The notes under the pieces: model-generated
The model's input: only the letters and a program-made list of their open reading frames with translations
Databases searched by the model: none
Told to the model about the DNA's origin: nothing
Assembly: GCA_965197585.1 (NCBI GenBank)
Contig: OZ240215.1
Span: 800,001 to 864,000, forward strand
Source: Dehalococcoidia bacterium
Lineage (GTDB): Bacteria; Chloroflexota; Dehalococcoidia; Plut-88900
Length of the DNA: 64,000 nt
Direction: 5' to 3'
Shown: positions 1 through 64,000 of the stretch, one piece after another
Layout of the letters: each line of letters opens with the position of its first letter
Numbering within the stretch: the stretch's first letter is position 1
Program-made: the position numbers and the translations under genes

Positions 1-33
1 CTGGGCAGGACCCTCGGCCGTGGTCTCAACGTT

Positions 34-324
34 TCAGTCATTCTTGTTGTCCTCCTCTCTCAGGCAGTGGGGGCACCGGACGAGCCGCAGCCCCAGCCGG
101 GCCTGTATTTCGGGGGTGTACTTGGAGTGGACCCTTCGGAAGAGGTCATGGGCCCTCTCGATGTCCTTGTCACCGATGGGCGTGTCGCCAGGGAACATGA
201 ACCGGTCGGCCACCTCCTCGATCTCCCTCCGCAGGCCGTGGTCGCCGACCCGGTCGACCTGGTACCAGAGCATGGCAAGGCGTTCGTCCACCAAGTCGAC
301 TAACGTCGCGCTTGTTTCCGTCAT
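34..324 (-). CDS. Hypothetical protein (C-terminal CPHC)
   Basis: 96-aa ORF with AAGGAG RBS; overlaps start (ATG at 41) of a further gene running off the window. Confidence 0.7.
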   Translation of the reverse strand: MTETSATLVDLVDERLAMLWYQVDRVGDHGLRREIEEVADRFMFPGDTPIGDKDIERAHDLFRRVHSKYTPEIQARLGLRLVRCPHCLREEDNKND

Positions 325-353
325 TGACAGTCTCCTTTCATCCGGTAGGGAAA

Positions 354-388
354 GAGCGGGCGCCTCCCACGAAGGGACGTGCCCGCTC
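354..388. repeat. GC-rich hairpin between Rad52 gene and downstream gene
   Basis: GAGCGGGCGC...GTGCCCGCTC inverted repeat. Confidence 0.6.
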
Positions 389-402
389 CGAGCGCCGGGC
401 CC

Positions 403-1182
403 CTAGGCCGCCTTCTGCTCCTGCTGCCTCTCCTTGAGCTTCCGGGCTGCGCTCTTCACCAGGGGCTCCAGCTCGTCCACGGTGAGCTCCTCAAGCCCCT
501 TGCCCGTCCTGCTCCTGGTGGCCTCCCTCACCTGCTCCTCGCCGAACCCCTGCTCGGCCCCCAGGTTGATGAGACCCGTCTTCAGGGCCGCCAGCTGGGG
601 CTCGCCGGAGTTGTCATCCCGGCTCTGGGGGGCTTCTCGTGAATCCCTTGCCGGAGCCCGCTTTGCCGGGTCGCCGTAGAGAGCGTTCCCAAACTGGTCG
701 CCGAAGCTCCTGAGCGCCCTCTTGAGAGCGTCAGTGACTGCCCCCTTGTATGCGGTCTCGTGGTCATCGATGGTCTCCCCGTTCACGGCGTGGAACCCCA
801 CGTCGGTGCGGGAGGGGGCGCCGGGGACGTCAACCCTGACCGTGGCGGCGTAGGCGTGGGAGGTCCTCAGGTCTCCGGTCTCGGCGTTTATCATCTGGAC
901 GTCCCGGAGGTTCACGCCACCCACCACCTCGTAGCCCCAACCCCCGTGTCCGAATATCCGGTTGGCCTGGGCGATGGCGGTGTGGCCTTCCAGGTAGGAG
1001 TAGGTGCGGTTCTTCCGGCCTGTGCGGCGTGACACAAGGGAGGGGTCGAGGGGGTGGGACAGCTCTTTGGTCACCCGGGGTGGGAGGCTGTCCCAGAGAA
1101 GGTCCAGTTCCCTGTCGCCCAGTGGGGCGGCGTCGGGCTGGACGCCGCCTGAGCTTCCATTTCTTTGGGTTCCGTTGGTCAT
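403..1182 (-). CDS. Rad52/Rad22-family single-strand annealing protein
   Basis: YLEGHTAIAQANRIFGHGGW and KGAVTDALKRALRSFG..GNALY signature motifs. Confidence 0.9.
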   Translation of the reverse strand: MTNGTQRNGSSGGVQPDAAPLGDRELDLLWDSLPPRVTKELSHPLDPSLVSRRTGRKNRTYSYLEGHTAIAQANRIFGHGGWGYEVVGGVNLRDVQMINAETGDLRTSHAYAATVRVDVPGAPSRTDVGFHAVNGETIDDHETAYKGAVTDALKRALRSFGDQFGNALYGDPAKRAPARDSREAPQSRDDNSGEPQLAALKTGLINLGAEQGFGEEQVREATRSRTGKGLEELTVDELEPLVKSAARKLKERQQEQKAA

Positions 1183-1255
1183 GTCGAATCTCCTTTGCAG
1201 TGCTCATCTGGGTTGTTCCAATGGACCGAGGCGGGCCCACGATGGGTCCGTAAGC

Positions 1256-1288
1256 GGCGCCTGTACCGGTGTAATCGGTACAGGCGCC
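1256..1288. repeat. 13-bp perfect inverted repeat (candidate oriT/sso element)
   Basis: GGCGCCTGTACCG-gtgtaat-CGGTACAGGCGCC in the primase-Rad52 intergenic region. Confidence 0.6.
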
Positions 1289-1463
1289 GGCGTGGAGCGG
1301 GCATAGGTCTTCCCGTGCAGGGCGCGCATGGGCGCGGACCGACAGGGAGGAGAGGGGGAAGAGCTATGCAAAGGGGCGGGTGGGGATTGGAAAAGGGGGA
1401 TTTGAGAAAGGGGTAGTGGGAGAGGGCCGGGGCTTTAGCGCAGTGCGGGGCAGGGGTGGCCCC

Positions 1464-2528
1464 CTACCGGGCGGCTTGTGCCGCCCTTTCCAGCAGGCGC
1501 AGGAACAGGTCCCTTCCGGTGGCAAGGGACGCGAGCTCGGCCATGTCGTCCATGCCCCTGGGCAAGACTACGGCGGCGGCCCTGGGGCCCAGCAAGTACG
1601 CAAGGCGGGCCGTTGCCTCCCTGCCCGCATCGTCGGCGTCGAAGGCGAGGAAGACCTGGGGGCAGCCCATGAGGGCTCCGGCCACCCGTTCCAGGCCCCG
1701 TGTGCCCAGGGCGGCACAGGCGGGGATGCCCCAGTGGGCAAGGACAAGCCAGTCGACAAGGCCCTCGGTGAGGACGACCCACCGGGGTGCGCGTCCCAGC
1801 CTTCCCAGTCCAAGCACCGGCTTGGGGCCGGGAGGGGCCTGGAACCGGGGCACGGCGCCGGGGTCAAGGGCCCGGCCCCCAAGCCAGCGGACAAGCCCGT
1901 CGGAAAAGTCAGGCACGACGATCATGCCGGCGAACCGCTCGGTGTCCCGGCCCAGGAACAGGCCCGAGTCCCGCAAGCCGGCCTCTCCGAAACCCGCAAG
2001 CTCAAGGTGGCGGCGAAGCCCGCGGCCCGGAACGTAGCCGACGCCAAGCCGCAAGGCACCGTCCAGGCCGATGCCCCGGGACGCAAGGCATCCCCGGCCC
2101 TCGGGGCGGCGCCTGAGCTCCCGGGCGTAGAACCGGGCTGCCGCCGTAAGCAGGCCCGGGTCCCGGTGTGGGAGTGGGAGTTGCCGAGCACTCCCTGAAC
2201 CGGGGCCCCGCCTAGGCCGCCTGGGGGCGGAAGGGTTGGCGGGTTGAGGGGCTCCGCCCAGCCTTCGTATCGCCTCGGGCAGGCTCAGGCCCTCGACCCT
2301 CTGCACGAAGTCCAGGACGTCTCCCCCGGCGCCGCAGCCGAAGCAGTAGTATCGCTCCGTGTCGCCGTACACCGTGAAGCTGCCCTCGACCTCTTCGTGG
2401 AAGGGGCAGACGCCCTGTCGAACCCGGCCCCTGCCCCGGAGCCTCACACCCGACTCCTCCACGACGGCGCCCAGCGAGTGCCGGGCCTTGAGAGCCGGGA
2501 TGTCCACGGGAGCAGTGGCTAGGACCAT
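1464..2528 (-). CDS. DNA primase-like protein (CHC2 zinc finger + Toprim)
   Basis: CPFHEE..GSF.V....YYCFGCGAGGDV zinc-binding domain; LTEGLVD and FDADDAG Toprim motifs; GGAGG RBS before ATG 2528. Confidence 0.9.
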   Translation of the reverse strand: MVLATAPVDIPALKARHSLGAVVEESGVRLRGRGRVRQGVCPFHEEVEGSFTVYGDTERYYCFGCGAGGDVLDFVQRVEGLSLPEAIRRLGGAPQPANPSAPRRPRRGPGSGSARQLPLPHRDPGLLTAAARFYARELRRRPEGRGCLASRGIGLDGALRLGVGYVPGRGLRRHLELAGFGEAGLRDSGLFLGRDTERFAGMIVVPDFSDGLVRWLGGRALDPGAVPRFQAPPGPKPVLGLGRLGRAPRWVVLTEGLVDWLVLAHWGIPACAALGTRGLERVAGALMGCPQVFLAFDADDAGREATARLAYLLGPRAAAVVLPRGMDDMAELASLATGRDLFLRLLERAAQAAR

Positions 2529-2992
2529 GACCCACCTCCCTTCTCCAGGGTCTTCAACCCCCGGAGGCTGCCGCGGGAGACCACCTTGCCGGGCAGCCAG
2601 CGCATCCCCAGCACGGCGACAACTTCCAGAGCGGAACCATTCCGGGAGACCAGGGCCGCTGCCCGGCCGGTGCCGGGGCTGTAGACCAGGACCCCCTTCT
2701 TTCCAAACCGCCGCCGGACCAGGTCCAGCCACTCGGAGTACGCCCAACAGGCGTCCCTCACCGGGGCATTGGGGGTATCCACCTCGGACAGGACCGCCAG
2801 GGCCCCGTCCAGGTCCGCGGCCTTCCTCAACCTCCGGGCATCGTGGATGATCTTCGCCACCGTCGGCGCCGGCACAGCGCTCTCTTCTTCCCGCACTCCG
2901 AACAGAGCCTCGATCACCCTGTCCACCAGCTCTTCCAGGCTGTGCCGTGTCCTCACCGCCCCACCGTTCATCGTTATCGCTTGCGTTGTCAT
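2519..2992 (-). CDS. Hypothetical protein
   Basis: AAGGAG RBS before ATG 2992; overlaps primase start. Confidence 0.7.
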   Translation of the reverse strand: MTTQAITMNGGAVRTRHSLEELVDRVIEALFGVREEESAVPAPTVAKIIHDARRLRKAADLDGALAVLSEVDTPNAPVRDACWAYSEWLDLVRRRFGKKGVLVYSPGTGRAAALVSRNGSALEVVAVLGMRWLPGKVVSRGSLRGLKTLEKGGGSWS

Positions 2993-3027
2993 ATCGAACT
3001 CCTTTCCTTCCTGCTTTTGCTTACTTA

Positions 3028-3240
3028 CTACTTCCTGCCTGCGAGCCTCAGCACCTGCCGCACCACCACGAAACCCGAGAAGATGCCCAGCCCATTGAGG
3101 GCGAAGACCTCCAGGCTCCAGGTGATGGCCAGCGGCGCTAGCAAAAGGACTCCCAGGACCGGCCACTTGAACCTCACCAGGCACCGGGCAACCCTGAGGG
3201 CGGCGCTCATGACCATGGAGAGCACTACGAGAACTTGCAT
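3028..3240 (-). CDS. Small membrane protein
   Basis: Hydrophobic 70-aa ORF, AAGGAGG RBS. Confidence 0.65.
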   Translation of the reverse strand: MQVLVVLSMVMSAALRVARCLVRFKWPVLGVLLLAPLAITWSLEVFALNGLGIFSGFVVVRQVLRLAGRK

Positions 3241-3499
3241 GTGAACCTCCTTTGCTTTTGTTCACACCGGCATCCACGGTGCGAGACTCGACCTGACTAA
3301 CGAACGGAAATTGACGCGGCTTCCCCCCGGACCGGATGCAGGCATGGAGGAGAGATGAGGGGGACTATGTGTGTTCCTGCGAAGACAACGGCGGTCGGGA
3401 AGTGGGTAAACTACCGCTGTTTCTGAGACCGGGGCCTTGGTTGCTCCTGGCGGAACAGTGCGTGACGAACCGGCCGGGGCACGGGGCTTACCTCGACGT

Positions 3500-3766
3500 T
3501 TACTGATGTGTCCCTGCGGGGAGACCTTCGGGAGAGCAAGGCTCGATCCTTCCGGTCATGACCCCTGGGCGGCTGTTCGGAGAGCGAGGCTCGATCCTAT
3601 GCAGCCTGTCCCGGATTCGGGGGACGGTAATCCTCCAAGTTTCTAAGGCGTGAAACGCTGGAAAAAGCCAGACAACAATTTCAGTATTGCCGAACAGAGA
3701 GGCTTTGGAAAGGGATTCGGGGAGCATTTTGCGGGCGCTGGCACCGATCACTTGCTCCGTGGCCAT
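3500..3766 (-). CDS. Hypothetical protein
   Basis: 88-aa ORF co-oriented with neighbours, weak RBS; contains internal direct repeat. Confidence 0.35.
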   Translation of the reverse strand: MATEQVIGASARKMLPESLSKASLFGNTEIVVWLFPAFHALETWRITVPRIRDRLHRIEPRSPNSRPGVMTGRIEPCSPEGLPAGTHQ

Positions 3767-3795
3767 ACCCCACCTTCATCCCGCCGCCGGGCTCT

Positions 3796-4593
3796 CTATC
3801 TCCACCAGAGGCCCAGGGTGAGGGATCGGCGGATCCAGCGCAGCAGTCTCCGCCTGTGCAACGCCCTCCGGGTGTCGTGGAGGGCCGTGTGACGCCAGCC
3901 GGTCTGGCCCCGGCGCCCGAACCCCCGCAACGGCTGGGTCTCGGGAGGGAGGGTCAACCCGTGCTCCTCCAGCATTGCCAGCTCCAGGACCAGCAGCCTC
4001 TCCGCCGTCACCAACCACGACAGGCTCCGTCCTCGGTGGGGATGCCCTGCCCGCAGCCGGCGCCACTCCTCCACCAGGGGCCACGCAGGGCCGTAGACCT
4101 CGGGATCGTCCTCGGTGGGACCCTCGGTGACAACCTCGGGGTCCGTACGCCGCATGGCACCCTGGCTTTGGGGACGCAACCCCTCCACTGAGGGGGCCCC
4201 GTCTTCTTCCTCGTTCCCTGCACCCCACCCCTCCTCGGCCCCCGGGTGGTCGGCGTCCCCGCCTTCGGCAACCGGTTCTAGTGCCTCCACCCTGTCCCGC
4301 AACTCCCCCACCTCCCCCTCCAGCCGCTCGATGCGGTCCTCCAACGTCCCACCCCCTGGGGCCTCGGCGCCTTCATCGTCCCCCAGCAGCTTATCCAGGG
4401 CCTGGCCCACGTGGTCCGTGATACGGCCCGTCTCCTCGGCCCTCACCACAGTCTTGTAGTTGACGCCCAGCAGCCTGGCCGCCCCCGTGCGGCCCTTCCG
4501 TTTCACCAGGTCCCCCAGCAGGGCGCTCAATCGGCTGCGCCTCTCGCCATCTTCCAGGGCCTCTTCATTCTCATTCACCGGCATATCCGTCAT
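3796..4593 (-). CDS. Hypothetical protein with N-terminal HTH-like segment and coiled coil
   Basis: GRTGAARLLGVNYKTV HTH-like motif; LEDRIERLEGEVGELRDRVEALE coiled coil; AAGGAGG RBS. Confidence 0.75.
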   Translation of the reverse strand: MTDMPVNENEEALEDGERRSRLSALLGDLVKRKGRTGAARLLGVNYKTVVRAEETGRITDHVGQALDKLLGDDEGAEAPGGGTLEDRIERLEGEVGELRDRVEALEPVAEGGDADHPGAEEGWGAGNEEEDGAPSVEGLRPQSQGAMRRTDPEVVTEGPTEDDPEVYGPAWPLVEEWRRLRAGHPHRGRSLSWLVTAERLLVLELAMLEEHGLTLPPETQPLRGFGRRGQTGWRHTALHDTRRALHRRRLLRWIRRSLTLGLWWR

Positions 4594-4715
4594 AACCCGA
4601 TCCTCCTTCATTGACTTCCTGTAGGGGGCCTTCCGGGAGGGTTCTTGGCTCCCCTGTCACCGCTTCGCTTGCTCGCCTGCAAACACCCAACCCCGCTTCG
4701 CATCACAAAACCGGG

Positions 4716-4850
4716 TTCCCGCACGGGAACTTTTGGCCCAAATCCGTGGAACAGACCCGCACCAAAAACCGCTTGCTGCGTTGTCCCGGAGCTCCCTCTT
4801 TTTCACCGTTTTCAGCCACGGAAAGACTCTTTACTTCCCATGCGGGAACT
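4716..4850. promoter_or_regulatory. Two palindromic TTCCC-N4-GGGAACT boxes in the divergent replication/conjugation promoter region
   Basis: TTCCCgcacGGGAACT at 4716 and TTCCCatgcGGGAACT at 4835, each followed shortly by CCAAATCC. Confidence 0.55.
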
Positions 4851-4873
4851 CAACCAAATCCCTGTACACCCCA

Positions 4874-5614
4874 ATGACATCACAAAACGCCCTTTTGAGG
4901 TCAGGGCCCGTGGGGCGGGCTCGTCCGCAGGCCCCCCTCACAGACCATTCCTGGACCGGCCCGGAGCTCCCAGACTCGACGGAGAACTTTCGACCCGTTT
5001 ACGGACAAGGAGACGACGGTTTGTCACCCCGGTCAAAACTGAAGTGCATTGGACGGCTGGTACTCCCGGCCATCACCGTGTTTATGGCAACACTCCTTGT
5101 GTTGACCGCCATTGCTCCGGTCCTGTCGCAGGACACGGGCCTCACCCTGGTCAACAAAGACCGGGACCTGGTGGAGCGGAAGAAGGATGGGCGGTTCATA
5201 GCCCGTCCCGTCTTCAGCCGGGAGCTGGACGCCCTCTACTACGCCATCCGTGACGCCGACAACGGCGACTGGGTGACCCTCATGTACAGGGTGCAGGGCG
5301 GCGAGAAAAAGCTGAAGGACGGCTGGGAGTATTCCTGGGAGTACCCGGCCCTGTCCGAGCAGCCCGACCTGGACCCCGGGAAGGCCTACCTGCTGGTCAT
5401 CGGCGTCCCCGCCGACGCCCAGGGCGGCCCCTACGTCTTCCACACCCTTGTACCCGTGTACCAGCCCAGCGGGATTTTCGACCGGATCCTGGCGGCCCTG
5501 AACCCGGCCAGGTGGGCAAAGGCCTTCGCCCGCTGGGTGATAGAGGGAGTGCACGGAGGCCTGTGCGGGGTGGTGGAGCGGGCCACGAGGACCGAGATCG
5601 ACAACTGCGACTAA
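4874..5614 (+). CDS. Secreted/membrane-anchored protein of conjugation operon (start uncertain)
   Basis: Hydrophobic signal-like segment LVLPAITVFMATLLVLTAIAPVLS followed by high-GC3 coding region. Confidence 0.65.
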   Translation: MTSQNALLRSGPVGRARPQAPLTDHSWTGPELPDSTENFRPVYGQGDDGLSPRSKLKCIGRLVLPAITVFMATLLVLTAIAPVLSQDTGLTLVNKDRDLVERKKDGRFIARPVFSRELDALYYAIRDADNGDWVTLMYRVQGGEKKLKDGWEYSWEYPALSEQPDLDPGKAYLLVIGVPADAQGGPYVFHTLVPVYQPSGIFDRILAALNPARWAKAFARWVIEGVHGGLCGVVERATRTEIDNCD

Positions 5615-5626
5615 GGACTCTATGCC

Positions 5627-6616
5627 ATGAACGACATCCTCACCGGAACTCCCCCCGAGCTGACCTATCTGCACCCCATGGTGCGGGAGGCCTGGACCGT
5701 GGTCTGGGGCATCACCTCCGGGGCCCTCATCGTAATCCTGGGCTGGATGGGTCTGAGTCTCATCATGCAGAACCTCCTGGGCCATACCAGCACCGGATGG
5801 CGGGAGACGGTCCCCCGGCTGGTGCTGGGCCTGGTCGCCGCCGCCACCTCCTACTGGTGGTGCGCCCTGGTCATCGACGTGGCGCACGTCGTCTCCAAGT
5901 ACATCGCCGCGGAACTGGACGTCACCCCGGGCGACCTGCTGAGAGCGCCCCTGGAGACGTTCCTCAGGACGGTGGAGGCGGGGAGCGTGGGCATGGCCCA
6001 GCTCGTAGCCCTCCTCTACGTGGTCTACGGGTTCTTCGTCCTCTACGTCCTGGTGCAGCTGGTATTGAGGCTGGCCCTCATAGACATCCTGCTGGCCCTG
6101 GCCCCCATAGCGTTGGGCCTCTGGATACTGCCCCATACGGCGGGCTGGGGACGTCATTGGCTGAGGCTCTTCCTGACCACGGTGTTCCAGCAGTCGATCC
6201 AGCTGATAGCCCTGGCATTGGGGTTCGGGTTCCTGAGGCAGTACGCCGCCATAGAGGCCTTCGAGCCTGCCCAGGACCTGGTGTGGAAGCTGCTGATGTC
6301 GGTGGCCTTCGTCTACATGGCGACGAGAGTGCCCTCAATGCTGGGCAACGCCGGCACGTTCGACTCGTGGGTGAGCACCCTCTACTTCGGCCTCAACCTT
6401 CCGGGGACCCTGATGCGCTCCGCCAAGACGATTGGGCTGCTCTCCGGGGGAGTGGGAGGAGGGCCTGCGGCTGCTGCGGTGGGAGCGGTGGCTGCCACGG
6501 CGGCGGGTACCGGTGCGGGTGCGGCGGCCTCGGGCCTGAGATCGGCGGCGGAAGCGGCAACCTCTGGCGCAGATGCGACCGGGGCCGGGACTGCCCCGAG
6601 GAGCAGCGGCGAGTGA
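5627..6616 (+). CDS. VirB6/TrbL-like conjugation membrane channel protein
   Basis: Multiple TM helices, RLALIDILLALAPIALGLWILPHTAGWGRHW motif, Ala/Gly-rich C-tail, operon context. Confidence 0.8.
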   Translation: MNDILTGTPPELTYLHPMVREAWTVVWGITSGALIVILGWMGLSLIMQNLLGHTSTGWRETVPRLVLGLVAAATSYWWCALVIDVAHVVSKYIAAELDVTPGDLLRAPLETFLRTVEAGSVGMAQLVALLYVVYGFFVLYVLVQLVLRLALIDILLALAPIALGLWILPHTAGWGRHWLRLFLTTVFQQSIQLIALALGFGFLRQYAAIEAFEPAQDLVWKLLMSVAFVYMATRVPSMLGNAGTFDSWVSTLYFGLNLPGTLMRSAKTIGLLSGGVGGGPAAAAVGAVAATAAGTGAGAAASGLRSAAEAATSGADATGAGTAPRSSGE

Positions 6617-6781
6617 GCCCACTTGTTTCGATAGACGGGACTTCGACAGATACACGAGACGAACAGATAGACGAGAAGGCACGAGGAGGTCAAGAGATGT
6701 GCAGCTAGGCAAGCTAAGGCGACGTGACCCCTGGACCAGGGAGAAAGACTCCCAAACAGCAACGGAAACAGGAGAAAGCGA

Positions 6782-7075
6782 ATGGAACAGCTGACCCAGA
6801 CCATATCGAACATAGTGGGGATCATGATGGGGGTCGTGGGCGCCGTGGGCGTAGCCTACTTCGTCTACGGGGCCTTCCTGTACATGACGGCAGGCGGCGG
6901 GCCCCAGCAGATGGACCGGGGGAAGAGCGCCATGCTCACCGCCCTGGCGGGTGTCGTGCTGGCCCTGCTGGCCTACGTGGTCGTTGAGGTGGTGACCGGT
7001 GCAATTGTAGACCCGGGCGTCGAGGTGGATATCCCAGAGCCCGGCACCCCCACGCCAACACCAGACGGGGGATAG
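6782..7075 (+). CDS. VirB2/TrbC-like pilin
   Basis: Two TM helices linked by YMTAGGGPQQMDRGKSAM loop typical of TrbC/VirB2-type pilins. Confidence 0.8.
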   Translation: MEQLTQTISNIVGIMMGVVGAVGVAYFVYGAFLYMTAGGGPQQMDRGKSAMLTALAGVVLALLAYVVVEVVTGAIVDPGVEVDIPEPGTPTPTPDGG

Positions 7076-7100
7076 GCAAAGCAGAAGTGGAGGAAGAGTC

Positions 7101-8777
7101 ATGAGAGAACACGAGGTGCCAACCCACCTGCAGGCCGAGGACCGGGTGCTGCTGTGGTTCACCTTCCAACAGCTGGTGGCCATCACCGCCGTGGCCGCGC
7201 TGTCCTACGGAGCGTACCGCTACGCTCCCGTGGGCCCCTCCGAGGTGAGGATAGTGCTGGCCGTCCTAATGGGGCTGGCGGGAATGGCCATGATCGTGGG
7301 TAAGGTGGGAGGCCGTCGGCTGCCCCTGGTGGCCGCCGACCTCCTGCGGTTCCGGCTGGGTCCCCGGCGCTACGCCGGCCCCCCTGCCCAGCTGGTGCGC
7401 CCCGAAGCGCCGACGCCGGTCAGGACTGCGCCGAGCCCTCTAACCCTATTGGTCAGGAAGGCCAGACGGATCATCATGCGCCGCCGCAACGGCAGGATGC
7501 CGCTCCGTCCCCGCGGCCGCTCCGGCAAGGGCCGCCGCCGGCGCCGGGGGAAGCGCAAGTACCCAAAGCAGGACAGGAAGAAGACTGGGAGGAGCAGGGG
7601 CCGGAGGAACCTGCTGGCCGTCCTGGCCGTCACCCTTACGGCGGCGGCCGGGGCGGTGTCCCCCGTTGCCCTGGCTGACGACCATCATCCCGAGGAGATC
7701 GGCTTCGAACTGAGGGAGCCCGTCCCCGGAAGAAGGATATACGTCGAGAGATTGCATGTGTCGGGCGACTCCGCCGGGGTAACCGTCAGGGCCGCCGCTG
7801 ACATCGACCTGCAGGTGAGAGGCTACGGCGGACCCGGGGGCCGGATATCCGTGTTCCGGGCGGCGGCCAGGCTGCAGAGGGGAGAGACCAGGAGCTACAC
7901 ATTCCCACTCTCCGGTGACTCGCCCTCCCTCACCCTCTCCTGGCGGGACGGGCTGGGGCAGGCGGGCGCTCTCAGCCTGAAGGGAGACCAGATCCCCTAC
8001 CCTCTGCCATCCGTCGAGGGAGAGCTGTGCGACCTGGAACTCGATTACCTGCTTTGGACGCCTGGGCGGGTGGATGGAGCCATAGACTCCATCTGCGAGG
8101 ACTCCGTCGAAGAACCGGTGTCCCTTACGACGGTGTCCGGGCACGAGAGCGTGACGGTGACGGCGCTGATGGATGCGGATGTCACCGCAGTTGCCGGGAC
8201 TGTAATAGTCACCGTCGGCGGGGCCCAGGGACCGGTCCCCTTCGTTCCGAACGGGTTCACGGCCTTCCGGGTCAATGTGCCCGCTGGCGAGGCGGTCCAC
8301 AAGGTCACCTTGCAAGCCGCCCTGGAAGGGGCCCTGCGGATCGACCTTCCTCCCCTGGTTGCCCTGACCCACCACCCCAAGAGGGACGAGGAGATAACCA
8401 CGAGAGTCAAGCTGTACCGTCCCGGAACCAGCAGGACGGTCTCCGAGACGGTGACTCTCTCCCACCCCGACGGGACAACCACCCAGCACGTCATCTCGGC
8501 CACCCTGTCCGTACCCGGCACAACGGTGGCAAAGGACGTGACCGTCACCGTGGAACATGAGGAGCACGTGAGGGCTGAGGTCATGGAACGGGGGCCCCTG
8601 GCCCGAACGAGGATAGAGGCTCTGGACATGGCGTTGACCATCGGCGCCGACGACAACTTCGAGCTCCTCACCCTGCCCGAGCCGGAGCCCACCCCCGAGC
8701 CCGCCGAGCAGACCCCGGCGGATACCGATGAGCTGAGGCGGCTGTTCGAGTTGCTGGGCTGGAGTTGGCCGTGGTGA
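7101..8777 (+). CDS. PrgI/VirB3-like protein fused to basic linker and large beta-rich extracellular domain
   Basis: N-terminal HEVPTHLQAEDRVLLWFTFQQL plus two TMs; Arg/Lys tract; third hydrophobic segment; Thr/Val-rich remainder. Confidence 0.75.
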   Translation: MREHEVPTHLQAEDRVLLWFTFQQLVAITAVAALSYGAYRYAPVGPSEVRIVLAVLMGLAGMAMIVGKVGGRRLPLVAADLLRFRLGPRRYAGPPAQLVRPEAPTPVRTAPSPLTLLVRKARRIIMRRRNGRMPLRPRGRSGKGRRRRRGKRKYPKQDRKKTGRSRGRRNLLAVLAVTLTAAAGAVSPVALADDHHPEEIGFELREPVPGRRIYVERLHVSGDSAGVTVRAAADIDLQVRGYGGPGGRISVFRAAARLQRGETRSYTFPLSGDSPSLTLSWRDGLGQAGALSLKGDQIPYPLPSVEGELCDLELDYLLWTPGRVDGAIDSICEDSVEEPVSLTTVSGHESVTVTALMDADVTAVAGTVIVTVGGAQGPVPFVPNGFTAFRVNVPAGEAVHKVTLQAALEGALRIDLPPLVALTHHPKRDEEITTRVKLYRPGTSRTVSETVTLSHPDGTTTQHVISATLSVPGTTVAKDVTVTVEHEEHVRAEVMERGPLARTRIEALDMALTIGADDNFELLTLPEPEPTPEPAEQTPADTDELRRLFELLGWSWPW

Positions 8778-9088
8778 TACCCGTTCTGTGGGCAGTCTTA
8801 ATGGCAGGTGCGGGGTTTGCCTCCTTGGGTGCGGGGACAGACATCGAGAAGGGGAACATGCTTCTCAAGTTCGTCGAGGTGGTGGACGCCATGGCCTATG
8901 CCGCTGCAGGACTCTGCCTATTTGCCGTCGTTTGGGCCGGGTTCCTGCTCATGGCCGAGGGGGCTGAGGAGCGAAGCTCGGGCAGGGCCAGGAGCGCGGT
9001 GGTCCTGGCGATTACGGGCCTGGTCCTCACGCTCTCGGCCAAAGGGATAGCCCTGGCCTTGTTGAAAGTTACGCCAGCAGCCCCGTAG
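8774..9088 (+). CDS. Second pilin-like membrane protein
   Basis: TM-EGAEERSSGRARSAV-TM pattern resembling VirB2; GTGA overlap with upstream stop. Confidence 0.65.
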   Translation: MIPVLWAVLMAGAGFASLGAGTDIEKGNMLLKFVEVVDAMAYAAAGLCLFAVVWAGFLLMAEGAEERSSGRARSAVVLAITGLVLTLSAKGIALALLKVTPAAP

Positions 9089-9109
9089 TCGCGGGAAAAG
9101 GATACCGAT

Positions 9110-11362
9110 TTGAAACGTGTATTTGGAAAACTTATCCGGATGATTCTCAGGCCCGGGAAAACGGGGGCCACTGCGGCCCCGAAGAAGAATGCCGCCCCGG
9201 CCAAACCGCCCGTCCCCCTGCCATCGTTCTACATGCTGTCCCACCTGGAGGAGGACGGGCCCGTGAGGCTGGACGGTGTCAAGCTGGGCATCTGCGAGGT
9301 GATGGGCCTGGAACTGGACGAGCCGAGGCTCGGCTCCTTCGCGGGGGCCCTGAACGCCCTGGACTTCCCCGTCCAGCTCCTCGTCAGGCAGCACCCTCCG
9401 GTGCTGGACCGGCTGAGGGATGCCCTAAAGAAAGCCCAGCCCGAAGACCTGCCACCGAAGACCGAACAAGCCGCCGAGTCCCTTCGTGGCCTGCTCAGGG
9501 ACCTCGAGACCCGGGAGGGGGTGCTGGACCGGCGGTTCTACGTTGTATGCAAACACGATAGGGCCGAGGACGTGGCTTCCCTTCTGTCGCGGGTCGGCCT
9601 CTTCGTCCAGCCCCTTAAGGGCCGGACCCTGAGGATGTTCATCCTCGCATGCGCACTTGGCGGCTCTCCCAGGGACATGGACGAGGACAAGCCGGTGGAG
9701 GTGGAGATCAACCGCCGGGACCTGCGCAACGGCGACGGGCTCACCCGATCCCTCCACCTGGGGCGATGGCCCCGCACCCTTGTTCCCGGGTTCCTGCAGG
9801 CCCTCATGAACTCGGGCATCCCCATGGACATATCCGTCCACCTTGCCCCCATCACGGCTGACCAAGCGGCCCGCACACTGGAGTGGCAGAAGGTGAGGTT
9901 CGAATCGGCCCGCTCCATGTCCTTCCGCAAGGGCCGCAGCCTCTCCCCGGAGGCGGAGATAGCCCTGGAGGACGTCACCCGCCTCAGAGACGACGTTCAG
10001 CGGGGCCGGGAGCGTCTCTTCCACTCTTCCCTTTCCCTGACCCTTCATGCAGACGATCAGAAGAGTTTGAAGGAGATGACCCAGAGGACCAGGGCCCACT
10101 TTGCCGCCACCCTGGGTAAGCTGGACACCCTCCCCTTCCGCCAGAGGGAGGGGCTCCTCTCAACGCTGCCCCTGAATATCAACTCCGTGGCAATGTGGAG
10201 GAACCTGGACACCTCCTCCCTGGCGCGGCTGTTTCCCTTCTCGCCCCCCGACATGGACACGCGCAGCGGCACTCTCTACGGCCTGGACCTCAGGGCCCGG
10301 GCGCCCATCGTATACGACCCCTGGGACGGCACCCACCTGAACGCCAACACCGCCGTCCTGGCACGCTCGGGCAGCGGAAAGTCCTTCGCGACAAAGCTGG
10401 GAGTATTGCGGGGTATATGCCGCGGAATAACCGCCTACGTCATAGACCCCGAGGGGGAGTACGCCGACATGGCCAGGGCGGCGGGTGGCAGGGTGCTGTC
10501 GCCGGGCGTACCGGGACAGGGCATGAACCCCTTCGTCATGGACCGGAGGGACTCGGAGGAGCTGCTGCAGCGCATCGGAAGCCTGAGGAGGCTGATAGAG
10601 GTGATGGTGGGTGAGAAGCTCGGTGCGGAGCGTCGCGCTGACCTGGACCACGCCCTGGCCGGCTACTACGCCGAGCCCCGGGAGCGCACCGGGTTCCGTG
10701 ACTTCTACGGTTATCTGCAGAGCGGGGAGAACGACGACCCGGAGCTCGATTCGGGGCGGGCCCTGGCCAGGCTGCTGCGGCCCTTCGCCACCGGCAGCCT
10801 CCGCTACCTGCTCTCCGACGAGGGGGACGACCTGCTCCACAACGAGGCCCTGGTCACCGTATTCGACCTGAGGCTCCTTGAGCCCGAGCTCCGGCCCGCC
10901 GCCGCCATGGTCTGCACCGAGACGGTATGGGCCGCCGCGGCCCGGGACCCCAAGCCGAGGCTCCTTGTGGTGGACGAGGTGTGGAGCATCATGCAGCACC
11001 CCGAGGGAGCGGCCTTCATGGTCTCCATGGCCAAGAGGGCCCGCAAGCACCGGTTGGGGCTGCAGTTCATCACCCAGGACGTCCAGGACCTGCTCAGCGA
11101 GGACACCTCCCGCACCATCACCGGCCACTCCGGACGGGCTCTGCTGCAGAACGCCGCCTTCAAGCTGCTGCTCCAGCAGGACGCCGCCGCCATCAGTACG
11201 GTGGGGGATGCCTTCGACCTGCCCCAGGACCTGCAGAAGTGGCTTCTCTCCTGTCCCAGGGGAGACGGCCTGCTGCTGGCCAGGGGAAACCGGTTCCCGG
11301 TCCGCATCGAGGCCACGGCGGAGGAAGCCGAGATCATCGAGTGGAGGCCGGGGAGCCATTAG
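9110..11362 (+). CDS. virB4: VirB4-like conjugative ATPase
   Basis: Walker A ARSGSGKS, YVIDPEGEY, Walker B LLVVDEVW, RARKH...FITQ. Confidence 0.9.
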   Translation: MKRVFGKLIRMILRPGKTGATAAPKKNAAPAKPPVPLPSFYMLSHLEEDGPVRLDGVKLGICEVMGLELDEPRLGSFAGALNALDFPVQLLVRQHPPVLDRLRDALKKAQPEDLPPKTEQAAESLRGLLRDLETREGVLDRRFYVVCKHDRAEDVASLLSRVGLFVQPLKGRTLRMFILACALGGSPRDMDEDKPVEVEINRRDLRNGDGLTRSLHLGRWPRTLVPGFLQALMNSGIPMDISVHLAPITADQAARTLEWQKVRFESARSMSFRKGRSLSPEAEIALEDVTRLRDDVQRGRERLFHSSLSLTLHADDQKSLKEMTQRTRAHFAATLGKLDTLPFRQREGLLSTLPLNINSVAMWRNLDTSSLARLFPFSPPDMDTRSGTLYGLDLRARAPIVYDPWDGTHLNANTAVLARSGSGKSFATKLGVLRGICRGITAYVIDPEGEYADMARAAGGRVLSPGVPGQGMNPFVMDRRDSEELLQRIGSLRRLIEVMVGEKLGAERRADLDHALAGYYAEPRERTGFRDFYGYLQSGENDDPELDSGRALARLLRPFATGSLRYLLSDEGDDLLHNEALVTVFDLRLLEPELRPAAAMVCTETVWAAAARDPKPRLLVVDEVWSIMQHPEGAAFMVSMAKRARKHRLGLQFITQDVQDLLSEDTSRTITGHSGRALLQNAAFKLLLQQDAAAISTVGDAFDLPQDLQKWLLSCPRGDGLLLARGNRFPVRIEATAEEAEIIEWRPGSH

Positions 11363-11378
11363 TCAAAGGAAGAACGCT

Positions 11379-13976
11379 ATGCGATTCAACCCGATAAAGT
11401 TATTTTCAGACAAGTCCCCTGATGTCCAGCCGGTTCTGTTGGCCATCACACCACCCCGCACCGGTGAGCGCACCCTGCTTGGGGTGGAGAACATGCTCTC
11501 CTCGCTGGCCGTACCGGAACCTTTCTCGCTGGAGCTGGCCGGAGAGGCCCACGGTGTGACCCTCCTGACCCGATGCCTCCGCGACCAGGTGGTGAGGGCT
11601 CAGGTAGCCGCCCACTATCCCCAGGCACGCATCCGGGAGGTGGTCCCCGAAGAAGACCCTCTGAGACTCCGGGATGGCGAGCAGGCCTGGGGCATGACGT
11701 TGCGGTCCTCGGGCCCCGAGTACGTGCCGCTGCGGGTGTTCAGGGACGGCGACCTGCTCGATCCCGGCTCCGACCCCCTCATTGCCCTGCTGGGTGCCCT
11801 CTCGGACCTCAACGAGGGAGAGCGGGTCGTAACCCGGCTACTGCTGCGCTCCCTGGGCCCCGAGTGGTCGCTGCACCACGCGGAGATGGCCCACGCCGCG
11901 CCCTCCGCCCGGGCCGGGCCCGCATCCCGCTCCCAAGAAGCAGGGACGTCTCAAGGGCCGGGCTGGGGGACGGCCGTCCTGGGCGTCGGGGCCCTGGCCG
12001 CCTACCAGGGTTATACCTGGGTGCAGGCCGGAGAGACATGGAAGACGGTTCTCCTGGGGCTGGGGGCTGCCGTCCTCCTGGCAGTCGGAGGCTGGGCATG
12101 GCGCCGCTGGAAGGCGTCCCGGTCCCGGGTCTTCGACCCCCTGCTCATCAGGGAGAAGGTCTCCCGCATCGCCTTCGATGCCGAGATACGCGTCGTTGCA
12201 GTTCTGCCTGAAAGCACCGGGCCGCAGCGTGCCGAGGAGCTGTTGGGGCAGGTCGTAGCCGCCTACCGCCACTACGATAACCCCGCCGGGGCCCGGTTCC
12301 GCGTGGGGAAGGCCGGGCCCACGCATCCGACCTTAGACCTCCAACCGTCGGGGCCGGGGCTGTTCGGAAGGCGAAGCGTCATGGGGGTGCGGGAGGCCGC
12401 GTGCCTCTGGCACCCGCCCGGGGAGGGGGACGAGACCCCTCTCGTGGCCCGCGCCGGGTCGAAGGTGCTGATGCCCGCGGCCCGCAGCGTCAGGGAGGGC
12501 GCCCACGTCGGAGAGACCACGGCGGGGACTCCCCGGAAGATCCATTTCCCCGGAGACCTGCTGCGGCGGCACCACCTCTACGTGGCCCGGACCCGCATGG
12601 GCAAGTCCACCCTCATGCACCACGTGGTTGCCCACAAGATGTGGGAGAAGGCCGCAGGCAGGGATACGGACGCCATAGTCGTCATTGATCCCCACGCCGA
12701 CCTGGTGAGCGGCCTGCTGGATCACGTGCCCGAGACCCTCGTCGACCGGGTGCGGCTCATAGACTTGGCGGACGAACGGGGAGCGCCCGGAATCAACCTG
12801 CTGGACACCCGGGTGTTTACCGACCGGGACCGCACCGCCGACTCGGTGGTACGCGTGGCAAAGGGCCTGTGGGAGCAGTGGGGGCCCAGGATGCAGTCGA
12901 TCCTGGAGCAGACGGTCAAGAGCCTCCACGAGGCCAACGAGCACCGGGAGTCCGGGGAGCAGTACACGATCCTCGACGGGCTGAGGATCCTCTCCGACGA
13001 CAAGTTCCGCAGCGAGGTGCTGGCCAGGGTAGACGACCCGTATCTCCTGGAGTGGTGGGCGAGGGACTTCGGCGGCTGGCGCCGGGAGTACAGGGCCGAG
13101 GCCCTGGCTCCCGTGCAGACCCGTCTCTCCTACTACGCTACCTCCAAGCGTGCGCGGGCCGTGCTTGGCCAGTCCCGGTCCACCATCGACATGCGCCGTA
13201 CGATCCATGACGGAGGCGTCCTGCTGGTCTCCACCGCCCAGGGGAGCGTGGGCAGGGACGTGGCCGCCCTGGTCGGCGCATCCCTCCTCAACCTGGTAGA
13301 CGCCGTCATCCGGGAGCAGGGGCGCCTGCCCCCGGAGAGGAGACGGGGCGCCCTCGTGGTCGTGGACGAGATGCAGTCGATGCCCGGCGTGGACTACGAG
13401 GGGATGCTGTCGGAGCTGGGCAAGTTCGGGGCCTCGTTCATCCTGGCCACCCAGAGCCTCGCCAAGCTGGACGACCTCTCCCGCACCATGCGGGACACCC
13501 TGCTGGCCAACGTGGGCTGCCTGACCGTGTTCCAGGTGGCGGGCAACGACGCAAGGCAACTGGTCTGGGAGTTGGGCCGGGACAGGGTCTCGGAGGAGGA
13601 TATCACCTCCCTGCCGGTGCACCACTGCTACGTCAGGGGCACGGTGGGCAAGGAGCGGATGCCCGCGTTCTCCATGATGGTCAGAAAGCCCGAGCCGGGA
13701 GACCCCGGGACCGGTGTGCGCATACGCTCCGAATCCGAGAGTTACGCCACCGCAGCCCGCGACATCGCTGAGAGGAACTCGGACCAGCAGGATTTGGTTG
13801 AGAAGTACCGGGGGGACCTGGGGGAGTTGAGGAACGGCGAGAACCTCCCAACGGCAGATGACGATCATGGGACTGGCCCGTCGAAGGGTGATGCCCGGCG
13901 CAAAGTGCGCACCAAGAGGGACAGGACGGACGGGGCCGTCGCACCTGAGGTGGCTGAAGAGGACGGCGGCCAATGA
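11379..13976 (+). CDS. virD4: Type IV coupling protein (VirD4/TraD-like)
   Basis: Two TMs, Walker A variant ARTRMGKS, IDPHADLV, VVVDEMQ, FILATQSL; AAGGA RBS before ATG 11379. Confidence 0.85.
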   Translation: MRFNPIKLFSDKSPDVQPVLLAITPPRTGERTLLGVENMLSSLAVPEPFSLELAGEAHGVTLLTRCLRDQVVRAQVAAHYPQARIREVVPEEDPLRLRDGEQAWGMTLRSSGPEYVPLRVFRDGDLLDPGSDPLIALLGALSDLNEGERVVTRLLLRSLGPEWSLHHAEMAHAAPSARAGPASRSQEAGTSQGPGWGTAVLGVGALAAYQGYTWVQAGETWKTVLLGLGAAVLLAVGGWAWRRWKASRSRVFDPLLIREKVSRIAFDAEIRVVAVLPESTGPQRAEELLGQVVAAYRHYDNPAGARFRVGKAGPTHPTLDLQPSGPGLFGRRSVMGVREAACLWHPPGEGDETPLVARAGSKVLMPAARSVREGAHVGETTAGTPRKIHFPGDLLRRHHLYVARTRMGKSTLMHHVVAHKMWEKAAGRDTDAIVVIDPHADLVSGLLDHVPETLVDRVRLIDLADERGAPGINLLDTRVFTDRDRTADSVVRVAKGLWEQWGPRMQSILEQTVKSLHEANEHRESGEQYTILDGLRILSDDKFRSEVLARVDDPYLLEWWARDFGGWRREYRAEALAPVQTRLSYYATSKRARAVLGQSRSTIDMRRTIHDGGVLLVSTAQGSVGRDVAALVGASLLNLVDAVIREQGRLPPERRRGALVVVDEMQSMPGVDYEGMLSELGKFGASFILATQSLAKLDDLSRTMRDTLLANVGCLTVFQVAGNDARQLVWELGRDRVSEEDITSLPVHHCYVRGTVGKERMPAFSMMVRKPEPGDPGTGVRIRSESESYATAARDIAERNSDQQDLVEKYRGDLGELRNGENLPTADDDHGTGPSKGDARRKVRTKRDRTDGAVAPEVAEEDGGQ

Positions 13977-15601
13977 GTTCCCTGGATGGTGAGCTGTTGG
14001 GGCTCCTGGCCCGGATGCCCTTTCTCGACCGGTTGGAGGCGGCCATATTCTCCGGCTGGTCCAGGGGCGCAGTCTACGGCGCCATGTCCCGGATGGAGGA
14101 CGCCGGGCTGATCTCCGCAGTCCCCCACGCCACCAGCATCACCGCCGCAACCCGCAGGTTCCACCTCACCTCCGCCGGGCTGGCCTGTCTGGCGCAACGG
14201 GAGGGAACTACAGTGGACGAATTGCTGCGGACCCGTCCCGTCCCAGCCTGGTGGCGGCGCCTCCTCCTGGAGCGCCTTGACGCCGCGGCCGTCATCTACC
14301 GGCTGGCCTCCGCCGTCGCCCAGATCGCCCACCCCGTGGGATTTAGGTGGTATCGGGCCATGCCGATGGACGCTGGACTCACTCTCCCCAGCGGCTGCAC
14401 TGTAGCCGTGGTAAGGCAGGGACATACCTCCGACAGGACGGGCTTCTCCAAACGCCTCTGGAGGCTCCGTGAGGGGCCCCGGCCTGACGGCATCCTCCTG
14501 CTGGCCCCCGACGAGACCCGGCTGCGCCACTCCCGCAGGCTGCTGGCGGGAACCCCCGCGGTCCTTGCCCTTGAGTCCGATGCAGCCGCCGCCGGAGTGG
14601 ATGACCCGGTGTGGAGGCTGCCCTCGGTAAACGCCTCAGTCGACCTCCGCACCGCCCTTGACCGCATGGGCTACGGCGGAGATCTTCCGGTTGAGCGGGC
14701 CCTTACGCGGCTGTCTCCGCCCCAGGACCTCGTTACGGAGGCCCGGGGTGGAGACGTTCCCGACTTCATGCTCCCGGCCCTGCTCAAGCCCACCGAGAAA
14801 TGCGCCCTCGATCTCCTATCCGACTGGCCCTGGATCGCCCTGGACGACCTGGCCGGGTTACTGGGCCTGTCCCGCACCCGCACCTACCGCCTCACCTCCA
14901 CCCTGGAGACCTTCGGACTGGTGACCCGGGTCCCGGCGGGAGGGCGCCGCCTGACCCTCACGGACCGGGGGCTGGCCGTCCTGGCCCGCAGGGACCGCAC
15001 GTCCGTGGGCTGGGCAAGGAAGCGGTGGAGTTCCGCCCCCAGGGATGCCGACGACTGGCGCAGCGTATCGGGGAGGCGGAGCCGCCAGCTCCTGCGCAAC
15101 ATGGAGCACACTGGGGCCGTTCACGGGTTCATGGCGGCGCTGGCCCGCCAGGCACGCGCCCTCGGCTGGGAAACCCTCCAGTTGGACCCGCCCCGCAGGG
15201 CATCCCGCTACTTCCAGCACTTTGGCGGGATGCGCTCCATCCAACCCGACGCCTTCGGCATACTGCGACGGAAGGGAGGGATACGGCCCTTCTTCCTGGA
15301 GTGGGAGCGCAGGGCGGTGCGTCCGAGTACCATGGCAGATCGCCTGGCCCCCTACCTCCGCTACTACTCTTCACACCGGCCCGTAGACGACCACGGCGCA
15401 AGGCCCGTCGTGCTGGTGGTACTCCACGAAGACCTGGCAGCCATCCACTTCCTGCGGGTGGCGTCCGGGGAGATGGAACGCACAAGGACCATCCTTCCCC
15501 TGCTGGTATCCCACGGGAGCCTGCTCAAGCGGGAGGAGCCACTGGGCCGGGCATGGCTCACCCCAGGCGGCGAGACGACGAGAATGATACCAGCGGGCTG
15601 A
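13973..15601 (+). CDS. Replication-relaxation (Replic_Relax, PD-(D/E)XK) family relaxase with internal duplication
   Basis: wHTH + HT motif + IQPDAFG...FFLEWER; ATGA coupled to coupling protein. Confidence 0.8.
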   Translation: MSSLDGELLGLLARMPFLDRLEAAIFSGWSRGAVYGAMSRMEDAGLISAVPHATSITAATRRFHLTSAGLACLAQREGTTVDELLRTRPVPAWWRRLLLERLDAAAVIYRLASAVAQIAHPVGFRWYRAMPMDAGLTLPSGCTVAVVRQGHTSDRTGFSKRLWRLREGPRPDGILLLAPDETRLRHSRRLLAGTPAVLALESDAAAAGVDDPVWRLPSVNASVDLRTALDRMGYGGDLPVERALTRLSPPQDLVTEARGGDVPDFMLPALLKPTEKCALDLLSDWPWIALDDLAGLLGLSRTRTYRLTSTLETFGLVTRVPAGGRRLTLTDRGLAVLARRDRTSVGWARKRWSSAPRDADDWRSVSGRRSRQLLRNMEHTGAVHGFMAALARQARALGWETLQLDPPRRASRYFQHFGGMRSIQPDAFGILRRKGGIRPFFLEWERRAVRPSTMADRLAPYLRYYSSHRPVDDHGARPVVLVVLHEDLAAIHFLRVASGEMERTRTILPLLVSHGSLLKREEPLGRAWLTPGGETTRMIPAG

Positions 15602-15632
15602 GCTCCCGCACCAATCAAGGAGAACGAAAGAC

Positions 15633-16388
15633 ATGAGGCTGTACTACATCGCTGATTCCGAAGGGTCTGACCACTACGTACGATCAGCCTTGGGCGTTGA
15701 TGCCGAGCGTTGGAACGACCTATACCGACGGGTGTTTGACTGGCGTATGTGCCTGCAGGAACGATGCACCGTCCCGGTCGACCGGGAACTCAACGCCGGA
15801 GACCTGCTGACGGGCAGGGGGATGCTGGCACGCTGCTGCGGGGCAAACCGTAACCTGACACCGGAACATGGGGCTCAAATCTTCCTGGACGGACTGCGAG
15901 TCATCGAGACCGCCGCCGGTACCGTGGGAGGGGTTGAGGTTATCAATGTTTGTCTCTGGAAGCAGGATGTTCAGCGGTATGAACAGGTCAGCCTCGACCG
16001 GCTCCTGAACCGCATCAATGCGTCGGTTGCAGCAACGGGACGCCTTGCCCTCCTCATCTTTGACGAGGACGTGGCGGAAGCGCAAGCACAACTCTACCAC
16101 AGGCTCAGGAGCCGCAAACCCGTGCCAAGCAGGTACGAGGCCTGGGAGGACGGCGAGAGGACGAAGGACATCCCCATAGACAGGATCATCGGCGGCCCAG
16201 CCTTCCGAAGCTCCCACTCCGACCACCTGCTACAGATGGCTGACCTCATCGGCCACGCCCTCCTTAAGCCGGAGGAGCCGTCGCCCAGGGTGGTGCGTCT
16301 GGGCATCGACCGGGCCTTCGGGATCCTCGGCCGCGCCCTCAACCGCAGGGCGTCCAGGCGATACCTCCAGGGCGTCGTCAGGAGATGA
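15633..16388 (+). CDS. DUF3800-like (RNase H fold) protein
   Basis: LIFDE and SHSDHLLQMADLIGHAL motifs; N-terminal acidic motif atypical (YIADSEG). Confidence 0.7.
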   Translation: MRLYYIADSEGSDHYVRSALGVDAERWNDLYRRVFDWRMCLQERCTVPVDRELNAGDLLTGRGMLARCCGANRNLTPEHGAQIFLDGLRVIETAAGTVGGVEVINVCLWKQDVQRYEQVSLDRLLNRINASVAATGRLALLIFDEDVAEAQAQLYHRLRSRKPVPSRYEAWEDGERTKDIPIDRIIGGPAFRSSHSDHLLQMADLIGHALLKPEEPSPRVVRLGIDRAFGILGRALNRRASRRYLQGVVRR

Positions 16389-16488
16389 GTGGACAGGGCA
16401 TTTGGCCCTGCGTACAGGCTCCGTAGTCGTGACGGTCGATGCTCGACAAAGGTAGAATGATGGCCAGTACCATGAGTAGAGAGAACTT

Positions 16489-19400
16489 GTGGTAGAAACC
16501 TCGGGGCATCTAAGTGACAATTTGCTCCGTTGGGTTTCGGAAGCAAAGAGAGATGTCAACCAAATAGAAGAGTGGAAATCAAAAGTGATTAGTAAAGATG
16601 AGATTAAAGACCGGGTACTGACTGAGAATACCGCACAGGGAATTCTCAACCACCTGAGAGAACTCGAATCTAATCGGGCACGTATGCAAAGGCGATGGAT
16701 ATGGGAGCTCTTGCAGAACGCCCGTGATGCTGCCGCCGACGATGATACTCACCTCGTCGCCTCCGTTGAGCTTGGCCGTGGTGAGCTTGTTTTTCAGCAC
16801 AACGGTCGCGGATTTACTATGGAGGAAGTAGCTCACCTCATCTATCACGGCTCCACCAAATTAGAGGATGAGAAGGCCATCGGGCAATACGGTAGCGGCT
16901 TTCTGACAACTCACCTGCTATCACCCGAGATCGATGTCTCCGGGCAACTCAGCGATGAGAGACATTTCAACTTTCGCTTGAGGCGTGAAATCGTATCCAC
17001 CAAGGCACTCAGTGACTCTATGGATAGAGCATGGGATGAGTTTGATGCATCTACCGAAGCCTTAGCAGATAGTTTCACGACCCGGTTCCGCTACCCCGTG
17101 GCTGAAGAATCGGTCGGCGCTGTAGAAGAAGGAATCGAAACACTGAAGCAATGCGCCCCGTTCGTGGTCGTTTTCAATCGTCAATTTCGGCGCATCAACA
17201 TCAAGTCCCTGGAAGAGACTACGACTTTCGAAGTGGTCGAACGCGTCCCCTTAGAAGCGGGATTGCAGACAGTCACAGTCGGAGTAAGCGAACATGGGTC
17301 TTTGAGAGAACGAAAATACCTTCTGGCGGAAGGCGAGCTAGCATCTGTGACCATTCCAATGGCGCCGATTGATAATGGGGCAATCTGCTTACCTCTTGAA
17401 GGTATACCGAGACTCTTCCTAGGATTTCCCCTGGTGGGGACTGAAACTTTCAGCTTTCCAGCCGTCACAAACAGCTTTGCATTCACTCCAACCGAAAACA
17501 GAGATGGCGTCTTTCTCGGACAGAGCGATGACGAGGCAAACCACACGAATCAAGCCGTCATGGAAGAAGCCTGCGACTTGCACGTCAAGTTGGTTGAATT
17601 CGTGGCCAAATCTCGTTGGGCAAACACCCATACGCTGGCGGCCATCCCTCCAATCAGTGAGCAGACTTGGCTAAGTAGAGACTGGATTCATGACCGACTC
17701 GGACACCTCGTGACTCAAATTCGCCAAACCCTCGCCGTTATCAGTGCAGATGCCGCCTTCTCTCCCAAAGACTCTATTGTACCGCTCGCGGGTGAAGTCA
17801 TGGCCACGGAAGCTCTTTGGGACCTGCTATGCGAGATCAAGACTTTCCGACCAAAGTTACCAGCAAGGAATGAGGCCGATGGATGGCGCGCGGCGGTCGA
17901 GAGCTGGGCGGCCATTACAGGTCGCGACACGACATCATTCGGGGAGGGATATGACGGCAGCAAATTGGTGTCCTTTCTTGAAGAGGCGACCAAAGGTGAT
18001 GACACCGACTCTGGCACGTTTGAAGGACTCGAGAATGTACTTCAACACGAGGTTGATGCAGTCGAATGGCTTGACCGGCTTTATCGATTCCTTAAGGACG
18101 AGGGCTTTGATAACTTGATTCGCGAGAGTCACGTTGTTCTTGACCAGGCTGGCTATCTCGATAAGCTCTCCAACCTGTATCGTGACAACGACATAGGCGA
18201 GGAGTTGAAGGCTATCGGGGATGATGTCCTCGATATGGGGATTCGAGGTCGCCTTCGTGACACTCGCCTTACTTCTCTTGCCGATGAAATAGGCAAAGGA
18301 GAACTTGGCAATAAGGATGTGATCCAAGAGATAACCGACAACCTTGAAGAGCTTTGCAGTGAAGGAACTCTCGGGGACAAATTCACTCAGGCTAGCCCGC
18401 GTCTCCTAGCCTGGCTCGTTACTAACAAGCAATGGAATTATCTGACGGGTTTTCCCGCATTCTCAACTAGGCCCGAAGACGGAAGCTGTGAGGTGCTATG
18501 GCTAGGTCAAAAGGGAGGCGAAGACGTTGAGGTGCCCCTAGCCCCAATTAAAGCATGGACGGAGGACCTTCAGCAGTACGCAGACCTCTTCCCGTGGCGA
18601 TACATCATGGCGGAAGAGTTTTTTGCTCTACTGCCTGAGGCCGATGTCTGGCCCATGCTGAGCGGGCAAGGGTATGTGAGAACGGATGTGGTGGTCAGCG
18701 GCAACAAATCCCGTGGAGACTTCCTTCCAGATGAACCATTAGCAGACGGCGAACACAAGACCGTTGACGCCGTTGCTCTGACTGACCTGATCCTCTTTAC
18801 TAGGGACAGAGTAGGGGTCATGGCACGCGTTCGCGACAGTCAAGCCCGCGCTCGACTCTTCTGGCGATTCTTAACAGAATGGTTGATCAAACGCGATCCG
18901 AAAGGCTTGGAGCTTAAGACAGCAGACTGTGAATGTGGAGCCAGTCACAGGTACTATTCGGCGATGTGGCTGGTGCCAGTCGTCAGGAACAGTTGGGTTC
19001 CCCAAGGAAATGATATACGCGACCGCGCTACGGCGCAGTCCCTTGCCAAGCTTCTTAGAGGCAGTGGGTGGACCCCCAATGCTCTAGGTGATACCTCTGC
19101 TGCTCTCAAACTTTTGGAAGCAATTCGAGTGACCCGCTTTGACTTAATGAGGCATTTCGTCGTCAGCGACGATGCATCCCGATCTGCCTTGGACGACACA
19201 ATGACCAATATTCTGGTTTCGACTGGTGGAGATCTCAGCCATGTCCGCGACTTTGTGGAAGATATGAAGACGGACAAGGACCTGCCTCAGCATCTCGCAG
19301 ACCGCCGGGAACGGAGGCGGGTCGTGCATGAGAATCAACGATTGGGAGGTCTCGTGGAAGACTTGGTGAAGGAGGGGTTGGAAGACGAGGGGTTCACTGT

Positions 19401-19860
19401 CAAGCGTACTGGCATTGGCTCCGACTTCGAGATTGAGTATGACATGCTCGAAGAAGATGAAGAGATAGGTATCGAGTTATCACGGAATGGCCGAACCTGG
19501 CTGGTTGAAGTCAAAGCCACCCGAGAACACAGAGTTCGGATGACAGCGAGGCAGGCTGAAACTGCCGTGAAGAGAGGGGATGGATTCCTGCTCTGTGTGG
19601 TTCCTGTGGGGCATAGCGGATCCAAGCTGCAGAAAGACGACGTACGCACCAAAATGCGGTTCGTGCAAAACATCGGCCCCCGCGTAGAGCCGCTATGCGC
19701 AGAGCTGGATGCACTCAACGATCTGCGCGACGACGCCACAACCCCCAGTGACAGTGACATTCAACTGGAAATCGAGGCTGGCACGGCGCGCATACGTGTA
19801 GATAACGCCGCTTGGCAGAACGGAATCTGTCTGACAGACCTCCCAACTCAGCTCAAGTGA
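16489..19860 (+). CDS. Sacsin-type GHKL ATPase with C-terminal DUF3883/PD-(D/E)XK nuclease domain
   Basis: WELLQNARDA, FQHNGRGF, IGQYGSGF GHKL motifs; C-terminal GIGSDFEI...LVEVKAT. Confidence 0.85.
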   Translation: MVETSGHLSDNLLRWVSEAKRDVNQIEEWKSKVISKDEIKDRVLTENTAQGILNHLRELESNRARMQRRWIWELLQNARDAAADDDTHLVASVELGRGELVFQHNGRGFTMEEVAHLIYHGSTKLEDEKAIGQYGSGFLTTHLLSPEIDVSGQLSDERHFNFRLRREIVSTKALSDSMDRAWDEFDASTEALADSFTTRFRYPVAEESVGAVEEGIETLKQCAPFVVVFNRQFRRINIKSLEETTTFEVVERVPLEAGLQTVTVGVSEHGSLRERKYLLAEGELASVTIPMAPIDNGAICLPLEGIPRLFLGFPLVGTETFSFPAVTNSFAFTPTENRDGVFLGQSDDEANHTNQAVMEEACDLHVKLVEFVAKSRWANTHTLAAIPPISEQTWLSRDWIHDRLGHLVTQIRQTLAVISADAAFSPKDSIVPLAGEVMATEALWDLLCEIKTFRPKLPARNEADGWRAAVESWAAITGRDTTSFGEGYDGSKLVSFLEEATKGDDTDSGTFEGLENVLQHEVDAVEWLDRLYRFLKDEGFDNLIRESHVVLDQAGYLDKLSNLYRDNDIGEELKAIGDDVLDMGIRGRLRDTRLTSLADEIGKGELGNKDVIQEITDNLEELCSEGTLGDKFTQASPRLLAWLVTNKQWNYLTGFPAFSTRPEDGSCEVLWLGQKGGEDVEVPLAPIKAWTEDLQQYADLFPWRYIMAEEFFALLPEADVWPMLSGQGYVRTDVVVSGNKSRGDFLPDEPLADGEHKTVDAVALTDLILFTRDRVGVMARVRDSQARARLFWRFLTEWLIKRDPKGLELKTADCECGASHRYYSAMWLVPVVRNSWVPQGNDIRDRATAQSLAKLLRGSGWTPNALGDTSAALKLLEAIRVTRFDLMRHFVVSDDASRSALDDTMTNILVSTGGDLSHVRDFVEDMKTDKDLPQHLADRRERRRVVHENQRLGGLVEDLVKEGLEDEGFTVKRTGIGSDFEIEYDMLEEDEEIGIELSRNGRTWLVEVKATREHRVRMTARQAETAVKRGDGFLLCVVPVGHSGSKLQKDDVRTKMRFVQNIGPRVEPLCAELDALNDLRDDATTPSDSDIQLEIEAGTARIRVDNAAWQNGICLTDLPTQLK

Positions 19861-19917
19861 CCCAACTCAGCAACGATATTGGGTGTTGGCAAACGCCCGA
19901 GACAAAGGATGATGGCG

Positions 19918-21114
19918 TCAGGCGGCGATGCGAGTTAACCACGATGCCGCCCGGGCCAGCTCATCGTGGGGCATGAACCCCTCGCGATGCCACCATCCGA
20001 AAGCTCGACTACCTGGCATTAGCAGATCAATCTCCATTGCCTTTCTTCCTCCGCGTCCATGGTTGTTTGAAATTCCTGCGTGAGGAGCGGTCGTTCGCCG
20101 TACGAGGAGTTGCCTATTAGGCCACACTTCTTTCATTGCGGCGACACACATCTCTGCTGTACTTCGCCGCTGGTCACTCCTAATAAGAATCGCAGCACCT
20201 TTCTTCAGATGCTTCTTGGATTCCTGAAAAACCTGAGTGACTAAATCCTGGTAATCCTTCTGGTTTTCGAAGCGTGCTGACTTCGTCCAATTCTTACGCA
20301 ATGGGTATCCAAGCATCCACAGCCTGATCCAATGGTCATTCCAATAGTCAGTCACACCACAATATGGTGGTGACGTAACCAATAGGGCGGCATCAGCGTT
20401 GTGCTGCTGTGGAAGTTCCTGCCGTGAATCACCCAAAAGCACCGTCCCAGAAGCCTGAGCCGGGACTCCATGCTGATAGCGGCGCCTGATTTTGTCTTCC
20501 AGCATTGCTACCGGGTTAACGTCTGGCGGTCGAAGGAATCCTTTCTCTGTCCACCATTTCACGGCATACGTGGGCGAATAAGCAATGGTAGGGGACATGA
20601 CATTCGATAAACCGGCCCCTTGTTTGTCCTGCATGTGCAAGGTTATGAATGCCATGAGAGTGCGATCTACGATCGAGTCCCGCCAGTCGAGTTCACGACG
20701 CGCTGCTTTCAATAGCGCTCGCACTGCAGGGGCCCAAGCCATAGTCTCGAACCGGCTGCGGCTTCGCCTGTCACTGGGACGGCACGCCTTGGCAACTTCG
20801 TCAAGTCGAGCTGTAACGTGCGTGTCTTTAGGAGCGGGATGGAGTTTGGCCGCAGCGAATAACCACGCAATGGGGTTGATATCGATTCCCAGTGCATTTC
20901 TGCCCAGCACCGTGGCGGAGAAGGGTGCATTACCTCGCCCACAGAAGGGGTCGAGAACTGTTTCCTCCGGCTTGGTCAGGTTGATCACTACGTCGTGGAT
21001 GAAGGACTGCGGGAACATGGCATAGTAGCGTCCGAATCCGTACCATCGTCCGGCGGCTGTGCTACGGCTCCAAACACTTTTGTCCGACAATTCCGTCTGT
21101 GCTTGTTTGATCAT
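19918..21114 (-). CDS. DNA amino-methyltransferase (N4-cytosine type, alpha motif order)
   Basis: YYAMFP, motif I VLDPFCGRG, motif IV VTSPPY; ATGA overlap with nurA stop. Confidence 0.85.
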   Translation of the reverse strand: MIKQAQTELSDKSVWSRSTAAGRWYGFGRYYAMFPQSFIHDVVINLTKPEETVLDPFCGRGNAPFSATVLGRNALGIDINPIAWLFAAAKLHPAPKDTHVTARLDEVAKACRPSDRRSRSRFETMAWAPAVRALLKAARRELDWRDSIVDRTLMAFITLHMQDKQGAGLSNVMSPTIAYSPTYAVKWWTEKGFLRPPDVNPVAMLEDKIRRRYQHGVPAQASGTVLLGDSRQELPQQHNADAALLVTSPPYCGVTDYWNDHWIRLWMLGYPLRKNWTKSARFENQKDYQDLVTQVFQESKKHLKKGAAILIRSDQRRSTAEMCVAAMKEVWPNRQLLVRRTTAPHAGISNNHGRGGRKAMEIDLLMPGSRAFGWWHREGFMPHDELARAASWLTRIAA

Positions 21115-22424
21115 GTCACTAGGCTGTGGATCAGATCGGTGCCGGCCTTTAGTGGTATGGATGCCCAACGGTGAGCCCGACGCAATGCAAGAAATTGGTC
21201 ACTCCCCACGCCCAATGGTCCAGCTGTGCTGATAGCGTCTCCTAACGCACGCGGGTCGGACCGGTCTGTAAGCGGTGGTTCTGCTTCCGGCTGCGCGATG
21301 TTGAGAACCAGCCGCTGTCCTCTTGCAGTCTTCAGCACCAAGGGCCGCCCGTAGTGCGTAAGTTCACCCCAAGGCTTAGGGTAATCGGAATGTCCAGCAA
21401 TTATGTTTTCTCTAATGTACTGGTTGCTGGGCAACCAGACATGGTCAGGGGGGATACGTCTATTTGGTTCAGGTGCTCTGTCGAGTTCCTCTGCATGCTG
21501 GACAAATGGCCCACTCTTAACTCCGGACATGACCAGCAGCTGTGCGTCCGGACGAAAGTCCTGTAGCCTGTCTTGCACGCTCTTCAGTTCTCTACGAATT
21601 GCCTGAGCTAGTACGGCTATGGTACCAAACGCAGCGAGTTGGCCGTCCATCACGAATGCCGTGTTGGCCAAGGCGGTCAAGCCCTCATCGGATTGGACCA
21701 AGTAGCGGAGACTGTTGACCAAAGCGAGCATTTCTAGGGTTTGCATGACCCGGATGTGACACTCCACAGCTGATTGGTTTTCAATGAACTGCTCGTGAAC
21801 TCTGAGCGCATCGGTAGTAACGATTGTCGTTTCACAAGTGGGGCAAGTGTCATCAATGTTTGGTTTAGGTATCGATAGCTGAGTGCCATCACAATCGGGG
21901 TTTGGACATTGGCGAATCCTGTGATCGGCCCCCAGTACGTGATAAAGACTCTCAGCGAAAGTTTCACCCCCCAATGAGACTTTGTTTAATGTGTCGTTGA
22001 AGGAGCGACGAAACCATTCTCGTGGACCTATTCCATCAACCGTTTTGGCATTGGTCCCCGGTAGCAAAGCGCCTAAGCTACGTCCATCTTCGGTCTCCCT
22101 GAGTTCTCTGGGACTGACTGCACCGCTGACAGGTAGCTTTACCAGCGACGACAGCTTGCTGAGCTTGATGACCACTACCCCGAGGGATACGATTCCAGCT
22201 TGCGTATCCGGAAGTCTTCCTGGGAAGTTGTCATAGACCTGCGACCCGTCTATGGCGACCAAATGAGTCCTGGCATTCCCGGATGGACTCGGCCGGAAAG
22301 GTGGCAGGGCCAACACAGTTTCCTGGCTAGGCGGTTGTAACTGAGCACGGAATTCGGCGAACTCCGAGCTGTCGGCAATAGCCTGTATTGCGGCCAGACC
22401 TGCTCTCTCATCGGGGTAAGGCAT
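21111..22424 (-). CDS. nurA: NurA-family 5'-3' nuclease with Cys4 zinc-ribbon insertion
   Basis: LVAIDGS and FVMDGQL catalytic motifs, C-terminal AH; CPNPDC...CPTC insertion; adjacent to HerA. Confidence 0.8.
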   Translation of the reverse strand: MPYPDERAGLAAIQAIADSSEFAEFRAQLQPPSQETVLALPPFRPSPSGNARTHLVAIDGSQVYDNFPGRLPDTQAGIVSLGVVVIKLSKLSSLVKLPVSGAVSPRELRETEDGRSLGALLPGTNAKTVDGIGPREWFRRSFNDTLNKVSLGGETFAESLYHVLGADHRIRQCPNPDCDGTQLSIPKPNIDDTCPTCETTIVTTDALRVHEQFIENQSAVECHIRVMQTLEMLALVNSLRYLVQSDEGLTALANTAFVMDGQLAAFGTIAVLAQAIRRELKSVQDRLQDFRPDAQLLVMSGVKSGPFVQHAEELDRAPEPNRRIPPDHVWLPSNQYIRENIIAGHSDYPKPWGELTHYGRPLVLKTARGQRLVLNIAQPEAEPPLTDRSDPRALGDAISTAGPLGVGSDQFLALRRAHRWASIPLKAGTDLIHSLVT

Positions 22425-22450
22425 GTTGAACCCTGTAGTCAGCTATGAGT

Positions 22451-24634
22451 CTACGGTTGTCCGCTATCGGACTGCGCCGGTGGCGCGGAGTCATCTGGAA
22501 TCTGGAACTTGTCCAGTTGGACTGGCACGGTATACGCTTGGGATAGCGTGCGGATCCGCACGAATCCGCGCTCACTGACCTTCCCAATTTGCTCGATAAA
22601 GTCAGAGAAGTCCATATATCCCGCTACTACGCGGCGCTCAGCCTCTGAGTTAAGATAGGACAGTACCCAGTTGTCTGTTTCACTCAGGATTTCCGGCATC
22701 ACGGAACTCGGCGCCTGTGTGGCCAACACCATACCAATATTCAGCTTGCTTCCCTCCTTAGCGGCTCTCGCCCACACAGATGTCAGGTTATCGCGGGCAT
22801 TGACCCGTGGCAGGAGATTGTGAGCCTCCTCTATATAGACAATTATGTGCCCCTTCGTGGCCTGTGATTCGTCGGGAGGGGCGGTGGGGTCGTATTGCGC
22901 TAGGATGGATCGGAAGCGCTCCTGCTGCGACCTGAATATCCGCCACATGACCCGCTCTGCAGCGGCTTGGTTCTGTTCTGACTCCCCGGCTGATTGATCA
23001 ATGATGACCAGTTTGCCTTCGCGCAAGTCGTTCACAACGGCCTCTGCGAAGTCATTGGTGGTGTTGGGATTGTGTTGTTCTTGGGCAACTTGGAAGAACC
23101 TGGGACCGTTGCGTGACTCAAAGATGCGAAGGACGGCTCGAAACCTGGGATCGGCCCATGACTCATGGCTCGAGCTGTTGCTAATGTAGTTCTGCTCGAA
23201 CGTGGCGAAATAGCTTTTGCCATCGTCTATGAAACGAGAAAGTGCTGTGAAGACAGTTACAAGCTGGTCCCAAGTGATTCTAAATTGATTCTGTCTAGCT
23301 GATTCTAAGATGACCGCAGCTTGATGGTAGTCTGTTCGATGGTCGCTGTTGGCGTTGTTGTTCGCTCTCATGGCATTGATGAGGTCTTGCGAGAATAGAG
23401 AGTTCGGTCCAGGTCCTTGTATGGACGGCTGCCAACTCGGTGGCTGCAGCCCAGCAGCGATCAGTGCGGTTCTGTAGGCTAGAATCGCACGGAAATACCG
23501 GGTCTGTGCTCCCATATCTCCGGCACCGCTGGGCTCGACAGCGAGGTCCACATCCCGGAATGCTCGCATGTATTGGGACGGTGCAGTCGCCATGATGCCT
23601 TTGATTATCTCTTTGCCAGCCAACAACTGATCCAGGGCCTGCTCCACTCGTATGGTGTCCTGCTGTGTTTGCCAGGGCCTTGGAATCGGGTCTCCAAAGA
23701 AGTTCAGTTTCATGATTTTACGACCTCGGTCCCAGGGTACGGATATCAGTCCATAAGTCGCCACCTCAGCCTGTCGCGACAAGCCGATGGTCTCGTGGAC
23801 TCGGTGTAGCCCCTTGCCGTCTTGGTAGTTGTCTTGGGCATATTCACCGCTCAGATCAAAGATAATCTGGCCTATCCGATGTTCGGGATTATCTTGGCGT
23901 AACTTATAGATGCACTCAGCTACAATCTTTAGACCGTTGGATTTCCCAGAGCGAGACATACCGAAGTAAACGGTGCGCCTTTTCATGATGTCAGTGGGGT
24001 TGATTTGGAAGGCAACCTTGGTGCTATGCTCGGGTTCAGCGGCTGCAAATCGCGTACGCCCTATCCTAGTAGCCTTCTTGGCAATAGGTATGTCATTTGT
24101 GCGATGCTGATGATTTACGATCAAGTCCAGAGTGGCAGCATCTGGTTTCCACACCATCAATTGGTTGACGGAGTAGTAGTTGTCTATGTCCTCTGCATAG
24201 CGGTACTTGCTATCTTCCCATATGAAGGTGCCCAACACCGAACATTCCAGTCCGTGCAAGGATATCTTGTCCCTCACCCAGTCAGGGAGCCGATCAGCCC
24301 AGGGGCCTTGGTTTCCCGAGTCCTCAATGCTCTCTTGTCTTGTCTGGTCGTTCGCAGCTGTTGCAGGAAGCCGTGCTTCCTTTTGAATGCGAAGCAGAAT
24401 GAACGATTCGTCACCGTCGGGCTTGGCAGCTAAGAGAAAAGCATTCTTTGGTAGTCCACCCGCTTGCTCACGGTCGTAATCGTATACGGCCACTATGGCA
24501 CTGCTGTAGGAGATTGTGTAAACCGCACCCACCTTGAGAACCCGTTCACGGAACGGTCTGTTATCTAGTTGACCAGCACTTTGTATCAGACTGTCTATTA
24601 CTGTGTTGGGAGAGTCTTGGCTGTTCTCTTGCAT
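22451..24634 (-). CDS. herA: HerA/FtsK-like ATPase (DUF87)
   Basis: N-terminal HAS-barrel-like region, Walker A FGMSRSGKS, IFDLSGEY, YIEEAHN, KEGSK, LATQ. Confidence 0.85.
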   Translation of the reverse strand: MQENSQDSPNTVIDSLIQSAGQLDNRPFRERVLKVGAVYTISYSSAIVAVYDYDREQAGGLPKNAFLLAAKPDGDESFILLRIQKEARLPATAANDQTRQESIEDSGNQGPWADRLPDWVRDKISLHGLECSVLGTFIWEDSKYRYAEDIDNYYSVNQLMVWKPDAATLDLIVNHQHRTNDIPIAKKATRIGRTRFAAAEPEHSTKVAFQINPTDIMKRRTVYFGMSRSGKSNGLKIVAECIYKLRQDNPEHRIGQIIFDLSGEYAQDNYQDGKGLHRVHETIGLSRQAEVATYGLISVPWDRGRKIMKLNFFGDPIPRPWQTQQDTIRVEQALDQLLAGKEIIKGIMATAPSQYMRAFRDVDLAVEPSGAGDMGAQTRYFRAILAYRTALIAAGLQPPSWQPSIQGPGPNSLFSQDLINAMRANNNANSDHRTDYHQAAVILESARQNQFRITWDQLVTVFTALSRFIDDGKSYFATFEQNYISNSSSHESWADPRFRAVLRIFESRNGPRFFQVAQEQHNPNTTNDFAEAVVNDLREGKLVIIDQSAGESEQNQAAAERVMWRIFRSQQERFRSILAQYDPTAPPDESQATKGHIIVYIEEAHNLLPRVNARDNLTSVWARAAKEGSKLNIGMVLATQAPSSVMPEILSETDNWVLSYLNSEAERRVVAGYMDFSDFIEQIGKVSERGFVRIRTLSQAYTVPVQLDKFQIPDDSAPPAQSDSGQP

Positions 24635-24701
24635 ACAAAGTTCTCCTACGACAAACGTGTGACAACGAGGGAGTCGGTAAGGGTTAGTTCCACCATGGGC
24701 G

Positions 24702-24710
24702 ATTATAACA
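24702..24710 (-). promoter_or_regulatory. Extended -10 promoter for herA operon
   Basis: TGTTATAAT on minus strand ~70 nt upstream of herA ATG. Confidence 0.5.
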
Positions 24711-25366
24711 AAGTCGGTGATTCTTCAGCCAATGCAGGGCACCTCAATAGAGGATACGCCGTTGCTACAACGGTTGTCATAATAGCCTGCGGTATTGACA
24801 TGTGACCCCAAGGTGCCTGCATAATCGGACAAGCGCTACGTTTGCGCCTCGTTCAATCCCTCTGAGCACAAGGTTTACTTTCGCTCTCTACCCACATGCA
24901 TGATGATTAGCCCATTGCATTACTTATCTGCTAGTGTGACTCAGTTCTCTCCCGGATGGGCCTGTGTGCAAAATCGACAAGATGTGAGTCCATAGCTACC
25001 TCGGACGGCCTAGCTAGCCTGGAACAGCCCGACGGCATCCCGACGGCCTACTTGGCATCACTCGAAGTTTTGTTATCTCATACTCTTGCTTTCAGCAACA
25101 CCTAGATATCAATATTCCTCAAAAGGTCTGAGTGGTTGGGTAGGAAGATAATGCTTTCGGGAAGATTTTGAGAGTCATCCCTGATGTCTAATGAGAAACG
25201 GATTTGGTACCGCATTCAATAGAGGCGCGTAAAGATGCTCAGCGGCTCGCAGCGACCGTCGGCAATATAGCTCGGTCAAGCATCGCACCTAAGTAGTCCT
25301 CGCCAGCCATCAACTGCAGAATTGAGTACTGCACATTTCCACCCAGACCACCAATGGCTAATTGTT

Positions 25367-25681
25367 TCATCGGGAAAATGCCTCCAGGCCCACTCCATCG
25401 GGCACGTCCCGGTCGGGACACATCAAGATCCCGTCCCGGAGTCCCATGCTCTCGGCCAAGGTCAAAAGATAGAATAGACGGGCGGAACCTGGTACGACGC
25501 CCTTGCATCGCCACTCCCTGAGCCGGTAAGGGCTGACACCCAGTAGCCGTGCCATCGACCCCCAGGACATCCGGCTGGCCTCTTTGAAGTGCGCGAGCCG
25601 TTCAGGGAAGTCCTCAGGAAAGTCAACCTTGACGGGCCTGTGAACCCTCTGCTGCACCCCCAAGACGTTAGTTCTTCCCAT
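25367..25681 (-). CDS. XRE-like HTH protein
   Basis: FPEDFPERLAHFKEASRMSWGSMARLLGVSPYRLREWR. Confidence 0.75.
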   Translation of the reverse strand: MGRTNVLGVQQRVHRPVKVDFPEDFPERLAHFKEASRMSWGSMARLLGVSPYRLREWRCKGVVPGSARLFYLLTLAESMGLRDGILMCPDRDVPDGVGLEAFSR

Positions 25682-26039
25682 TCTTAGCATCAGGGATCGA
25701 TGCAACGCGGGGCATGAACGCCTCCCTGAAATCTGCCCCTTCGGCCAGGGCTGACAACACATCCGGCTTTGGAAGGAGGATGTCGACCCCCAGCAGTATG
25801 TGGACGCCTCCCGGGAACCGGGCCGCCAGGGTAAGGAGGGCAAACAGCGTGTCTCCGCAGGGCTTGGTGCCGTGACGCCAGCGGCGGACCTGCCGGGGGT
25901 CCACACCCATGCAGTAGGCCATGCCATCCCAGGTGAGACCACTGACCCTCTTGAAGTATTCCAGGCGCTCGACGAAGTCATCCGGCAGGAAGGGCAGGCA
26001 ATACAGGGTTTCAAGGGGAAGTAGGGAGCAGCGGCTCAC
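25668..26039 (-). CDS. XRE-like HTH protein (paralogue of downstream gene)
   Basis: LPDDFVERLEYFKRVSGLTWDGMAYCMGVDPRQVRRWR; GTGA overlap with upstream stop. Confidence 0.75.
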   Translation of the reverse strand: MSRCSLLPLETLYCLPFLPDDFVERLEYFKRVSGLTWDGMAYCMGVDPRQVRRWRHGTKPCGDTLFALLTLAARFPGGVHILLGVDILLPKPDVLSALAEGADFREAFMPRVASIPDAKNGKN

Positions 26040-26275
26040 TGGACAAGCTCCAAGATGAACAGGTCGTCGAAACTGTCGATCCCAAGGACATCCTGAAGGC
26101 GCTTTCGCATCTCGGCCGACGGGCAGCGGGTGCCGCTCATCAGCTGGGAGAGATATCCGGAGGTGATGCCAACCGTCCGCGCCAGTTCGTTCTGGCTCAT
26201 GTTCAGCTGGTCGAGACGGTCCCACACGCCGCGTTGCTTGAGCCTTACCCTCGATGCAGGGCGTCGTCCTTTCAT
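26036..26275 (-). CDS. XRE-family transcriptional regulator (Cro-like)
   Basis: MSQNELARTVGITSGYLSQLMSGTRCPS HTH. Confidence 0.85.
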   Translation of the reverse strand: MKGRRPASRVRLKQRGVWDRLDQLNMSQNELARTVGITSGYLSQLMSGTRCPSAEMRKRLQDVLGIDSFDDLFILELVQ

Positions 26276-26472
26276 TTCCCATCCTCCTTCTCGCCGTTGC
26301 CCTCCTCTACCGGGGCTGCGCGAACCCTACCTGCGGCATCCCCGGGATACAGTTCGGGGTTGGACATGTAGTGGCGGGCTATGATGCGTGCCAGGATTCT
26401 TAGGCTTTGCAGCCACATCTCCTCCTGTTCCCTAGTGAGTCGGACCTTGCTCATTGCGATTTCATCTCCCAC
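26272..26472 (-). CDS. Hypothetical protein
   Basis: 66-aa ORF (LRILARIIARHY), ATGA-coupled to downstream HTH gene. Confidence 0.65.
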   Translation of the reverse strand: MGDEIAMSKVRLTREQEEMWLQSLRILARIIARHYMSNPELYPGDAAGRVRAAPVEEGNGEKEDGK

Positions 26473-26662
26473 GGCAATCCTGCTTTACAAGAGACTAGTG
26501 TCCCAGCACATACTGTTGTATGATTCCGATAATAGAACATCTAAGCCATGATATGGCAGTCTAACAAAAGCGCTCTAACAATTGCAATCACTTCATAACT
26601 ACATAGCAAGCACTTCTTGGATAACGCTTGCAATAGTGTAACAACTAGTATCAGTTATGCTT

Positions 26663-26668
26663 TATAAT
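26663..26668 (+). promoter_or_regulatory. -10 box, probably giving a leaderless repressor mRNA
   Basis: TATAAT ending 7 nt before ATG 26676 in AT-rich divergent spacer. Confidence 0.5.
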
Positions 26669-26675
26669 GTGATCC

Positions 26676-27119
26676 ATGAGTGAAAGGGCACAGTTGAATC
26701 GGGGGGCTTCTATGAACGGGGAAATCGACCGCCGCGACGAGGACATCGGCCAGATGTTGAAGAGACTGAGAGCAGATACCAGCCTGCGGGGCGTCCAGCG
26801 CCTCACCGGCATCTCCAACGCCTACCTCTCCCAGATAGAGAAGGGCCTCCGCCAGCCTGGGCCGAAGGTCCTCAGGAGGCTGGCTGCCCTCTACGGGGTG
26901 GGCGTGCAGGAGCTGTTTAAGAGGGCCGGGTACCTGGAAGCGGAGAAAGAGGAGCCCAAGGCCAACGAGGCCACGGAGGTTGAGAGGGCCTACCAGTACG
27001 TCCTCTCCGACCCCGTCTTTCGGGTTGGCACCCGTCCCAGGGGGCCTCTCTCCGTCGAGTCCAAGCGATTCATAGTCGAGTTGTACGAACGATACACGGG
27101 AAAGAGGCTTCTCCAATGA
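26676..27119 (+). CDS. XRE-family repressor (ImmR/CI-like)
   Basis: SLRGVQRLTGISNAYLSQIEKGLRQPG HTH; divergent from Cro-like gene; coupled to ImmA-like gene. Confidence 0.85.
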   Translation: MSERAQLNRGASMNGEIDRRDEDIGQMLKRLRADTSLRGVQRLTGISNAYLSQIEKGLRQPGPKVLRRLAALYGVGVQELFKRAGYLEAEKEEPKANEATEVERAYQYVLSDPVFRVGTRPRGPLSVESKRFIVELYERYTGKRLLQ

Positions 27120-28075
27120 ACAGCACCATGCTTGACGACTTCTGCAATTCCCTCAAGGCTGGCCGGACTCCCCCGGAAAGGCTCATGCCTGGGGAGGTGG
27201 CCCGGAGGTTCGTGGGCCACTTTGGTTTCTCTCCCTTTCCACGCATGGGAGAGATGGTCCGGTTGCTGAGGGGAGCGGGAATAGAGACGGCACCGGACGC
27301 CGACCTCGACAAAGGACTCAGAGGTATGCACCTGGGCACCAGCAATGGAACCTACGTCATCCGATACGACGCCTCCGAGACCGATGGGACGCAGGAGCAC
27401 ACGGTGTTCCACGAGACCTACGAGATCATCCGGGAGCGCCTAACCGACCTCCATCCCGAAGTACAACGACCCCAGGGCCAGCCTCTATGCCGCCAGGCTG
27501 ACCGTTTCGCCGCCGCAGCTTTGATGCAGCCCGGGTTCTTCGCCCTCTTCGCCGAGACCACGGGTCTGGACGTGGTGGCCCTACAGCGCACCTATGGACG
27601 TGCCTACTCCTCCCTGACAATCAGGCTGGCCGAGGTGATGCGGAATCAGCCCCTCTTGGCAGTGCTGTACGAGCGGCAAGGCCACCGTAACCCGCAAGAA
27701 TGGGCTGAACGCCCTTCGCCGGAGGAGTTCACGGCCACCGTCGTGGCGAGGACACCCGGGTTCAGGTTGAGAACAGTCAAGAGGCCCCTATCGACTCTCC
27801 GAGGGATGCTGCCCCGTCGTGGCTATGCCCCCGCTCAGTACTCGGTGGCGGAACGGGTCATTCTCACGGGCGAACCCGTACACGTGGAACGGGTAACCGG
27901 CTACGACCTGTGGAATGCCGACGACATCACTGTAGCCGCCAGGCTGGTGAAATGGCATGGCCGCCTGGCCAAGATCGCCCTCGTAGCCGTGCCCTACAGG
28001 GACCGCAAGGTCTTGGGCCCGCAGCTCGGCCGTGTCTCCTTCGAGCACATCTCACATGCACACCAGGTTATCTAG
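27116..28075 (+). CDS. ImmA/IrrE-family metallopeptidase-like anti-repressor with atypical metal ligands
   Basis: QEHTVFHETYE and CRQADRFAAAALMQP align to HExxH / ExxAnxFA motifs; HTH-like and GAF-like C-terminal part. Confidence 0.75.
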   Translation: MNSTMLDDFCNSLKAGRTPPERLMPGEVARRFVGHFGFSPFPRMGEMVRLLRGAGIETAPDADLDKGLRGMHLGTSNGTYVIRYDASETDGTQEHTVFHETYEIIRERLTDLHPEVQRPQGQPLCRQADRFAAAALMQPGFFALFAETTGLDVVALQRTYGRAYSSLTIRLAEVMRNQPLLAVLYERQGHRNPQEWAERPSPEEFTATVVARTPGFRLRTVKRPLSTLRGMLPRRGYAPAQYSVAERVILTGEPVHVERVTGYDLWNADDITVAARLVKWHGRLAKIALVAVPYRDRKVLGPQLGRVSFEHISHAHQVI

Positions 28076-28101
28076 CCGTGAAATCAATCAAAGGAGCCCG
28101 G

Positions 28102-28248
28102 ATGTTTCTACCGGTTCACTACCCCGTACCAGAGGACTGCTTGCTACCCCGGGCCAAGGAGCACTCGGCCTTTGGATGGACACCGAACGACAAGACCAGG
28201 CTGCACGACGACCTTCTGGAAAACCGACACTTCGCTACCACCAATTGA
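28102..28248 (+). CDS. Small hypothetical protein (48 aa)
   Basis: AAGGAG RBS then ATG 28102, MFLPVHYPVPEDCLL... Confidence 0.45.
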   Translation: MFLPVHYPVPEDCLLPRAKEHSAFGWTPNDKTRLHDDLLENRHFATTN

Positions 28249-28261
28249 ACTACATGAATAG

Positions 28262-28486
28262 GTGATGACAATGCAAGACAGACTATTGAGACGTCGACAG
28301 GTCGAGGAGATCACGGGCATGAGCCGCTCGTCGATCTACAAGATGATGCAGAACGGTGAATTCCCCAGACCCGTAAGAATCGGCCCCGCAGCCGTCAGGT
28401 GGAGGGCCAGCGACATCAGGGCATGGGTGGAGTCTCGACCGGTGGCTAGGGGAGAGTTCGACAGGACCAGCGCCGCCTTGTTGTAG
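28262..28486 (+). CDS. alpA: AlpA-family regulator / excisionase
   Basis: LLRRRQVEEITGMSRSSIYKMMQNGEFPRPVRIGPAAVRW. Confidence 0.9.
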   Translation: MMTMQDRLLRRRQVEEITGMSRSSIYKMMQNGEFPRPVRIGPAAVRWRASDIRAWVESRPVARGEFDRTSAALL

Positions 28487-28489
28487 CGG

Positions 28490-29686
28490 TTAGGACTGGA
28501 GTACGAGCTGGGAGTGGCCGTTCCGGCTCCGGTAAGAGTTGCCGGCCAGATAGTCCGCCCACTGCTGCATGAGAGTGCGACGGCGCTCGAAGAGGTCGGA
28601 CCTGGCATATGCCTGCTCTGTGGAATTGCCCAGGCTGTGGGCAAGGGCAGCCTCCGAGACGACCCAGGGGGTGTCTGTCTGCTCCAGCGCCCAGTTCTTG
28701 AAGCTGCTGCGGAATCCGTGGACAGTGGCATGTTCTGCCAGGCCGACGGAACGGAGGACCTTCGTGAGCGTCATGTCGGACATCGGAGCCCCCTGCTTTA
28801 GCGGTGAAGGGAACACCAGACCTGAATCCTCCCGCAGAACGGATGCTTCGTCGAGAACTTCGAGGGCCTCGTCGCTAAGAGGAACCCGGTGTTCAACGCC
28901 CGCTTTCATCCGCTGAGAGGGAATCCTCCACATCCGATCTTCGAGGTCGATCTCGTCCCAGGTTGTACCCCGTGCCTCACCGGAGCGGGCCGCAGTGAGG
29001 ACCAGGAACCGGAAGCACAGCTTCGCGGACATCGAGGCCCGAGAGGCTGCAACCGTCTCAACGGCCGAGCCGACTTCCTGGTAGGGTAGGGCCCTGAAAT
29101 GGGCCTTCACCTTCGGCATTGGAGGCAGGGCGCCATCGATGGCTTCACCCGCCGGGTTGGATTCCATGAAACCGTGAGCCATTGCCCACCGGAAGATGGT
29201 CCTCATCCGCTGCCGCACCCGCCGAGCAGTCTCCGGCCGGCTTGTCCATATGGGGGTCAGCACCCGCAGCACGTCTCCGCGATCTATCCGGTCCAGGGGT
29301 GTGTTCCCCAGGACTGGCGTTGCATGACGCTCCAGGGTCTGTATCCAACCTGCCATGTGCCTGGGATTGCGCCAGCGGGGCTTGTTAGCCTCATGGACGG
29401 CATAGGCAGCTTCTTTGAAGGTCGGCATGGCAGGTGCGTGCTTTTCTGCCACTGGATCCCGACCATATGCGAAAGCATTCCGGTAGTCCGCCGCCTTTTC
29501 CCGGGCTCGGGCCAGGCTTACGGACGGGTATCCGCCCAGCCCGATATCGCGTCGGCGCACATCAACCGTGATGCGCAGCACCCACGATTTCCGTCCCGCT
29601 TTGCTGATGAAGAGGTGGAGACCACCGCCATCGGAATAACGCCCCGGTTCCCTGAGGGCTTTCACTTTTGTTGCTGAAAGAGTCAT
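28490..29686 (-). CDS. P4-type tyrosine integrase with arm-DNA-binding domain
   Basis: PGRYSDGGGLHL arm domain; R(TAARSGE), K(MKAG), HGFRSSF, LAH, Y(AYARS) catalytic residues. Confidence 0.95.
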   Translation of the reverse strand: MTLSATKVKALREPGRYSDGGGLHLFISKAGRKSWVLRITVDVRRRDIGLGGYPSVSLARAREKAADYRNAFAYGRDPVAEKHAPAMPTFKEAAYAVHEANKPRWRNPRHMAGWIQTLERHATPVLGNTPLDRIDRGDVLRVLTPIWTSRPETARRVRQRMRTIFRWAMAHGFMESNPAGEAIDGALPPMPKVKAHFRALPYQEVGSAVETVAASRASMSAKLCFRFLVLTAARSGEARGTTWDEIDLEDRMWRIPSQRMKAGVEHRVPLSDEALEVLDEASVLREDSGLVFPSPLKQGAPMSDMTLTKVLRSVGLAEHATVHGFRSSFKNWALEQTDTPWVVSEAALAHSLGNSTEQAYARSDLFERRRTLMQQWADYLAGNSYRSRNGHSQLVLQS

Positions 29687-29845
29687 CGAAGTCTCAATTC
29701 ATCTCAGAATGTTCCCACAAATTTTACCACACTTAATGCGAGATACCAAAGGAAATAGACGGCCTAAACAAGCACTTGAGAAGTGTTAGTTAGCTACGAA
29801 GCAAGCGTAAAACGGGAAAACGGCGGCCAATGAAAAAGAGGTTAG

Positions 29846-29937
29846 TGGCGGAGAGGATGGGATTCGAACCCACGAGAGAGCTTTCACCCCCTACGCGATT
29901 TCCAGTCGCGCCTGTTCGGCCACTCCAGCACCTCTCC
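29846..29937 (-). tRNA. tRNA-Ser(GGA), ICE integration site
   Basis: GGAGAGG acceptor stem, CGCGA-CTGGAAA-TCGCG anticodon arm, long variable arm, GGTTCGAATCC T-loop, encoded CCA. Confidence 0.95.
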
Positions 29938-30221
29938 GGGACCCGTAGCCTGAGCTTCGAACTTAGCTCCGGCGATAAATGATAGCATCGAGCGGGCGGA
30001 ATGATAAGGTGTCACGGCGGAATGGGCTCGAAACCGACGGCCTATTCGATGATATTGCGAACACTAACAACAGCAAGCGTTTGCATCTATAATCCCACCC
30101 ATGGCCTCGACTGACGGGTAGACCCGCATGTCGGACGAGAGAATTGCGAAGGTATGCGGGATAGCCGGACGAGGCAAGTTGGCAAGCAGCACGGGTTTCG
30201 AGCAATGATGGAGAGTTAAGG

Positions 30222-31532
30222 ATGGCACACCACCACGGGTCTCCCTTCGACCACGCCGAGAAAGATACGCCTGTCAGAAAGACGGCTAGCTTTATCCTGG
30301 CGGGGCTGAGTGGGGGACACGGCATATTCCACTGGTTCAACCAGAGCTTCCTGGTAATGCTGCCGGAAATCGAAGCGACATTTGGCCTTAACAAGGTGCA
30401 GGTCGGGGCGATAACGGCGACGAGGGAGATAGCGGGGGGCCTGGTGATGCTCCCCAGCGGGGTAATCCTGGACATTCTCCGTCCTTACTGGGGAATCGTG
30501 CTGAGCCTGTGCATGTTGGTGTTCGGGCTGGGTTGGATCCTGACAGGACTGTCACCGGTCTATCCGGTGATCCTGATCGGGATGGTTATCGTATCGGTTG
30601 CCAGCTCGATATGGCACCTGCCGGCTATGGGGGCGTTATCGCACCACTTCCAACACCGGAAAGGTACGGCGCTGTCCTTCCACGGGATAGGCGGCAACCT
30701 CGGCGATTTTGTCGGGCCATTGGCTACAGGGGCAATCCTGACGGTCATGAGCTGGCGGGGCATCATAAGCGTGTATGCGGTGGTCCCTCTGTTGCTCACA
30801 TTCATCGTGTTCTGGGCGTTCAGGGACATCGGGTCTCGGGGGGTGGAGAAGCACCGGGAAAGAGGCTTGCGGGAGCAGCTGCAAATGACCCGGCTGCTGC
30901 TGAAGAACGTCACACTGTGGGTCGTGATGCTGGTAGCGGGGTTGAGGGGCATGGCCTACCTGCCGCTGGTGACGTTTCTACCCAGCTACATGACAGACGA
31001 ACTGGGATTCAACACGTTCTGGGTCGGGTTCCACATGGGGATGCTGGTCTTCATAGGGATAGTGGCGACACCGACGCTGGGCTACATATCGGACCGCATA
31101 GGCCGGAAGATCGTGATAATACCGTCACTTCTGGCGATGACTGCTCTGACGTTCCTTCTGGCGCCCTACGGAGAAGGGATACTGTTCTCGGTGCTGCTCG
31201 CGATGCTGGGGTTCTTCCTGTACAGCGACCAGCCGATATTGACGGCGGCGGTGCTCGATATGGTAGACCCCGAGAGCCAAGGGTCGGCCCTCGGGATCCT
31301 TTCGTTCGAGAGGATAGCTATGGGAGGGGTCTCGCCGATATTCGCAGGGCTGATATATGAACATTGGGGAATGGACTGGGTATTCGTCTATGCGGCAGCG
31401 CTACTGATCGCCGCGGCAGCGCTGTTGATGACGGTGAGGTTGGGGAAGCGGGACAAATTTGAGGGGCCGGGGCACGGAGACTCCCATGATCATGATCATG
31501 CTCACGAACACGAACACGGGCATGGGCACTAG
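30222..31532 (+). CDS. MFS transporter with His-rich termini
   Basis: About 12 TMs, GYISDRIGRK motif, C-terminal HGDSHDHDHAHEHEHGHGH. Confidence 0.9.
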   Translation: MAHHHGSPFDHAEKDTPVRKTASFILAGLSGGHGIFHWFNQSFLVMLPEIEATFGLNKVQVGAITATREIAGGLVMLPSGVILDILRPYWGIVLSLCMLVFGLGWILTGLSPVYPVILIGMVIVSVASSIWHLPAMGALSHHFQHRKGTALSFHGIGGNLGDFVGPLATGAILTVMSWRGIISVYAVVPLLLTFIVFWAFRDIGSRGVEKHRERGLREQLQMTRLLLKNVTLWVVMLVAGLRGMAYLPLVTFLPSYMTDELGFNTFWVGFHMGMLVFIGIVATPTLGYISDRIGRKIVIIPSLLAMTALTFLLAPYGEGILFSVLLAMLGFFLYSDQPILTAAVLDMVDPESQGSALGILSFERIAMGGVSPIFAGLIYEHWGMDWVFVYAAALLIAAAALLMTVRLGKRDKFEGPGHGDSHDHDHAHEHEHGHGH

Positions 31533-31556
31533 GGCGCGGTGTGGTCGGGGCCGGAA

Positions 31557-32306
31557 TCAGCGGGCGGTGTAGCCGCCGTCTACGGCCAGCTCTGCGCCGG
31601 TTATGAAAGAGGCGTCGTCGGAGGCCAGGAATAGGACGGCGTTGGCGACGTCTTCATATGCGGTAAGACGGCCCAATGGAGTGTCGGCGATGCGCCTGGT
31701 GTCTTCGTCCTTGCCCCGCTTGGAGCCGATCATGGGTGGCGCAAAGCCCGGGTGGACGGAGTTGGCACGAATGCCGTCGGGGCCGTGTTTGAGGGCGAGG
31801 TCCTTGGTGAGCAGTCTTACGGCGCCCTTGGAGGCGACGTAACCTGAGTGTCCGACACCGAGGCCGACGAAGCCCATGATGGACGAAATGTTCACCATGA
31901 CGCCCCCGCCAGCCTTGCGCATCTCGGGAACGGCCCACTTTGCGCCCAGGAAAACTCCCTTAGCATTGATGTCGAGGAGCCGGTCCCAGTCCTCGGTGCT
32001 GTCCTCGTGGGTAGCAGGGGTGCTGGAGATCCCGGCGTTGTTAACGAGCATGTCCACGCGGCCGAAGCGTTCGATGGTGGCCTGGACGGCCCTTTGCCAA
32101 TCGTCGTCACGGGTGACGTCCATGTGGACGAAGAGTGCCTGACCGCCGGACTCGTTGATTCGGGCCTCGACCTGGGCGCCCTCCTTGTCGAGGATGTCGC
32201 AGATGACTACTCGGGCACCTTCACGGGAGAAGAGTTCGGCGTCGACAGCGCCCATGCCATGGGCTGCGCCGGTGATGATGGCCACTTTTCCTTCCAGCCT
32301 ACCCAT
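31557..32306 (-). CDS. Short-chain dehydrogenase/reductase
   Basis: TGAAHGMG, NNAG, YVASK motifs. Confidence 0.95.
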   Translation of the reverse strand: MGRLEGKVAIITGAAHGMGAVDAELFSREGARVVICDILDKEGAQVEARINESGGQALFVHMDVTRDDDWQRAVQATIERFGRVDMLVNNAGISSTPATHEDSTEDWDRLLDINAKGVFLGAKWAVPEMRKAGGGVMVNISSIMGFVGLGVGHSGYVASKGAVRLLTKDLALKHGPDGIRANSVHPGFAPPMIGSKRGKDEDTRRIADTPLGRLTAYEDVANAVLFLASDDASFITGAELAVDGGYTAR

Positions 32307-32523
32307 GACGTAATCTCCTCATCTTTAATATACGTGACCATCGAGGACTTGGGGGTAGTTTACACGAAGGGGTGAGCCCAACCCGGACAACCGCTCAATC
32401 CCTCGAGGGGTGGATGTCCCGGTGGGGTTGTTTCGCAGTGTGTGGTTGAGTCTATAATCAGGGTATCGACAATCGGAGAGGCCTCTGCATCTAGAGGGCG
32501 TTTAGCTATTGAGGAGAAAGAGC

Positions 32524-33633
32524 ATGGTAGGACTAAAGGCGATATCGGCGGACTCACACGTGCAGGAGGCTCCGGAGCTGTTCGAGACCCGGGTCCCGGA
32601 GGAGTTCAGGCCCCGACTTCCGCACATGGAGGAAGGAGAGGACGGCGCGAAATATAGAGTGGTGGAGGGCAGGAAGAAGAGGCGTTTCGACATAGCCGCG
32701 GAGAACATCAACGAGGACGACATGGAAAGAGAGTTCAGGCTGGACCCCTCTGGCGGTACGGACATTCCGTACAGGTTGAAGGACCAGGACCGGGATGGGG
32801 TGACGGCGGAGGTGCTCTACCCGAACTCGCTGCTCGCACTGTTCGCATCGCCGGACCCGAAGTACCAGATAGCCGTGGCCCGGGCCTATAACGATTGGGC
32901 CATAGAACTCTTCGGCGGGCATGCCGACAGGTTTGCGCCCGCAGGCCTGGTGCCCGTAATCGACGTTCCAACCGCGGTGGAAGAGGTGAAGCGGGTCGCG
33001 GGGCTGGGATACAAGCTAATAAGCGCCCCCATACACCTGAAGCACCAACCGTACAGCCTGCCGATATACGAGCCTCTGTGGAACGTGCTGGAGGAGACGG
33101 GATTGCCCATAAGCCTCCACTTCATATCGGGCAGTGAGGACCACCTACCGGAGGGCGCCGGGGAGGAGAGGCATGGAGGCTTCCTCACCTACATGGTGAC
33201 CGCGATGGCCGAGGGAATAGTCCCCGCCACCGTGTTCGTAAGCTCAGGGGTGCTGGCCCGGCACCCGAGCCTACACTCCGTAATAGTGGAGTGCGGCGCA
33301 GGCTGGCTGCCCTGGGTGCTGTACACGATGGACGACCAGTACGAGCGGAAGCACATGTGGATAGAGCCCAAGCTGGACATGAAGCCCAGCGAGTACTTCA
33401 AGCGGCAGGGTCACGCGACATTCAGTGACGACCTGGCTGCATTGCGGATGATCGACTTCATCGGGCCGGAGGCATTGCTGTGGGGAAGCGATTACCCCCA
33501 CGACGAAGGCACGTTCCCCCATTCCCAGGAAGTGATCGAGAGGACTTTCGCAGGGCTCTCGGATGAGGACAAGAGGAAGATAGTGTACGGGAACGCGGCG
33601 TCGCTGTACGGGATCGGGGGGAATGGGGCGTAG
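32524..33633 (+). CDS. Amidohydrolase family protein
   Basis: ISADSHV, SLH, WGSDYPH motifs. Confidence 0.9.
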   Translation: MVGLKAISADSHVQEAPELFETRVPEEFRPRLPHMEEGEDGAKYRVVEGRKKRRFDIAAENINEDDMEREFRLDPSGGTDIPYRLKDQDRDGVTAEVLYPNSLLALFASPDPKYQIAVARAYNDWAIELFGGHADRFAPAGLVPVIDVPTAVEEVKRVAGLGYKLISAPIHLKHQPYSLPIYEPLWNVLEETGLPISLHFISGSEDHLPEGAGEERHGGFLTYMVTAMAEGIVPATVFVSSGVLARHPSLHSVIVECGAGWLPWVLYTMDDQYERKHMWIEPKLDMKPSEYFKRQGHATFSDDLAALRMIDFIGPEALLWGSDYPHDEGTFPHSQEVIERTFAGLSDEDKRKIVYGNAASLYGIGGNGA

Positions 33634-33723
33634 GCGGGGAATTGGAGGCGTCTCATCCGATAATATCGATTGTAGAAGGACTGCTCCTGTAACAAAGGAA
33701 CGGAACGATTGGGGGGAAAGACA

Positions 33724-34833
33724 ATGGCTGGACTAAAGGCTATATCGGCGGACTCTCACGTGCAGGAGTCGCCCGAGCTGTTCGAGACACGGGTGCCGGA
33801 GGAATTCAGGGCGAGGCTGCCGCGGGTTATTGAAGAGGAAGACGGAGCGCAGTTCTTTGTGGCGGAGGGTCGGAACAAAAGGCGGTTCGACCTGGCGGAG
33901 GCCAACATCGATGAGGATGATTTGAACCGGGAGTTCAGGCAGGACCCCTCGGGCGGGACGGACATCCCGTACAGGGTGAAAGACCAGGACCGGGACGGAG
34001 TTGCGGCGGAGGTCCTGTATCCGAACTCGCTGCTGACGCTTTTCGGGTCACGGGACCCCGCATACCAAATAGGGGTTGCACGGGCATACAACGACTGGGC
34101 AATTGAGCTGTTTGGAGGTCATTCGGACAGGTTTGCCCCTGCGGCGATAGTGCCGGTGATCGACGTGGAGACGGCGGTGGAAGAGGTGCGTCGGGTGGCG
34201 GGGCTGGGCTACAAGCTGATCAGTGCGCCAATACACCTGAAGTACCAGCCGTACAGTTTGCCCATCTACGAACCACTCTGGAATGCGCTGGAGGAGACCG
34301 GACTGCCCATCAGCCTTCACTTCGTGACTGGGAGCGAAGACCATACTCCGAAAGATCTCGGAGATGAGAAAGAGGGTGGTTTCCTGACCTACATGGTAAC
34401 GGCGATGGCCGAGGGGATAGTGCCGGCTACGGTGTTCGTAAGCTCAGGTGTGCTGGCGCGTCACCCGAGCCTTCACACGGTGATTGTGGAGTGCGGCGCA
34501 GGTTGGCTGCCCTGGGTGTTGTACACGATGGACGACCAGTACGAGCGCAAGCACATGTGGATCGAGCCCAAGCTGGACATGAAGCCGAGTGAGTACTTCA
34601 AGCGGCAGGGCCACACGACTTTCAGCGACGATCTGGCCGCGCTGCGGATGCTGGACTTCATCGGGCCGGAGGCGCTGATGTGGGGGAGCGACTACCCCCA
34701 CGACGAGGGAACGTTCCCCCATTCCCAGGAAGTGATTGAGAGGACGTTTACGGAGCTTTCGGAGGAGGACAAGAGGAAGATAGTGTACGGGAATGCGGCG
34801 TCGTTATACGGGTTCGGTGGGAATGGGGGGTAA
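33724..34833 (+). CDS. Amidohydrolase family protein (tandem paralogue)
   Basis: Same motifs and length as upstream gene, offset exactly 1200 bp. Confidence 0.9.
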   Translation: MAGLKAISADSHVQESPELFETRVPEEFRARLPRVIEEEDGAQFFVAEGRNKRRFDLAEANIDEDDLNREFRQDPSGGTDIPYRVKDQDRDGVAAEVLYPNSLLTLFGSRDPAYQIGVARAYNDWAIELFGGHSDRFAPAAIVPVIDVETAVEEVRRVAGLGYKLISAPIHLKYQPYSLPIYEPLWNALEETGLPISLHFVTGSEDHTPKDLGDEKEGGFLTYMVTAMAEGIVPATVFVSSGVLARHPSLHTVIVECGAGWLPWVLYTMDDQYERKHMWIEPKLDMKPSEYFKRQGHTTFSDDLAALRMLDFIGPEALMWGSDYPHDEGTFPHSQEVIERTFTELSEEDKRKIVYGNAASLYGFGGNGG

Positions 34834-34913
34834 CGGATTGAAATCTTGGTGTTTCCACTAACGACATCTCCACCTGTGTGAGGAATGTGGGAACACAAGG
34901 GGAAATAGCAGGA

Positions 34914-35279
34914 ATGCGGAAAAATGGGGTCATATGGGGGATCATGCTTCTATGGATCATAGGTCTGAGCGTTGCCCTCGGATATCTCTACTATGATCGA
35001 GAGGAGGTTGTCGTACCTACCAATCCTCCAGCCGCAGTTCCTGCAAAGTCTTTTGGCAATGAAGCTCTGATGGAGCAGGTTTGCGAGGCGTTAGACAAGG
35101 AAGTACCGCCTAACGCGCCTGAGCTTAGCGATCCTGGCAGTGTGCTTGCATGGCTTGATTTACAATTCCCAGAGGGCGACTTTTACAGAATGGGCTTAAC
35201 AAAAACATCTGAGAACGCCGGAGAACGACACAGACGTCATGCTAATTATTTGAATGGGATTCTCTTTCTATGCTCATAA
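34914..35279 (+). CDS. Hypothetical membrane-anchored protein
   Basis: N-terminal TM helix; lower GC than neighbours. Confidence 0.6.
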   Translation: MRKNGVIWGIMLLWIIGLSVALGYLYYDREEVVVPTNPPAAVPAKSFGNEALMEQVCEALDKEVPPNAPELSDPGSVLAWLDLQFPEGDFYRMGLTKTSENAGERHRRHANYLNGILFLCS

Positions 35280-35328
35280 TAGTTATTCACTGCGAACGTA
35301 GAAAAACAAACTATTACGGAGTAGTAGA

Positions 35329-36390
35329 TTGAACTTCGGGGCGTTTTTGTTAATGCCATCTCCCTCGGCGCGGGCCCATGCGGAAATCTACGCCCGCGGG
35401 TTGGAGATAGCGCAGGCCGCCGAGGACATGGGCTACGACGGTGTGTGGCTGGCGGAGCACCACTTCTCCAACTACGGCTATCTCTCTCGTCCGCTGATCA
35501 TGGCGACACACCTGGCTGCTAATACGAAGCGCATACGCATTGGCACGGCTGTGGTTGTTTTGCCGCTCCACCACCCGCTGGTTGTGGCGGAGGAGGCTGC
35601 GACGATAGACCTGCTTAGCGAGGGTCGGTTCGACCTGGGCCTGGGGCGCGGGTACCAGCAGTACGAGTTTGGCCGCATGGGTCTGGACCTCAAAGACAGC
35701 CGGGCCCGATGGGAAGAGGCGATAGAGATACTGACGAGGGCTTTCACTGAGGAGTCGTTCAGCTTCGAGGGCGAGTACTTCAGCTTCCCCGAAACGACGG
35801 TCCTGCCCAAGCCTTACCAGAAGCCCCACCCCCCGATCTGGGTGGTCGGCCAGAGCCTGGAGTCGATAAACGGCGCGGTGCGGCGGGGGTTCAACGTGGT
35901 CACGGGTGGAGCGGCTTTTCCGGTTGGCAGAATCGAAGAGCGCAGGAACCAGTTCGATGACGCAGTGGAACGGCACGGGCGGGAAGGCCAATTGCAATTC
36001 GGGATACAGCAGAAGATTTACGTGACGGAATCGGAAGAGGAAGCGTTGAGGATGGCCGAGCACGGCCTATGGAACATGCGGGTCTCGCTGAGCCTGCGAT
36101 TGGGTCGGGAGCAGGTTGAGAGGGGTCGGGTGACGGATGTGCCAATAGAGGACGAGCCATCGATTGAAGAGCTGGTTGACCGACACTTCCTGTTCGGGAC
36201 GCCGGAGACGGTGTCGGCAAAGCTGACGAGGCTCAAGGAACAGCTTAAACTCGACCACCTGAACTGCGATTTCTGGTTAGGGGATATGCCACAGGACAAA
36301 GTTCTGCGTTCGATGGAGTTGTTTGCGAAGCACGTGATGCCGCAGTTTCAGGATGCGCCACGGGCGAAGGCTTTGAGTCCAACCGGGTGA
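35329..36390 (+). CDS. Luciferase-like (LLM) flavin-dependent monooxygenase
   Basis: WLAEHHF, DLLSEGRFDLGLGRG, PKPYQKPHPPIW. Confidence 0.95.
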   Translation: MNFGAFLLMPSPSARAHAEIYARGLEIAQAAEDMGYDGVWLAEHHFSNYGYLSRPLIMATHLAANTKRIRIGTAVVVLPLHHPLVVAEEAATIDLLSEGRFDLGLGRGYQQYEFGRMGLDLKDSRARWEEAIEILTRAFTEESFSFEGEYFSFPETTVLPKPYQKPHPPIWVVGQSLESINGAVRRGFNVVTGGAAFPVGRIEERRNQFDDAVERHGREGQLQFGIQQKIYVTESEEEALRMAEHGLWNMRVSLSLRLGREQVERGRVTDVPIEDEPSIEELVDRHFLFGTPETVSAKLTRLKEQLKLDHLNCDFWLGDMPQDKVLRSMELFAKHVMPQFQDAPRAKALSPTG

Positions 36391-36397
36391 GTGTGAC

Positions 36398-36538
36398 ATG
36401 GACACCAAGCAAGAGCGCCGCGAAGAGAAGCGTCGAAACCGGCGCAAGATGCGGGTGTCGGGGCGGGGGTTGAAGACGCTGCTGCAAGAGATTGGTCGGA
36501 AGGCCAAGGAGAAGACGCTTCCCAAGCAGCGGTCATAG
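36398..36538 (+). CDS. Small very basic protein (46 aa)
   Basis: ATG 36398 to TAG 36538 fills the gap: MDTKQERREEKRRNRRKMRVSGRGLKTLLQEIGRKAKEKTLPKQRS. Confidence 0.55.
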   Translation: MDTKQERREEKRRNRRKMRVSGRGLKTLLQEIGRKAKEKTLPKQRS

Positions 36539-36549
36539 GGCCTAGGGTT

Positions 36550-37488
36550 CTACGACAGGGGCACGATTTCGTCTATTGCCTTCAGGTCGTCAGGTGAGAG
36601 GTCCCAATTGCCGGCCTCTACGTTTTGGACTACCTGTTCCGGATTGGAAGCTCCAGCGATTACGCTGCAAACTGCCGGGTTGGCCAAAAGCCAGGCGAGC
36701 GCCAGCTCTCCTACTGCGTGACCTCGCTCCTGTGCAAAACCGGACAACTTGTCCACTTTTTCAAAATTCTCGTCGGTCAGGGAGCGTTGGTAGAACTCCC
36801 CGGAGGCCATGCGGGTGCCTTCCGGTATAGGTTCATTTCGACGGTACTTGCCGGTGAGCAGGCCCGACTCCAACGGGAAGAAGGGGATGATGCTCAGGCC
36901 GTTGTCGTCGGCGTAAGGAACGACTTCTTTTTCGACGCCTCTCTTCAGGAGGTTGTAGTAGCACTGCTCTGATGCCAGGCTGTTCAGGTTGAAGTACCTG
37001 GAAGTCCACAGTGCTTCCGAGAGTTGGAGCCCGGAGAAGTTTGATGAGCCGAAATAGCGGACTTTGCCCTGCTTCACGAGGTCGGCCAGGGCACGGATGG
37101 TCTGCTCTATAGAGGTTTCGGGGTCGGGCCAGTGGACCTGGTAGAGGTCAATGTGGTCGGTGTTGAGGCGTCGGAGGCTGTCTTCCACGGCATTGAAGAT
37201 GTGGTAGCGGGAAGCGCCTCTGCTATTAGGGTAGTCGTCCATGGCCATAACGAACTTGGTGGCAATGACGACATGGTCTCTATGACTCTTGAGCCATTTC
37301 CCGATTACCAGCTCTGAATTGCCGAGGTTGTAGAAGTCGGCGGTGTCGATGAAGTTGACGCCAAGGTCGAGAGCCTGGTCGAGGACTCGGAAGGAGCTAG
37401 GCTCATCGTTCCGGCCGCCGAAATTGTTGGCCCCTAGGCCGATCACGGACACTTTCACTCCCGTATTCCCCAAGATGCGGTACTTCAT
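36550..37488 (-). CDS. Aldo/keto reductase
   Basis: GLGANNFG, FIDTADFY, IATKF, IDLYQVHWPD. Confidence 0.95.
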   Translation of the reverse strand: MKYRILGNTGVKVSVIGLGANNFGGRNDEPSSFRVLDQALDLGVNFIDTADFYNLGNSELVIGKWLKSHRDHVVIATKFVMAMDDYPNSRGASRYHIFNAVEDSLRRLNTDHIDLYQVHWPDPETSIEQTIRALADLVKQGKVRYFGSSNFSGLQLSEALWTSRYFNLNSLASEQCYYNLLKRGVEKEVVPYADDNGLSIIPFFPLESGLLTGKYRRNEPIPEGTRMASGEFYQRSLTDENFEKVDKLSGFAQERGHAVGELALAWLLANPAVCSVIAGASNPEQVVQNVEAGNWDLSPDDLKAIDEIVPLS

Positions 37489-37584
37489 TTCTTCTCCCTG
37501 GTTGCAGCTCGATGTGATCGGACGATATCACAGAAGCCTCGATGGGTCGATAAAGGGGGTGGGGTGTGGGGTATTATGGGGAGA

Positions 37585-39093
37585 ATGGCCGCAGTGGACT
37601 CAACTCAGAAGACTACGCCCGTAGGCGCTTCCGGTCTCCGAAAATGGCCGGCATTCATCGCCATAGCCGTCGGGATATTCCTGACCGTCGCGGAGCAGAC
37701 GGCAGTCGCGATTGCCCTTCCCGAGATTGCTGATGAATTCAAGGTAAATATCCCCGCCGTCCAGTGGGTGACGCTGGGGTACGTGCTAAGCACCAGCGCG
37801 GCCTTCATGCCGGTAGGGAGACTTTCGGACATAGTGGGCCGGCCGAAGGTGTATACCATCGGTTTCGTGGGATTCATAGGGACGGCAGTGTTGGCGGGAC
37901 TTTCAACGGCATTTTGGGTCCTTGTTGTGGCGAAAGTGGCGCAGGGATTGGCCTCGGCGGGTATACAGGCCAACGCGATGGCTATAGTGACGGAGGCGTT
38001 TCCGAAAAGGGAGCGAGGCCGTGCCATCGGGTTGTACACGACTACGGTAGGCTCAGGGGCGGCGACAGGGCCATTTCTGGGTGGCCTGCTGGTCGGCGAG
38101 CTCGGGTGGCGGTGGTTGTTCTATGCAAGCGTACCCCTGGGAATTGTGGCGATCGGGGCGGCGGTGTGGGCACTGAGGGGGTGGCCATCGCATTCGGAGC
38201 CGGGGGAGGAGAGGGGACGGTTTGACTGGGTAGGGGCCGCAACATCGTCGAGTACATTAGTTATTCTTCTGCTGTCCCTTTCGAACTCGCACCGGTTTGG
38301 GTGGGGGTCGGGGCCTATCGTGGCAGGGTTGGCCGGAGCGGCGGGCCTGTTCTGTTTTTTCGTTTGGTGGGAGCTTCGAAACCCACACCCGATGATCGAT
38401 CTCAGGTATTTCGCCAGCCGTTATTTCTCCCTGGGAGTGGGGATACGGTTTCTGCTGTTCCTGGCCAGTGCCCCAAGGGTGATATTAATGCCCTTCTATC
38501 TGATCCAGGTATTGGGGTACGCGCCACACATGGCTGGTTTGATAACGGCATCGGCGTCGGTATCCATGGCCTTGTTTGGGGCGGTGAGCGGCATATTGTC
38601 GGAGCGGCTGGGCCCGAGATGGCTGATGTTGGCGGGGATAATGATCGCTGCGTCGGCGATGTTCACGTTCTCGACGCTGGACGTGGACTCATCACCTATT
38701 CATGCCGTGATAGCGTTGGCGTTGTCGGGGGCGGGGATGGGGACGTTCTATTCGCCCAACACGAGCGACATCCTCAATTCACGGTCGGGGCGTACGTATG
38801 GGATCACAGCCGCGTTGTTGAACCTGACAAGGACGACGGGAAACGTGACGGGTATCGCGGTATCAACGACGGTCATCGCAGTGTACATGGCAGCGGCTGG
38901 ATACGAGCCGAGCCTGTCGGCGGTGACGGGGTCAGGGGGAGAGGGAGTGAAAAGTGCGTTCGTATCGGGGCTGTCAACGGCGTTCCTGGTGTCAGGTTCG
39001 CTCCTGGGGCTCGCGTTCGTGCTGTCGATAGTGCAGGGTCGGGTGGGGAGAGGGGAGGTCGACACCGATGATAGAGCCCCGGCTACCGCATAG
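37585..39093 (+). CDS. MFS transporter (DHA2/EmrB-like, 14 TM)
   Basis: GRLSDIVGR, ERGRAIG, GPFLGGLL, FDWVGA motifs. Confidence 0.9.
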   Translation: MAAVDSTQKTTPVGASGLRKWPAFIAIAVGIFLTVAEQTAVAIALPEIADEFKVNIPAVQWVTLGYVLSTSAAFMPVGRLSDIVGRPKVYTIGFVGFIGTAVLAGLSTAFWVLVVAKVAQGLASAGIQANAMAIVTEAFPKRERGRAIGLYTTTVGSGAATGPFLGGLLVGELGWRWLFYASVPLGIVAIGAAVWALRGWPSHSEPGEERGRFDWVGAATSSSTLVILLLSLSNSHRFGWGSGPIVAGLAGAAGLFCFFVWWELRNPHPMIDLRYFASRYFSLGVGIRFLLFLASAPRVILMPFYLIQVLGYAPHMAGLITASASVSMALFGAVSGILSERLGPRWLMLAGIMIAASAMFTFSTLDVDSSPIHAVIALALSGAGMGTFYSPNTSDILNSRSGRTYGITAALLNLTRTTGNVTGIAVSTTVIAVYMAAAGYEPSLSAVTGSGGEGVKSAFVSGLSTAFLVSGSLLGLAFVLSIVQGRVGRGEVDTDDRAPATA

Positions 39094-39160
39094 CAAATCT
39101 GGCGTTCATTTTCCCTGCCATCTCACCTGTGCTCAACGGCTGTAAGTGACGGACGCATTG

Positions 39161-39196
39161 TTGACAAAATGTTCGCTTAACGCGAACATTTACAGT
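39161..39196 (+). promoter_or_regulatory. TA promoter region with palindromic operator
   Basis: TTGACA followed by AAATGTTCGC-ttaac-GCGAACATTT. Confidence 0.6.
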
Positions 39197-39208
39197 GTGA
39201 GCCACTGA

Positions 39209-39466
39209 ATGATAATCGAATGGAGTGCGAAAGCGATCAGAGATATGCGCCGTCTGGCCTCGCAGGACCGCGAACGCGTCATAGCCAAGGTCGAGCAATA
39301 CGCGGATGATCCGGAGTCATTAGCTAATCAGGTCATCATCCTTTCAGTGGGTAAGTACAGAAGGATGAGAGTTGGAAGTCAGCGCATAATCTTCGATGTC
39401 AAACGCGAAGAGGCTGAGACAATGCTAGTGCTAAGAGTCAGGCATAAGAGGGAAGCATATGACTAA
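39209..39466 (+). CDS. RelE/ParE-family toxin
   Basis: IEWSAKAIRDMRRL, YRRMRVGSQRIIF, VLRVRHKREAY. Confidence 0.9.
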   Translation: MIIEWSAKAIRDMRRLASQDRERVIAKVEQYADDPESLANQVIILSVGKYRRMRVGSQRIIFDVKREEAETMLVLRVRHKREAYD

Positions 39467-39794
39467 CAAAGAAACCGTCACCCTGTCCCGAGCTGACTAC
39501 GATGCGTTAATGAATCGAAACAACGACCTAGAAGACAGGTTGGCTGCAGTCGAGGCAGACGATGGCAGTCGAATTCCTCATAAAGTTGCCGTAGCCATTA
39601 TTCGCGGCGAAAGTCCAATGTCCGCGTTCCGGGCCCACCTTGGAGTCACACTTCGCGATCTTGCCCAAAAGACGGGTATATCGGCGAGCCACCTTTCGGA
39701 GATCGAGAGGGGGCGCAAAGCGGGCTCCGTTACTACACTGGCCCGCATTGCAGGGGCATTCGACACGACTATCGACTCCCTTGTCATCGAATAG
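39459..39794 (+). CDS. XRE-HTH antitoxin (HigA-like)
   Basis: Overlaps toxin; TLRDLAQKTGISASHLSEIERG HTH. Confidence 0.9.
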   Translation: MTNKETVTLSRADYDALMNRNNDLEDRLAAVEADDGSRIPHKVAVAIIRGESPMSAFRAHLGVTLRDLAQKTGISASHLSEIERGRKAGSVTTLARIAGAFDTTIDSLVIE

Positions 39795-39824
39795 AAGTCA
39801 GTCTGTGCCTTAGTGGGCTTCGAC

Positions 39825-41039
39825 TCAACCCCCGGTAATGGCGCCCGAGTCCTGGAGGCCGGTGATGTCGTCCCAGGAGTAGCCGAGCTCCAGGAGTACC
39901 TCTTCGGTGTGCTGGCCTAGCTCCGGGGCGGCGCTCTTGGGCCCGATGTCGGTGTCTTCCAGGTGCACGGGCGTATTCAGGATCTTGTAGGGCCCGTGTT
40001 CCGGGTGTTCGATGGTGCGGAGCATGTCGTTTAGCTCGACCTGGGGGTCGCTCAGGGCGTCGAGCATCTCGCGGACGGGAGCGTAGATCACGTCATAGTC
40101 GTCGAGAATGGGCCCCCATTCTGCCAAGGACTTTTCTCCGAAAATACCGTCGAGGATGGCTACGGCCTCCGGAGACCTGTTTTTCCTGTCTTCGAGGGTA
40201 ATGAACCGGGGGTCGGCGATAAGTTCCGGGCGCCCGATGGCATTGCATAGCTTGGCCCAGTTGGCATCGTTGTCGGGCATGACCAGGAGGAACCATTTGC
40301 CGTCGGAAGCGCTGTAGGTGTTTATGAGGGGGTCAACGGCATCAACTCGAGACCGGCGGTGAAGGGGTCGGTTCGAGGCCAAGGCTTCCTGTACGTCGGC
40401 GCCTATAACCCATAGTCCCATGTTCATGAGCGAAGTAGTGACCAGCCGACCTTTGCCCGTGCGCTGACGCTCCAGGATTGCGGCCAATACGCCTGCCAGG
40501 AGGGTCGGGGCGGTGGTGTGGTCGCCCATCCCATTGAGAATATCAATAGGCTCGGGCGCCAACTCACTGTACAGGGACATGAGGCCGGAACTGGCCCAAA
40601 AGGCGGTGTGGTCGAAGCCGAGCTTGTCCTTCTTGGGTCCCACGGGCCCGTAGCCGCTCAATGCAAGGTATATGAGTCGGGGATTGTCGGCGCTGAGTTG
40701 TTCGTAGGTGAGCCCAAATTTCTCCATCCGCCTGGGAAGAAGATTGGTGACGAAAACGTCGGCCTCGTTTGCTAACCGTTGGACAATTTTGGACGCCTCC
40801 GGTTTATTGAGGTCAACGGATATTCCACGTTTTCCCCTGTTGTCCATCTCGAAGGCATAGTTTATGGGGAACTCGACGCCATAGGTGCCGTCGGAGGACA
40901 ACCATCTGTATGGATCACCTGCAAGGGGCTCGACCTTGATGACCTCAGCGCCCATGTCGGCCATCAAGGCGGCGCAGCAGGGGACTGCAAGGAAATTGGC
41001 GACTTCTACAACCTTTGTTCCCGTAAGCGGGCCTGCCAT
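39825..41039 (-). CDS. CaiB/BaiF family III CoA-transferase
   Basis: ADMGAEVIKVEP, NRGKRGISVDL, APELGQHTEEVL. Confidence 0.95.
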   Translation of the reverse strand: MAGPLTGTKVVEVANFLAVPCCAALMADMGAEVIKVEPLAGDPYRWLSSDGTYGVEFPINYAFEMDNRGKRGISVDLNKPEASKIVQRLANEADVFVTNLLPRRMEKFGLTYEQLSADNPRLIYLALSGYGPVGPKKDKLGFDHTAFWASSGLMSLYSELAPEPIDILNGMGDHTTAPTLLAGVLAAILERQRTGKGRLVTTSLMNMGLWVIGADVQEALASNRPLHRRSRVDAVDPLINTYSASDGKWFLLVMPDNDANWAKLCNAIGRPELIADPRFITLEDRKNRSPEAVAILDGIFGEKSLAEWGPILDDYDVIYAPVREMLDALSDPQVELNDMLRTIEHPEHGPYKILNTPVHLEDTDIGPKSAAPELGQHTEEVLLELGYSWDDITGLQDSGAITGG

Positions 41040-41244
41040 TGTTTCTCCTCGATTGCTCTACGGAGCTAGCTCCCAGGATATTTGGCCATTCCGATGAATG
41101 GTGGATTTTCAAACTTAACCGACTCCAGCGCAAGTGGGGGATGCGGCTGGATTCTAGGACATCAGTCCGGCAAGTGATATAATTCACCAAAGAGAAAGTA
41201 CACTATTGCCAGAGAAACTGGCAAGGCAAAAGGCGCAATTACCC

Positions 41245-41967
41245 ATGCAAAATGCTGATGGAAATTCCGCTACTGAAGCAATCATAGACGCCGCTGGTGT
41301 AGTCAAGGTCTATGACACCGGACGCGTAAAAGTTAATGCATTGCACGGCGTGGACCTGAAGGTGGTGCGGGGAGAGATGGTGGCGATAATGGGCCCGAGC
41401 GGGTGTGGCAAAACTACACTCCTCAACTGCCTCTCGGGGTTGGACGCGATCAACGACGGTGTTATCAAGATAGCTGGTAACGACCTCGCGCGGATGTCGG
41501 ACAACGAAAAGACCCGCTATCGGGCGACCAAGATGGGCTATGTATTCCAGTCCTACAACCTTCTGCCCGTGCTAACCGCCCTGGAGAACGTGGAGATGCC
41601 GTTGCTGGTGTCAGGCGTGAAGTCCAGGGAGGCCCGAGACAAGGCCAGGGAGGCCCTGAAGCTGGTCAACCTGGAAGCCTGGGAAAGTCACTACCCCTCG
41701 GAGTTGTCGGGTGGGCAGCAGCAGCGGGTGACCATAGCCCGGGCGCTGGTGAATAGCCCTGAGATAGTATGGGCAGACGAGCCTACGGGCAACCTGGACT
41801 CGGAGAACTCCGAGGAAATCATGGACCTTCTGACCTCGCTTAACAGAGAAAACAACCAGACTTTTATTCTTGTCACCCACTCGCAGGCGGTAGCTGCATT
41901 GGCGCACCGGACCATCCGCATGAGGGACGGGCGAATCGAGGACGACGGCAACGGGGCTTCCGCATAG
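41245..41967 (+). CDS. ABC transporter ATP-binding protein (LolD/MacB-like)
   Basis: GPSGCGKT, LSGGQQQR, DEPTGNLD. Confidence 0.95.
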   Translation: MQNADGNSATEAIIDAAGVVKVYDTGRVKVNALHGVDLKVVRGEMVAIMGPSGCGKTTLLNCLSGLDAINDGVIKIAGNDLARMSDNEKTRYRATKMGYVFQSYNLLPVLTALENVEMPLLVSGVKSREARDKAREALKLVNLEAWESHYPSELSGGQQQRVTIARALVNSPEIVWADEPTGNLDSENSEEIMDLLTSLNRENNQTFILVTHSQAVAALAHRTIRMRDGRIEDDGNGASA

Positions 41968-41986
41968 CTCCTATACCAACTAACTG

Positions 41987-44900
41987 ATGGACGAACTGTT
42001 TGGAGTCCCAATAGAGCGCTACGCCTTAGTGCTCGGCATAGTCTTCATAGTGTTCGCGGCGGTACTGCTGTTCATCCTTTTCCGTAATCCCATTCTGGTG
42101 AAGATGGCATTTCGGCAGGTGTTCAGACGCCCTGCCAGGGGCATTCTGGTGGTCGTGGGGCTGATGCTGGCTACGGCGATCATAATGAGTGCCTTTACCA
42201 CGGGGGATTCGATGACGTACAGCGTCAAGAGCAGCGTCATCCAGAACCTTCGAACTATGGATGAGCTGATACGGGTGGATGAGGACTCAGACCTGTGGCA
42301 GAGCCAGGCGGTGCCGGACGACTTCTCTGATGAGATTTTCACGGCCATAGCATCGGAGCTGGACCCTGACCAGGATGTGGACGGGCTACTGCCCGTAGTG
42401 GCTGAAACTGTGGCAGTTGTGAACCTTGAGTCGCAGCAGTTTGAGGCAAACGCCCTGATCACCGGCCTGGACCCGGCACGAGCCTCGACTTTCGACGAGG
42501 TGCTTGATATCGACGGTACACCTGTGGACATAGGCAGCCTGGGTGATGATGAGCTTTACCTGGACAGTGAGGGGGCGGAGGAGCTGGACGCGGAGGCCGG
42601 AGATGTTTTGCAGCTGTTCCTCGGGCCTCAGAGTTTCAGGGAGATGACCATTAAGGCGGTCATGGACGGGTGGTTCTTCAACAGCGGCCAATACCAGGTG
42701 GTGATGGCGGTGTCTCTTGAGCGCGCACAGGAGCTGCTGGACAAAGAAGGGCGGTTGTCCTACATCCTGGTCTCCAACACGGGGGACGATGAAGAGGGCG
42801 TGGAGTTGACGGAGTCAGTGGTGGGGAGACACGGTGATTTACCGCCCTTGGTGGACAACGGGCTTGAAATGCACGACGTGAAGCAGGAGGGCATAGATTT
42901 TGCCAATGAGTGGGGCAATCTGTTCCTGAGTTTCTTCACCGTATTTGGACTCTTTTCCATAGGCGTGGGGTTGCTGCTGATATTCCTGATCTTTTCGATG
43001 CTGGCCGCGGAGCGGAAGGCGGAATTGGGAATGTCCCGGGCCATAGGGATGAAGCGCGGGCATCTGATCAGGATGTTCATTGCGGAGGGGGCGATCTACG
43101 GGTTGGGGTCATCGGTGGTCGGGGTTTTAGTGGGTATCGTTCTGGGATACATTTTGGTGAAAGCCACGGCGGGCGCGATCGGCCAGGACGTTACATCCGA
43201 ATTCAGCCTCAGCACCCACGTTCAGCTGGTCAGTGTTTTGGTTGCGTTCTTCCTGGGTACAGTGGTGACACTGATCACTGTGGCGTTCGCGTCCTGGCGG
43301 ATAAGTCGGATCAACATAGTGAGAGCGATAAGGGATATACCGGAGCCTCGACATTCGCGGGCCACAAAGAAAGCCCTCGTAGGGGGGATCGTACTGATCC
43401 TCATCGGCCTATTGATAATGGTGTCAGGTTACAACACCGCAAACGCGGTATGGTTCTGGCTGGGTCCCTCCCTGGCCGTCTTGGGTGCAGCGATAGTCCT
43501 GCGATACTTTGGAGTGGCCCGCCGGTGGGCGTTGTCCGGAGCGGGCATTCTGCTCGTCATATGGTGGCTGCTCCCGCCATCGGCAGGGAGGGCTATCAGA
43601 GACGACTGGAGCAGCGATTTCACGGTGTTTTTCGTGACGGGTACGATGCTGGTGCTGGGAGCAGTGCTGGTTACGGTCAACAACACAGATTTCGTGCTTG
43701 GGCTAGTTTCTCGGACGGTAGGCCGGATAAAGGGATTCGCCCCGATCATCAAGTCGTCAATTGCTTACCCGCTCAGGTTCGGGTTCCGGACGGGGATATC
43801 AGTAGCGATGTTCGCGGTCGTGATCTATTCGGTTACGGTGATGAGTGTGGTGATCGAAGGGTTCAACGAACTCCTGGGAGATGAGGACAGACTGGGCGGC
43901 GGCTATCAAGTCATGGCCTTTTCGCTGAACGAGACCAATCCCGTCACCGACCTAACCGCGGCGATCGAGGCCAACCCGGACTTGGACTTCGTGAGTCGGG
44001 TGGATGGGAAGCCTTCGGTGGGGATACTGAGAAATATCTGGGAGGCAGAAGCCAGGCTGACGGACGGGACGGAGGACGGTTTTTCGGACACTATTCTTAC
44101 AGGGGTCGACGACGATTTCGCCGATTCGAACCTGTACCAGATCATGTTGTCAGCGCCTGAATACCTGGAGGATGGAGATGTAGACACCCGGAAGCTGTGG
44201 AGAGACGTCAAAGAGAAACCTGGGCTGGCGGTTGTCAATTCCTTCCTGGTGCCATCCAGAAGCGACTTCCAGTTCGACGTGGATGCGGAAAGGTTTACGC
44301 TGGCTGGAGTGGAGGGCCTGTTCCAGGAAAACGACTACATTGACCCCGTGCAGATAGAGGTCCGGGACCTGAGGAGCAATACCACGGTTGAGCTTACGGT
44401 TGTAGGTGTTTTCGACGACTTTGCGTCCCAGGGGCTGCTTCCGGTAGCGGTATACACATCGACGAGACTACTGGATGCCCAGTTGCCCAGGGACGTTGAT
44501 CCCAACCAGTTCTTCTTCAACGTGGAACCTGGAACGGAGGATGCTGCGCAGAAGATTGAGGCGGAGTTCTTCACCAACGGGATGGAGACCCTGGACATTA
44601 AAGAGGTGATCGATGGGCTTCAGGGTTCCAACCGCGCCTTTACAAACTTGTTGCTTGCTTTCATGTCCCTGGGTCTGGTAGTAGGAATTGCGGCGCTGGG
44701 TGTTGTCAGTGCGAGGGCAGTGGTAGAACGTCGGCACCAGATAGGAGTGCTGCGGGCTATTGGTTATTCGAGGGGGATGGTGCAGCTGTCATTCCTCCTG
44801 GAGTCATCGTTTATCGCATTGCTGGGGATCGGGCTTGGCCTGGTACTGGGGCTGCTGACTTCGATAAACGTGATCAGCTCTATCCGGTACGAGGAATCTG

Positions 44901-45037
44901 ACATCAGGCTGGTAGTGCCGTGGGCACAGGTGCTGCTGATAGTGGTAGTTGCCTACGTACTGTCCCTGCTCACGACGTTCCTTCCAGCGAGAAGTGCGGG
45001 CCGGATCGCGCCTGCGGAAGCCCTGCGATACGAATAG
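41987..45037 (+). CDS. ABC transporter permease, double FtsX-like
   Basis: Two ER..E/QIG..RAIG repeats, C-terminal PAEALRYE. Confidence 0.9.
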   Translation: MDELFGVPIERYALVLGIVFIVFAAVLLFILFRNPILVKMAFRQVFRRPARGILVVVGLMLATAIIMSAFTTGDSMTYSVKSSVIQNLRTMDELIRVDEDSDLWQSQAVPDDFSDEIFTAIASELDPDQDVDGLLPVVAETVAVVNLESQQFEANALITGLDPARASTFDEVLDIDGTPVDIGSLGDDELYLDSEGAEELDAEAGDVLQLFLGPQSFREMTIKAVMDGWFFNSGQYQVVMAVSLERAQELLDKEGRLSYILVSNTGDDEEGVELTESVVGRHGDLPPLVDNGLEMHDVKQEGIDFANEWGNLFLSFFTVFGLFSIGVGLLLIFLIFSMLAAERKAELGMSRAIGMKRGHLIRMFIAEGAIYGLGSSVVGVLVGIVLGYILVKATAGAIGQDVTSEFSLSTHVQLVSVLVAFFLGTVVTLITVAFASWRISRINIVRAIRDIPEPRHSRATKKALVGGIVLILIGLLIMVSGYNTANAVWFWLGPSLAVLGAAIVLRYFGVARRWALSGAGILLVIWWLLPPSAGRAIRDDWSSDFTVFFVTGTMLVLGAVLVTVNNTDFVLGLVSRTVGRIKGFAPIIKSSIAYPLRFGFRTGISVAMFAVVIYSVTVMSVVIEGFNELLGDEDRLGGGYQVMAFSLNETNPVTDLTAAIEANPDLDFVSRVDGKPSVGILRNIWEAEARLTDGTEDGFSDTILTGVDDDFADSNLYQIMLSAPEYLEDGDVDTRKLWRDVKEKPGLAVVNSFLVPSRSDFQFDVDAERFTLAGVEGLFQENDYIDPVQIEVRDLRSNTTVELTVVGVFDDFASQGLLPVAVYTSTRLLDAQLPRDVDPNQFFFNVEPGTEDAAQKIEAEFFTNGMETLDIKEVIDGLQGSNRAFTNLLLAFMSLGLVVGIAALGVVSARAVVERRHQIGVLRAIGYSRGMVQLSFLLESSFIALLGIGLGLVLGLLTSINVISSIRYEESDIRLVVPWAQVLLIVVVAYVLSLLTTFLPARSAGRIAPAEALRYE

Positions 45038-45106
45038 TTTGGGGAACACTCCCAGACCGTCGCAATGGCGGCCTCGCCCCTCTTGATTCCCTAAGGGAAC
45101 AGCCTA

Positions 45107-46888
45107 CTAGACGCGCCCTAACTCCACACCCAGATCATAGGTCCAGTCTATGGGCCCCCGCTCTAAGCGGACCTCTTCTCTGAGAGACTCGGTTGCGGAG
45201 ATGTCTACGGACTTGGCCGAGGGGTTAATGACTACGCCGTAGTCGGCGCGGGCGGACTCTAGAGAAATGCGGCTGTCCAGATAGTCTCGGAGGACTTTCT
45301 CGGGGGGACGGTTCAAGGGGTCTCCGAATCCTGCGCCGCCGGCGGTGAAGGCGTGAAGCTGGTCTCCCGCGCTGAGTCTTAGGATTGCCTTGGGGGGCAC
45401 GATCTCCACCCGGCCGTCCTTGCGAATGATCATGGCGTTGGTCTTACTGCCGGGAAGGCCGCCGAACAGGCCCCAGGGCGGCAGGGTGTGCCGCTCTCCC
45501 CTGTAGGTGATAGTGGCCTCACCGCGTGCGACCTCAAAGACTTTTTCAAGGCCCAGGCCGCCCCGGAACTCGCCTGCGCCGCCGGAATCATTCCATAGGT
45601 TGGACTTGAGAATGCGGAGAGGGTGGTCCATTTCAAGGGCCTCGGCGGGAACGTTCATGCAGTTGGAGACATCAGTCTCGATTGCGTCTATGCCGTCGGC
45701 GTTGGGCCGGGCGCCCATTCCCCCAGCCCCGAGCTCGCTGGCGACATAGGGCTTGTTATTTGCCGGATCGATGCCGCCGAGGGCCAGGACGAGGAGCTGA
45801 CCGGAGGATGCGGCGGGCAGCCTGTCGGGGACGGCCTGCACCATAGCGCCGTTCAGCACGTCGGTGATGCGCTTGACGGTAGCGGTACGAGAGTTGACGG
45901 GCGCAGGGTGGTCGGGGTTGACGATGCTGGCCTTGGGAAGGACTACGTTGATAGGTCGGAAGCAGCCGGAGTTGCTCATGATGTCTGAGCCGGTGACTGC
46001 GCGGACGATGTAAAAGACGGTGGACATAGTGGAGGCGGTAGGGGAGTTGAAAGGCCCTTTCACCTGGGGGCTGGAGCCGGTGAAGTCGACGGTGATGTTC
46101 GAGCCCCGGATGGTAATTGTGGCTTTGATCAGCCGTCGAATATCCATCTCGATGCCATCGTTGTCGAGGTAATCCTCGAAGGAGTAGGTGCCGTCGGGGA
46201 TCTGTTCCAGGACTTTGCGGGTGGCCTTTTCGGAGTTGTCGAGTAAGGCGGCCATGGCCTCGACCAGGGTTTCTTCAGAATACTCGGTGAGGAGGGAGGC
46301 AATCTGGGTCTTGGCGACGTGGCAAGCTGCAAGCTGAGCCCGCATGTCTCCAATGACCATGTCGGGGATACGGATGTTGTTGCGGAGAATCTCGTGGAGG
46401 GTGTGGTTGGGTACACCGGCCTCGTAGAGCTTGAGGGGAGGTATTATCAGGCCTTCCTGGAATATCTCCGTGGCGTCGGGGGGGATGCTGCCGGGCGTCT
46501 TACCACCGAGGTCCTGGTGATGGGCGATGGTGCAGCCGAAGACGATTGGCTTTCCGTTGTGGAAGACTGGGGTGATGATAGTGACGTCGGGGAGGTGGGT
46601 ACCGCCTCGATAGGGGTTATTGAGGATGTAGGCGTCGCCCTCCTGCATGGTGCCGGGGGGATAGGTGGCGGTGATGGACTTGACGGCGGGTATAAGGCTC
46701 CCAAGGTGAATCGGGATAGAGTTGCCCTGGGCGATGGTGTCGCCGTTGATGTCGAATATAGCGGTGGAGGCGTCGAGGCCCTCTTTGATTACGCTGGAGT
46801 AAGAGCTTTTGAGGAGTGTCATCTCCATCTCGTCCGCGATGGACTGGAGACGATGACGGATGACTTCGAGAGTGATTGGGTCGATCAT
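45107..46888 (-). CDS. Hydantoinase B/oxoprolinase family protein
   Basis: DPITLEVIRHRL, NNPYRGGTHLPD, HHQDLGG, DSGGAGEFRGG; ATGA overlap with upstream LLM. Confidence 0.92.
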   Translation of the reverse strand: MIDPITLEVIRHRLQSIADEMEMTLLKSSYSSVIKEGLDASTAIFDINGDTIAQGNSIPIHLGSLIPAVKSITATYPPGTMQEGDAYILNNPYRGGTHLPDVTIITPVFHNGKPIVFGCTIAHHQDLGGKTPGSIPPDATEIFQEGLIIPPLKLYEAGVPNHTLHEILRNNIRIPDMVIGDMRAQLAACHVAKTQIASLLTEYSEETLVEAMAALLDNSEKATRKVLEQIPDGTYSFEDYLDNDGIEMDIRRLIKATITIRGSNITVDFTGSSPQVKGPFNSPTASTMSTVFYIVRAVTGSDIMSNSGCFRPINVVLPKASIVNPDHPAPVNSRTATVKRITDVLNGAMVQAVPDRLPAASSGQLLVLALGGIDPANNKPYVASELGAGGMGARPNADGIDAIETDVSNCMNVPAEALEMDHPLRILKSNLWNDSGGAGEFRGGLGLEKVFEVARGEATITYRGERHTLPPWGLFGGLPGSKTNAMIIRKDGRVEIVPPKAILRLSAGDQLHAFTAGGAGFGDPLNRPPEKVLRDYLDSRISLESARADYGVVINPSAKSVDISATESLREEVRLERGPIDWTYDLGVELGRV

Positions 46889-48081
46889 GAGGCCACCGTC
46901 CTTTCTGCTGGTTTCTCGGCCTGCTTGGTGAAGGCAGGCATGACTTCCTTGCCGAACCGTTCCAGCTGCTCCATCACGACCGCGTGAGGGGTGCCGATGG
47001 CGTTGCCGGCGTTGATGCGCTCTAGGCCAGGGTACATCTCCTGGACCTTCATAAGCTGCTCGATAATGAAATCGGGTGGGCCGCACAGCCAACCTCCTCG
47101 TGCAGCATCATCCTCGATCTTCGGCAGGTCGGCGAAGGGGGCCTTCGCGGGGTCGCCGAGGATCTCGATCTGCTCGGGGGTAATGCCCCGACGCATGTTG
47201 AGCGGGGCAAACATCTTCATGTCCTCGTAGTAGTAGTCACGGGCCTCCTGGATCGCCCTTTCGGGGGTTTCGGCGATGTGGAAGGAGAAACCCATGAGGA
47301 GGTCGCCTCCTAGCTCGGTCTCCCGGCCGTGGGCGGCCAGGGTTTCCTGCCAGGTCCTTACGACCTTGTTGGATGCGCCACCCTGGGCCACGCCGCCGCC
47401 GATCACGCCCTGTATGCCGTGCTTCGCCATGAAGTTGAGGCCCCTGGGGTTGCCGCTGACGATGGGCTGCCAGCACTCGACGGGAAGGTTGACGGGCCGA
47501 GGGACGAGAGTAAGCTCTTCCAGTTCATAGCCGCGGTAGGGGACCTTGGCGGGGATGTCGTAGTACTTTCCGTGGTGGGTGAAAGACTCGTTGTTGAAAG
47601 CTTTAAAGATGATGTCGAGCTGTTCTTCAAAGAGGTCTCGGTTGGCGTCCTGGTCAAGGAGAGGGGCGTCGAAGACTTCAACCTCCCGGGTGTGGTAACC
47701 CCTGCCGACGCCGAAGGTGACACGGCCTTTTGTGAGGACGTCGGCGGTGGCGTAGTCCTCGGCGAGGCGGAGAGGGTGCCACATGGTGGTGATGTTGAAC
47801 CCGGAGCCTATTTTGAGCTTCTTGGTGATGCTGGTCAGGTGCATGGCGAGCATCAGGATGTTGGGGATGCACTCGTAGCCTTCACGCTGGAAGTGGTGCT
47901 CGGCGAGCCATAGCGTGTGGTAGCCGAGGTCGTCCATGAGCTTCGCCATGTCCTCGGCCCGGTCAAAGGCGGTTATCAAGTGCTCGTTGGGATAGAGGCG
48001 GTCGTTGACGGCGGGCGCCGAGAGACCGACAGTCTCCATGTCCACGTGACCCGCGAATAGGGTGCCGAATTTGGTAATCAT
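46885..48081 (-). CDS. Luciferase-like (LLM) monooxygenase
   Basis: WLAEHHFQ, HPLRLAEDYATADVLTKGR. Confidence 0.92.
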   Translation of the reverse strand: MITKFGTLFAGHVDMETVGLSAPAVNDRLYPNEHLITAFDRAEDMAKLMDDLGYHTLWLAEHHFQREGYECIPNILMLAMHLTSITKKLKIGSGFNITTMWHPLRLAEDYATADVLTKGRVTFGVGRGYHTREVEVFDAPLLDQDANRDLFEEQLDIIFKAFNNESFTHHGKYYDIPAKVPYRGYELEELTLVPRPVNLPVECWQPIVSGNPRGLNFMAKHGIQGVIGGGVAQGGASNKVVRTWQETLAAHGRETELGGDLLMGFSFHIAETPERAIQEARDYYYEDMKMFAPLNMRRGITPEQIEILGDPAKAPFADLPKIEDDAARGGWLCGPPDFIIEQLMKVQEMYPGLERINAGNAIGTPHAVVMEQLERFGKEVMPAFTKQAEKPAERTVAS

Positions 48082-48250
48082 GGGTTTGCTCCTTCACTCT
48101 CGGGGCTAAGGACTTGGAAGGCTCGGCATTGGACTTTTTCGTTGTTCTGGACACATATTTCCACTATCGTTGCCGACCTCGAGAATATGTACCGGATATA
48201 CGTAGATATCGCCTGCCTGCGTCTGTTTCGTGTGCCTCGATGCTCATTAG

Positions 48251-48655
48251 CTAGAAACCCAGCAGGTCAAACAAGTCATCCTCTCTCATAGCACGCCGCT
48301 TCCTGGCAGCTTCCTTCGCAAGCTCTTTCGTTATCTTATTGAAGTGCCTCCGCCGAATGACGCGTGTAGGAGGCTCCTTAGCCTTACTTGCGGGAGATAA
48401 CTCGTACAGGTTGCGAAACTCCGCGTTTGTTAGGTTGGACTTACACTTGTTACAAGGGCCACAAATCAACTGGAAATTCCCCAATGTATCGCGCCCATCA
48501 CGTGAGAACGGAGTCTTGTGGTCGGCCTCGAAGTAATCGATTTCCAACTTGATGCCGCAGTACATACAGCGACCCTTTTGCTTCTCATAGAGATGTAGCT
48601 TAACGTCTTTGGGGAATTTAATGCGGCGTCGGGGTTGCCCCCACCAGTCGAGCAT
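48251..48655 (-). CDS. HNH endonuclease
   Basis: CMYC...DHKTPFSRDG....NFQLICGPCNKCKS; AAGGAG RBS. Confidence 0.88.
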   Translation of the reverse strand: MLDWWGQPRRRIKFPKDVKLHLYEKQKGRCMYCGIKLEIDYFEADHKTPFSRDGRDTLGNFQLICGPCNKCKSNLTNAEFRNLYELSPASKAKEPPTRVIRRRHFNKITKELAKEAARKRRAMREDDLFDLLGF

Positions 48656-48794
48656 GTGGGTCTCCTTTACTTGTATCCGCCAAAGATTGCGTGGCCTGCG
48701 TACATCCAGAAACAATCTACTTTGCTGAAGCCCGCGTCGCGGGAGCCAGTTTAGCTGATTGGAGAGTGGCGATGGTTGATCATAGGACTCGGGT

Positions 48795-49391
48795 CTAGGG
48801 TCTGCCTTCTGGGGCGGCGGTGAGGTGTCCCGTGGGGATGTCCGTGAAGGTCCGGCGGAACCTGTAGAGGGTGACCTCCGGCTCGATGGGCATGACGGGG
48901 TATTCCTCGCCCTCATCGATCTTGGCGTTGATGAACCATGGTCCGTCTTCTGCCAGAGCGTGCACCAGGACGCCTTCCAGCGACTCCAGGTCTCGGACGG
49001 TGGCTGTTTTTTCGATACCGCAACCTGCCGCAACTTTTTCAAGATCGGTGGAGAAGGCAGTGTGAGTTTTCTGGTGCCCGGTCTGGCACCACTCTTCGTT
49101 GTCCCAGGCTATGACGACAAGGTTCTTGGGGTTTTCGCGGGCTATGGTTGCCAGCGTGCCCATGTTCATCAGGAGGGAGCCGTCTCCGTCGAGAGAGACG
49201 ATCTTCTCATCGGTGGAGAGGGCCATGCCGAGGGCCATGGACGAGCAGAGGCCCATGGATCCGTAGGTGTAGAAGTTGCGGTCCCGGTGGCCGGATATCC
49301 AGAGCTCATCGGTTGTCGGGCCTAGGTTTGAAATCACCACCTCGTCGTTGAGGTGAGACAGGATCATCTTGGTGGCGTCTAATCTAAGCAA
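48795..49391 (-). CDS. comE: Sulfopyruvate/phosphonopyruvate decarboxylase beta subunit-like (TPP-binding)
   Basis: NFYTYGSMG, DGDGSLLMN, WDNE; TTG start overlapping alpha subunit end with GGAGG RBS. Confidence 0.75.
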   Translation of the reverse strand: MLRLDATKMILSHLNDEVVISNLGPTTDELWISGHRDRNFYTYGSMGLCSSMALGMALSTDEKIVSLDGDGSLLMNMGTLATIARENPKNLVVIAWDNEEWCQTGHQKTHTAFSTDLEKVAAGCGIEKTATVRDLESLEGVLVHALAEDGPWFINAKIDEGEEYPVMPIEPEVTLYRFRRTFTDIPTGHLTAAPEGRP

Positions 49392-49893
49392 GCTTGCCTC
49401 CGTGGAGCAAGGGTGTAAGGCAAAAGGCGACGGGCTCGCGGCTGCTGTAGCATAGCTTGAGTCCCCCGCCGACGGTCTTGTCGAGGTTGCGGTCTGTGTC
49501 GAGGGTGTAGAAGGGAATGTTGAGGACGTCCAGGATGGGTCGGGTGGCCCTGCCCATGGGGACCTGGGCAATGTTGAACTCCCCGACCTCGCCGCGAAGG
49601 TTAATGAATATGGGGATGGGGAAGCGGCAGGGGATGCAGAGGCTGCAGATGGCGTTTACGGAGTTGCCGAACCCGCTGGACTGCATGAATACGGCGGCGT
49701 TCCGCCCCGCGGCGAAGGCCCCGGCGGCGATGCCGATGGCCTCTTCTTCCCTGGTGGCGGCGATGACATGGAAATAGCGATCACTTTCCAGCAGGGAGGT
49801 AACTCTGTCGATACTGATGTCGGGGACGAAGACTATCAGGGATACTTCTTTCTTCTTCAGCTCTTCAACTATGGTCTCGGCCCAGTTAGGCAT
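49384..49893 (-). CDS. comD: Sulfopyruvate/phosphonopyruvate decarboxylase alpha subunit-like
   Basis: VPD, TREEEAIGIAAG, MQSSGFGN, RGEVGEFNIAQVPMG. Confidence 0.78.
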   Translation of the reverse strand: MPNWAETIVEELKKKEVSLIVFVPDISIDRVTSLLESDRYFHVIAATREEEAIGIAAGAFAAGRNAAVFMQSSGFGNSVNAICSLCIPCRFPIPIFINLRGEVGEFNIAQVPMGRATRPILDVLNIPFYTLDTDRNLDKTVGGGLKLCYSSREPVAFCLTPLLHGGKLA

Positions 49894-49931
49894 AAAGGTG
49901 CAATCTCCGAATCTAAGGTTTTGGGTCGGGG

Positions 49932-51110
49932 CTAGGGGCCTGCGGCTACGTTTTTGACGTAGTCGGCCTTGGCCTTTTCCATGGCCTTGGTATTGAGGGC
50001 AACGAGCTCCGCACGTTTCTTGACTGACCATTCCCGGGACTCGTGGAGGCTGGTTACCGAGCCCTGGAAGCGGGGCATGACGTAGCGGGCAAGGAGCTCG
50101 TAGCTGTGGAGAACCTGCTCTCGGGTGCCCCACTCGGTGGCCTGAATGAGGAGTCTTCCAAACCCGCCCGACTCCTCTTCGAGGCGGAGGATGGTGTCTA
50201 CGAGATCGTCGGGGGTGCCGACGCACCAGTTGTTGGTGGCCACCATGTGGTCGATGATCTTGTCCTGTGGCCCGTCGAAGGCCTTGGGCAATCCGAGCGT
50301 ATCTTCGAAATACTCTTTCTGATAGCGGCCCGAGGCCTCTCGGGCCTGCTCCATGGCCTCCTTGCGGCTCTCGGCGAGGTGGACGTGGATGACGATGCCC
50401 CAGTCGTCCCGGCTGACGGTATTGCCGTACTTGTCGGCGGTCTCCTCGGCGATGTCCCAGAACTTGGCGAGGTCGGGGGCTGCAGCGCCGGGGACCGAGA
50501 TGGTGTTCAGGGAGAGGACGGCGAGGCCGTACTTACCGGCGCAGACCATTCCGGCGGGGGAGTAGGATGCCGCAACGGCGACCGGGATGTGGGGCAGAGT
50601 ATATGGACGAAGGTGAACGGTGGCCTCCTTGAGGGTAAACCAGTCGGCTTCATAGGTGATGGGGTCGGTCTCGGTCCAGAGGCGTAGGATGATGTTGAGG
50701 GCCTCATCCATGCGCTGGCGCTGGAGAGGAGGGTCGATGCCGAGCATGAAGGCATCGCCGACAAGGGCCCCGGGCCCGACCCCCATCATCACTCTGCCTC
50801 GGGTCATGTGGTCGAGTTGGATCATGCGGTTGGCGACCATGAGGGGATGATGGTAGGGAAGGCTGAGGACGCCCGTGCCCAGCTTGATGTGCTTGGTGCG
50901 CTGGGCGGCGGCCCCGATGAAGATCTCCGGGGAAGCGATGGTCTCCCAGCCGCCGCTGTGGTGCTCGCCGATCCAAGCCTCGTCGTAGCCCAGCTGGTCG
51001 AGCCACTCCAGCAATTCCATGTCGCGTTCGAAGGAGAGGGTAGGATTTTCGGCGGCCCAATGGAAGGGGGCCATGAAAATGCCGAACTTCATGCGTGCGG
51101 GCAGTGTCAT
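49932..51110 (-). CDS. Luciferase-like (LLM) monooxygenase, LimB-like
   Basis: FGIFMAPFH, WIGEHHSGGWE, LDHMTRGRVMMGVGPG. Confidence 0.92.
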   Translation of the reverse strand: MTLPARMKFGIFMAPFHWAAENPTLSFERDMELLEWLDQLGYDEAWIGEHHSGGWETIASPEIFIGAAAQRTKHIKLGTGVLSLPYHHPLMVANRMIQLDHMTRGRVMMGVGPGALVGDAFMLGIDPPLQRQRMDEALNIILRLWTETDPITYEADWFTLKEATVHLRPYTLPHIPVAVAASYSPAGMVCAGKYGLAVLSLNTISVPGAAAPDLAKFWDIAEETADKYGNTVSRDDWGIVIHVHLAESRKEAMEQAREASGRYQKEYFEDTLGLPKAFDGPQDKIIDHMVATNNWCVGTPDDLVDTILRLEEESGGFGRLLIQATEWGTREQVLHSYELLARYVMPRFQGSVTSLHESREWSVKKRAELVALNTKAMEKAKADYVKNVAAGP

Positions 51111-51549
51111 GAATCCCTCCTCTTTACCGGGGCACGTTGCGCTCGACGAAACACCTGGCGAGTATGCTTTTGGATGGGGCGGTTGTCAATTGGGTGTACT
51201 CGTCAGGTAGGTTAGTGACACACCGGGGTTTTCTTCAGTCCTCCTTAGGCGGATGTTCCATCTTCGATTGTGGGGTGGGGTGGGGTTTTGTCTGTTGGGA
51301 GGGTTGACGATGGAAGACGCTGGTTGGTCGGTTTTGCCCCGTTTTGCTGGCGGATGTTGGGCTGCTCCGAGGCGTGGAAGCCCTGCCACCCCTAATGCTC
51401 GATGATAAACACGGACTTTCCGGGGAGATAGTCCGGCTGTGACCCCGCCTCTGAATGCCCGCAGGCATGATGGGGGCCAGTGATCGGGCAGTAGCCCCCT
51501 CAGATATGGTATTTGCGTGGGCCACCCGAGGGTCCAAGCGGCCCAACGG

Positions 51550-51709
51550 CCCCTTGCTTGATATGGCGTAAGCTCGCAGGCGGGCCAACCTCCGAGAGGG
51601 AGTCTCGGCCGGGGATAGCCGGTCCGCCACCCCTTGCTTGATAAAGCGTAAGCTCGCTGCTAACCGACCACCGAGACGGGTTCTCGGCGGGGAATGGCCG
51701 GTCCACTAT
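51550..51709. repeat. Two tandem ~80-bp imperfect repeats with hairpins
   Basis: CCCTTGCTTGATA...CGTAAGCTCGC at 51551 and 51631, each followed by CCGAGA-N5-TCTCGG and GCCGGTCC. Confidence 0.8.
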
Positions 51710-51923
51710 GACGCCGTCCAGGCATCTTCCATCGCCTGACTACCAGGGAAAGGGGCACGGGACCCGTGGGGATGAGGAGATGGCGACCTTCGCTTGTACC
51801 GCGGGCCTGCGCGAGGGCCGTTGGGATGGACTGAGGCGTTGAGTCCTCGGGTGGGGCCGGGTGGGCTTCCCTGGGTTTTTGGTTCCTCCTTGAGATAGTT
51901 AGGGTGGTGTTCGAACGGTGAGG

Positions 51924-51953
51924 ATAGTAGCACGGGTGTTCAAGTAGAGTCAA
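51924..51953 (-). promoter_or_regulatory. Sigma70-like promoter with LexA-box-like sequence in spacer
   Basis: TTGACT-18 nt-TACTAT on minus strand; spacer contains GAAC-accc-GTGC (one mismatch to GAAC-N4-GTTC). Confidence 0.45.
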
Positions 51954-52016
51954 GGGGTTCGTGTCACACTTGGGGAGACACCCCCCAGCCCCACCGGGGA
52001 ACCCTCACCCCCTTTA

Positions 52017-52460
52017 TCCCCCTCTCCCTTAGGGCCATTAAGGGAGAGGGGGAGATAAGAACAGAGGCCCGCACGGGTGCACGGCACCCGTGCGGGCCTC
52101 TAGTTCAATACTGGGGAGAAGGGGATGGACTCCTGATCGGAGTTGGGGATGACGGGAGGGGGGTGGCACGGGCAACGAATTGGCTAAGGTGGGCCACCCC
52201 CCGCTCGACCCTTCGACTTAGCTCAGGATGAGCGGCCCCGCACCGGGGATGGATTCCCGTGTCGGGGTACGAGAATGACGAGAGAGGTGGGGGATGGATT
52301 CACGCCATAGACGCACGTTCCGCCCGATAGGGGTCGGGAATGATGGGAGGGGGTGGAAGGGGGGCAAGGATGGTCGGATAGGCGTCTGTGTTGTGCACGC
52401 AGGCGTTTGAGATCCCTCGCGGGGCCTCGGGATGGGATGTAAGGGGCCTCGGGATGGAAG
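52017..52460. repeat. Cluster of REP/MITE-like palindromic repeats
   Basis: 15-bp IR 52017-52053, 18-bp IR 52063-52101, three GGGGATGGA(C/T)TC units, duplicated GGGGCCTCGGGATGG. Confidence 0.75.
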
Positions 52461-52584
52461 GAAGGTGCGGAGTGATATCACACCTGTTTGTGGGCTAGAC
52501 CATCGGTTTAAGAAGGTGGGATATACTGTCGGGGCCAAGGGTATGTGCGTAGGTGGAATCCATACGCAGGGAGGGAATTGCCAG

Positions 52585-53535
52585 ATGGCCAGTGCAGCTT
52601 ACGACATCGTGAAAGAACGATTGGATGAGGGAGAGGTTGTGCTCCTCGACGGCGCGATCAGCACGGAGATAGAAAAGCGGGGGGTGCCGATGGACCAGCT
52701 GGTGTGGTCGGGGCTTGGGAGCAAGATCGGCAGCGAGACCCTGCTTGAAGTGCACAAGGATTACATTCGGGCGGGCGCCGACGTGATTACAACAAACACG
52801 TTCTCCTCGGCGAGACACAGCCTGTCTGCGGCGGGACAGGGTGATGCGACTCGGGAGATTAACGCAATGGCCGTGTCGCTGGCCAAGCAGGCAGTGGATG
52901 AGGCATCAGAGGGGAGGACAGTCCTTGTGGCGGGATCGATATCACCGTTCGGGGCTTACACAGAGATTCTGGGGCATGAGTCGCCGCCGATCGACCTCCT
53001 CAAAGATAGCTACCGGGAACAGGCGGAGATACTGGCGGAGGAGGGTGTCGACCTGCTCCTATTGGAAATGCTCAGGGACGTGGAACGGGCCAGCGTGATA
53101 ATGGAAGTGGCGCTGGCGGCTGGGATACCGGTGTGGGCGGGCTTCAGCAGCGAAGTCAAAGCCGGTAAGCCAGTAATGCCTTTGGGGGAATATGCTATAG
53201 CTGATGGGGCAACCTTCGAGGAAATGCTGGGCAACGTGATGGCGCTGGGCGGAGACATGGCAATAGTCATGCACTCGGAAGTTGAGTACATAGCGCCGAC
53301 GCTGGAAGTGATGAAAGAGAAGTGGGCCGGGCCGTTGGGAGCCTACGCTTACTCGGGTTACTGGGCCCGACCCAACTGGAATTTCGATGCAGTGATATCC
53401 CCTGAGGACTACCTGAACGCGGCGAGGGGTTGGGTGGAGGCCGGGGCCCGGCTCATAGGCGGGTGCTGCGGCATCGGCCCCGAGCATATCCGGCTGCTTA
53501 GTGAGAATCTAAAGCGGGTGCCAGCTTCAAACTAA
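52585..53535 (+). CDS. Homocysteine S-methyltransferase family protein
   Basis: LLDGAISTE, AGADVITTNTF, GGCCGIGPEHI. Confidence 0.92.
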   Translation: MASAAYDIVKERLDEGEVVLLDGAISTEIEKRGVPMDQLVWSGLGSKIGSETLLEVHKDYIRAGADVITTNTFSSARHSLSAAGQGDATREINAMAVSLAKQAVDEASEGRTVLVAGSISPFGAYTEILGHESPPIDLLKDSYREQAEILAEEGVDLLLLEMLRDVERASVIMEVALAAGIPVWAGFSSEVKAGKPVMPLGEYAIADGATFEEMLGNVMALGGDMAIVMHSEVEYIAPTLEVMKEKWAGPLGAYAYSGYWARPNWNFDAVISPEDYLNAARGWVEAGARLIGGCCGIGPEHIRLLSENLKRVPASN

Positions 53536-53584
53536 ACGCGGCATTCGAGTCACCGGTCATAAATTTCGCCTTGTCATATAGACA

Positions 53585-54877
53585 TTGAACATCAAGAACG
53601 GCCTATCGCAAGCTTCATTCGACATGAGAGGGCTGGTCTCGGGTGTACGCTCGATCAGGCCTGACTACGGGTGGGTGGTTATCGGGGTGGTGTTTCTCGG
53701 GATGGCTGTCGGGATAGGCGGGACGCACTACTCATTCGGACTGTTCGTGGAACCCCTGGAGAAAGAGTTCGGGTGGAACCGGACGCAGTTGAACGCGTCC
53801 TTATCGTTCGCCGCCGTATCGTCGTTGGTAGCGCCGTTGATAGGGCGGGCCCTGGACAAGTTCGGCGCGAGACCGGTGATGGCAGCGTCAATACTTACCT
53901 TGGCACTTACCTTCGGGCTGCGCCCCCTCATGGGGAACGTATGGCACTGGTACCTGCTGAGCTTGGTGCATTTCGTGGCGTTTCCTGGGGCAACGATGCT
54001 TGCTGGGCCGAAGCTGGTGGGGAGCTGGTTTCCAAGGACTCGGGGGCGGATGATGGGGGTGTCGTCGATGGGGGCAAACTTCGGGGGAATCATATTGCCG
54101 TTTTCGATAGGCGCGCTGATCACGGCAACAAGCTGGAGGTGGGGGTTCACGGTGTTGGGGGCGCTATCGGGACTGGTTGGGGTGTTGGCGCTTTTGTTCG
54201 TGCGGGAGAGGAAAGCGGGAGCGGAGCCGAAAGATACCGCATCGGAGTCACGGGCTCCGCTGTTGGCCTCGGACAGGGGGGCCACGGTGAGGGAGGCATT
54301 CCGCAGCCCCCTAGTCTATGCGATGACCATCGGAACGGTGGCAGCCAGCTTCGCCTATTCGGCGATGCTGACCCAGATCATTCCTCACCTGGAGGCCGAG
54401 GGTCTGCCGAAGGAGCAGGCAGCGGCATTTCTCAGCCTGATGGCGGTATTCGGGATGGGGGGCAAGGTGTCGTTTGGGTACCTGACGGAACGGCTGGCGT
54501 CCAGGAAAGTGCTGAGCCTGAGCTTGTTCGTACAGGGCGTCTGTCTGGTGGCGCTCATCACATTGCCGGGATATTCGGCGCTGTGGTTGTTCGCGCCGAT
54601 ACTGGGGTTGGGTTTCGGGGGAATGGGGTCGGCGTTGCCGATCCTGGTGCAGGACACGGTGGGGATGCGGAACTTCGGCACGATATATGGATTCGTGACC
54701 ATGGCTACGGTATCCTCATCGTTGCTGGGGCCACTGCTTATGGGGTCGGTGTACGACCTGCGAGGCAGCTATGCCATCGGGTTCGTGGTAGTGATTGTGA
54801 TCTATGCAGTGGGGATATTGTCTTTGCAGGCGGCGAGGCCCATGCCCCAGGCCTCGCAGATGGAGAGTGGTCCCTAG
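53585..54877 (+). CDS. MFS transporter (OFA/MCT-like)
   Basis: GRALDKFGAR, WFPRTRGRMMG, about 12 TMs. Confidence 0.9.
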   Translation: MNIKNGLSQASFDMRGLVSGVRSIRPDYGWVVIGVVFLGMAVGIGGTHYSFGLFVEPLEKEFGWNRTQLNASLSFAAVSSLVAPLIGRALDKFGARPVMAASILTLALTFGLRPLMGNVWHWYLLSLVHFVAFPGATMLAGPKLVGSWFPRTRGRMMGVSSMGANFGGIILPFSIGALITATSWRWGFTVLGALSGLVGVLALLFVRERKAGAEPKDTASESRAPLLASDRGATVREAFRSPLVYAMTIGTVAASFAYSAMLTQIIPHLEAEGLPKEQAAAFLSLMAVFGMGGKVSFGYLTERLASRKVLSLSLFVQGVCLVALITLPGYSALWLFAPILGLGFGGMGSALPILVQDTVGMRNFGTIYGFVTMATVSSSLLGPLLMGSVYDLRGSYAIGFVVVIVIYAVGILSLQAARPMPQASQMESGP

Positions 54878-54901
54878 GGAACTTTGAGAGGAAGGCAACC
54901 G

Positions 54902-55887
54902 ATGAAAGAAGCGACAAGGCTTTACATAGGGACTCACAACGGGGTCCGGGTGCTGGACGTCAACGGGAATGGCGGAGAAGTGAAAGAGGTAAGAGCGCTG
55001 ACGCTGGACCATGCTGCGGCCCGGGTATCAGTATCAGGGTCCGCGGCGGGACGCGTTTATTTGGCGGCGTATGAGTCGGGGCTGTGGCGGAGCGATGACG
55101 GCGGGGCCACGTGGCACGAGTTGAAGTCCTACCCCGAACCTTTCGCTCACAGCGTGGTCGTTGACCCCGAGGACGGGGACTTGTTGTACGCGGGCGCTGA
55201 GCCCGCGGCCCTCTACCGCTCCACCGACGGCGGCGAGTCTTGGGAGGAGTGTCGAGGCTTTGCCGGTATGCCCGAAGCAGCGCAGTGGGGGTTCCACGGG
55301 TCTCGGAAGTCCCATGTGCGGGAGCTGAGAATCCGGCCTGGAGACCGTTACTCGATGTATGCGGGGATAGAGGTGGGGGAATAGTGAGGAGCAGGGATGG
55401 GGGAGCAACGTGGGAGCAACTCGTGGGTACGGACCCGGACATCCACACGATCCACATCAGTGAGAGCCAACCCGAAACCATTTACACGGCGACTGCAAAC
55501 GGCCCCTACAGAAGCGACGACGCTGGCGACTCGTGGCGGTTGGTCAACTCAGGGTTGGCAAACCGGTACTCGGTGCCCGTTTCGGCGGCGCCTGAAGACC
55601 ATCGGAGGGTTATGGTGTCGGTATCGGACAACGCAGGCCGAAGGTCGGGGGCACGGGCCTATCTGTCGACGGACGCGGGGGAAAGCTGGTCACAGCTGAA
55701 AATTGGCGCAGATGACGACATGGTAATCGCGTATGGGTGGGACCCTCACGACCGTAACCGGGTCTATGCCGGTACCGACTCCGGAAAGCTCTACGTGAGC
55801 GGAGACGGTGGAGAAAATTGGGACCAGATCGACGCGGGGTTAGACTCGATAGCGGTGGGGGCACTGGTCACGGGTCCCGGTAACTGA
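54902..55887 (+). pseudogene. BNR/Asp-box beta-propeller protein, frameshifted at G-run 55375-55379
   Basis: Repeated RSxDGGxTW boxes continue from ORF ending 55384 into frame ending 55887; one extra G restores GIEVGGIVRS. Confidence 0.8.
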
Positions 55888-55904
55888 GGAAAGAACATCA
55901 ACTT

Positions 55905-56273
55905 ATGCAGCTGATCAGCGGAGTCCTAATGGCATTGGCAGTGACCGTGCTGCTGTTGCTAATTCCAGTGGTGCACTTTGTAAGCGGGCCCATCGGACCG
56001 TTCGTGGGTGGTTTCATCGGGATTGGAAGGTGGGAGAAAAGGCCGGAATCGGCGTTTGCCGCGGGTTTGGCTTTCGGGTTTGTGCTATGGCTGCTGCTGG
56101 CTGCCATCACAGCGATAGTCATAGTAGTGCTGGCATCTGTGACTAGCGTGATTTCGGGAGGGACGGGAGCCCTGATTATCGGGGCGGCGGTGGGTGGGGT
56201 GTTCTACATAGCAATTCTAGCCACAGCAGGGGCGACGATAAGCGCGAGCCGGGTGAAGAAGGAAGAGGGTTGA
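55905..56273 (+). CDS. Small multi-pass membrane protein
   Basis: Four hydrophobic Gly-rich helices. Confidence 0.75.
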   Translation: MQLISGVLMALAVTVLLLLIPVVHFVSGPIGPFVGGFIGIGRWEKRPESAFAAGLAFGFVLWLLLAAITAIVIVVLASVTSVISGGTGALIIGAAVGGVFYIAILATAGATISASRVKKEEG

Positions 56274-56301
56274 GAAGCGGGGTCAGGAGCGGTGAGAAGA
56301 G

Positions 56302-57414
56302 CTAGTAGAGGCTTAGCTGACGCTCGGTAAGATGGTCGCCCATCTTCTCCTTGATCTGGTCGAAGGCCTCGAGGTTCCACTCGCTGACCAGGGTGACTGC
56401 GGTTCCGGGCCGACCCATGCGGCTGGTGCGGCCGATTCGGTGGACGTAGTCCTCGACATTGTCAGGCATGTCGAAGTTGATGACGCACTTGATAGAGGGG
56501 ACGTCCAGGCCGCGGGCGGCCACGTTGGTGGCGACGAGAAGCTTGGGCCGACCTTGGCGAAAGCCTCGCATTACCGAGTCCCGCTCGCCTTGTGGCAACC
56601 CGCCGTGGATGCCACGGCAATCGTAGCCGCGCCGGTTGAGCTCGTTGGCGAGGCGATCAACACGGGTCTGCATTCTACAGAAGATGATGGAGTGGTCCTG
56701 GGTGTCGGGGTCTCCGAGGACTTCCAGGAGGCCGGCCAGCTTGTCCCGCTCGGCGACCTCGCAGTAGAGCTGTTCGGTCTCGGGGACGGTCTCAATAGCC
56801 TCGCCGATGCGGACCCAGACGGGATCCTTTAGGTGATAGTAGATGAGGCGGCGGATAAAGGTGGGAACGGTGGCTGAGAATAGGGCAGTCTGTCGGGCCC
56901 TGGGCGTGCGTCGGAGGATCTTGATCATGTCCTGGGCGAAGCCGATGTCAAGCATCTCGTCGGCTTCGTCGAGGACGGCGAACCTGACCTGAGAGAGGTC
57001 GATAGTGCCGCGGGTGAGGTGGTCGATGACCCGGCCCGGGGTGCCGACAATGATATGGGCGCCTCTATCAAGGGCTCGGAACTGCCGTGCGATGGGTTCG
57101 CCGCCGTAGATGGGTACGACGTGAATACCGGCGTAGGCGGCAAGGCGGTTGACCTCTCCGGTGACCTGGAGGGCGAGCTCGCGGGTGGGAACCAGGACGA
57201 GGCCCTGTATACGGTTTAGGTCAGGGTCAACGGCCTCGATCATGGGCAGGCCGAAGGCGGTAGTCTTGCCGCTTCCGGTCTGTGCCTGCCCGACCAAGTC
57301 CTTCCGTTCGAAGAGAATCGGCGCTGTCTTTTCCTGGATGGGGGTGGGACTGGTGTATCCCATCTCGGATAGGGCGCGGAGGATGGGTGCGGAGACGGGA
57401 ATGTTGCCGAACAA
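56302..57414 (-). CDS. DEAD-box RNA helicase
   Basis: Q motif PTPIQ, AQTGSGKT, PTRELA, DEAD, SAT, HRIGRTSR. Confidence 0.95.
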   Translation of the reverse strand: MFGNIPVSAPILRALSEMGYTSPTPIQEKTAPILFERKDLVGQAQTGSGKTTAFGLPMIEAVDPDLNRIQGLVLVPTRELALQVTGEVNRLAAYAGIHVVPIYGGEPIARQFRALDRGAHIIVGTPGRVIDHLTRGTIDLSQVRFAVLDEADEMLDIGFAQDMIKILRRTPRARQTALFSATVPTFIRRLIYYHLKDPVWVRIGEAIETVPETEQLYCEVAERDKLAGLLEVLGDPDTQDHSIIFCRMQTRVDRLANELNRRGYDCRGIHGGLPQGERDSVMRGFRQGRPKLLVATNVAARGLDVPSIKCVINFDMPDNVEDYVHRIGRTSRMGRPGTAVTLVSEWNLEAFDQIKEKMGDHLTERQLSLY

Positions 57415-57691
57415 TCCGGATGGACCCTCAATCCGAGGGGTGGGGGGTGGGGCTCCGTTTAACTCACGCCCGTTGGGCTGAGGGGAGTGGGGACGGGGGC
57501 GATTCCTGTCATATCGGGGACGACCGGAGGGGCCGGAACGCTTGCGGGTAGTGGTGATGGGTCGATGTCCTGGAGGTGATATATTTATTTCTACTAGACA
57601 TATGATACACGGGGATGTGGGTGGTGTCCAATTTTAGAATGACGACGACTAGGAAATGCATGAACATTGAACATGAGCTAGGAGTAAAACC

Positions 57692-58279
57692 TTGGACCCG
57701 ATAGATGAGATTGTTTCGGAGAGAGAGAAGGCACGGGAGAGGGGGGATTTGAATGCTAACGTTTGCTTTTTGGCTACGGTGTCGGAGGACGGGGGTGGGG
57801 CGGTGCGGGCGATATCCCTCCGGGACGTCGACCACCGAGGATTTGGGCTTCTGCTAAATGGCCTGAGCGTGAAATGGGCAGAACTGGAGTCGGGGCGGGG
57901 GTTCGAGTTGCTAATCTACTGGCCGACGGTGTCTCGTCAGTACCGCGTCAGGGGTCGGATGGAACCGATGGAAGAAGAGGAGACGCGTCGGTTCTGGAGC
58001 TACAAGAGCCACGGGTCCAAGTTGCTGGAGATGTACTACCCGACCTTCGAACCGCAGACCACCGTTGTGCCGTCTCGGGAGCACCTGGTTGCGGGAATCG
58101 AGGAGTTGGAAAAGCAGTATCCCGACAAGGATAACATTCCTCTGCCTGCGTCGCTGAAGGGGGTGTACGTGGTGCCGGATCAGATCGAGACCTGGCACTC
58201 GGGGGAGGGACGGCTTCACGACCGGCACCGCTACACCAAGACGGAGGATGGGTGGAAAGACGAGGTGTTGGTGCCTTAA
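57692..58279 (+). CDS. Pyridoxamine 5'-phosphate oxidase family protein
   Basis: FLATVS, RQYRVRG, RLHDRHRY...W...LVP. Confidence 0.85.
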   Translation: MDPIDEIVSEREKARERGDLNANVCFLATVSEDGGGAVRAISLRDVDHRGFGLLLNGLSVKWAELESGRGFELLIYWPTVSRQYRVRGRMEPMEEEETRRFWSYKSHGSKLLEMYYPTFEPQTTVVPSREHLVAGIEELEKQYPDKDNIPLPASLKGVYVVPDQIETWHSGEGRLHDRHRYTKTEDGWKDEVLVP

Positions 58280-59238
58280 CGGGCAATGGCGGACAGGTTG
58301 ACGCAGTTGATAGGCGGAAGCCCCGAGCGGATACGCTCGACGTTGCCTGCGAGGCCCTTTGCGATCTCGTCGTAAGAAGTGTCCGTAACACCGGCGACGT
58401 GGGGTGTGGCAATTACGTTGTAGTCAAAGATGGCGTCCGAGGGGTCGACAGGTTCCTGCCAGAAGACATCGAGGCCCGCGCCGGCTATGTGACCCGAGGC
58501 CAGGGCTTTGACCAGAGCGTCGTGGTCGATGACGGCGCCCCGCCCGACATTGACGATGTAGGAGCCGCTTTTCATCTGCTCAAATTCGTTCCTGCCGATG
58601 ATAGAGCGGGTCTCGGGGGTGAGGGGCAGGGCGAGGATTAGGAAGTCGGAACGGGAGAGGACGATGGGCAAGTCGGAGGGGCCGCCGAGGAAAGTCAGGG
58701 CTAGGTCCGGGTCGAGGCCGGTGGTGGGGTCGCGCTTGATGCCCAAGAGGGTGACCTCGAATGGTTTCAGGCGTCGGGCCAGGGCTTTGCCGATAGTCCC
58801 CATCCCCAGGATGCCGACTGTCTTGCCTCGCAGACTTATGCCTTGCGGTTGGCCCCAGACGCCGGCCTGAAGAGAAGCGCGTGCCTGGGGATATTTCCGG
58901 GCTAAGGCTAGCATTAGAAAGATGGCGAGTTCTGCCACCGAGATCGTGTTGCTCGTGGCCAGGGAGCCGGGCACGTTGGCGACGTAAATGCCCCGGTCGG
59001 TGGCTGCATCTATGTCCACGCCCTCCAGGCCGATCCCGAACTGGTTAATCAAGCGAGCCTGCGTGGCGTCCATGACCTCAGGGCCGACGCGGTGCATCGC
59101 CGGGATGATGACGTTGGCGTTCGGAAGATGGCGAGGCAGATCAGGGATGGCGGAGGGGATGATGTTGTCGGACGGGAGGTACTTTTGCAGGGCATTGACG
59201 ACTGCTGGGAAGCCGTCGCTGCAGATGAGGATATCCAT
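58276..59238 (-). CDS. D-2-hydroxyacid dehydrogenase
   Basis: GILGMGTIG, NVGRG, GLDVFWQEP, TPHVAG. Confidence 0.93.
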   Translation of the reverse strand: MDILICSDGFPAVVNALQKYLPSDNIIPSAIPDLPRHLPNANVIIPAMHRVGPEVMDATQARLINQFGIGLEGVDIDAATDRGIYVANVPGSLATSNTISVAELAIFLMLALARKYPQARASLQAGVWGQPQGISLRGKTVGILGMGTIGKALARRLKPFEVTLLGIKRDPTTGLDPDLALTFLGGPSDLPIVLSRSDFLILALPLTPETRSIIGRNEFEQMKSGSYIVNVGRGAVIDHDALVKALASGHIAGAGLDVFWQEPVDPSDAIFDYNVIATPHVAGVTDTSYDEIAKGLAGNVERIRSGLPPINCVNLSAIAR

Positions 59239-59256
59239 GGATCGGTTAGTCCCGTG

Positions 59257-60393
59257 CTAGGACAGGCCGTATAGCTCGGCGGCATTATCGCCCAAGACAC
59301 GGGCCTGGGTATCCTCCGGCAGGGAGGCGATGTTTTCCTTCAATTCGTCCAGGGCCCCGGCCTCACCCTCGGTGTGGGGGTAGTCGGAGCCCCACATGAA
59401 TCGGTCGGCCCCGACGAAATTGATGGTATAAGCGGCGGTCCTTTCATCAGGGTCTACAACGATCCAGCATTGGCGCTTGAAATACTCGGAAGGGCGCATC
59501 TTGAGAGGCGTGGTGAAGCCTATCTTGTCGTAGAAGCCGTCCATCCTGTCAAGCCAGTAGGGCAGCCAGCCCGAGCCTGTCTCGACAACAGCGATTTTCA
59601 GCTCAGGGAATCTTTCAAATAGGCCGCCCTGGAAGAGGCTGGTGAAAGCGATTAGAACGTCACCCATGTCAGTGACCAGGAACCACCAGAAGGGAGCGGT
59701 GTATGCCCTGGGATAGAGGTCTCCCCCGACACCGTGAACGTTGCCGGTAACGTGGAGACTTATAGGTACGCCCAGGTCTTCGGCCGTGCCCCAGAAACGG
59801 TCATAGTGCGGTTCGCCGTAGGGAATGCCATTGAACGGTACGACGGGCGGGTATGCGCCCTTCATGCCCTTGGTCTCAGTCCTGACGAGCTCCTTTACGC
59901 CTTCCTCCACGTCCAACAGTGAAACGTGGGCGACCGGAAGTAGGCGGTCGGCATGGCCGGAACAGAAGTCGATCAGCCAGTTGTTGTAGGCCCTGGAATA
60001 AGCGGCAGACAGGATGGGGTCTCGGCAGTCCTGGGGCCAGTCAAGCCCAAGGGATGGGTACAGGAGAGTCTTGTCGGAGCCCTCCGAGTCCAGCCATTTG
60101 ACCCGCGCGTCGGGGTCGCCTGAGGCTGGGGCGTCGGCGCGTGCCTCTTCATATGGAACAGCGCCGGGGGTGAGGAAATGCTCCAGGTCGGTTCGTCCTG
60201 CTCCTGCTATGTTGGCGAGCATTCCCCCTCGAACCCCGGAGGCGGGTTTGCCGTCGACTTCCAGGTATTCCAGTCCCTGGGAGTCGGTCTTTATGCGCAT
60301 GGCGCGTTCCTGGAGCTCGGGTTCGAGATATTGGAGCCAAAGATCGGGAGGTTCGAGAATGTGACTGTCGGCGTCTATGATCTTGGTGGTCAT
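59257..60393 (-). CDS. Amidohydrolase family protein
   Basis: IDADSHI, SLH, WGSDYPH. Confidence 0.92.
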   Translation of the reverse strand: MTTKIIDADSHILEPPDLWLQYLEPELQERAMRIKTDSQGLEYLEVDGKPASGVRGGMLANIAGAGRTDLEHFLTPGAVPYEEARADAPASGDPDARVKWLDSEGSDKTLLYPSLGLDWPQDCRDPILSAAYSRAYNNWLIDFCSGHADRLLPVAHVSLLDVEEGVKELVRTETKGMKGAYPPVVPFNGIPYGEPHYDRFWGTAEDLGVPISLHVTGNVHGVGGDLYPRAYTAPFWWFLVTDMGDVLIAFTSLFQGGLFERFPELKIAVVETGSGWLPYWLDRMDGFYDKIGFTTPLKMRPSEYFKRQCWIVVDPDERTAAYTINFVGADRFMWGSDYPHTEGEAGALDELKENIASLPEDTQARVLGDNAAELYGLS

Positions 60394-60626
60394 TAGCGGG
60401 ATCCTTAGTTTTGTGGGTATGCGAGTCGATTCTTAGAGTCGAGACAAACGTAATCGTAGGGAGGGGTGGGGGGATATGTCAACGGGAGCGTGGATATATA
60501 GTCAGGCATGTCTGATATGGCCGTTTGTTATTCGACGGGCCCAGGATTAACGGGTTGATTAGGTGCCGGGACATCGGTGTTACGATGTGGTTTGGGCGTG
60601 CTAAAATCTCTCACTAGCGAGCCACC

Positions 60627-61358
60627 ATGCCTGTCGACAAAGTATATTCAGACACCAAATCCGCAGTCTCCGACATTCCGGACGGCGTTACCGTGCTGAT
60701 TGGCGGATTCAGCAGTATAGGTGGACACCCGGGTCACCTGCTTGTGGCGCTGCGAGACCATGGCGCCAAGAATCTGACCATCGTGAGCAACAGCATGGGA
60801 GTGGGATCTCCTTCGCCGAAGGTGGACAGGCCGAGGGGCTTCGCCGACGTGTCGGTGTTGGTGAGTAACGGCCAGGTGGCGAAGGGGATATCGTCATTTC
60901 CGGTGTCGCCATCACCTTCAAGTCCCTCACCGTTCGAGACCCTGTTAAAGGAAGGGAAGGCCGAGGTGGAGGTGCTGCCGCAGGGTACGATGACCGAGAG
61001 GATGAGGATTGCGGCGGCGGGGCTGGGGGGATTCTACACGCGTGTCGGGGTTGGGACTGTGGTGGAGGAAGGCAAGGAGAAACGGCTGTTTGACGGCGAA
61101 GAGTACATCCTGGAGTCGCCATTACGTGGGGACTTTGCCTTTATACACGCTCATAAGGCAGACCGGATGGGAAACTTGGTGTACAAGGGCACCTCCCGTA
61201 ACTTCAACCCGATAATGGCCGCGGCCGCGCGCATCACAATCGTGGAGGCGGAGGAGGTGGTGGAGATCGGGGAGCTTGATCCTGAGGAGATAGTGACACC
61301 CGGGGTGTACGTGCAAAGAGTCGTACACGTGCCGGAGTCGAGGGTCAGGATTGGCTGA
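60627..61358 (+). CDS. 3-oxoacid CoA-transferase subunit A
   Basis: DGVTVLIGGF, PQGTMTER, KADRMGNL. Confidence 0.92.
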   Translation: MPVDKVYSDTKSAVSDIPDGVTVLIGGFSSIGGHPGHLLVALRDHGAKNLTIVSNSMGVGSPSPKVDRPRGFADVSVLVSNGQVAKGISSFPVSPSPSSPSPFETLLKEGKAEVEVLPQGTMTERMRIAAAGLGGFYTRVGVGTVVEEGKEKRLFDGEEYILESPLRGDFAFIHAHKADRMGNLVYKGTSRNFNPIMAAAARITIVEAEEVVEIGELDPEEIVTPGVYVQRVVHVPESRVRIG

Positions 61359-62022
61359 GATGAAACAAAAGCTCGATAGGACGACCATTGCACTCCGCGT
61401 GGCGCGGGAGTTCAAGGACGGGGACGTCGTTAACCTTGGCGCGGGCATCCCGACTCTGTGCTCCAACTTTCTGCCGGAAGGCCGGAAGGTGTGGCTGCAT
61501 TCGGAGAACGGGGTGTTGGGATACGGTCCGCTGGCGGGGCCGGATGAGCGAGACCCTAACCTGATCAATGCCGGGACTCAGTTCATAACGGCTACGCCGG
61601 GTATCTCCTTCTTCAGTTCCGCAGACGCATTCAACATGATCAGGGGCGGGCACGTAGACATAACGGTGCTGGGCGCATTCCAGGTCTCGGAAAAGGGAGA
61701 CCTGGCGAATTGGATACTGCCGGATCGAGGCTCCGGGAACATAGGCGGCGCGATGGAGCTGGTGACGGGAGCCAAGAAGTTGATAGTGGCCATGGAGCAC
61801 ACAACCCGCGACGGTGAGCCTAAGCTGGTGGAAAAATGCGATTACCTCCTGACCGGTGTGGGTTGTGTAAACCTGGTGGTAACCGATCTGGCTGTGGTTG
61901 AAGTCACGGAGGAAGGATTCATGTTGCTGGAGACGGCTCCTGGCTACAGCGCCGAGGATATTCAATCGGTAACCGAGGCCCGACTGAATGTCAGCGAAAA
62001 GTTGAAAGAGGTCCAGATTTGA
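61351..62022 (+). CDS. 3-oxoacid CoA-transferase subunit B
   Basis: VNLGAGIPT, catalytic SENG, GGAMEL. Confidence 0.92.
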   Translation: MAEMKQKLDRTTIALRVAREFKDGDVVNLGAGIPTLCSNFLPEGRKVWLHSENGVLGYGPLAGPDERDPNLINAGTQFITATPGISFFSSADAFNMIRGGHVDITVLGAFQVSEKGDLANWILPDRGSGNIGGAMELVTGAKKLIVAMEHTTRDGEPKLVEKCDYLLTGVGCVNLVVTDLAVVEVTEEGFMLLETAPGYSAEDIQSVTEARLNVSEKLKEVQI

Positions 62023-62771
62023 CCCTGGCCAAGCTCCGGGGCCGGCCCCGAACCGACAAGGTCTTCGTAACCTTCGCGGAGGCCGTTGCCGACATTCCCG
62101 ACGGCTCGATGGTGATTATCGGGCACTTTGGTGGACCTGGCGGGATGCCAATGCTCTTGCTGCGGGCACTTAGGGACCACGGAGCGCGAGACCTGACCAT
62201 TGTCGGGAACACGGCCGGGATAGGGGTGGTGTTCGGGGCTAAGCGGGAGGCGCTGCGGATAGACCCGGGCGTGCTAGTGGAAAACGGTCAGGTGTCGAAG
62301 GCTATAGTGTCGTACCCGATAGCGCCGGGTGCGCCGCAGCCGAACCCTCTGGAGGACGGGGTCAAAGCGGGAACTATAGAGATAGAGATGAACCCGCAGG
62401 GAATCTTGGCGGAGCGGATCCGCGCCGGAGGCGCTGGCATTGCGGCGTTCTGGTCGCCGGTGGGTGTTGGGACGGTGGTGTCCGAGGGTAAGGAGACGAG
62501 GACGATAGACGGGGTGCAATACATCCTGGAACACGCTATTAAGGCAGACTTCTCGCTGATTCGGGCGCACAAGGCGGACAAAGCAGGGAACCTGGTCTAC
62601 CGAGGCAACATGAGGCACTTCAACGTTTCCTCGGCGACTGCGGCCCGGGTCACGATTGCCGAGGTGGACGATATTGTAGAGATTGGCGAGCTTGACCCCG
62701 ACCGGATTGTGACCCCCGGGATCTACGTGGACAGGATAGTTCGCAGGCCCAGGGAATTCAGGGGAAAGTAG
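62019..62771 (+). CDS. 3-oxoacid CoA-transferase subunit A (second copy)
   Basis: PQGILAERIRAGG, KADKAGNL, TPGIYVDR. Confidence 0.9.
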   Translation: MTLAKLRGRPRTDKVFVTFAEAVADIPDGSMVIIGHFGGPGGMPMLLLRALRDHGARDLTIVGNTAGIGVVFGAKREALRIDPGVLVENGQVSKAIVSYPIAPGAPQPNPLEDGVKAGTIEIEMNPQGILAERIRAGGAGIAAFWSPVGVGTVVSEGKETRTIDGVQYILEHAIKADFSLIRAHKADKAGNLVYRGNMRHFNVSSATAARVTIAEVDDIVEIGELDPDRIVTPGIYVDRIVRRPREFRGK

Positions 62772-62775
62772 GCGA

Positions 62776-63435
62776 ATGTTCAGGCTGGACCGCGAGGCCA
62801 TAGCTCTCAGGGTCGCAAAGGAATTCCGCGACGGTGACATAGTGAACCTGGGTATCGGGATTCCGACGCTGGCGGCAAACTACATACCGGAAGGTCGGAC
62901 GGTGTGGTTCCACACGGAGAATGGGGCGGTCGGGTTCGGGGGTTCGCCGCCGGAGGGCGAGGAAGACATACACATGACCAACGCCGGTGGGGGCTTCGTG
63001 ACTGCACTGCCGGGGATGAGTGTATTCGACACCGTGGAAGCATTCACGATAGTCAGGGGCGGTTACCTGGACATCACGGTGCTTGGGGCAATGCAGGTGT
63101 CGGAAAAGGGTGACCTGGCGAACTGGCTGAGGCCCGGCCGGCTGATAGGCGGCATTGGCGGTGCAATGGACATCGTGGCGGGGGCAAAACGTGTGATAGC
63201 GGCCATGGAACACACGGACAAGAAGGGCACCCCGAAAATCGTGAGGGAGTGTACATCTCCGCTCACGGCAGTACGGTGCGTGAACATGATCATAACGGAC
63301 ATGGCTGTGATAGAAGTTGGAGAGGATGGGCTGATGTTGACGGAGCACGCTCCGGGCCTGAGTGTCGAGGATATTCAGTCGGTGACGGATGCCCCACTCA
63401 AAGTCTCGGCCGACTTGAGGGAGATGGAGCTATAA
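62776..63435 (+). CDS. 3-oxoacid CoA-transferase subunit B (second copy)
   Basis: VNLGIGIPT, TENG, GGAMDI. Confidence 0.92.
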   Translation: MFRLDREAIALRVAKEFRDGDIVNLGIGIPTLAANYIPEGRTVWFHTENGAVGFGGSPPEGEEDIHMTNAGGGFVTALPGMSVFDTVEAFTIVRGGYLDITVLGAMQVSEKGDLANWLRPGRLIGGIGGAMDIVAGAKRVIAAMEHTDKKGTPKIVRECTSPLTAVRCVNMIITDMAVIEVGEDGLMLTEHAPGLSVEDIQSVTDAPLKVSADLREMEL

Positions 63436-63444
63436 GCGTCCGCG

Positions 63445-63473
63445 TTGACGCTTGTAATCGTCGCGCCTATAAT
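63445..63473 (+). promoter_or_regulatory. Sigma70-like promoter
   Basis: TTGACG-17 nt-TATAAT upstream of TPP-enzyme gene. Confidence 0.65.
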
Positions 63474-63613
63474 TCAGCCGACCGTGGCGAGGGGCCAGAT
63501 TTCGAGCAACTGTCTTCACGGTAGCTTGCCGCGCTGGCCTCTCGGTTTCAACGTTAATGGCATCGGGTGTAAGGCGCCTCGGTGACCGGGCAGTATATTC
63601 CAGGGAGGAAACA

Positions 63614-64000
63614 ATGGCCGACATTACAGGCAACAGGCTTCTGGCGAAGTCACTAAGGCACGAAGGCGTAACTCACCTCTTCTTCCTTTCAGGCGGACCG
63701 ATGGATAACTTCTATCTGGACGCCGAGAAAGAGGGCATCAAGTTATATGACACGCGGCACGAGCAGGCCGCAGCGATGATGGCCCACGCATGGAGCAGGG
63801 CAACCGGGGAGACCGGTGTGTGCGCAGCTTGCTCGGGTCCGGGGGCCACTAACCTGGTGACCGGAGTGGTAACCGCATTCACGGATGCTTGCCCGATAGT
63901 GGCACTGGGCGGGTCCAGCAACTCCAGCCTGACCGGCTGGGAGGACTTCCAGGAAATCGACCAGGTGAGTGTTTTTCGACCCATCACCAAGTGGTCGGGA
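63614..64000 (+). CDS. Thiamine-diphosphate enzyme (ALS/2-hydroxyacyl-CoA lyase family), truncated by window end
   Basis: GGAGG RBS; RHEQAAAMMAHAWSRATG, SGPGATN, FQEIDQ. Confidence 0.9.
   Translation, partial: MADITGNRLLAKSLRHEGVTHLFFLSGGPMDNFYLDAEKEGIKLYDTRHEQAAAMMAHAWSRATGETGVCAACSGPGATNLVTGVVTAFTDACPIVALGGSSNSSLTGWEDFQEIDQVSVFRPITKWSG

Follow-up and report, generated by a model that had tools for sequence, protein, structure and literature searches.

The 64,000-nucleotide stretch of DNA analysed here (the window) contains a block of 8.2 kb with low G+C content that interrupts an ICE, and this raises the question of whether the block encodes a single new four-gene defence system, as the initial annotation proposed, or separate modules that share one mobile slot. 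Our best explanation, to which we give a probability of roughly 0.55, is that the block is a two-module defence cargo occupying a slot of an ICE integrated at a tRNA-Ser gene, and that its herA-nurA-methylase trio is a methylation-based restriction-modification (R-M) system resembling Tdp.

The block and the slot it occupies

Four open reading frames make up the block. On the plus strand, TmtA (Tiamat; 16489-19860) is a protein of 1123 aa in which central repeats separate an N-terminal GHKL ATPase from a C-terminal PD-(D/E)xK (NOV_C/DUF3883) nuclease. Facing it on the minus strand are a HerA/FtsK-type ATPase of 727 aa (22451-24634), a NurA-type nuclease of 437 aa with an inserted four-cysteine zinc ribbon (21111-22424), and a methylase ORF (19918-21168) whose ATG at 21114 yields a product of 398 aa (19918-21114). 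The herA stop and the nurA start are separated by 26 nt (22425-22450), and the methylase ATG (21114-21112) overlaps the nurA TGA (21113-21111) to form ATGA. The stops of TmtA and of the methylase converge on a 57-nt spacer (19861-19917), in which the consensus scan found no terminator-like site. G+C content amounts to 52.9% in TmtA and 53.6% in the trio, versus 66.6% in window positions 1-16400 and 59.0% in positions 30000-64000. All the features on which the initial annotation was built, namely the four ORFs, the 26-nt gap, the ATGA overlap, the low G+C, the ICE setting and the extended -10 element discussed below, are indeed present in the sequence.

That element, TGTTATAAT, is located on the minus strand at 24702-24710, 67 nt 5' of the herA ATG, and an AGGAG (24647-24643, minus strand) precedes the ATG at 24634. 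Because it has no -35 match, TGTTATAAT is missing from the list produced by the consensus scan, which observed 6 promoter-like sites where 6.1 were expected. At the aligned place, the closest relative (L001) reads TGGTACAAT, and blastn homology between the two begins at window position 24710, the outer edge. The element is therefore real as a sequence, and putative and unproven as a promoter.

The surrounding ICE encodes PrgI-like and VirB4/TraC-like proteins as well as coupling proteins. On one side of the slot lie a relaxase (13973-15601, plus strand; Replic_Relax, 1.3e-10) and a conserved 251-aa ORF (15633-16388, plus strand); on the opposite side, the ICE backbone continues with repeat-rich ORFs (25367-26282), an HTH gene (26676-27119), an IrrE-like peptidase (27116-28075) and an integrase (28490-29686), up to the tRNA-Ser gene (29846-29937) that serves as integration site. 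The relaxase and the 251-aa ORF are found again beside the slot in L006 and L051, and the gene order from the repeat-rich ORFs to tRNA-Ser is also kept in L006, L051 and L052. Within this same ICE family, the slot is empty in L052 and holds a methylase with a BrxC/D-like ATPase in L051. The slot is a cargo hotspot, exchangeable among copies of the ICE family, which shows how defence cargo is swapped through a single site. The proposed status of the block as ICE cargo, acquired horizontally and placed in a variable slot, is upheld.

The herA-nurA-methylase cassette

PADLOC HerA models match the ATPase at ~1e-14, over its C-terminal 90 residues only, and Pfam DUF87 is found at 1.3e-4 (22.6 bits, slightly below the 23.2-bit cut-off); the best PDB sequence match is TdpA (8wet_A, 4.7e-14). 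The protein carries a Walker A motif (G225-S232) and a Walker B motif (E602-E603, with A604-H605), and residues G225, G230-K231-S232 and E602-E603-A604-H605 are invariant across 17 sequences. Its AF2 model (pLDDT 76.1) matches TdpA and HerA structures in Foldseek with E values of 2e-23 to 1e-16, the first six ranks being TdpA chains (2.2e-23 to 1.4e-21), with archaeal HerA at 2.7e-18.

The NurA protein matched no profile in Pfam (PF09376 included), PADLOC or NCBIfam, and PF09376 is carried by 4 of the 120 relatives listed, all four at 59-60% identity. NurA proteins are characterized by DG in motifs I and II and LxxAH in motif III (PMC13748450); here these read VAIDG, FVMDG and LRRAH and are invariant across 37 sequences, as are D59-G60, D260-G261, H418 and the cysteines C173/C178/C194/C197. 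The top Foldseek matches of its AF2 model (pLDDT 75.9) are NurA or TdpB chains throughout (E 1.5e-6 to 5e-4), the best being NurA chain 9x1m_G at 1.5e-6, and TdpB chain 8wfd_G at 1.7e-6 with the highest TM-scores. The third protein matches PF01555 (8.7e-14, Pfam) and MTase_II (2.5e-22, PADLOC), with motif I (DPFCGRGN) near its N-terminus and TSPPY 190 aa downstream. Fifteen relatives, with identities down to 39%, retain D55-P56, G59-R60-G61 and T247-S248-P249-P250-Y251 without exception. The TSPPY motif, which we take to denote the N4C type of methylase, suggests that the enzyme is possibly an m4C methyltransferase.

All 13 related genome loci contain the trio, nine times in a genome without TmtA; these counts are not independent because the close loci come nearly all from related Dehalococcoidia MAGs. 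The trio also occurs in all metagenome contigs with sufficient flank (L029/L030, L032/L034 and L033), and no families other than HerA, NurA and the methylase are common to all flanks. Homology ends at the gene ends in L002-L004 and L008, and the G+C content of the cassette is lower than that of its flanks at all 13 loci, excepting the left flank of L013, which contains TmtA. Three of the 13 trios are damaged: L007 has a truncated HerA, L009 a split HerA and L013 a split NurA. The herA-nurA-methylase trio is a self-contained cassette, and the earlier view of these genes as a single conserved, translationally coupled unit stands.

Distant HerA-NurA pairs (23-32% NurA identity) from a 401-genome sample of the phylum adjoin a DNA methylase in seven cases out of seven. 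The family and position of this methylase vary between loci: it belongs to PF01555 in L022, L023, L025, L026 and L027, and to the D12 class in L024 and L028. The order of the trio recurs on a haloarchaeal plasmid, in the form of a DUF87 gene, a NurA-like gene and a DNA methyltransferase gene.

Since HerA-NurA is the end-processing machine of archaea and Deinococcus, one could regard the pair as double-strand break repair (end-resection) genes that only by chance have an orphan methylase and a defence gene nearby, and the distant locus L027 does have adjacent Mre11-like and Rad50-like genes. We consider this explanation highly improbable. Canonical NurA (PF09376, 8.7e-23) and HerA (DUF87, 1.5e-28) are already encoded elsewhere in the genome (G000), amid housekeeping genes and without a methylase, whereas the cassette shows mobility and a foreign composition, is invariably linked to a methylase and has repeatedly been interrupted by insertions; Mre11/Rad50 genes are absent from the block. 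The archaeal herA-mre11-rad50-nurA operon and the Deinococcus NurA-HerA pair share the same two families with the cassette, NurA and Walker motifs included, and differ from it in mobility, in the methylase link and in the Mre11/Rad50 partners that the cassette lacks.

Tiamat and its association with the trio

The large convergent protein had been proposed as a new component, a sacsin-GHKL/DUF3883 nuclease. This part of the proposal must be abandoned, as the PADLOC profile PDLC03967 identifies TmtA at E 9.8e-176 (residues 37-1122 versus profile positions 9-1056 of 1063), and the locus partly matches a described system. Pfam finds the NOV_C and HATPase_c domains, and NCBIfam the sacsin ATP-binding domain (2.2e-18). 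Residues E73/N77/D80, G132-G135-G137, D979/E981 and E1007-V1008-K1009 are invariant across 6 homologs, and the other three proteins of the block (methylase, NurA and HerA) likewise keep their catalytic motifs invariant. On its profile match, the 1123-aa GHKL/PD-(D/E)xK protein is full-length Tiamat, a named single-gene defence.

Tiamat was reported as a single-gene defence by Millman et al. 2022, as cited in a recent preprint (10.64898/2026.09.30.754977), which describes stand-alone defence with ATPase, nicking and ssDNA-cleaving activities, proposes that nicking is followed by the action of a partner helicase, and reports SF1/SF2 helicases, nucleases and methylases in the neighbourhood of Tiamat. 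In its main text, the terms 'HerA', 'NurA', 'DUF87' and 'FtsK' have 0 occurrences. The window protein shares with Tiamat the full length of the TmtA profile and the conserved ATPase and nuclease residues, and differs by travelling with a HerA-NurA-methylase cassette. The novelty here is this link, which is not obligate.

At 4 of 14 loci, TmtA and the trio are no more than 10 kb apart, and a fifth (L001) has a 3' remnant, against a background of 3 in 400 genomes of the phylum. The 13 other genomes with a trio hold no TmtA match away from it, all four (three full-length, one remnant) being the copies next to the trio. Two arrangements occur: TmtA either converges downstream of the methylase (window, L005 and L001) or diverges upstream of herA (L006 and L013). 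They carry different TmtA lineages (45-48% versus 66-72% identity), and each is restricted to a single clade of the methylase tree and occurs in more than one genomic context. Nucleotide identity is uniform over the four-gene block, both between L006 and L013 (80.6, 81.3 and 81.9%) and between the window and L005 (73.6 and 73.7%). The trio and Tiamat sometimes move together as a single block.

All of these observations favour a single four-component system, in which the methylase would mark self, Tiamat would initiate on unmarked DNA and HerA-NurA would degrade from the nick or break, and so does the scheme of nick and partner helicase, with methylase and nuclease neighbours, in the preprint (10.64898/2026.09.30.754977). 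We nevertheless find such a system doubtful. In nine of 13 genomes the trio is retained intact with no TmtA anywhere in the genome, L009 lacks TmtA although its trio is 95% identical to that of L013, and conversely a TmtA homolog with 66% identity stands alone amid housekeeping genes in G358, a genome without the trio; the claim that the four genes form an obligate set fails on these cases. In L005, the two modules are 3.8 kb apart with a CrtC-like gene in between. No TmtA occurs at the seven distant methylase-HerA-NurA loci or at the metagenome loci, and its end-to-end profile match in the window leaves no extra docking domain. Independent pairing events number at most two, and both ICE cases occupy a slot that gathers defence cargo. 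The co-occurrence test proposed for the four families has a mixed outcome: the herA-nurA/methylase link proved very strong, whereas the Tiamat link is facultative, yet far above background.

A more specific version, in which Tiamat would be a methylation-sensitive initiating nickase, creating the sites at which a Tdp-like HerA-NurA shredder enters, all within one four-component machine, we likewise entertain only tentatively. If true, it would provide the first defined molecular partners for Tiamat and, by extension, for its eukaryotic relatives NO VEIN and sacsin, and it would define a methylation-based branch of Tdp systems.

As a separate observation, the uniform co-divergence of Tiamat and trio fits a tighter functional link better than it fits two independent modules.

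A proposed Tdp-like restriction cassette and its nearest counterparts

TdpABC (An et al. 2025) is reportedly a phosphorothioate-based R-M system of thermophiles, in which TdpAB reads the backbone modification through the motor. The cassette shares with it a co-encoded HerA-type hexameric motor, a NurA-type nuclease and a single DNA-modifying enzyme, and among solved structures its HerA and NurA come closest to TdpA and TdpB, at a structural-alignment identity of only 12-16%. In contrast to TdpABC, where TdpC is a phosphorothioation enzyme and the hosts are thermophiles, the cassette has a PF01555 base methyltransferase and mesophilic MAGs as hosts; its HerA is ~140 aa longer and its NurA has a zinc-ribbon insert. 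We rejected membership of TdpABC on account of the third gene, a PF01555 methyltransferase and not TdpC, a Tdp-like way of working being possible. The TdpABC study (Nat Chem Biol, PMID 39820821; PDB 8wet, 8wfd) is cited in PMC12914056.

In our reading, the cassette would be a so far uncharacterised restriction system that resembles Tdp and relies on methylation. The first module would be the herA-nurA-methylase operon with its own putative -10 element, R-M-like in type, with a TdpAB-like machine at its core. Its methylase, a TSPPY enzyme possibly of the m4C type, would mark host DNA, while the HerA ring motor and the NurA nuclease would load onto unmarked DNA and shred it; the mark might be read by the methylase, by the zinc ribbon of NurA or by a ~200-aa helical insert in HerA. 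The trio probably destroys unmarked foreign DNA. The second module, Tiamat, would defend alone by means of its GHKL ATPase and PD-(D/E)xK nuclease. The two are often co-inherited as a four-gene block, neither requiring the other, and if they do cooperate, for example with HerA-NurA entering at Tiamat nicks, this would be an optional second layer. The analysis demonstrates the identities and folds of the gene products, the conservation of their catalytic residues, and the synteny, mobility and joint inheritance of the genes; the defence role, self-marking by methylation, the direction of control and any joint action with Tiamat are inferences. The modification-linked logic of marking self and degrading foreign DNA is kept from the initial annotation as the best reading. 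If it is correct, HerA-NurA, long seen as a repair machine, would be the restriction arm of a widespread modification-linked immunity, whose self-mark would be phosphorothioate in Tdp or base methylation in the window cassette. The Tiamat link would offer a clonable test of the proposal that Tiamat nicks and then hands over to a motor, and the block family supplies natural versions with and without Tiamat, plus relatives with either module broken.

We found no description of the trio as a defence system in the literature, where the nearest studied gene set is the tdtA operon of the Thermus ICEth1. According to two reports (PMC5365140, PMC7767461), ICEth1 of Thermus thermophilus HB27 is integrated at a tRNA gene, and its single operon encodes, in order, a 1106-aa type IIG enzyme, a NurA-like protein, TdtA and a 410-aa PF01555 methylase; the operon serves DNA donation, with nuclease, NurA and TdtA required for transjugation and only minor effects of the methylase. 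Compared by gene content, the window shares these four kinds of gene (~1100-aa nuclease, NurA-like protein, HerA/FtsK-type ATPase and ~400-aa PF01555 methylase) and a tRNA-integrated element. The block could accordingly be imagined as an ICE module for DNA donation or capture, in which the nuclease would cut donor DNA, NurA and the HerA/FtsK motor would process and export it, and the methylase would be accessory. We judge this improbable, given that the ICE in the window already encodes type IV secretion, a coupling protein and a relaxase of its own, that the block is missing from other copies of the ICE, and that the majority of trio loci lie outside this ICE family, amid housekeeping genes. 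Moreover, the gene order is unlike that of ICEth1, with Tiamat converging on the trio operon, and the large nuclease is Tiamat and not a type IIG restriction-methylation enzyme.

Two further observations run against the R-M reading. ICEth1, the sole studied operon with such gene content, is assigned to DNA donation and not to defence in the reports (PMC5365140, PMC7767461), and sensing of a base methyl group may differ from that of the Tdp backbone modification.

Other candidates were compared and set aside. For the archaeal HerA-NurA-Mre11-Rad50 operon, no mre11 or rad50 ORF was found in the block or its flanks; the initial annotation had already remarked on the absence of these partners. The methyltransferase motifs of classical type I, II and III R-M systems are there (DPFCGRGN and TSPPY, both invariant), and the partners are HerA and NurA, with no match to HsdR, Res or a type II REase in PADLOC or Pfam. 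The methylation-associated defence system MADS gave only weak matches to mad8 (HerA, 3.6e-10) and mad2 (methylase, 1.1e-5), the remaining mad1-mad8 genes being absent from the block. SIR2-HerA and DUF4297-HerA (Gao 'Her', Nezha) have no methylase, no NurA and no self-marking, their effectors being NADases or Cap4-like nucleases; they share with the cassette the combination of a HerA motor with an effector, and a similar fold (Foldseek ~1e-17 to 1e-16).

Layout of the block and its surroundings

The four large ORFs lie where the initial annotation had placed them. A plus-strand ORF of 1123 aa (16489-19860) is met by three converging minus-strand ORFs, which encode a methylase of 398 aa (19918-21114, counted from the ATG), a NurA-type protein of 437 aa (21111-22424) and a HerA-type protein of 727 aa (22451-24634). 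The ORF coordinates also reproduce the 26 nt gap between herA and nurA and the ATGA at which nurA and the methylase gene overlap. The extended -10-like element described earlier, TGTTATAAT, is present on the minus strand at 24710-24702, with AGGAG at 24647-24643, before the herA ATG at 24634. A generic promoter and terminator scan gave no more sites than in shuffled sequence, and it missed TGTTATAAT because this element has no -35 match.

The G+C content is 52.9% in the large ORF and 53.6% in the herA-nurA-methylase trio, versus 66.6% on the conjugation side of the surrounding integrative conjugative element (ICE) and 59.0% in the chromosome beyond it. The ICE is recognizable by PrgI-like, VirB4/TraC-like and coupling proteins, and by a relaxase of the Replic_Relax family (13973-15601). 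Past the block, on the integrase side, follow an HTH gene and an IrrE-like peptidase gene, a tyrosine integrase (28490-29686) and a tRNA-Ser (29846-29937). A repeat of the tRNA-Ser end that could mark the other att site was sought in window positions 1-29000; only a 14-nt chance match turned up, and the far end of the ICE was not found. The block occurs at 100% identity in the contigs of sequencing runs X1 and X3. In these runs the coupling-protein region (12000-13800) has a summed contig depth 100 to 800 times as high as the cargo block (16800-26400); the community thus seems rich in relatives of the ICE backbone, with the block at single-organism depth.

The cassette edge is separated from the ICE backbone by about 650 nt of AT-rich sequence (24711-25366, roughly 50% G+C), which holds only a 91-aa ORF and is shared with neither of the related loci L001 and L006. 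The adjacent region 25367-26282 holds two overlapping minus-strand ORFs of 215 and 204 aa without a family match. Their relatives in L006 and in L052, another ICE copy of the same genome, align as several tandem pieces, so that we read this region as a repeat-containing backbone gene adjoining the cargo slot.

The trio as a conserved unit

A pattern scan with one genome per species yielded 13 close relatives of the trio, 12 of them labelled as Dehalococcoidia or Chloroflexi MAGs. The order herA, nurA, methylase is identical in all 13, and identity to the window ranges from 63 to 93% for NurA and from 62 to 84% for the methylase. Beyond the trio, clustering of all flanking ORFs found no gene common to all loci; at loci that have the trio only, homology to the window does not extend past herA and the methylase gene. 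Cassette G+C is below that of the flanks at all 13 loci, apart from the left flank of L013, which holds TmtA. Metagenome contigs added three distinct trios and one more cut by a contig end, and close relatives from a protein search carry the labels of an actinobacterial sponge symbiont and of a gammaproteobacterial MAG. The cassette often decays, with damaged trios at three of the 13 loci: HerA is truncated in L007, HerA is split in L009 and NurA is split in L013. An insertion of about 1.2 kb (8446-9636 of L009) splits herA, one of about 1 kb (9032-10001 of L013) splits nurA, and upstream of 9405 in L007 only the last 189 codons of herA are left.

The 727-aa protein is a HerA/FtsK ATPase with intact Walker A and Walker B motifs. 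Among solved structures its top sequence match is TdpA (4.7e-14), the motor of the phosphorothioate-based restriction-modification system TdpABC. The six top Foldseek matches of its AlphaFold model (pLDDT 76.1) are likewise TdpA chains (E 2.2e-23 to 1.4e-21), followed by archaeal HerA (2.7e-18) and by the SIR2- and DUF4297-associated HerAs (about 1e-17).

No model of Pfam, PADLOC or NCBIfam matched the 437-aa protein. Several lines nevertheless support a NurA-type nuclease, as judged from relatives, sequence motifs and a predicted fold. PF09376 is present in 4 of 120 relatives among those listed, each at 59-60% identity. The three motifs defined for NurA in a review (PMC13748450) are all there, as VAIDG, FVMDG and LRRAH, and they are invariant over 37 sequences, as is a four-cysteine insert. 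For the structural model (pLDDT 75.9) the leading matches are NurA from the HerA-NurA complex of T. kodakarensis (1.5e-6) and the TdpABC nuclease TdpB (1.7e-6), the latter with the top TM-scores (0.47/0.56); NurA structures from Deinococcus, Pyrococcus and Sulfolobus rank beneath these two. A search of PDB sequences with the NurA-family profile returned only zinc-finger noise (E > 0.2), which leaves motifs and fold as the basis of the assignment.

The methylase belongs to PF01555, with DPFCGRGN near the N-terminus and an invariant TSPPY about 190 residues further on. The TSPPY motif is typical of N4-cytosine enzymes; CcrM and N4-cytosine enzymes are both among the nearest solved sequences, at weak E-values that favour no target base. 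A complex prediction for NurA and the methylase, run without controls, scored 0.00 and counts neither way.

A sample of 401 genomes of the phylum contained nothing closely related to the trio; the NurA relatives in it, from seven other genomes, were at 23-32% identity. In all seven a HerA gene adjoins the distant nurA and a DNA methylase gene is adjacent, while the family and position of the methylase vary: in L022/L023 it is of the window's family (PF01555) and lies downstream, in L025, L026 and L027 a PF01555 methylase lies upstream, and in L024 and L028 a D12-class methylase lies upstream. Such exchange of non-homologous methylases beside a single motor-nuclease pair is the hallmark of modification-linked restriction.

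Some of these neighbourhoods hold further genes. In L024 (6691-13616) an ORF for an 878-aa UvrD-type helicase comes next after the D12-class methylase, HerA and NurA, with an overlap, and the whole resembles a cassette variant of four genes. L027 (6669-15066) mixes repair-type and methylase-type neighbourhoods, its methylase-HerA-NurA set converging on genes for a Rad50-like protein (878 aa) and an Mre11-like protein (376 aa, Metallophos). A plasmid collection gave four weak NurA matches, one on a haloarchaeal and three on cyanobacterial plasmids. On the Halorarius halobius plasmid (NZ_CP101164.1, 120027-124803) a DUF87 protein, a NurA-like hypothetical protein and a DNA methyltransferase stand in the window's order. 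The two cyanobacterial plasmids inspected, from Tolypothrix and Calothrix, carry an XRE regulator, DUF87 and NurA without a methylase, which is a different HerA-NurA neighbourhood; in Tolypothrix a large exonuclease-domain protein follows.

The window's own genome has a second pair at G000:C1:1691400-1695200 (6897-10702 of locus L047), with a canonical NurA (PF09376, 8.7e-23) and a HerA with DUF87 and HAS-barrel domains, without a methylase. Its neighbours are SelB, HemN-like and YchF genes, and it is likely the organism's housekeeping pair.

Tiamat and its association with the trio

The 1123-aa ORF matches the PADLOC TmtA model over its full length (E 9.8e-176) and is thus Tiamat, a defence gene already known; what is new here is its link to the trio. 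The protein combines a sacsin-type GHKL ATP-binding domain with a NOV_C nuclease domain. The ATPase residues E73, N77, D80 and the G132-G137 loop, like the nuclease residues D979, E981 and E1007-V1008-K1009, do not vary among six homologs whose identity goes down to 29%. A preprint on Tiamat (10.64898/2026.09.30.754977) reports ATP hydrolysis, nicking of duplex DNA and cleavage of ssDNA, lists helicases, nucleases and methylases among the neighbours, and proposes that nicking is followed by the action of a partner helicase. Its main text makes no mention of HerA, NurA, DUF87 or FtsK, though its figures and supplements may list such a type.

In the window, L005, L006 and L013 the TmtA gene is no more than 10 kb away from the trio, and in L001 its last 50 or so codons are left directly after the methylase gene. 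Whole-genome searches of 13 other trio genomes found TmtA nowhere but beside the trio, and nine lack it. In the phylum sample, 3 of 400 other genomes have a homolog; one of them, 66% identical, sits in a genome without the trio, next to pyruvate dehydrogenase and lipoate genes. The link is facultative but clearly non-random.

Two arrangements occur, each forming its own clade in the methylase tree. TmtA is convergent with the methylase gene in the window, L005 and the L001 remnant, and divergent from herA in L006 and L013. Between the latter type and the window TmtA is only 45-48% identical, versus 72-80% for the trio; within each type nucleotide identity is equal over all four genes (80.6, 81.3 and 81.9% between L006 and L013; 73.6 and 73.7% between the window and L005). 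The window and L001 are homologous from the TG of the -10 element (24710) up to a point 139 nt into TmtA. The contexts vary: L006 is in a related ICE, at the same slot as in the window with both modules flipped; L005, L013 and L001 are outside this ICE family, and in L005 3.8 kb separate the two modules. These observations indicate that the pairing arose at least twice and that the blocks were then inherited whole. The pairing was also lost repeatedly: the L009 trio is 95% identical to that of L013, and yet L009 lacks TmtA. Co-inheritance makes cooperation of Tiamat with HerA-NurA a live possibility, although to us a rather unlikely one; two defences hitch-hiking together without cooperation would fit the data equally well.

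Affinities, possible mechanism and the cargo slot

A full-text literature search found no publication presenting the trio as a defence system. MADS was discarded for want of matching components in the block, as were BREX-related capture systems and Dnd-type HerA systems, in whose describing papers NurA is also unmentioned. The closest studied gene set is the tdtA operon of ICEth1 in Thermus thermophilus, a tRNA-integrated element. As described in PMC5365140 and PMC7767461, the operon encodes a 1106-aa type IIG enzyme, a NurA-like protein, the HerA/FtsK-type TdtA and a 410-aa PF01555 methylase, and it reportedly drives DNA donation. This gene content, the nearest to the window's among studied sets, might suggest that the trio too is a DNA-donation module; we consider this quite improbable, since the window's ICE has its own conjugation genes and many trio loci are outside ICEs.

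The initial annotation had read all four genes as one candidate new defence system. This reading is partly supported. The large ORF turned out to be the known Tiamat, and the locus joins this defence gene to a system that is of a known kind but in a variant not yet characterised. We propose that the block comprises two modules, Tiamat and the trio, the latter being a putative methylation-based counterpart of TdpABC. TdpA is nearest to the window's HerA by sequence and fold and TdpB gives the top TM-scores for NurA; the difference would lie in base methylation instead of phosphorothioate. The modification in TdpABC reportedly keeps TdpAB off self DNA. By analogy, the methylase would mark host DNA, and HerA with NurA would translocate along unmarked DNA and degrade it. 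Candidate readers of the base mark are the methylase, the NurA zinc ribbon and a HerA helical insert (about residues 320-540), which the AlphaFold model gives at high pLDDT. The T. kodakarensis HerA-NurA complex is described as degrading both strands, from any end (PMC12977600).

The genome carries three copies of the window's ICE family; in the further two, L051 (G000:C1:2655210-2665500) and L052 (G000:C1:376250-381700), the relaxases share 68% and 59% identity with that of the window. The slot of L052 is empty, at about 0.9 kb, and that of L051 holds a 5.2-kb set with a PF01555 methylase (421 aa), a 350-aa ORF, a BrxC/D-like P-loop ATPase (390 aa) and a 256-aa ORF. The slot is a site for exchangeable cargo, and the L051 set may be another modification-linked defence.
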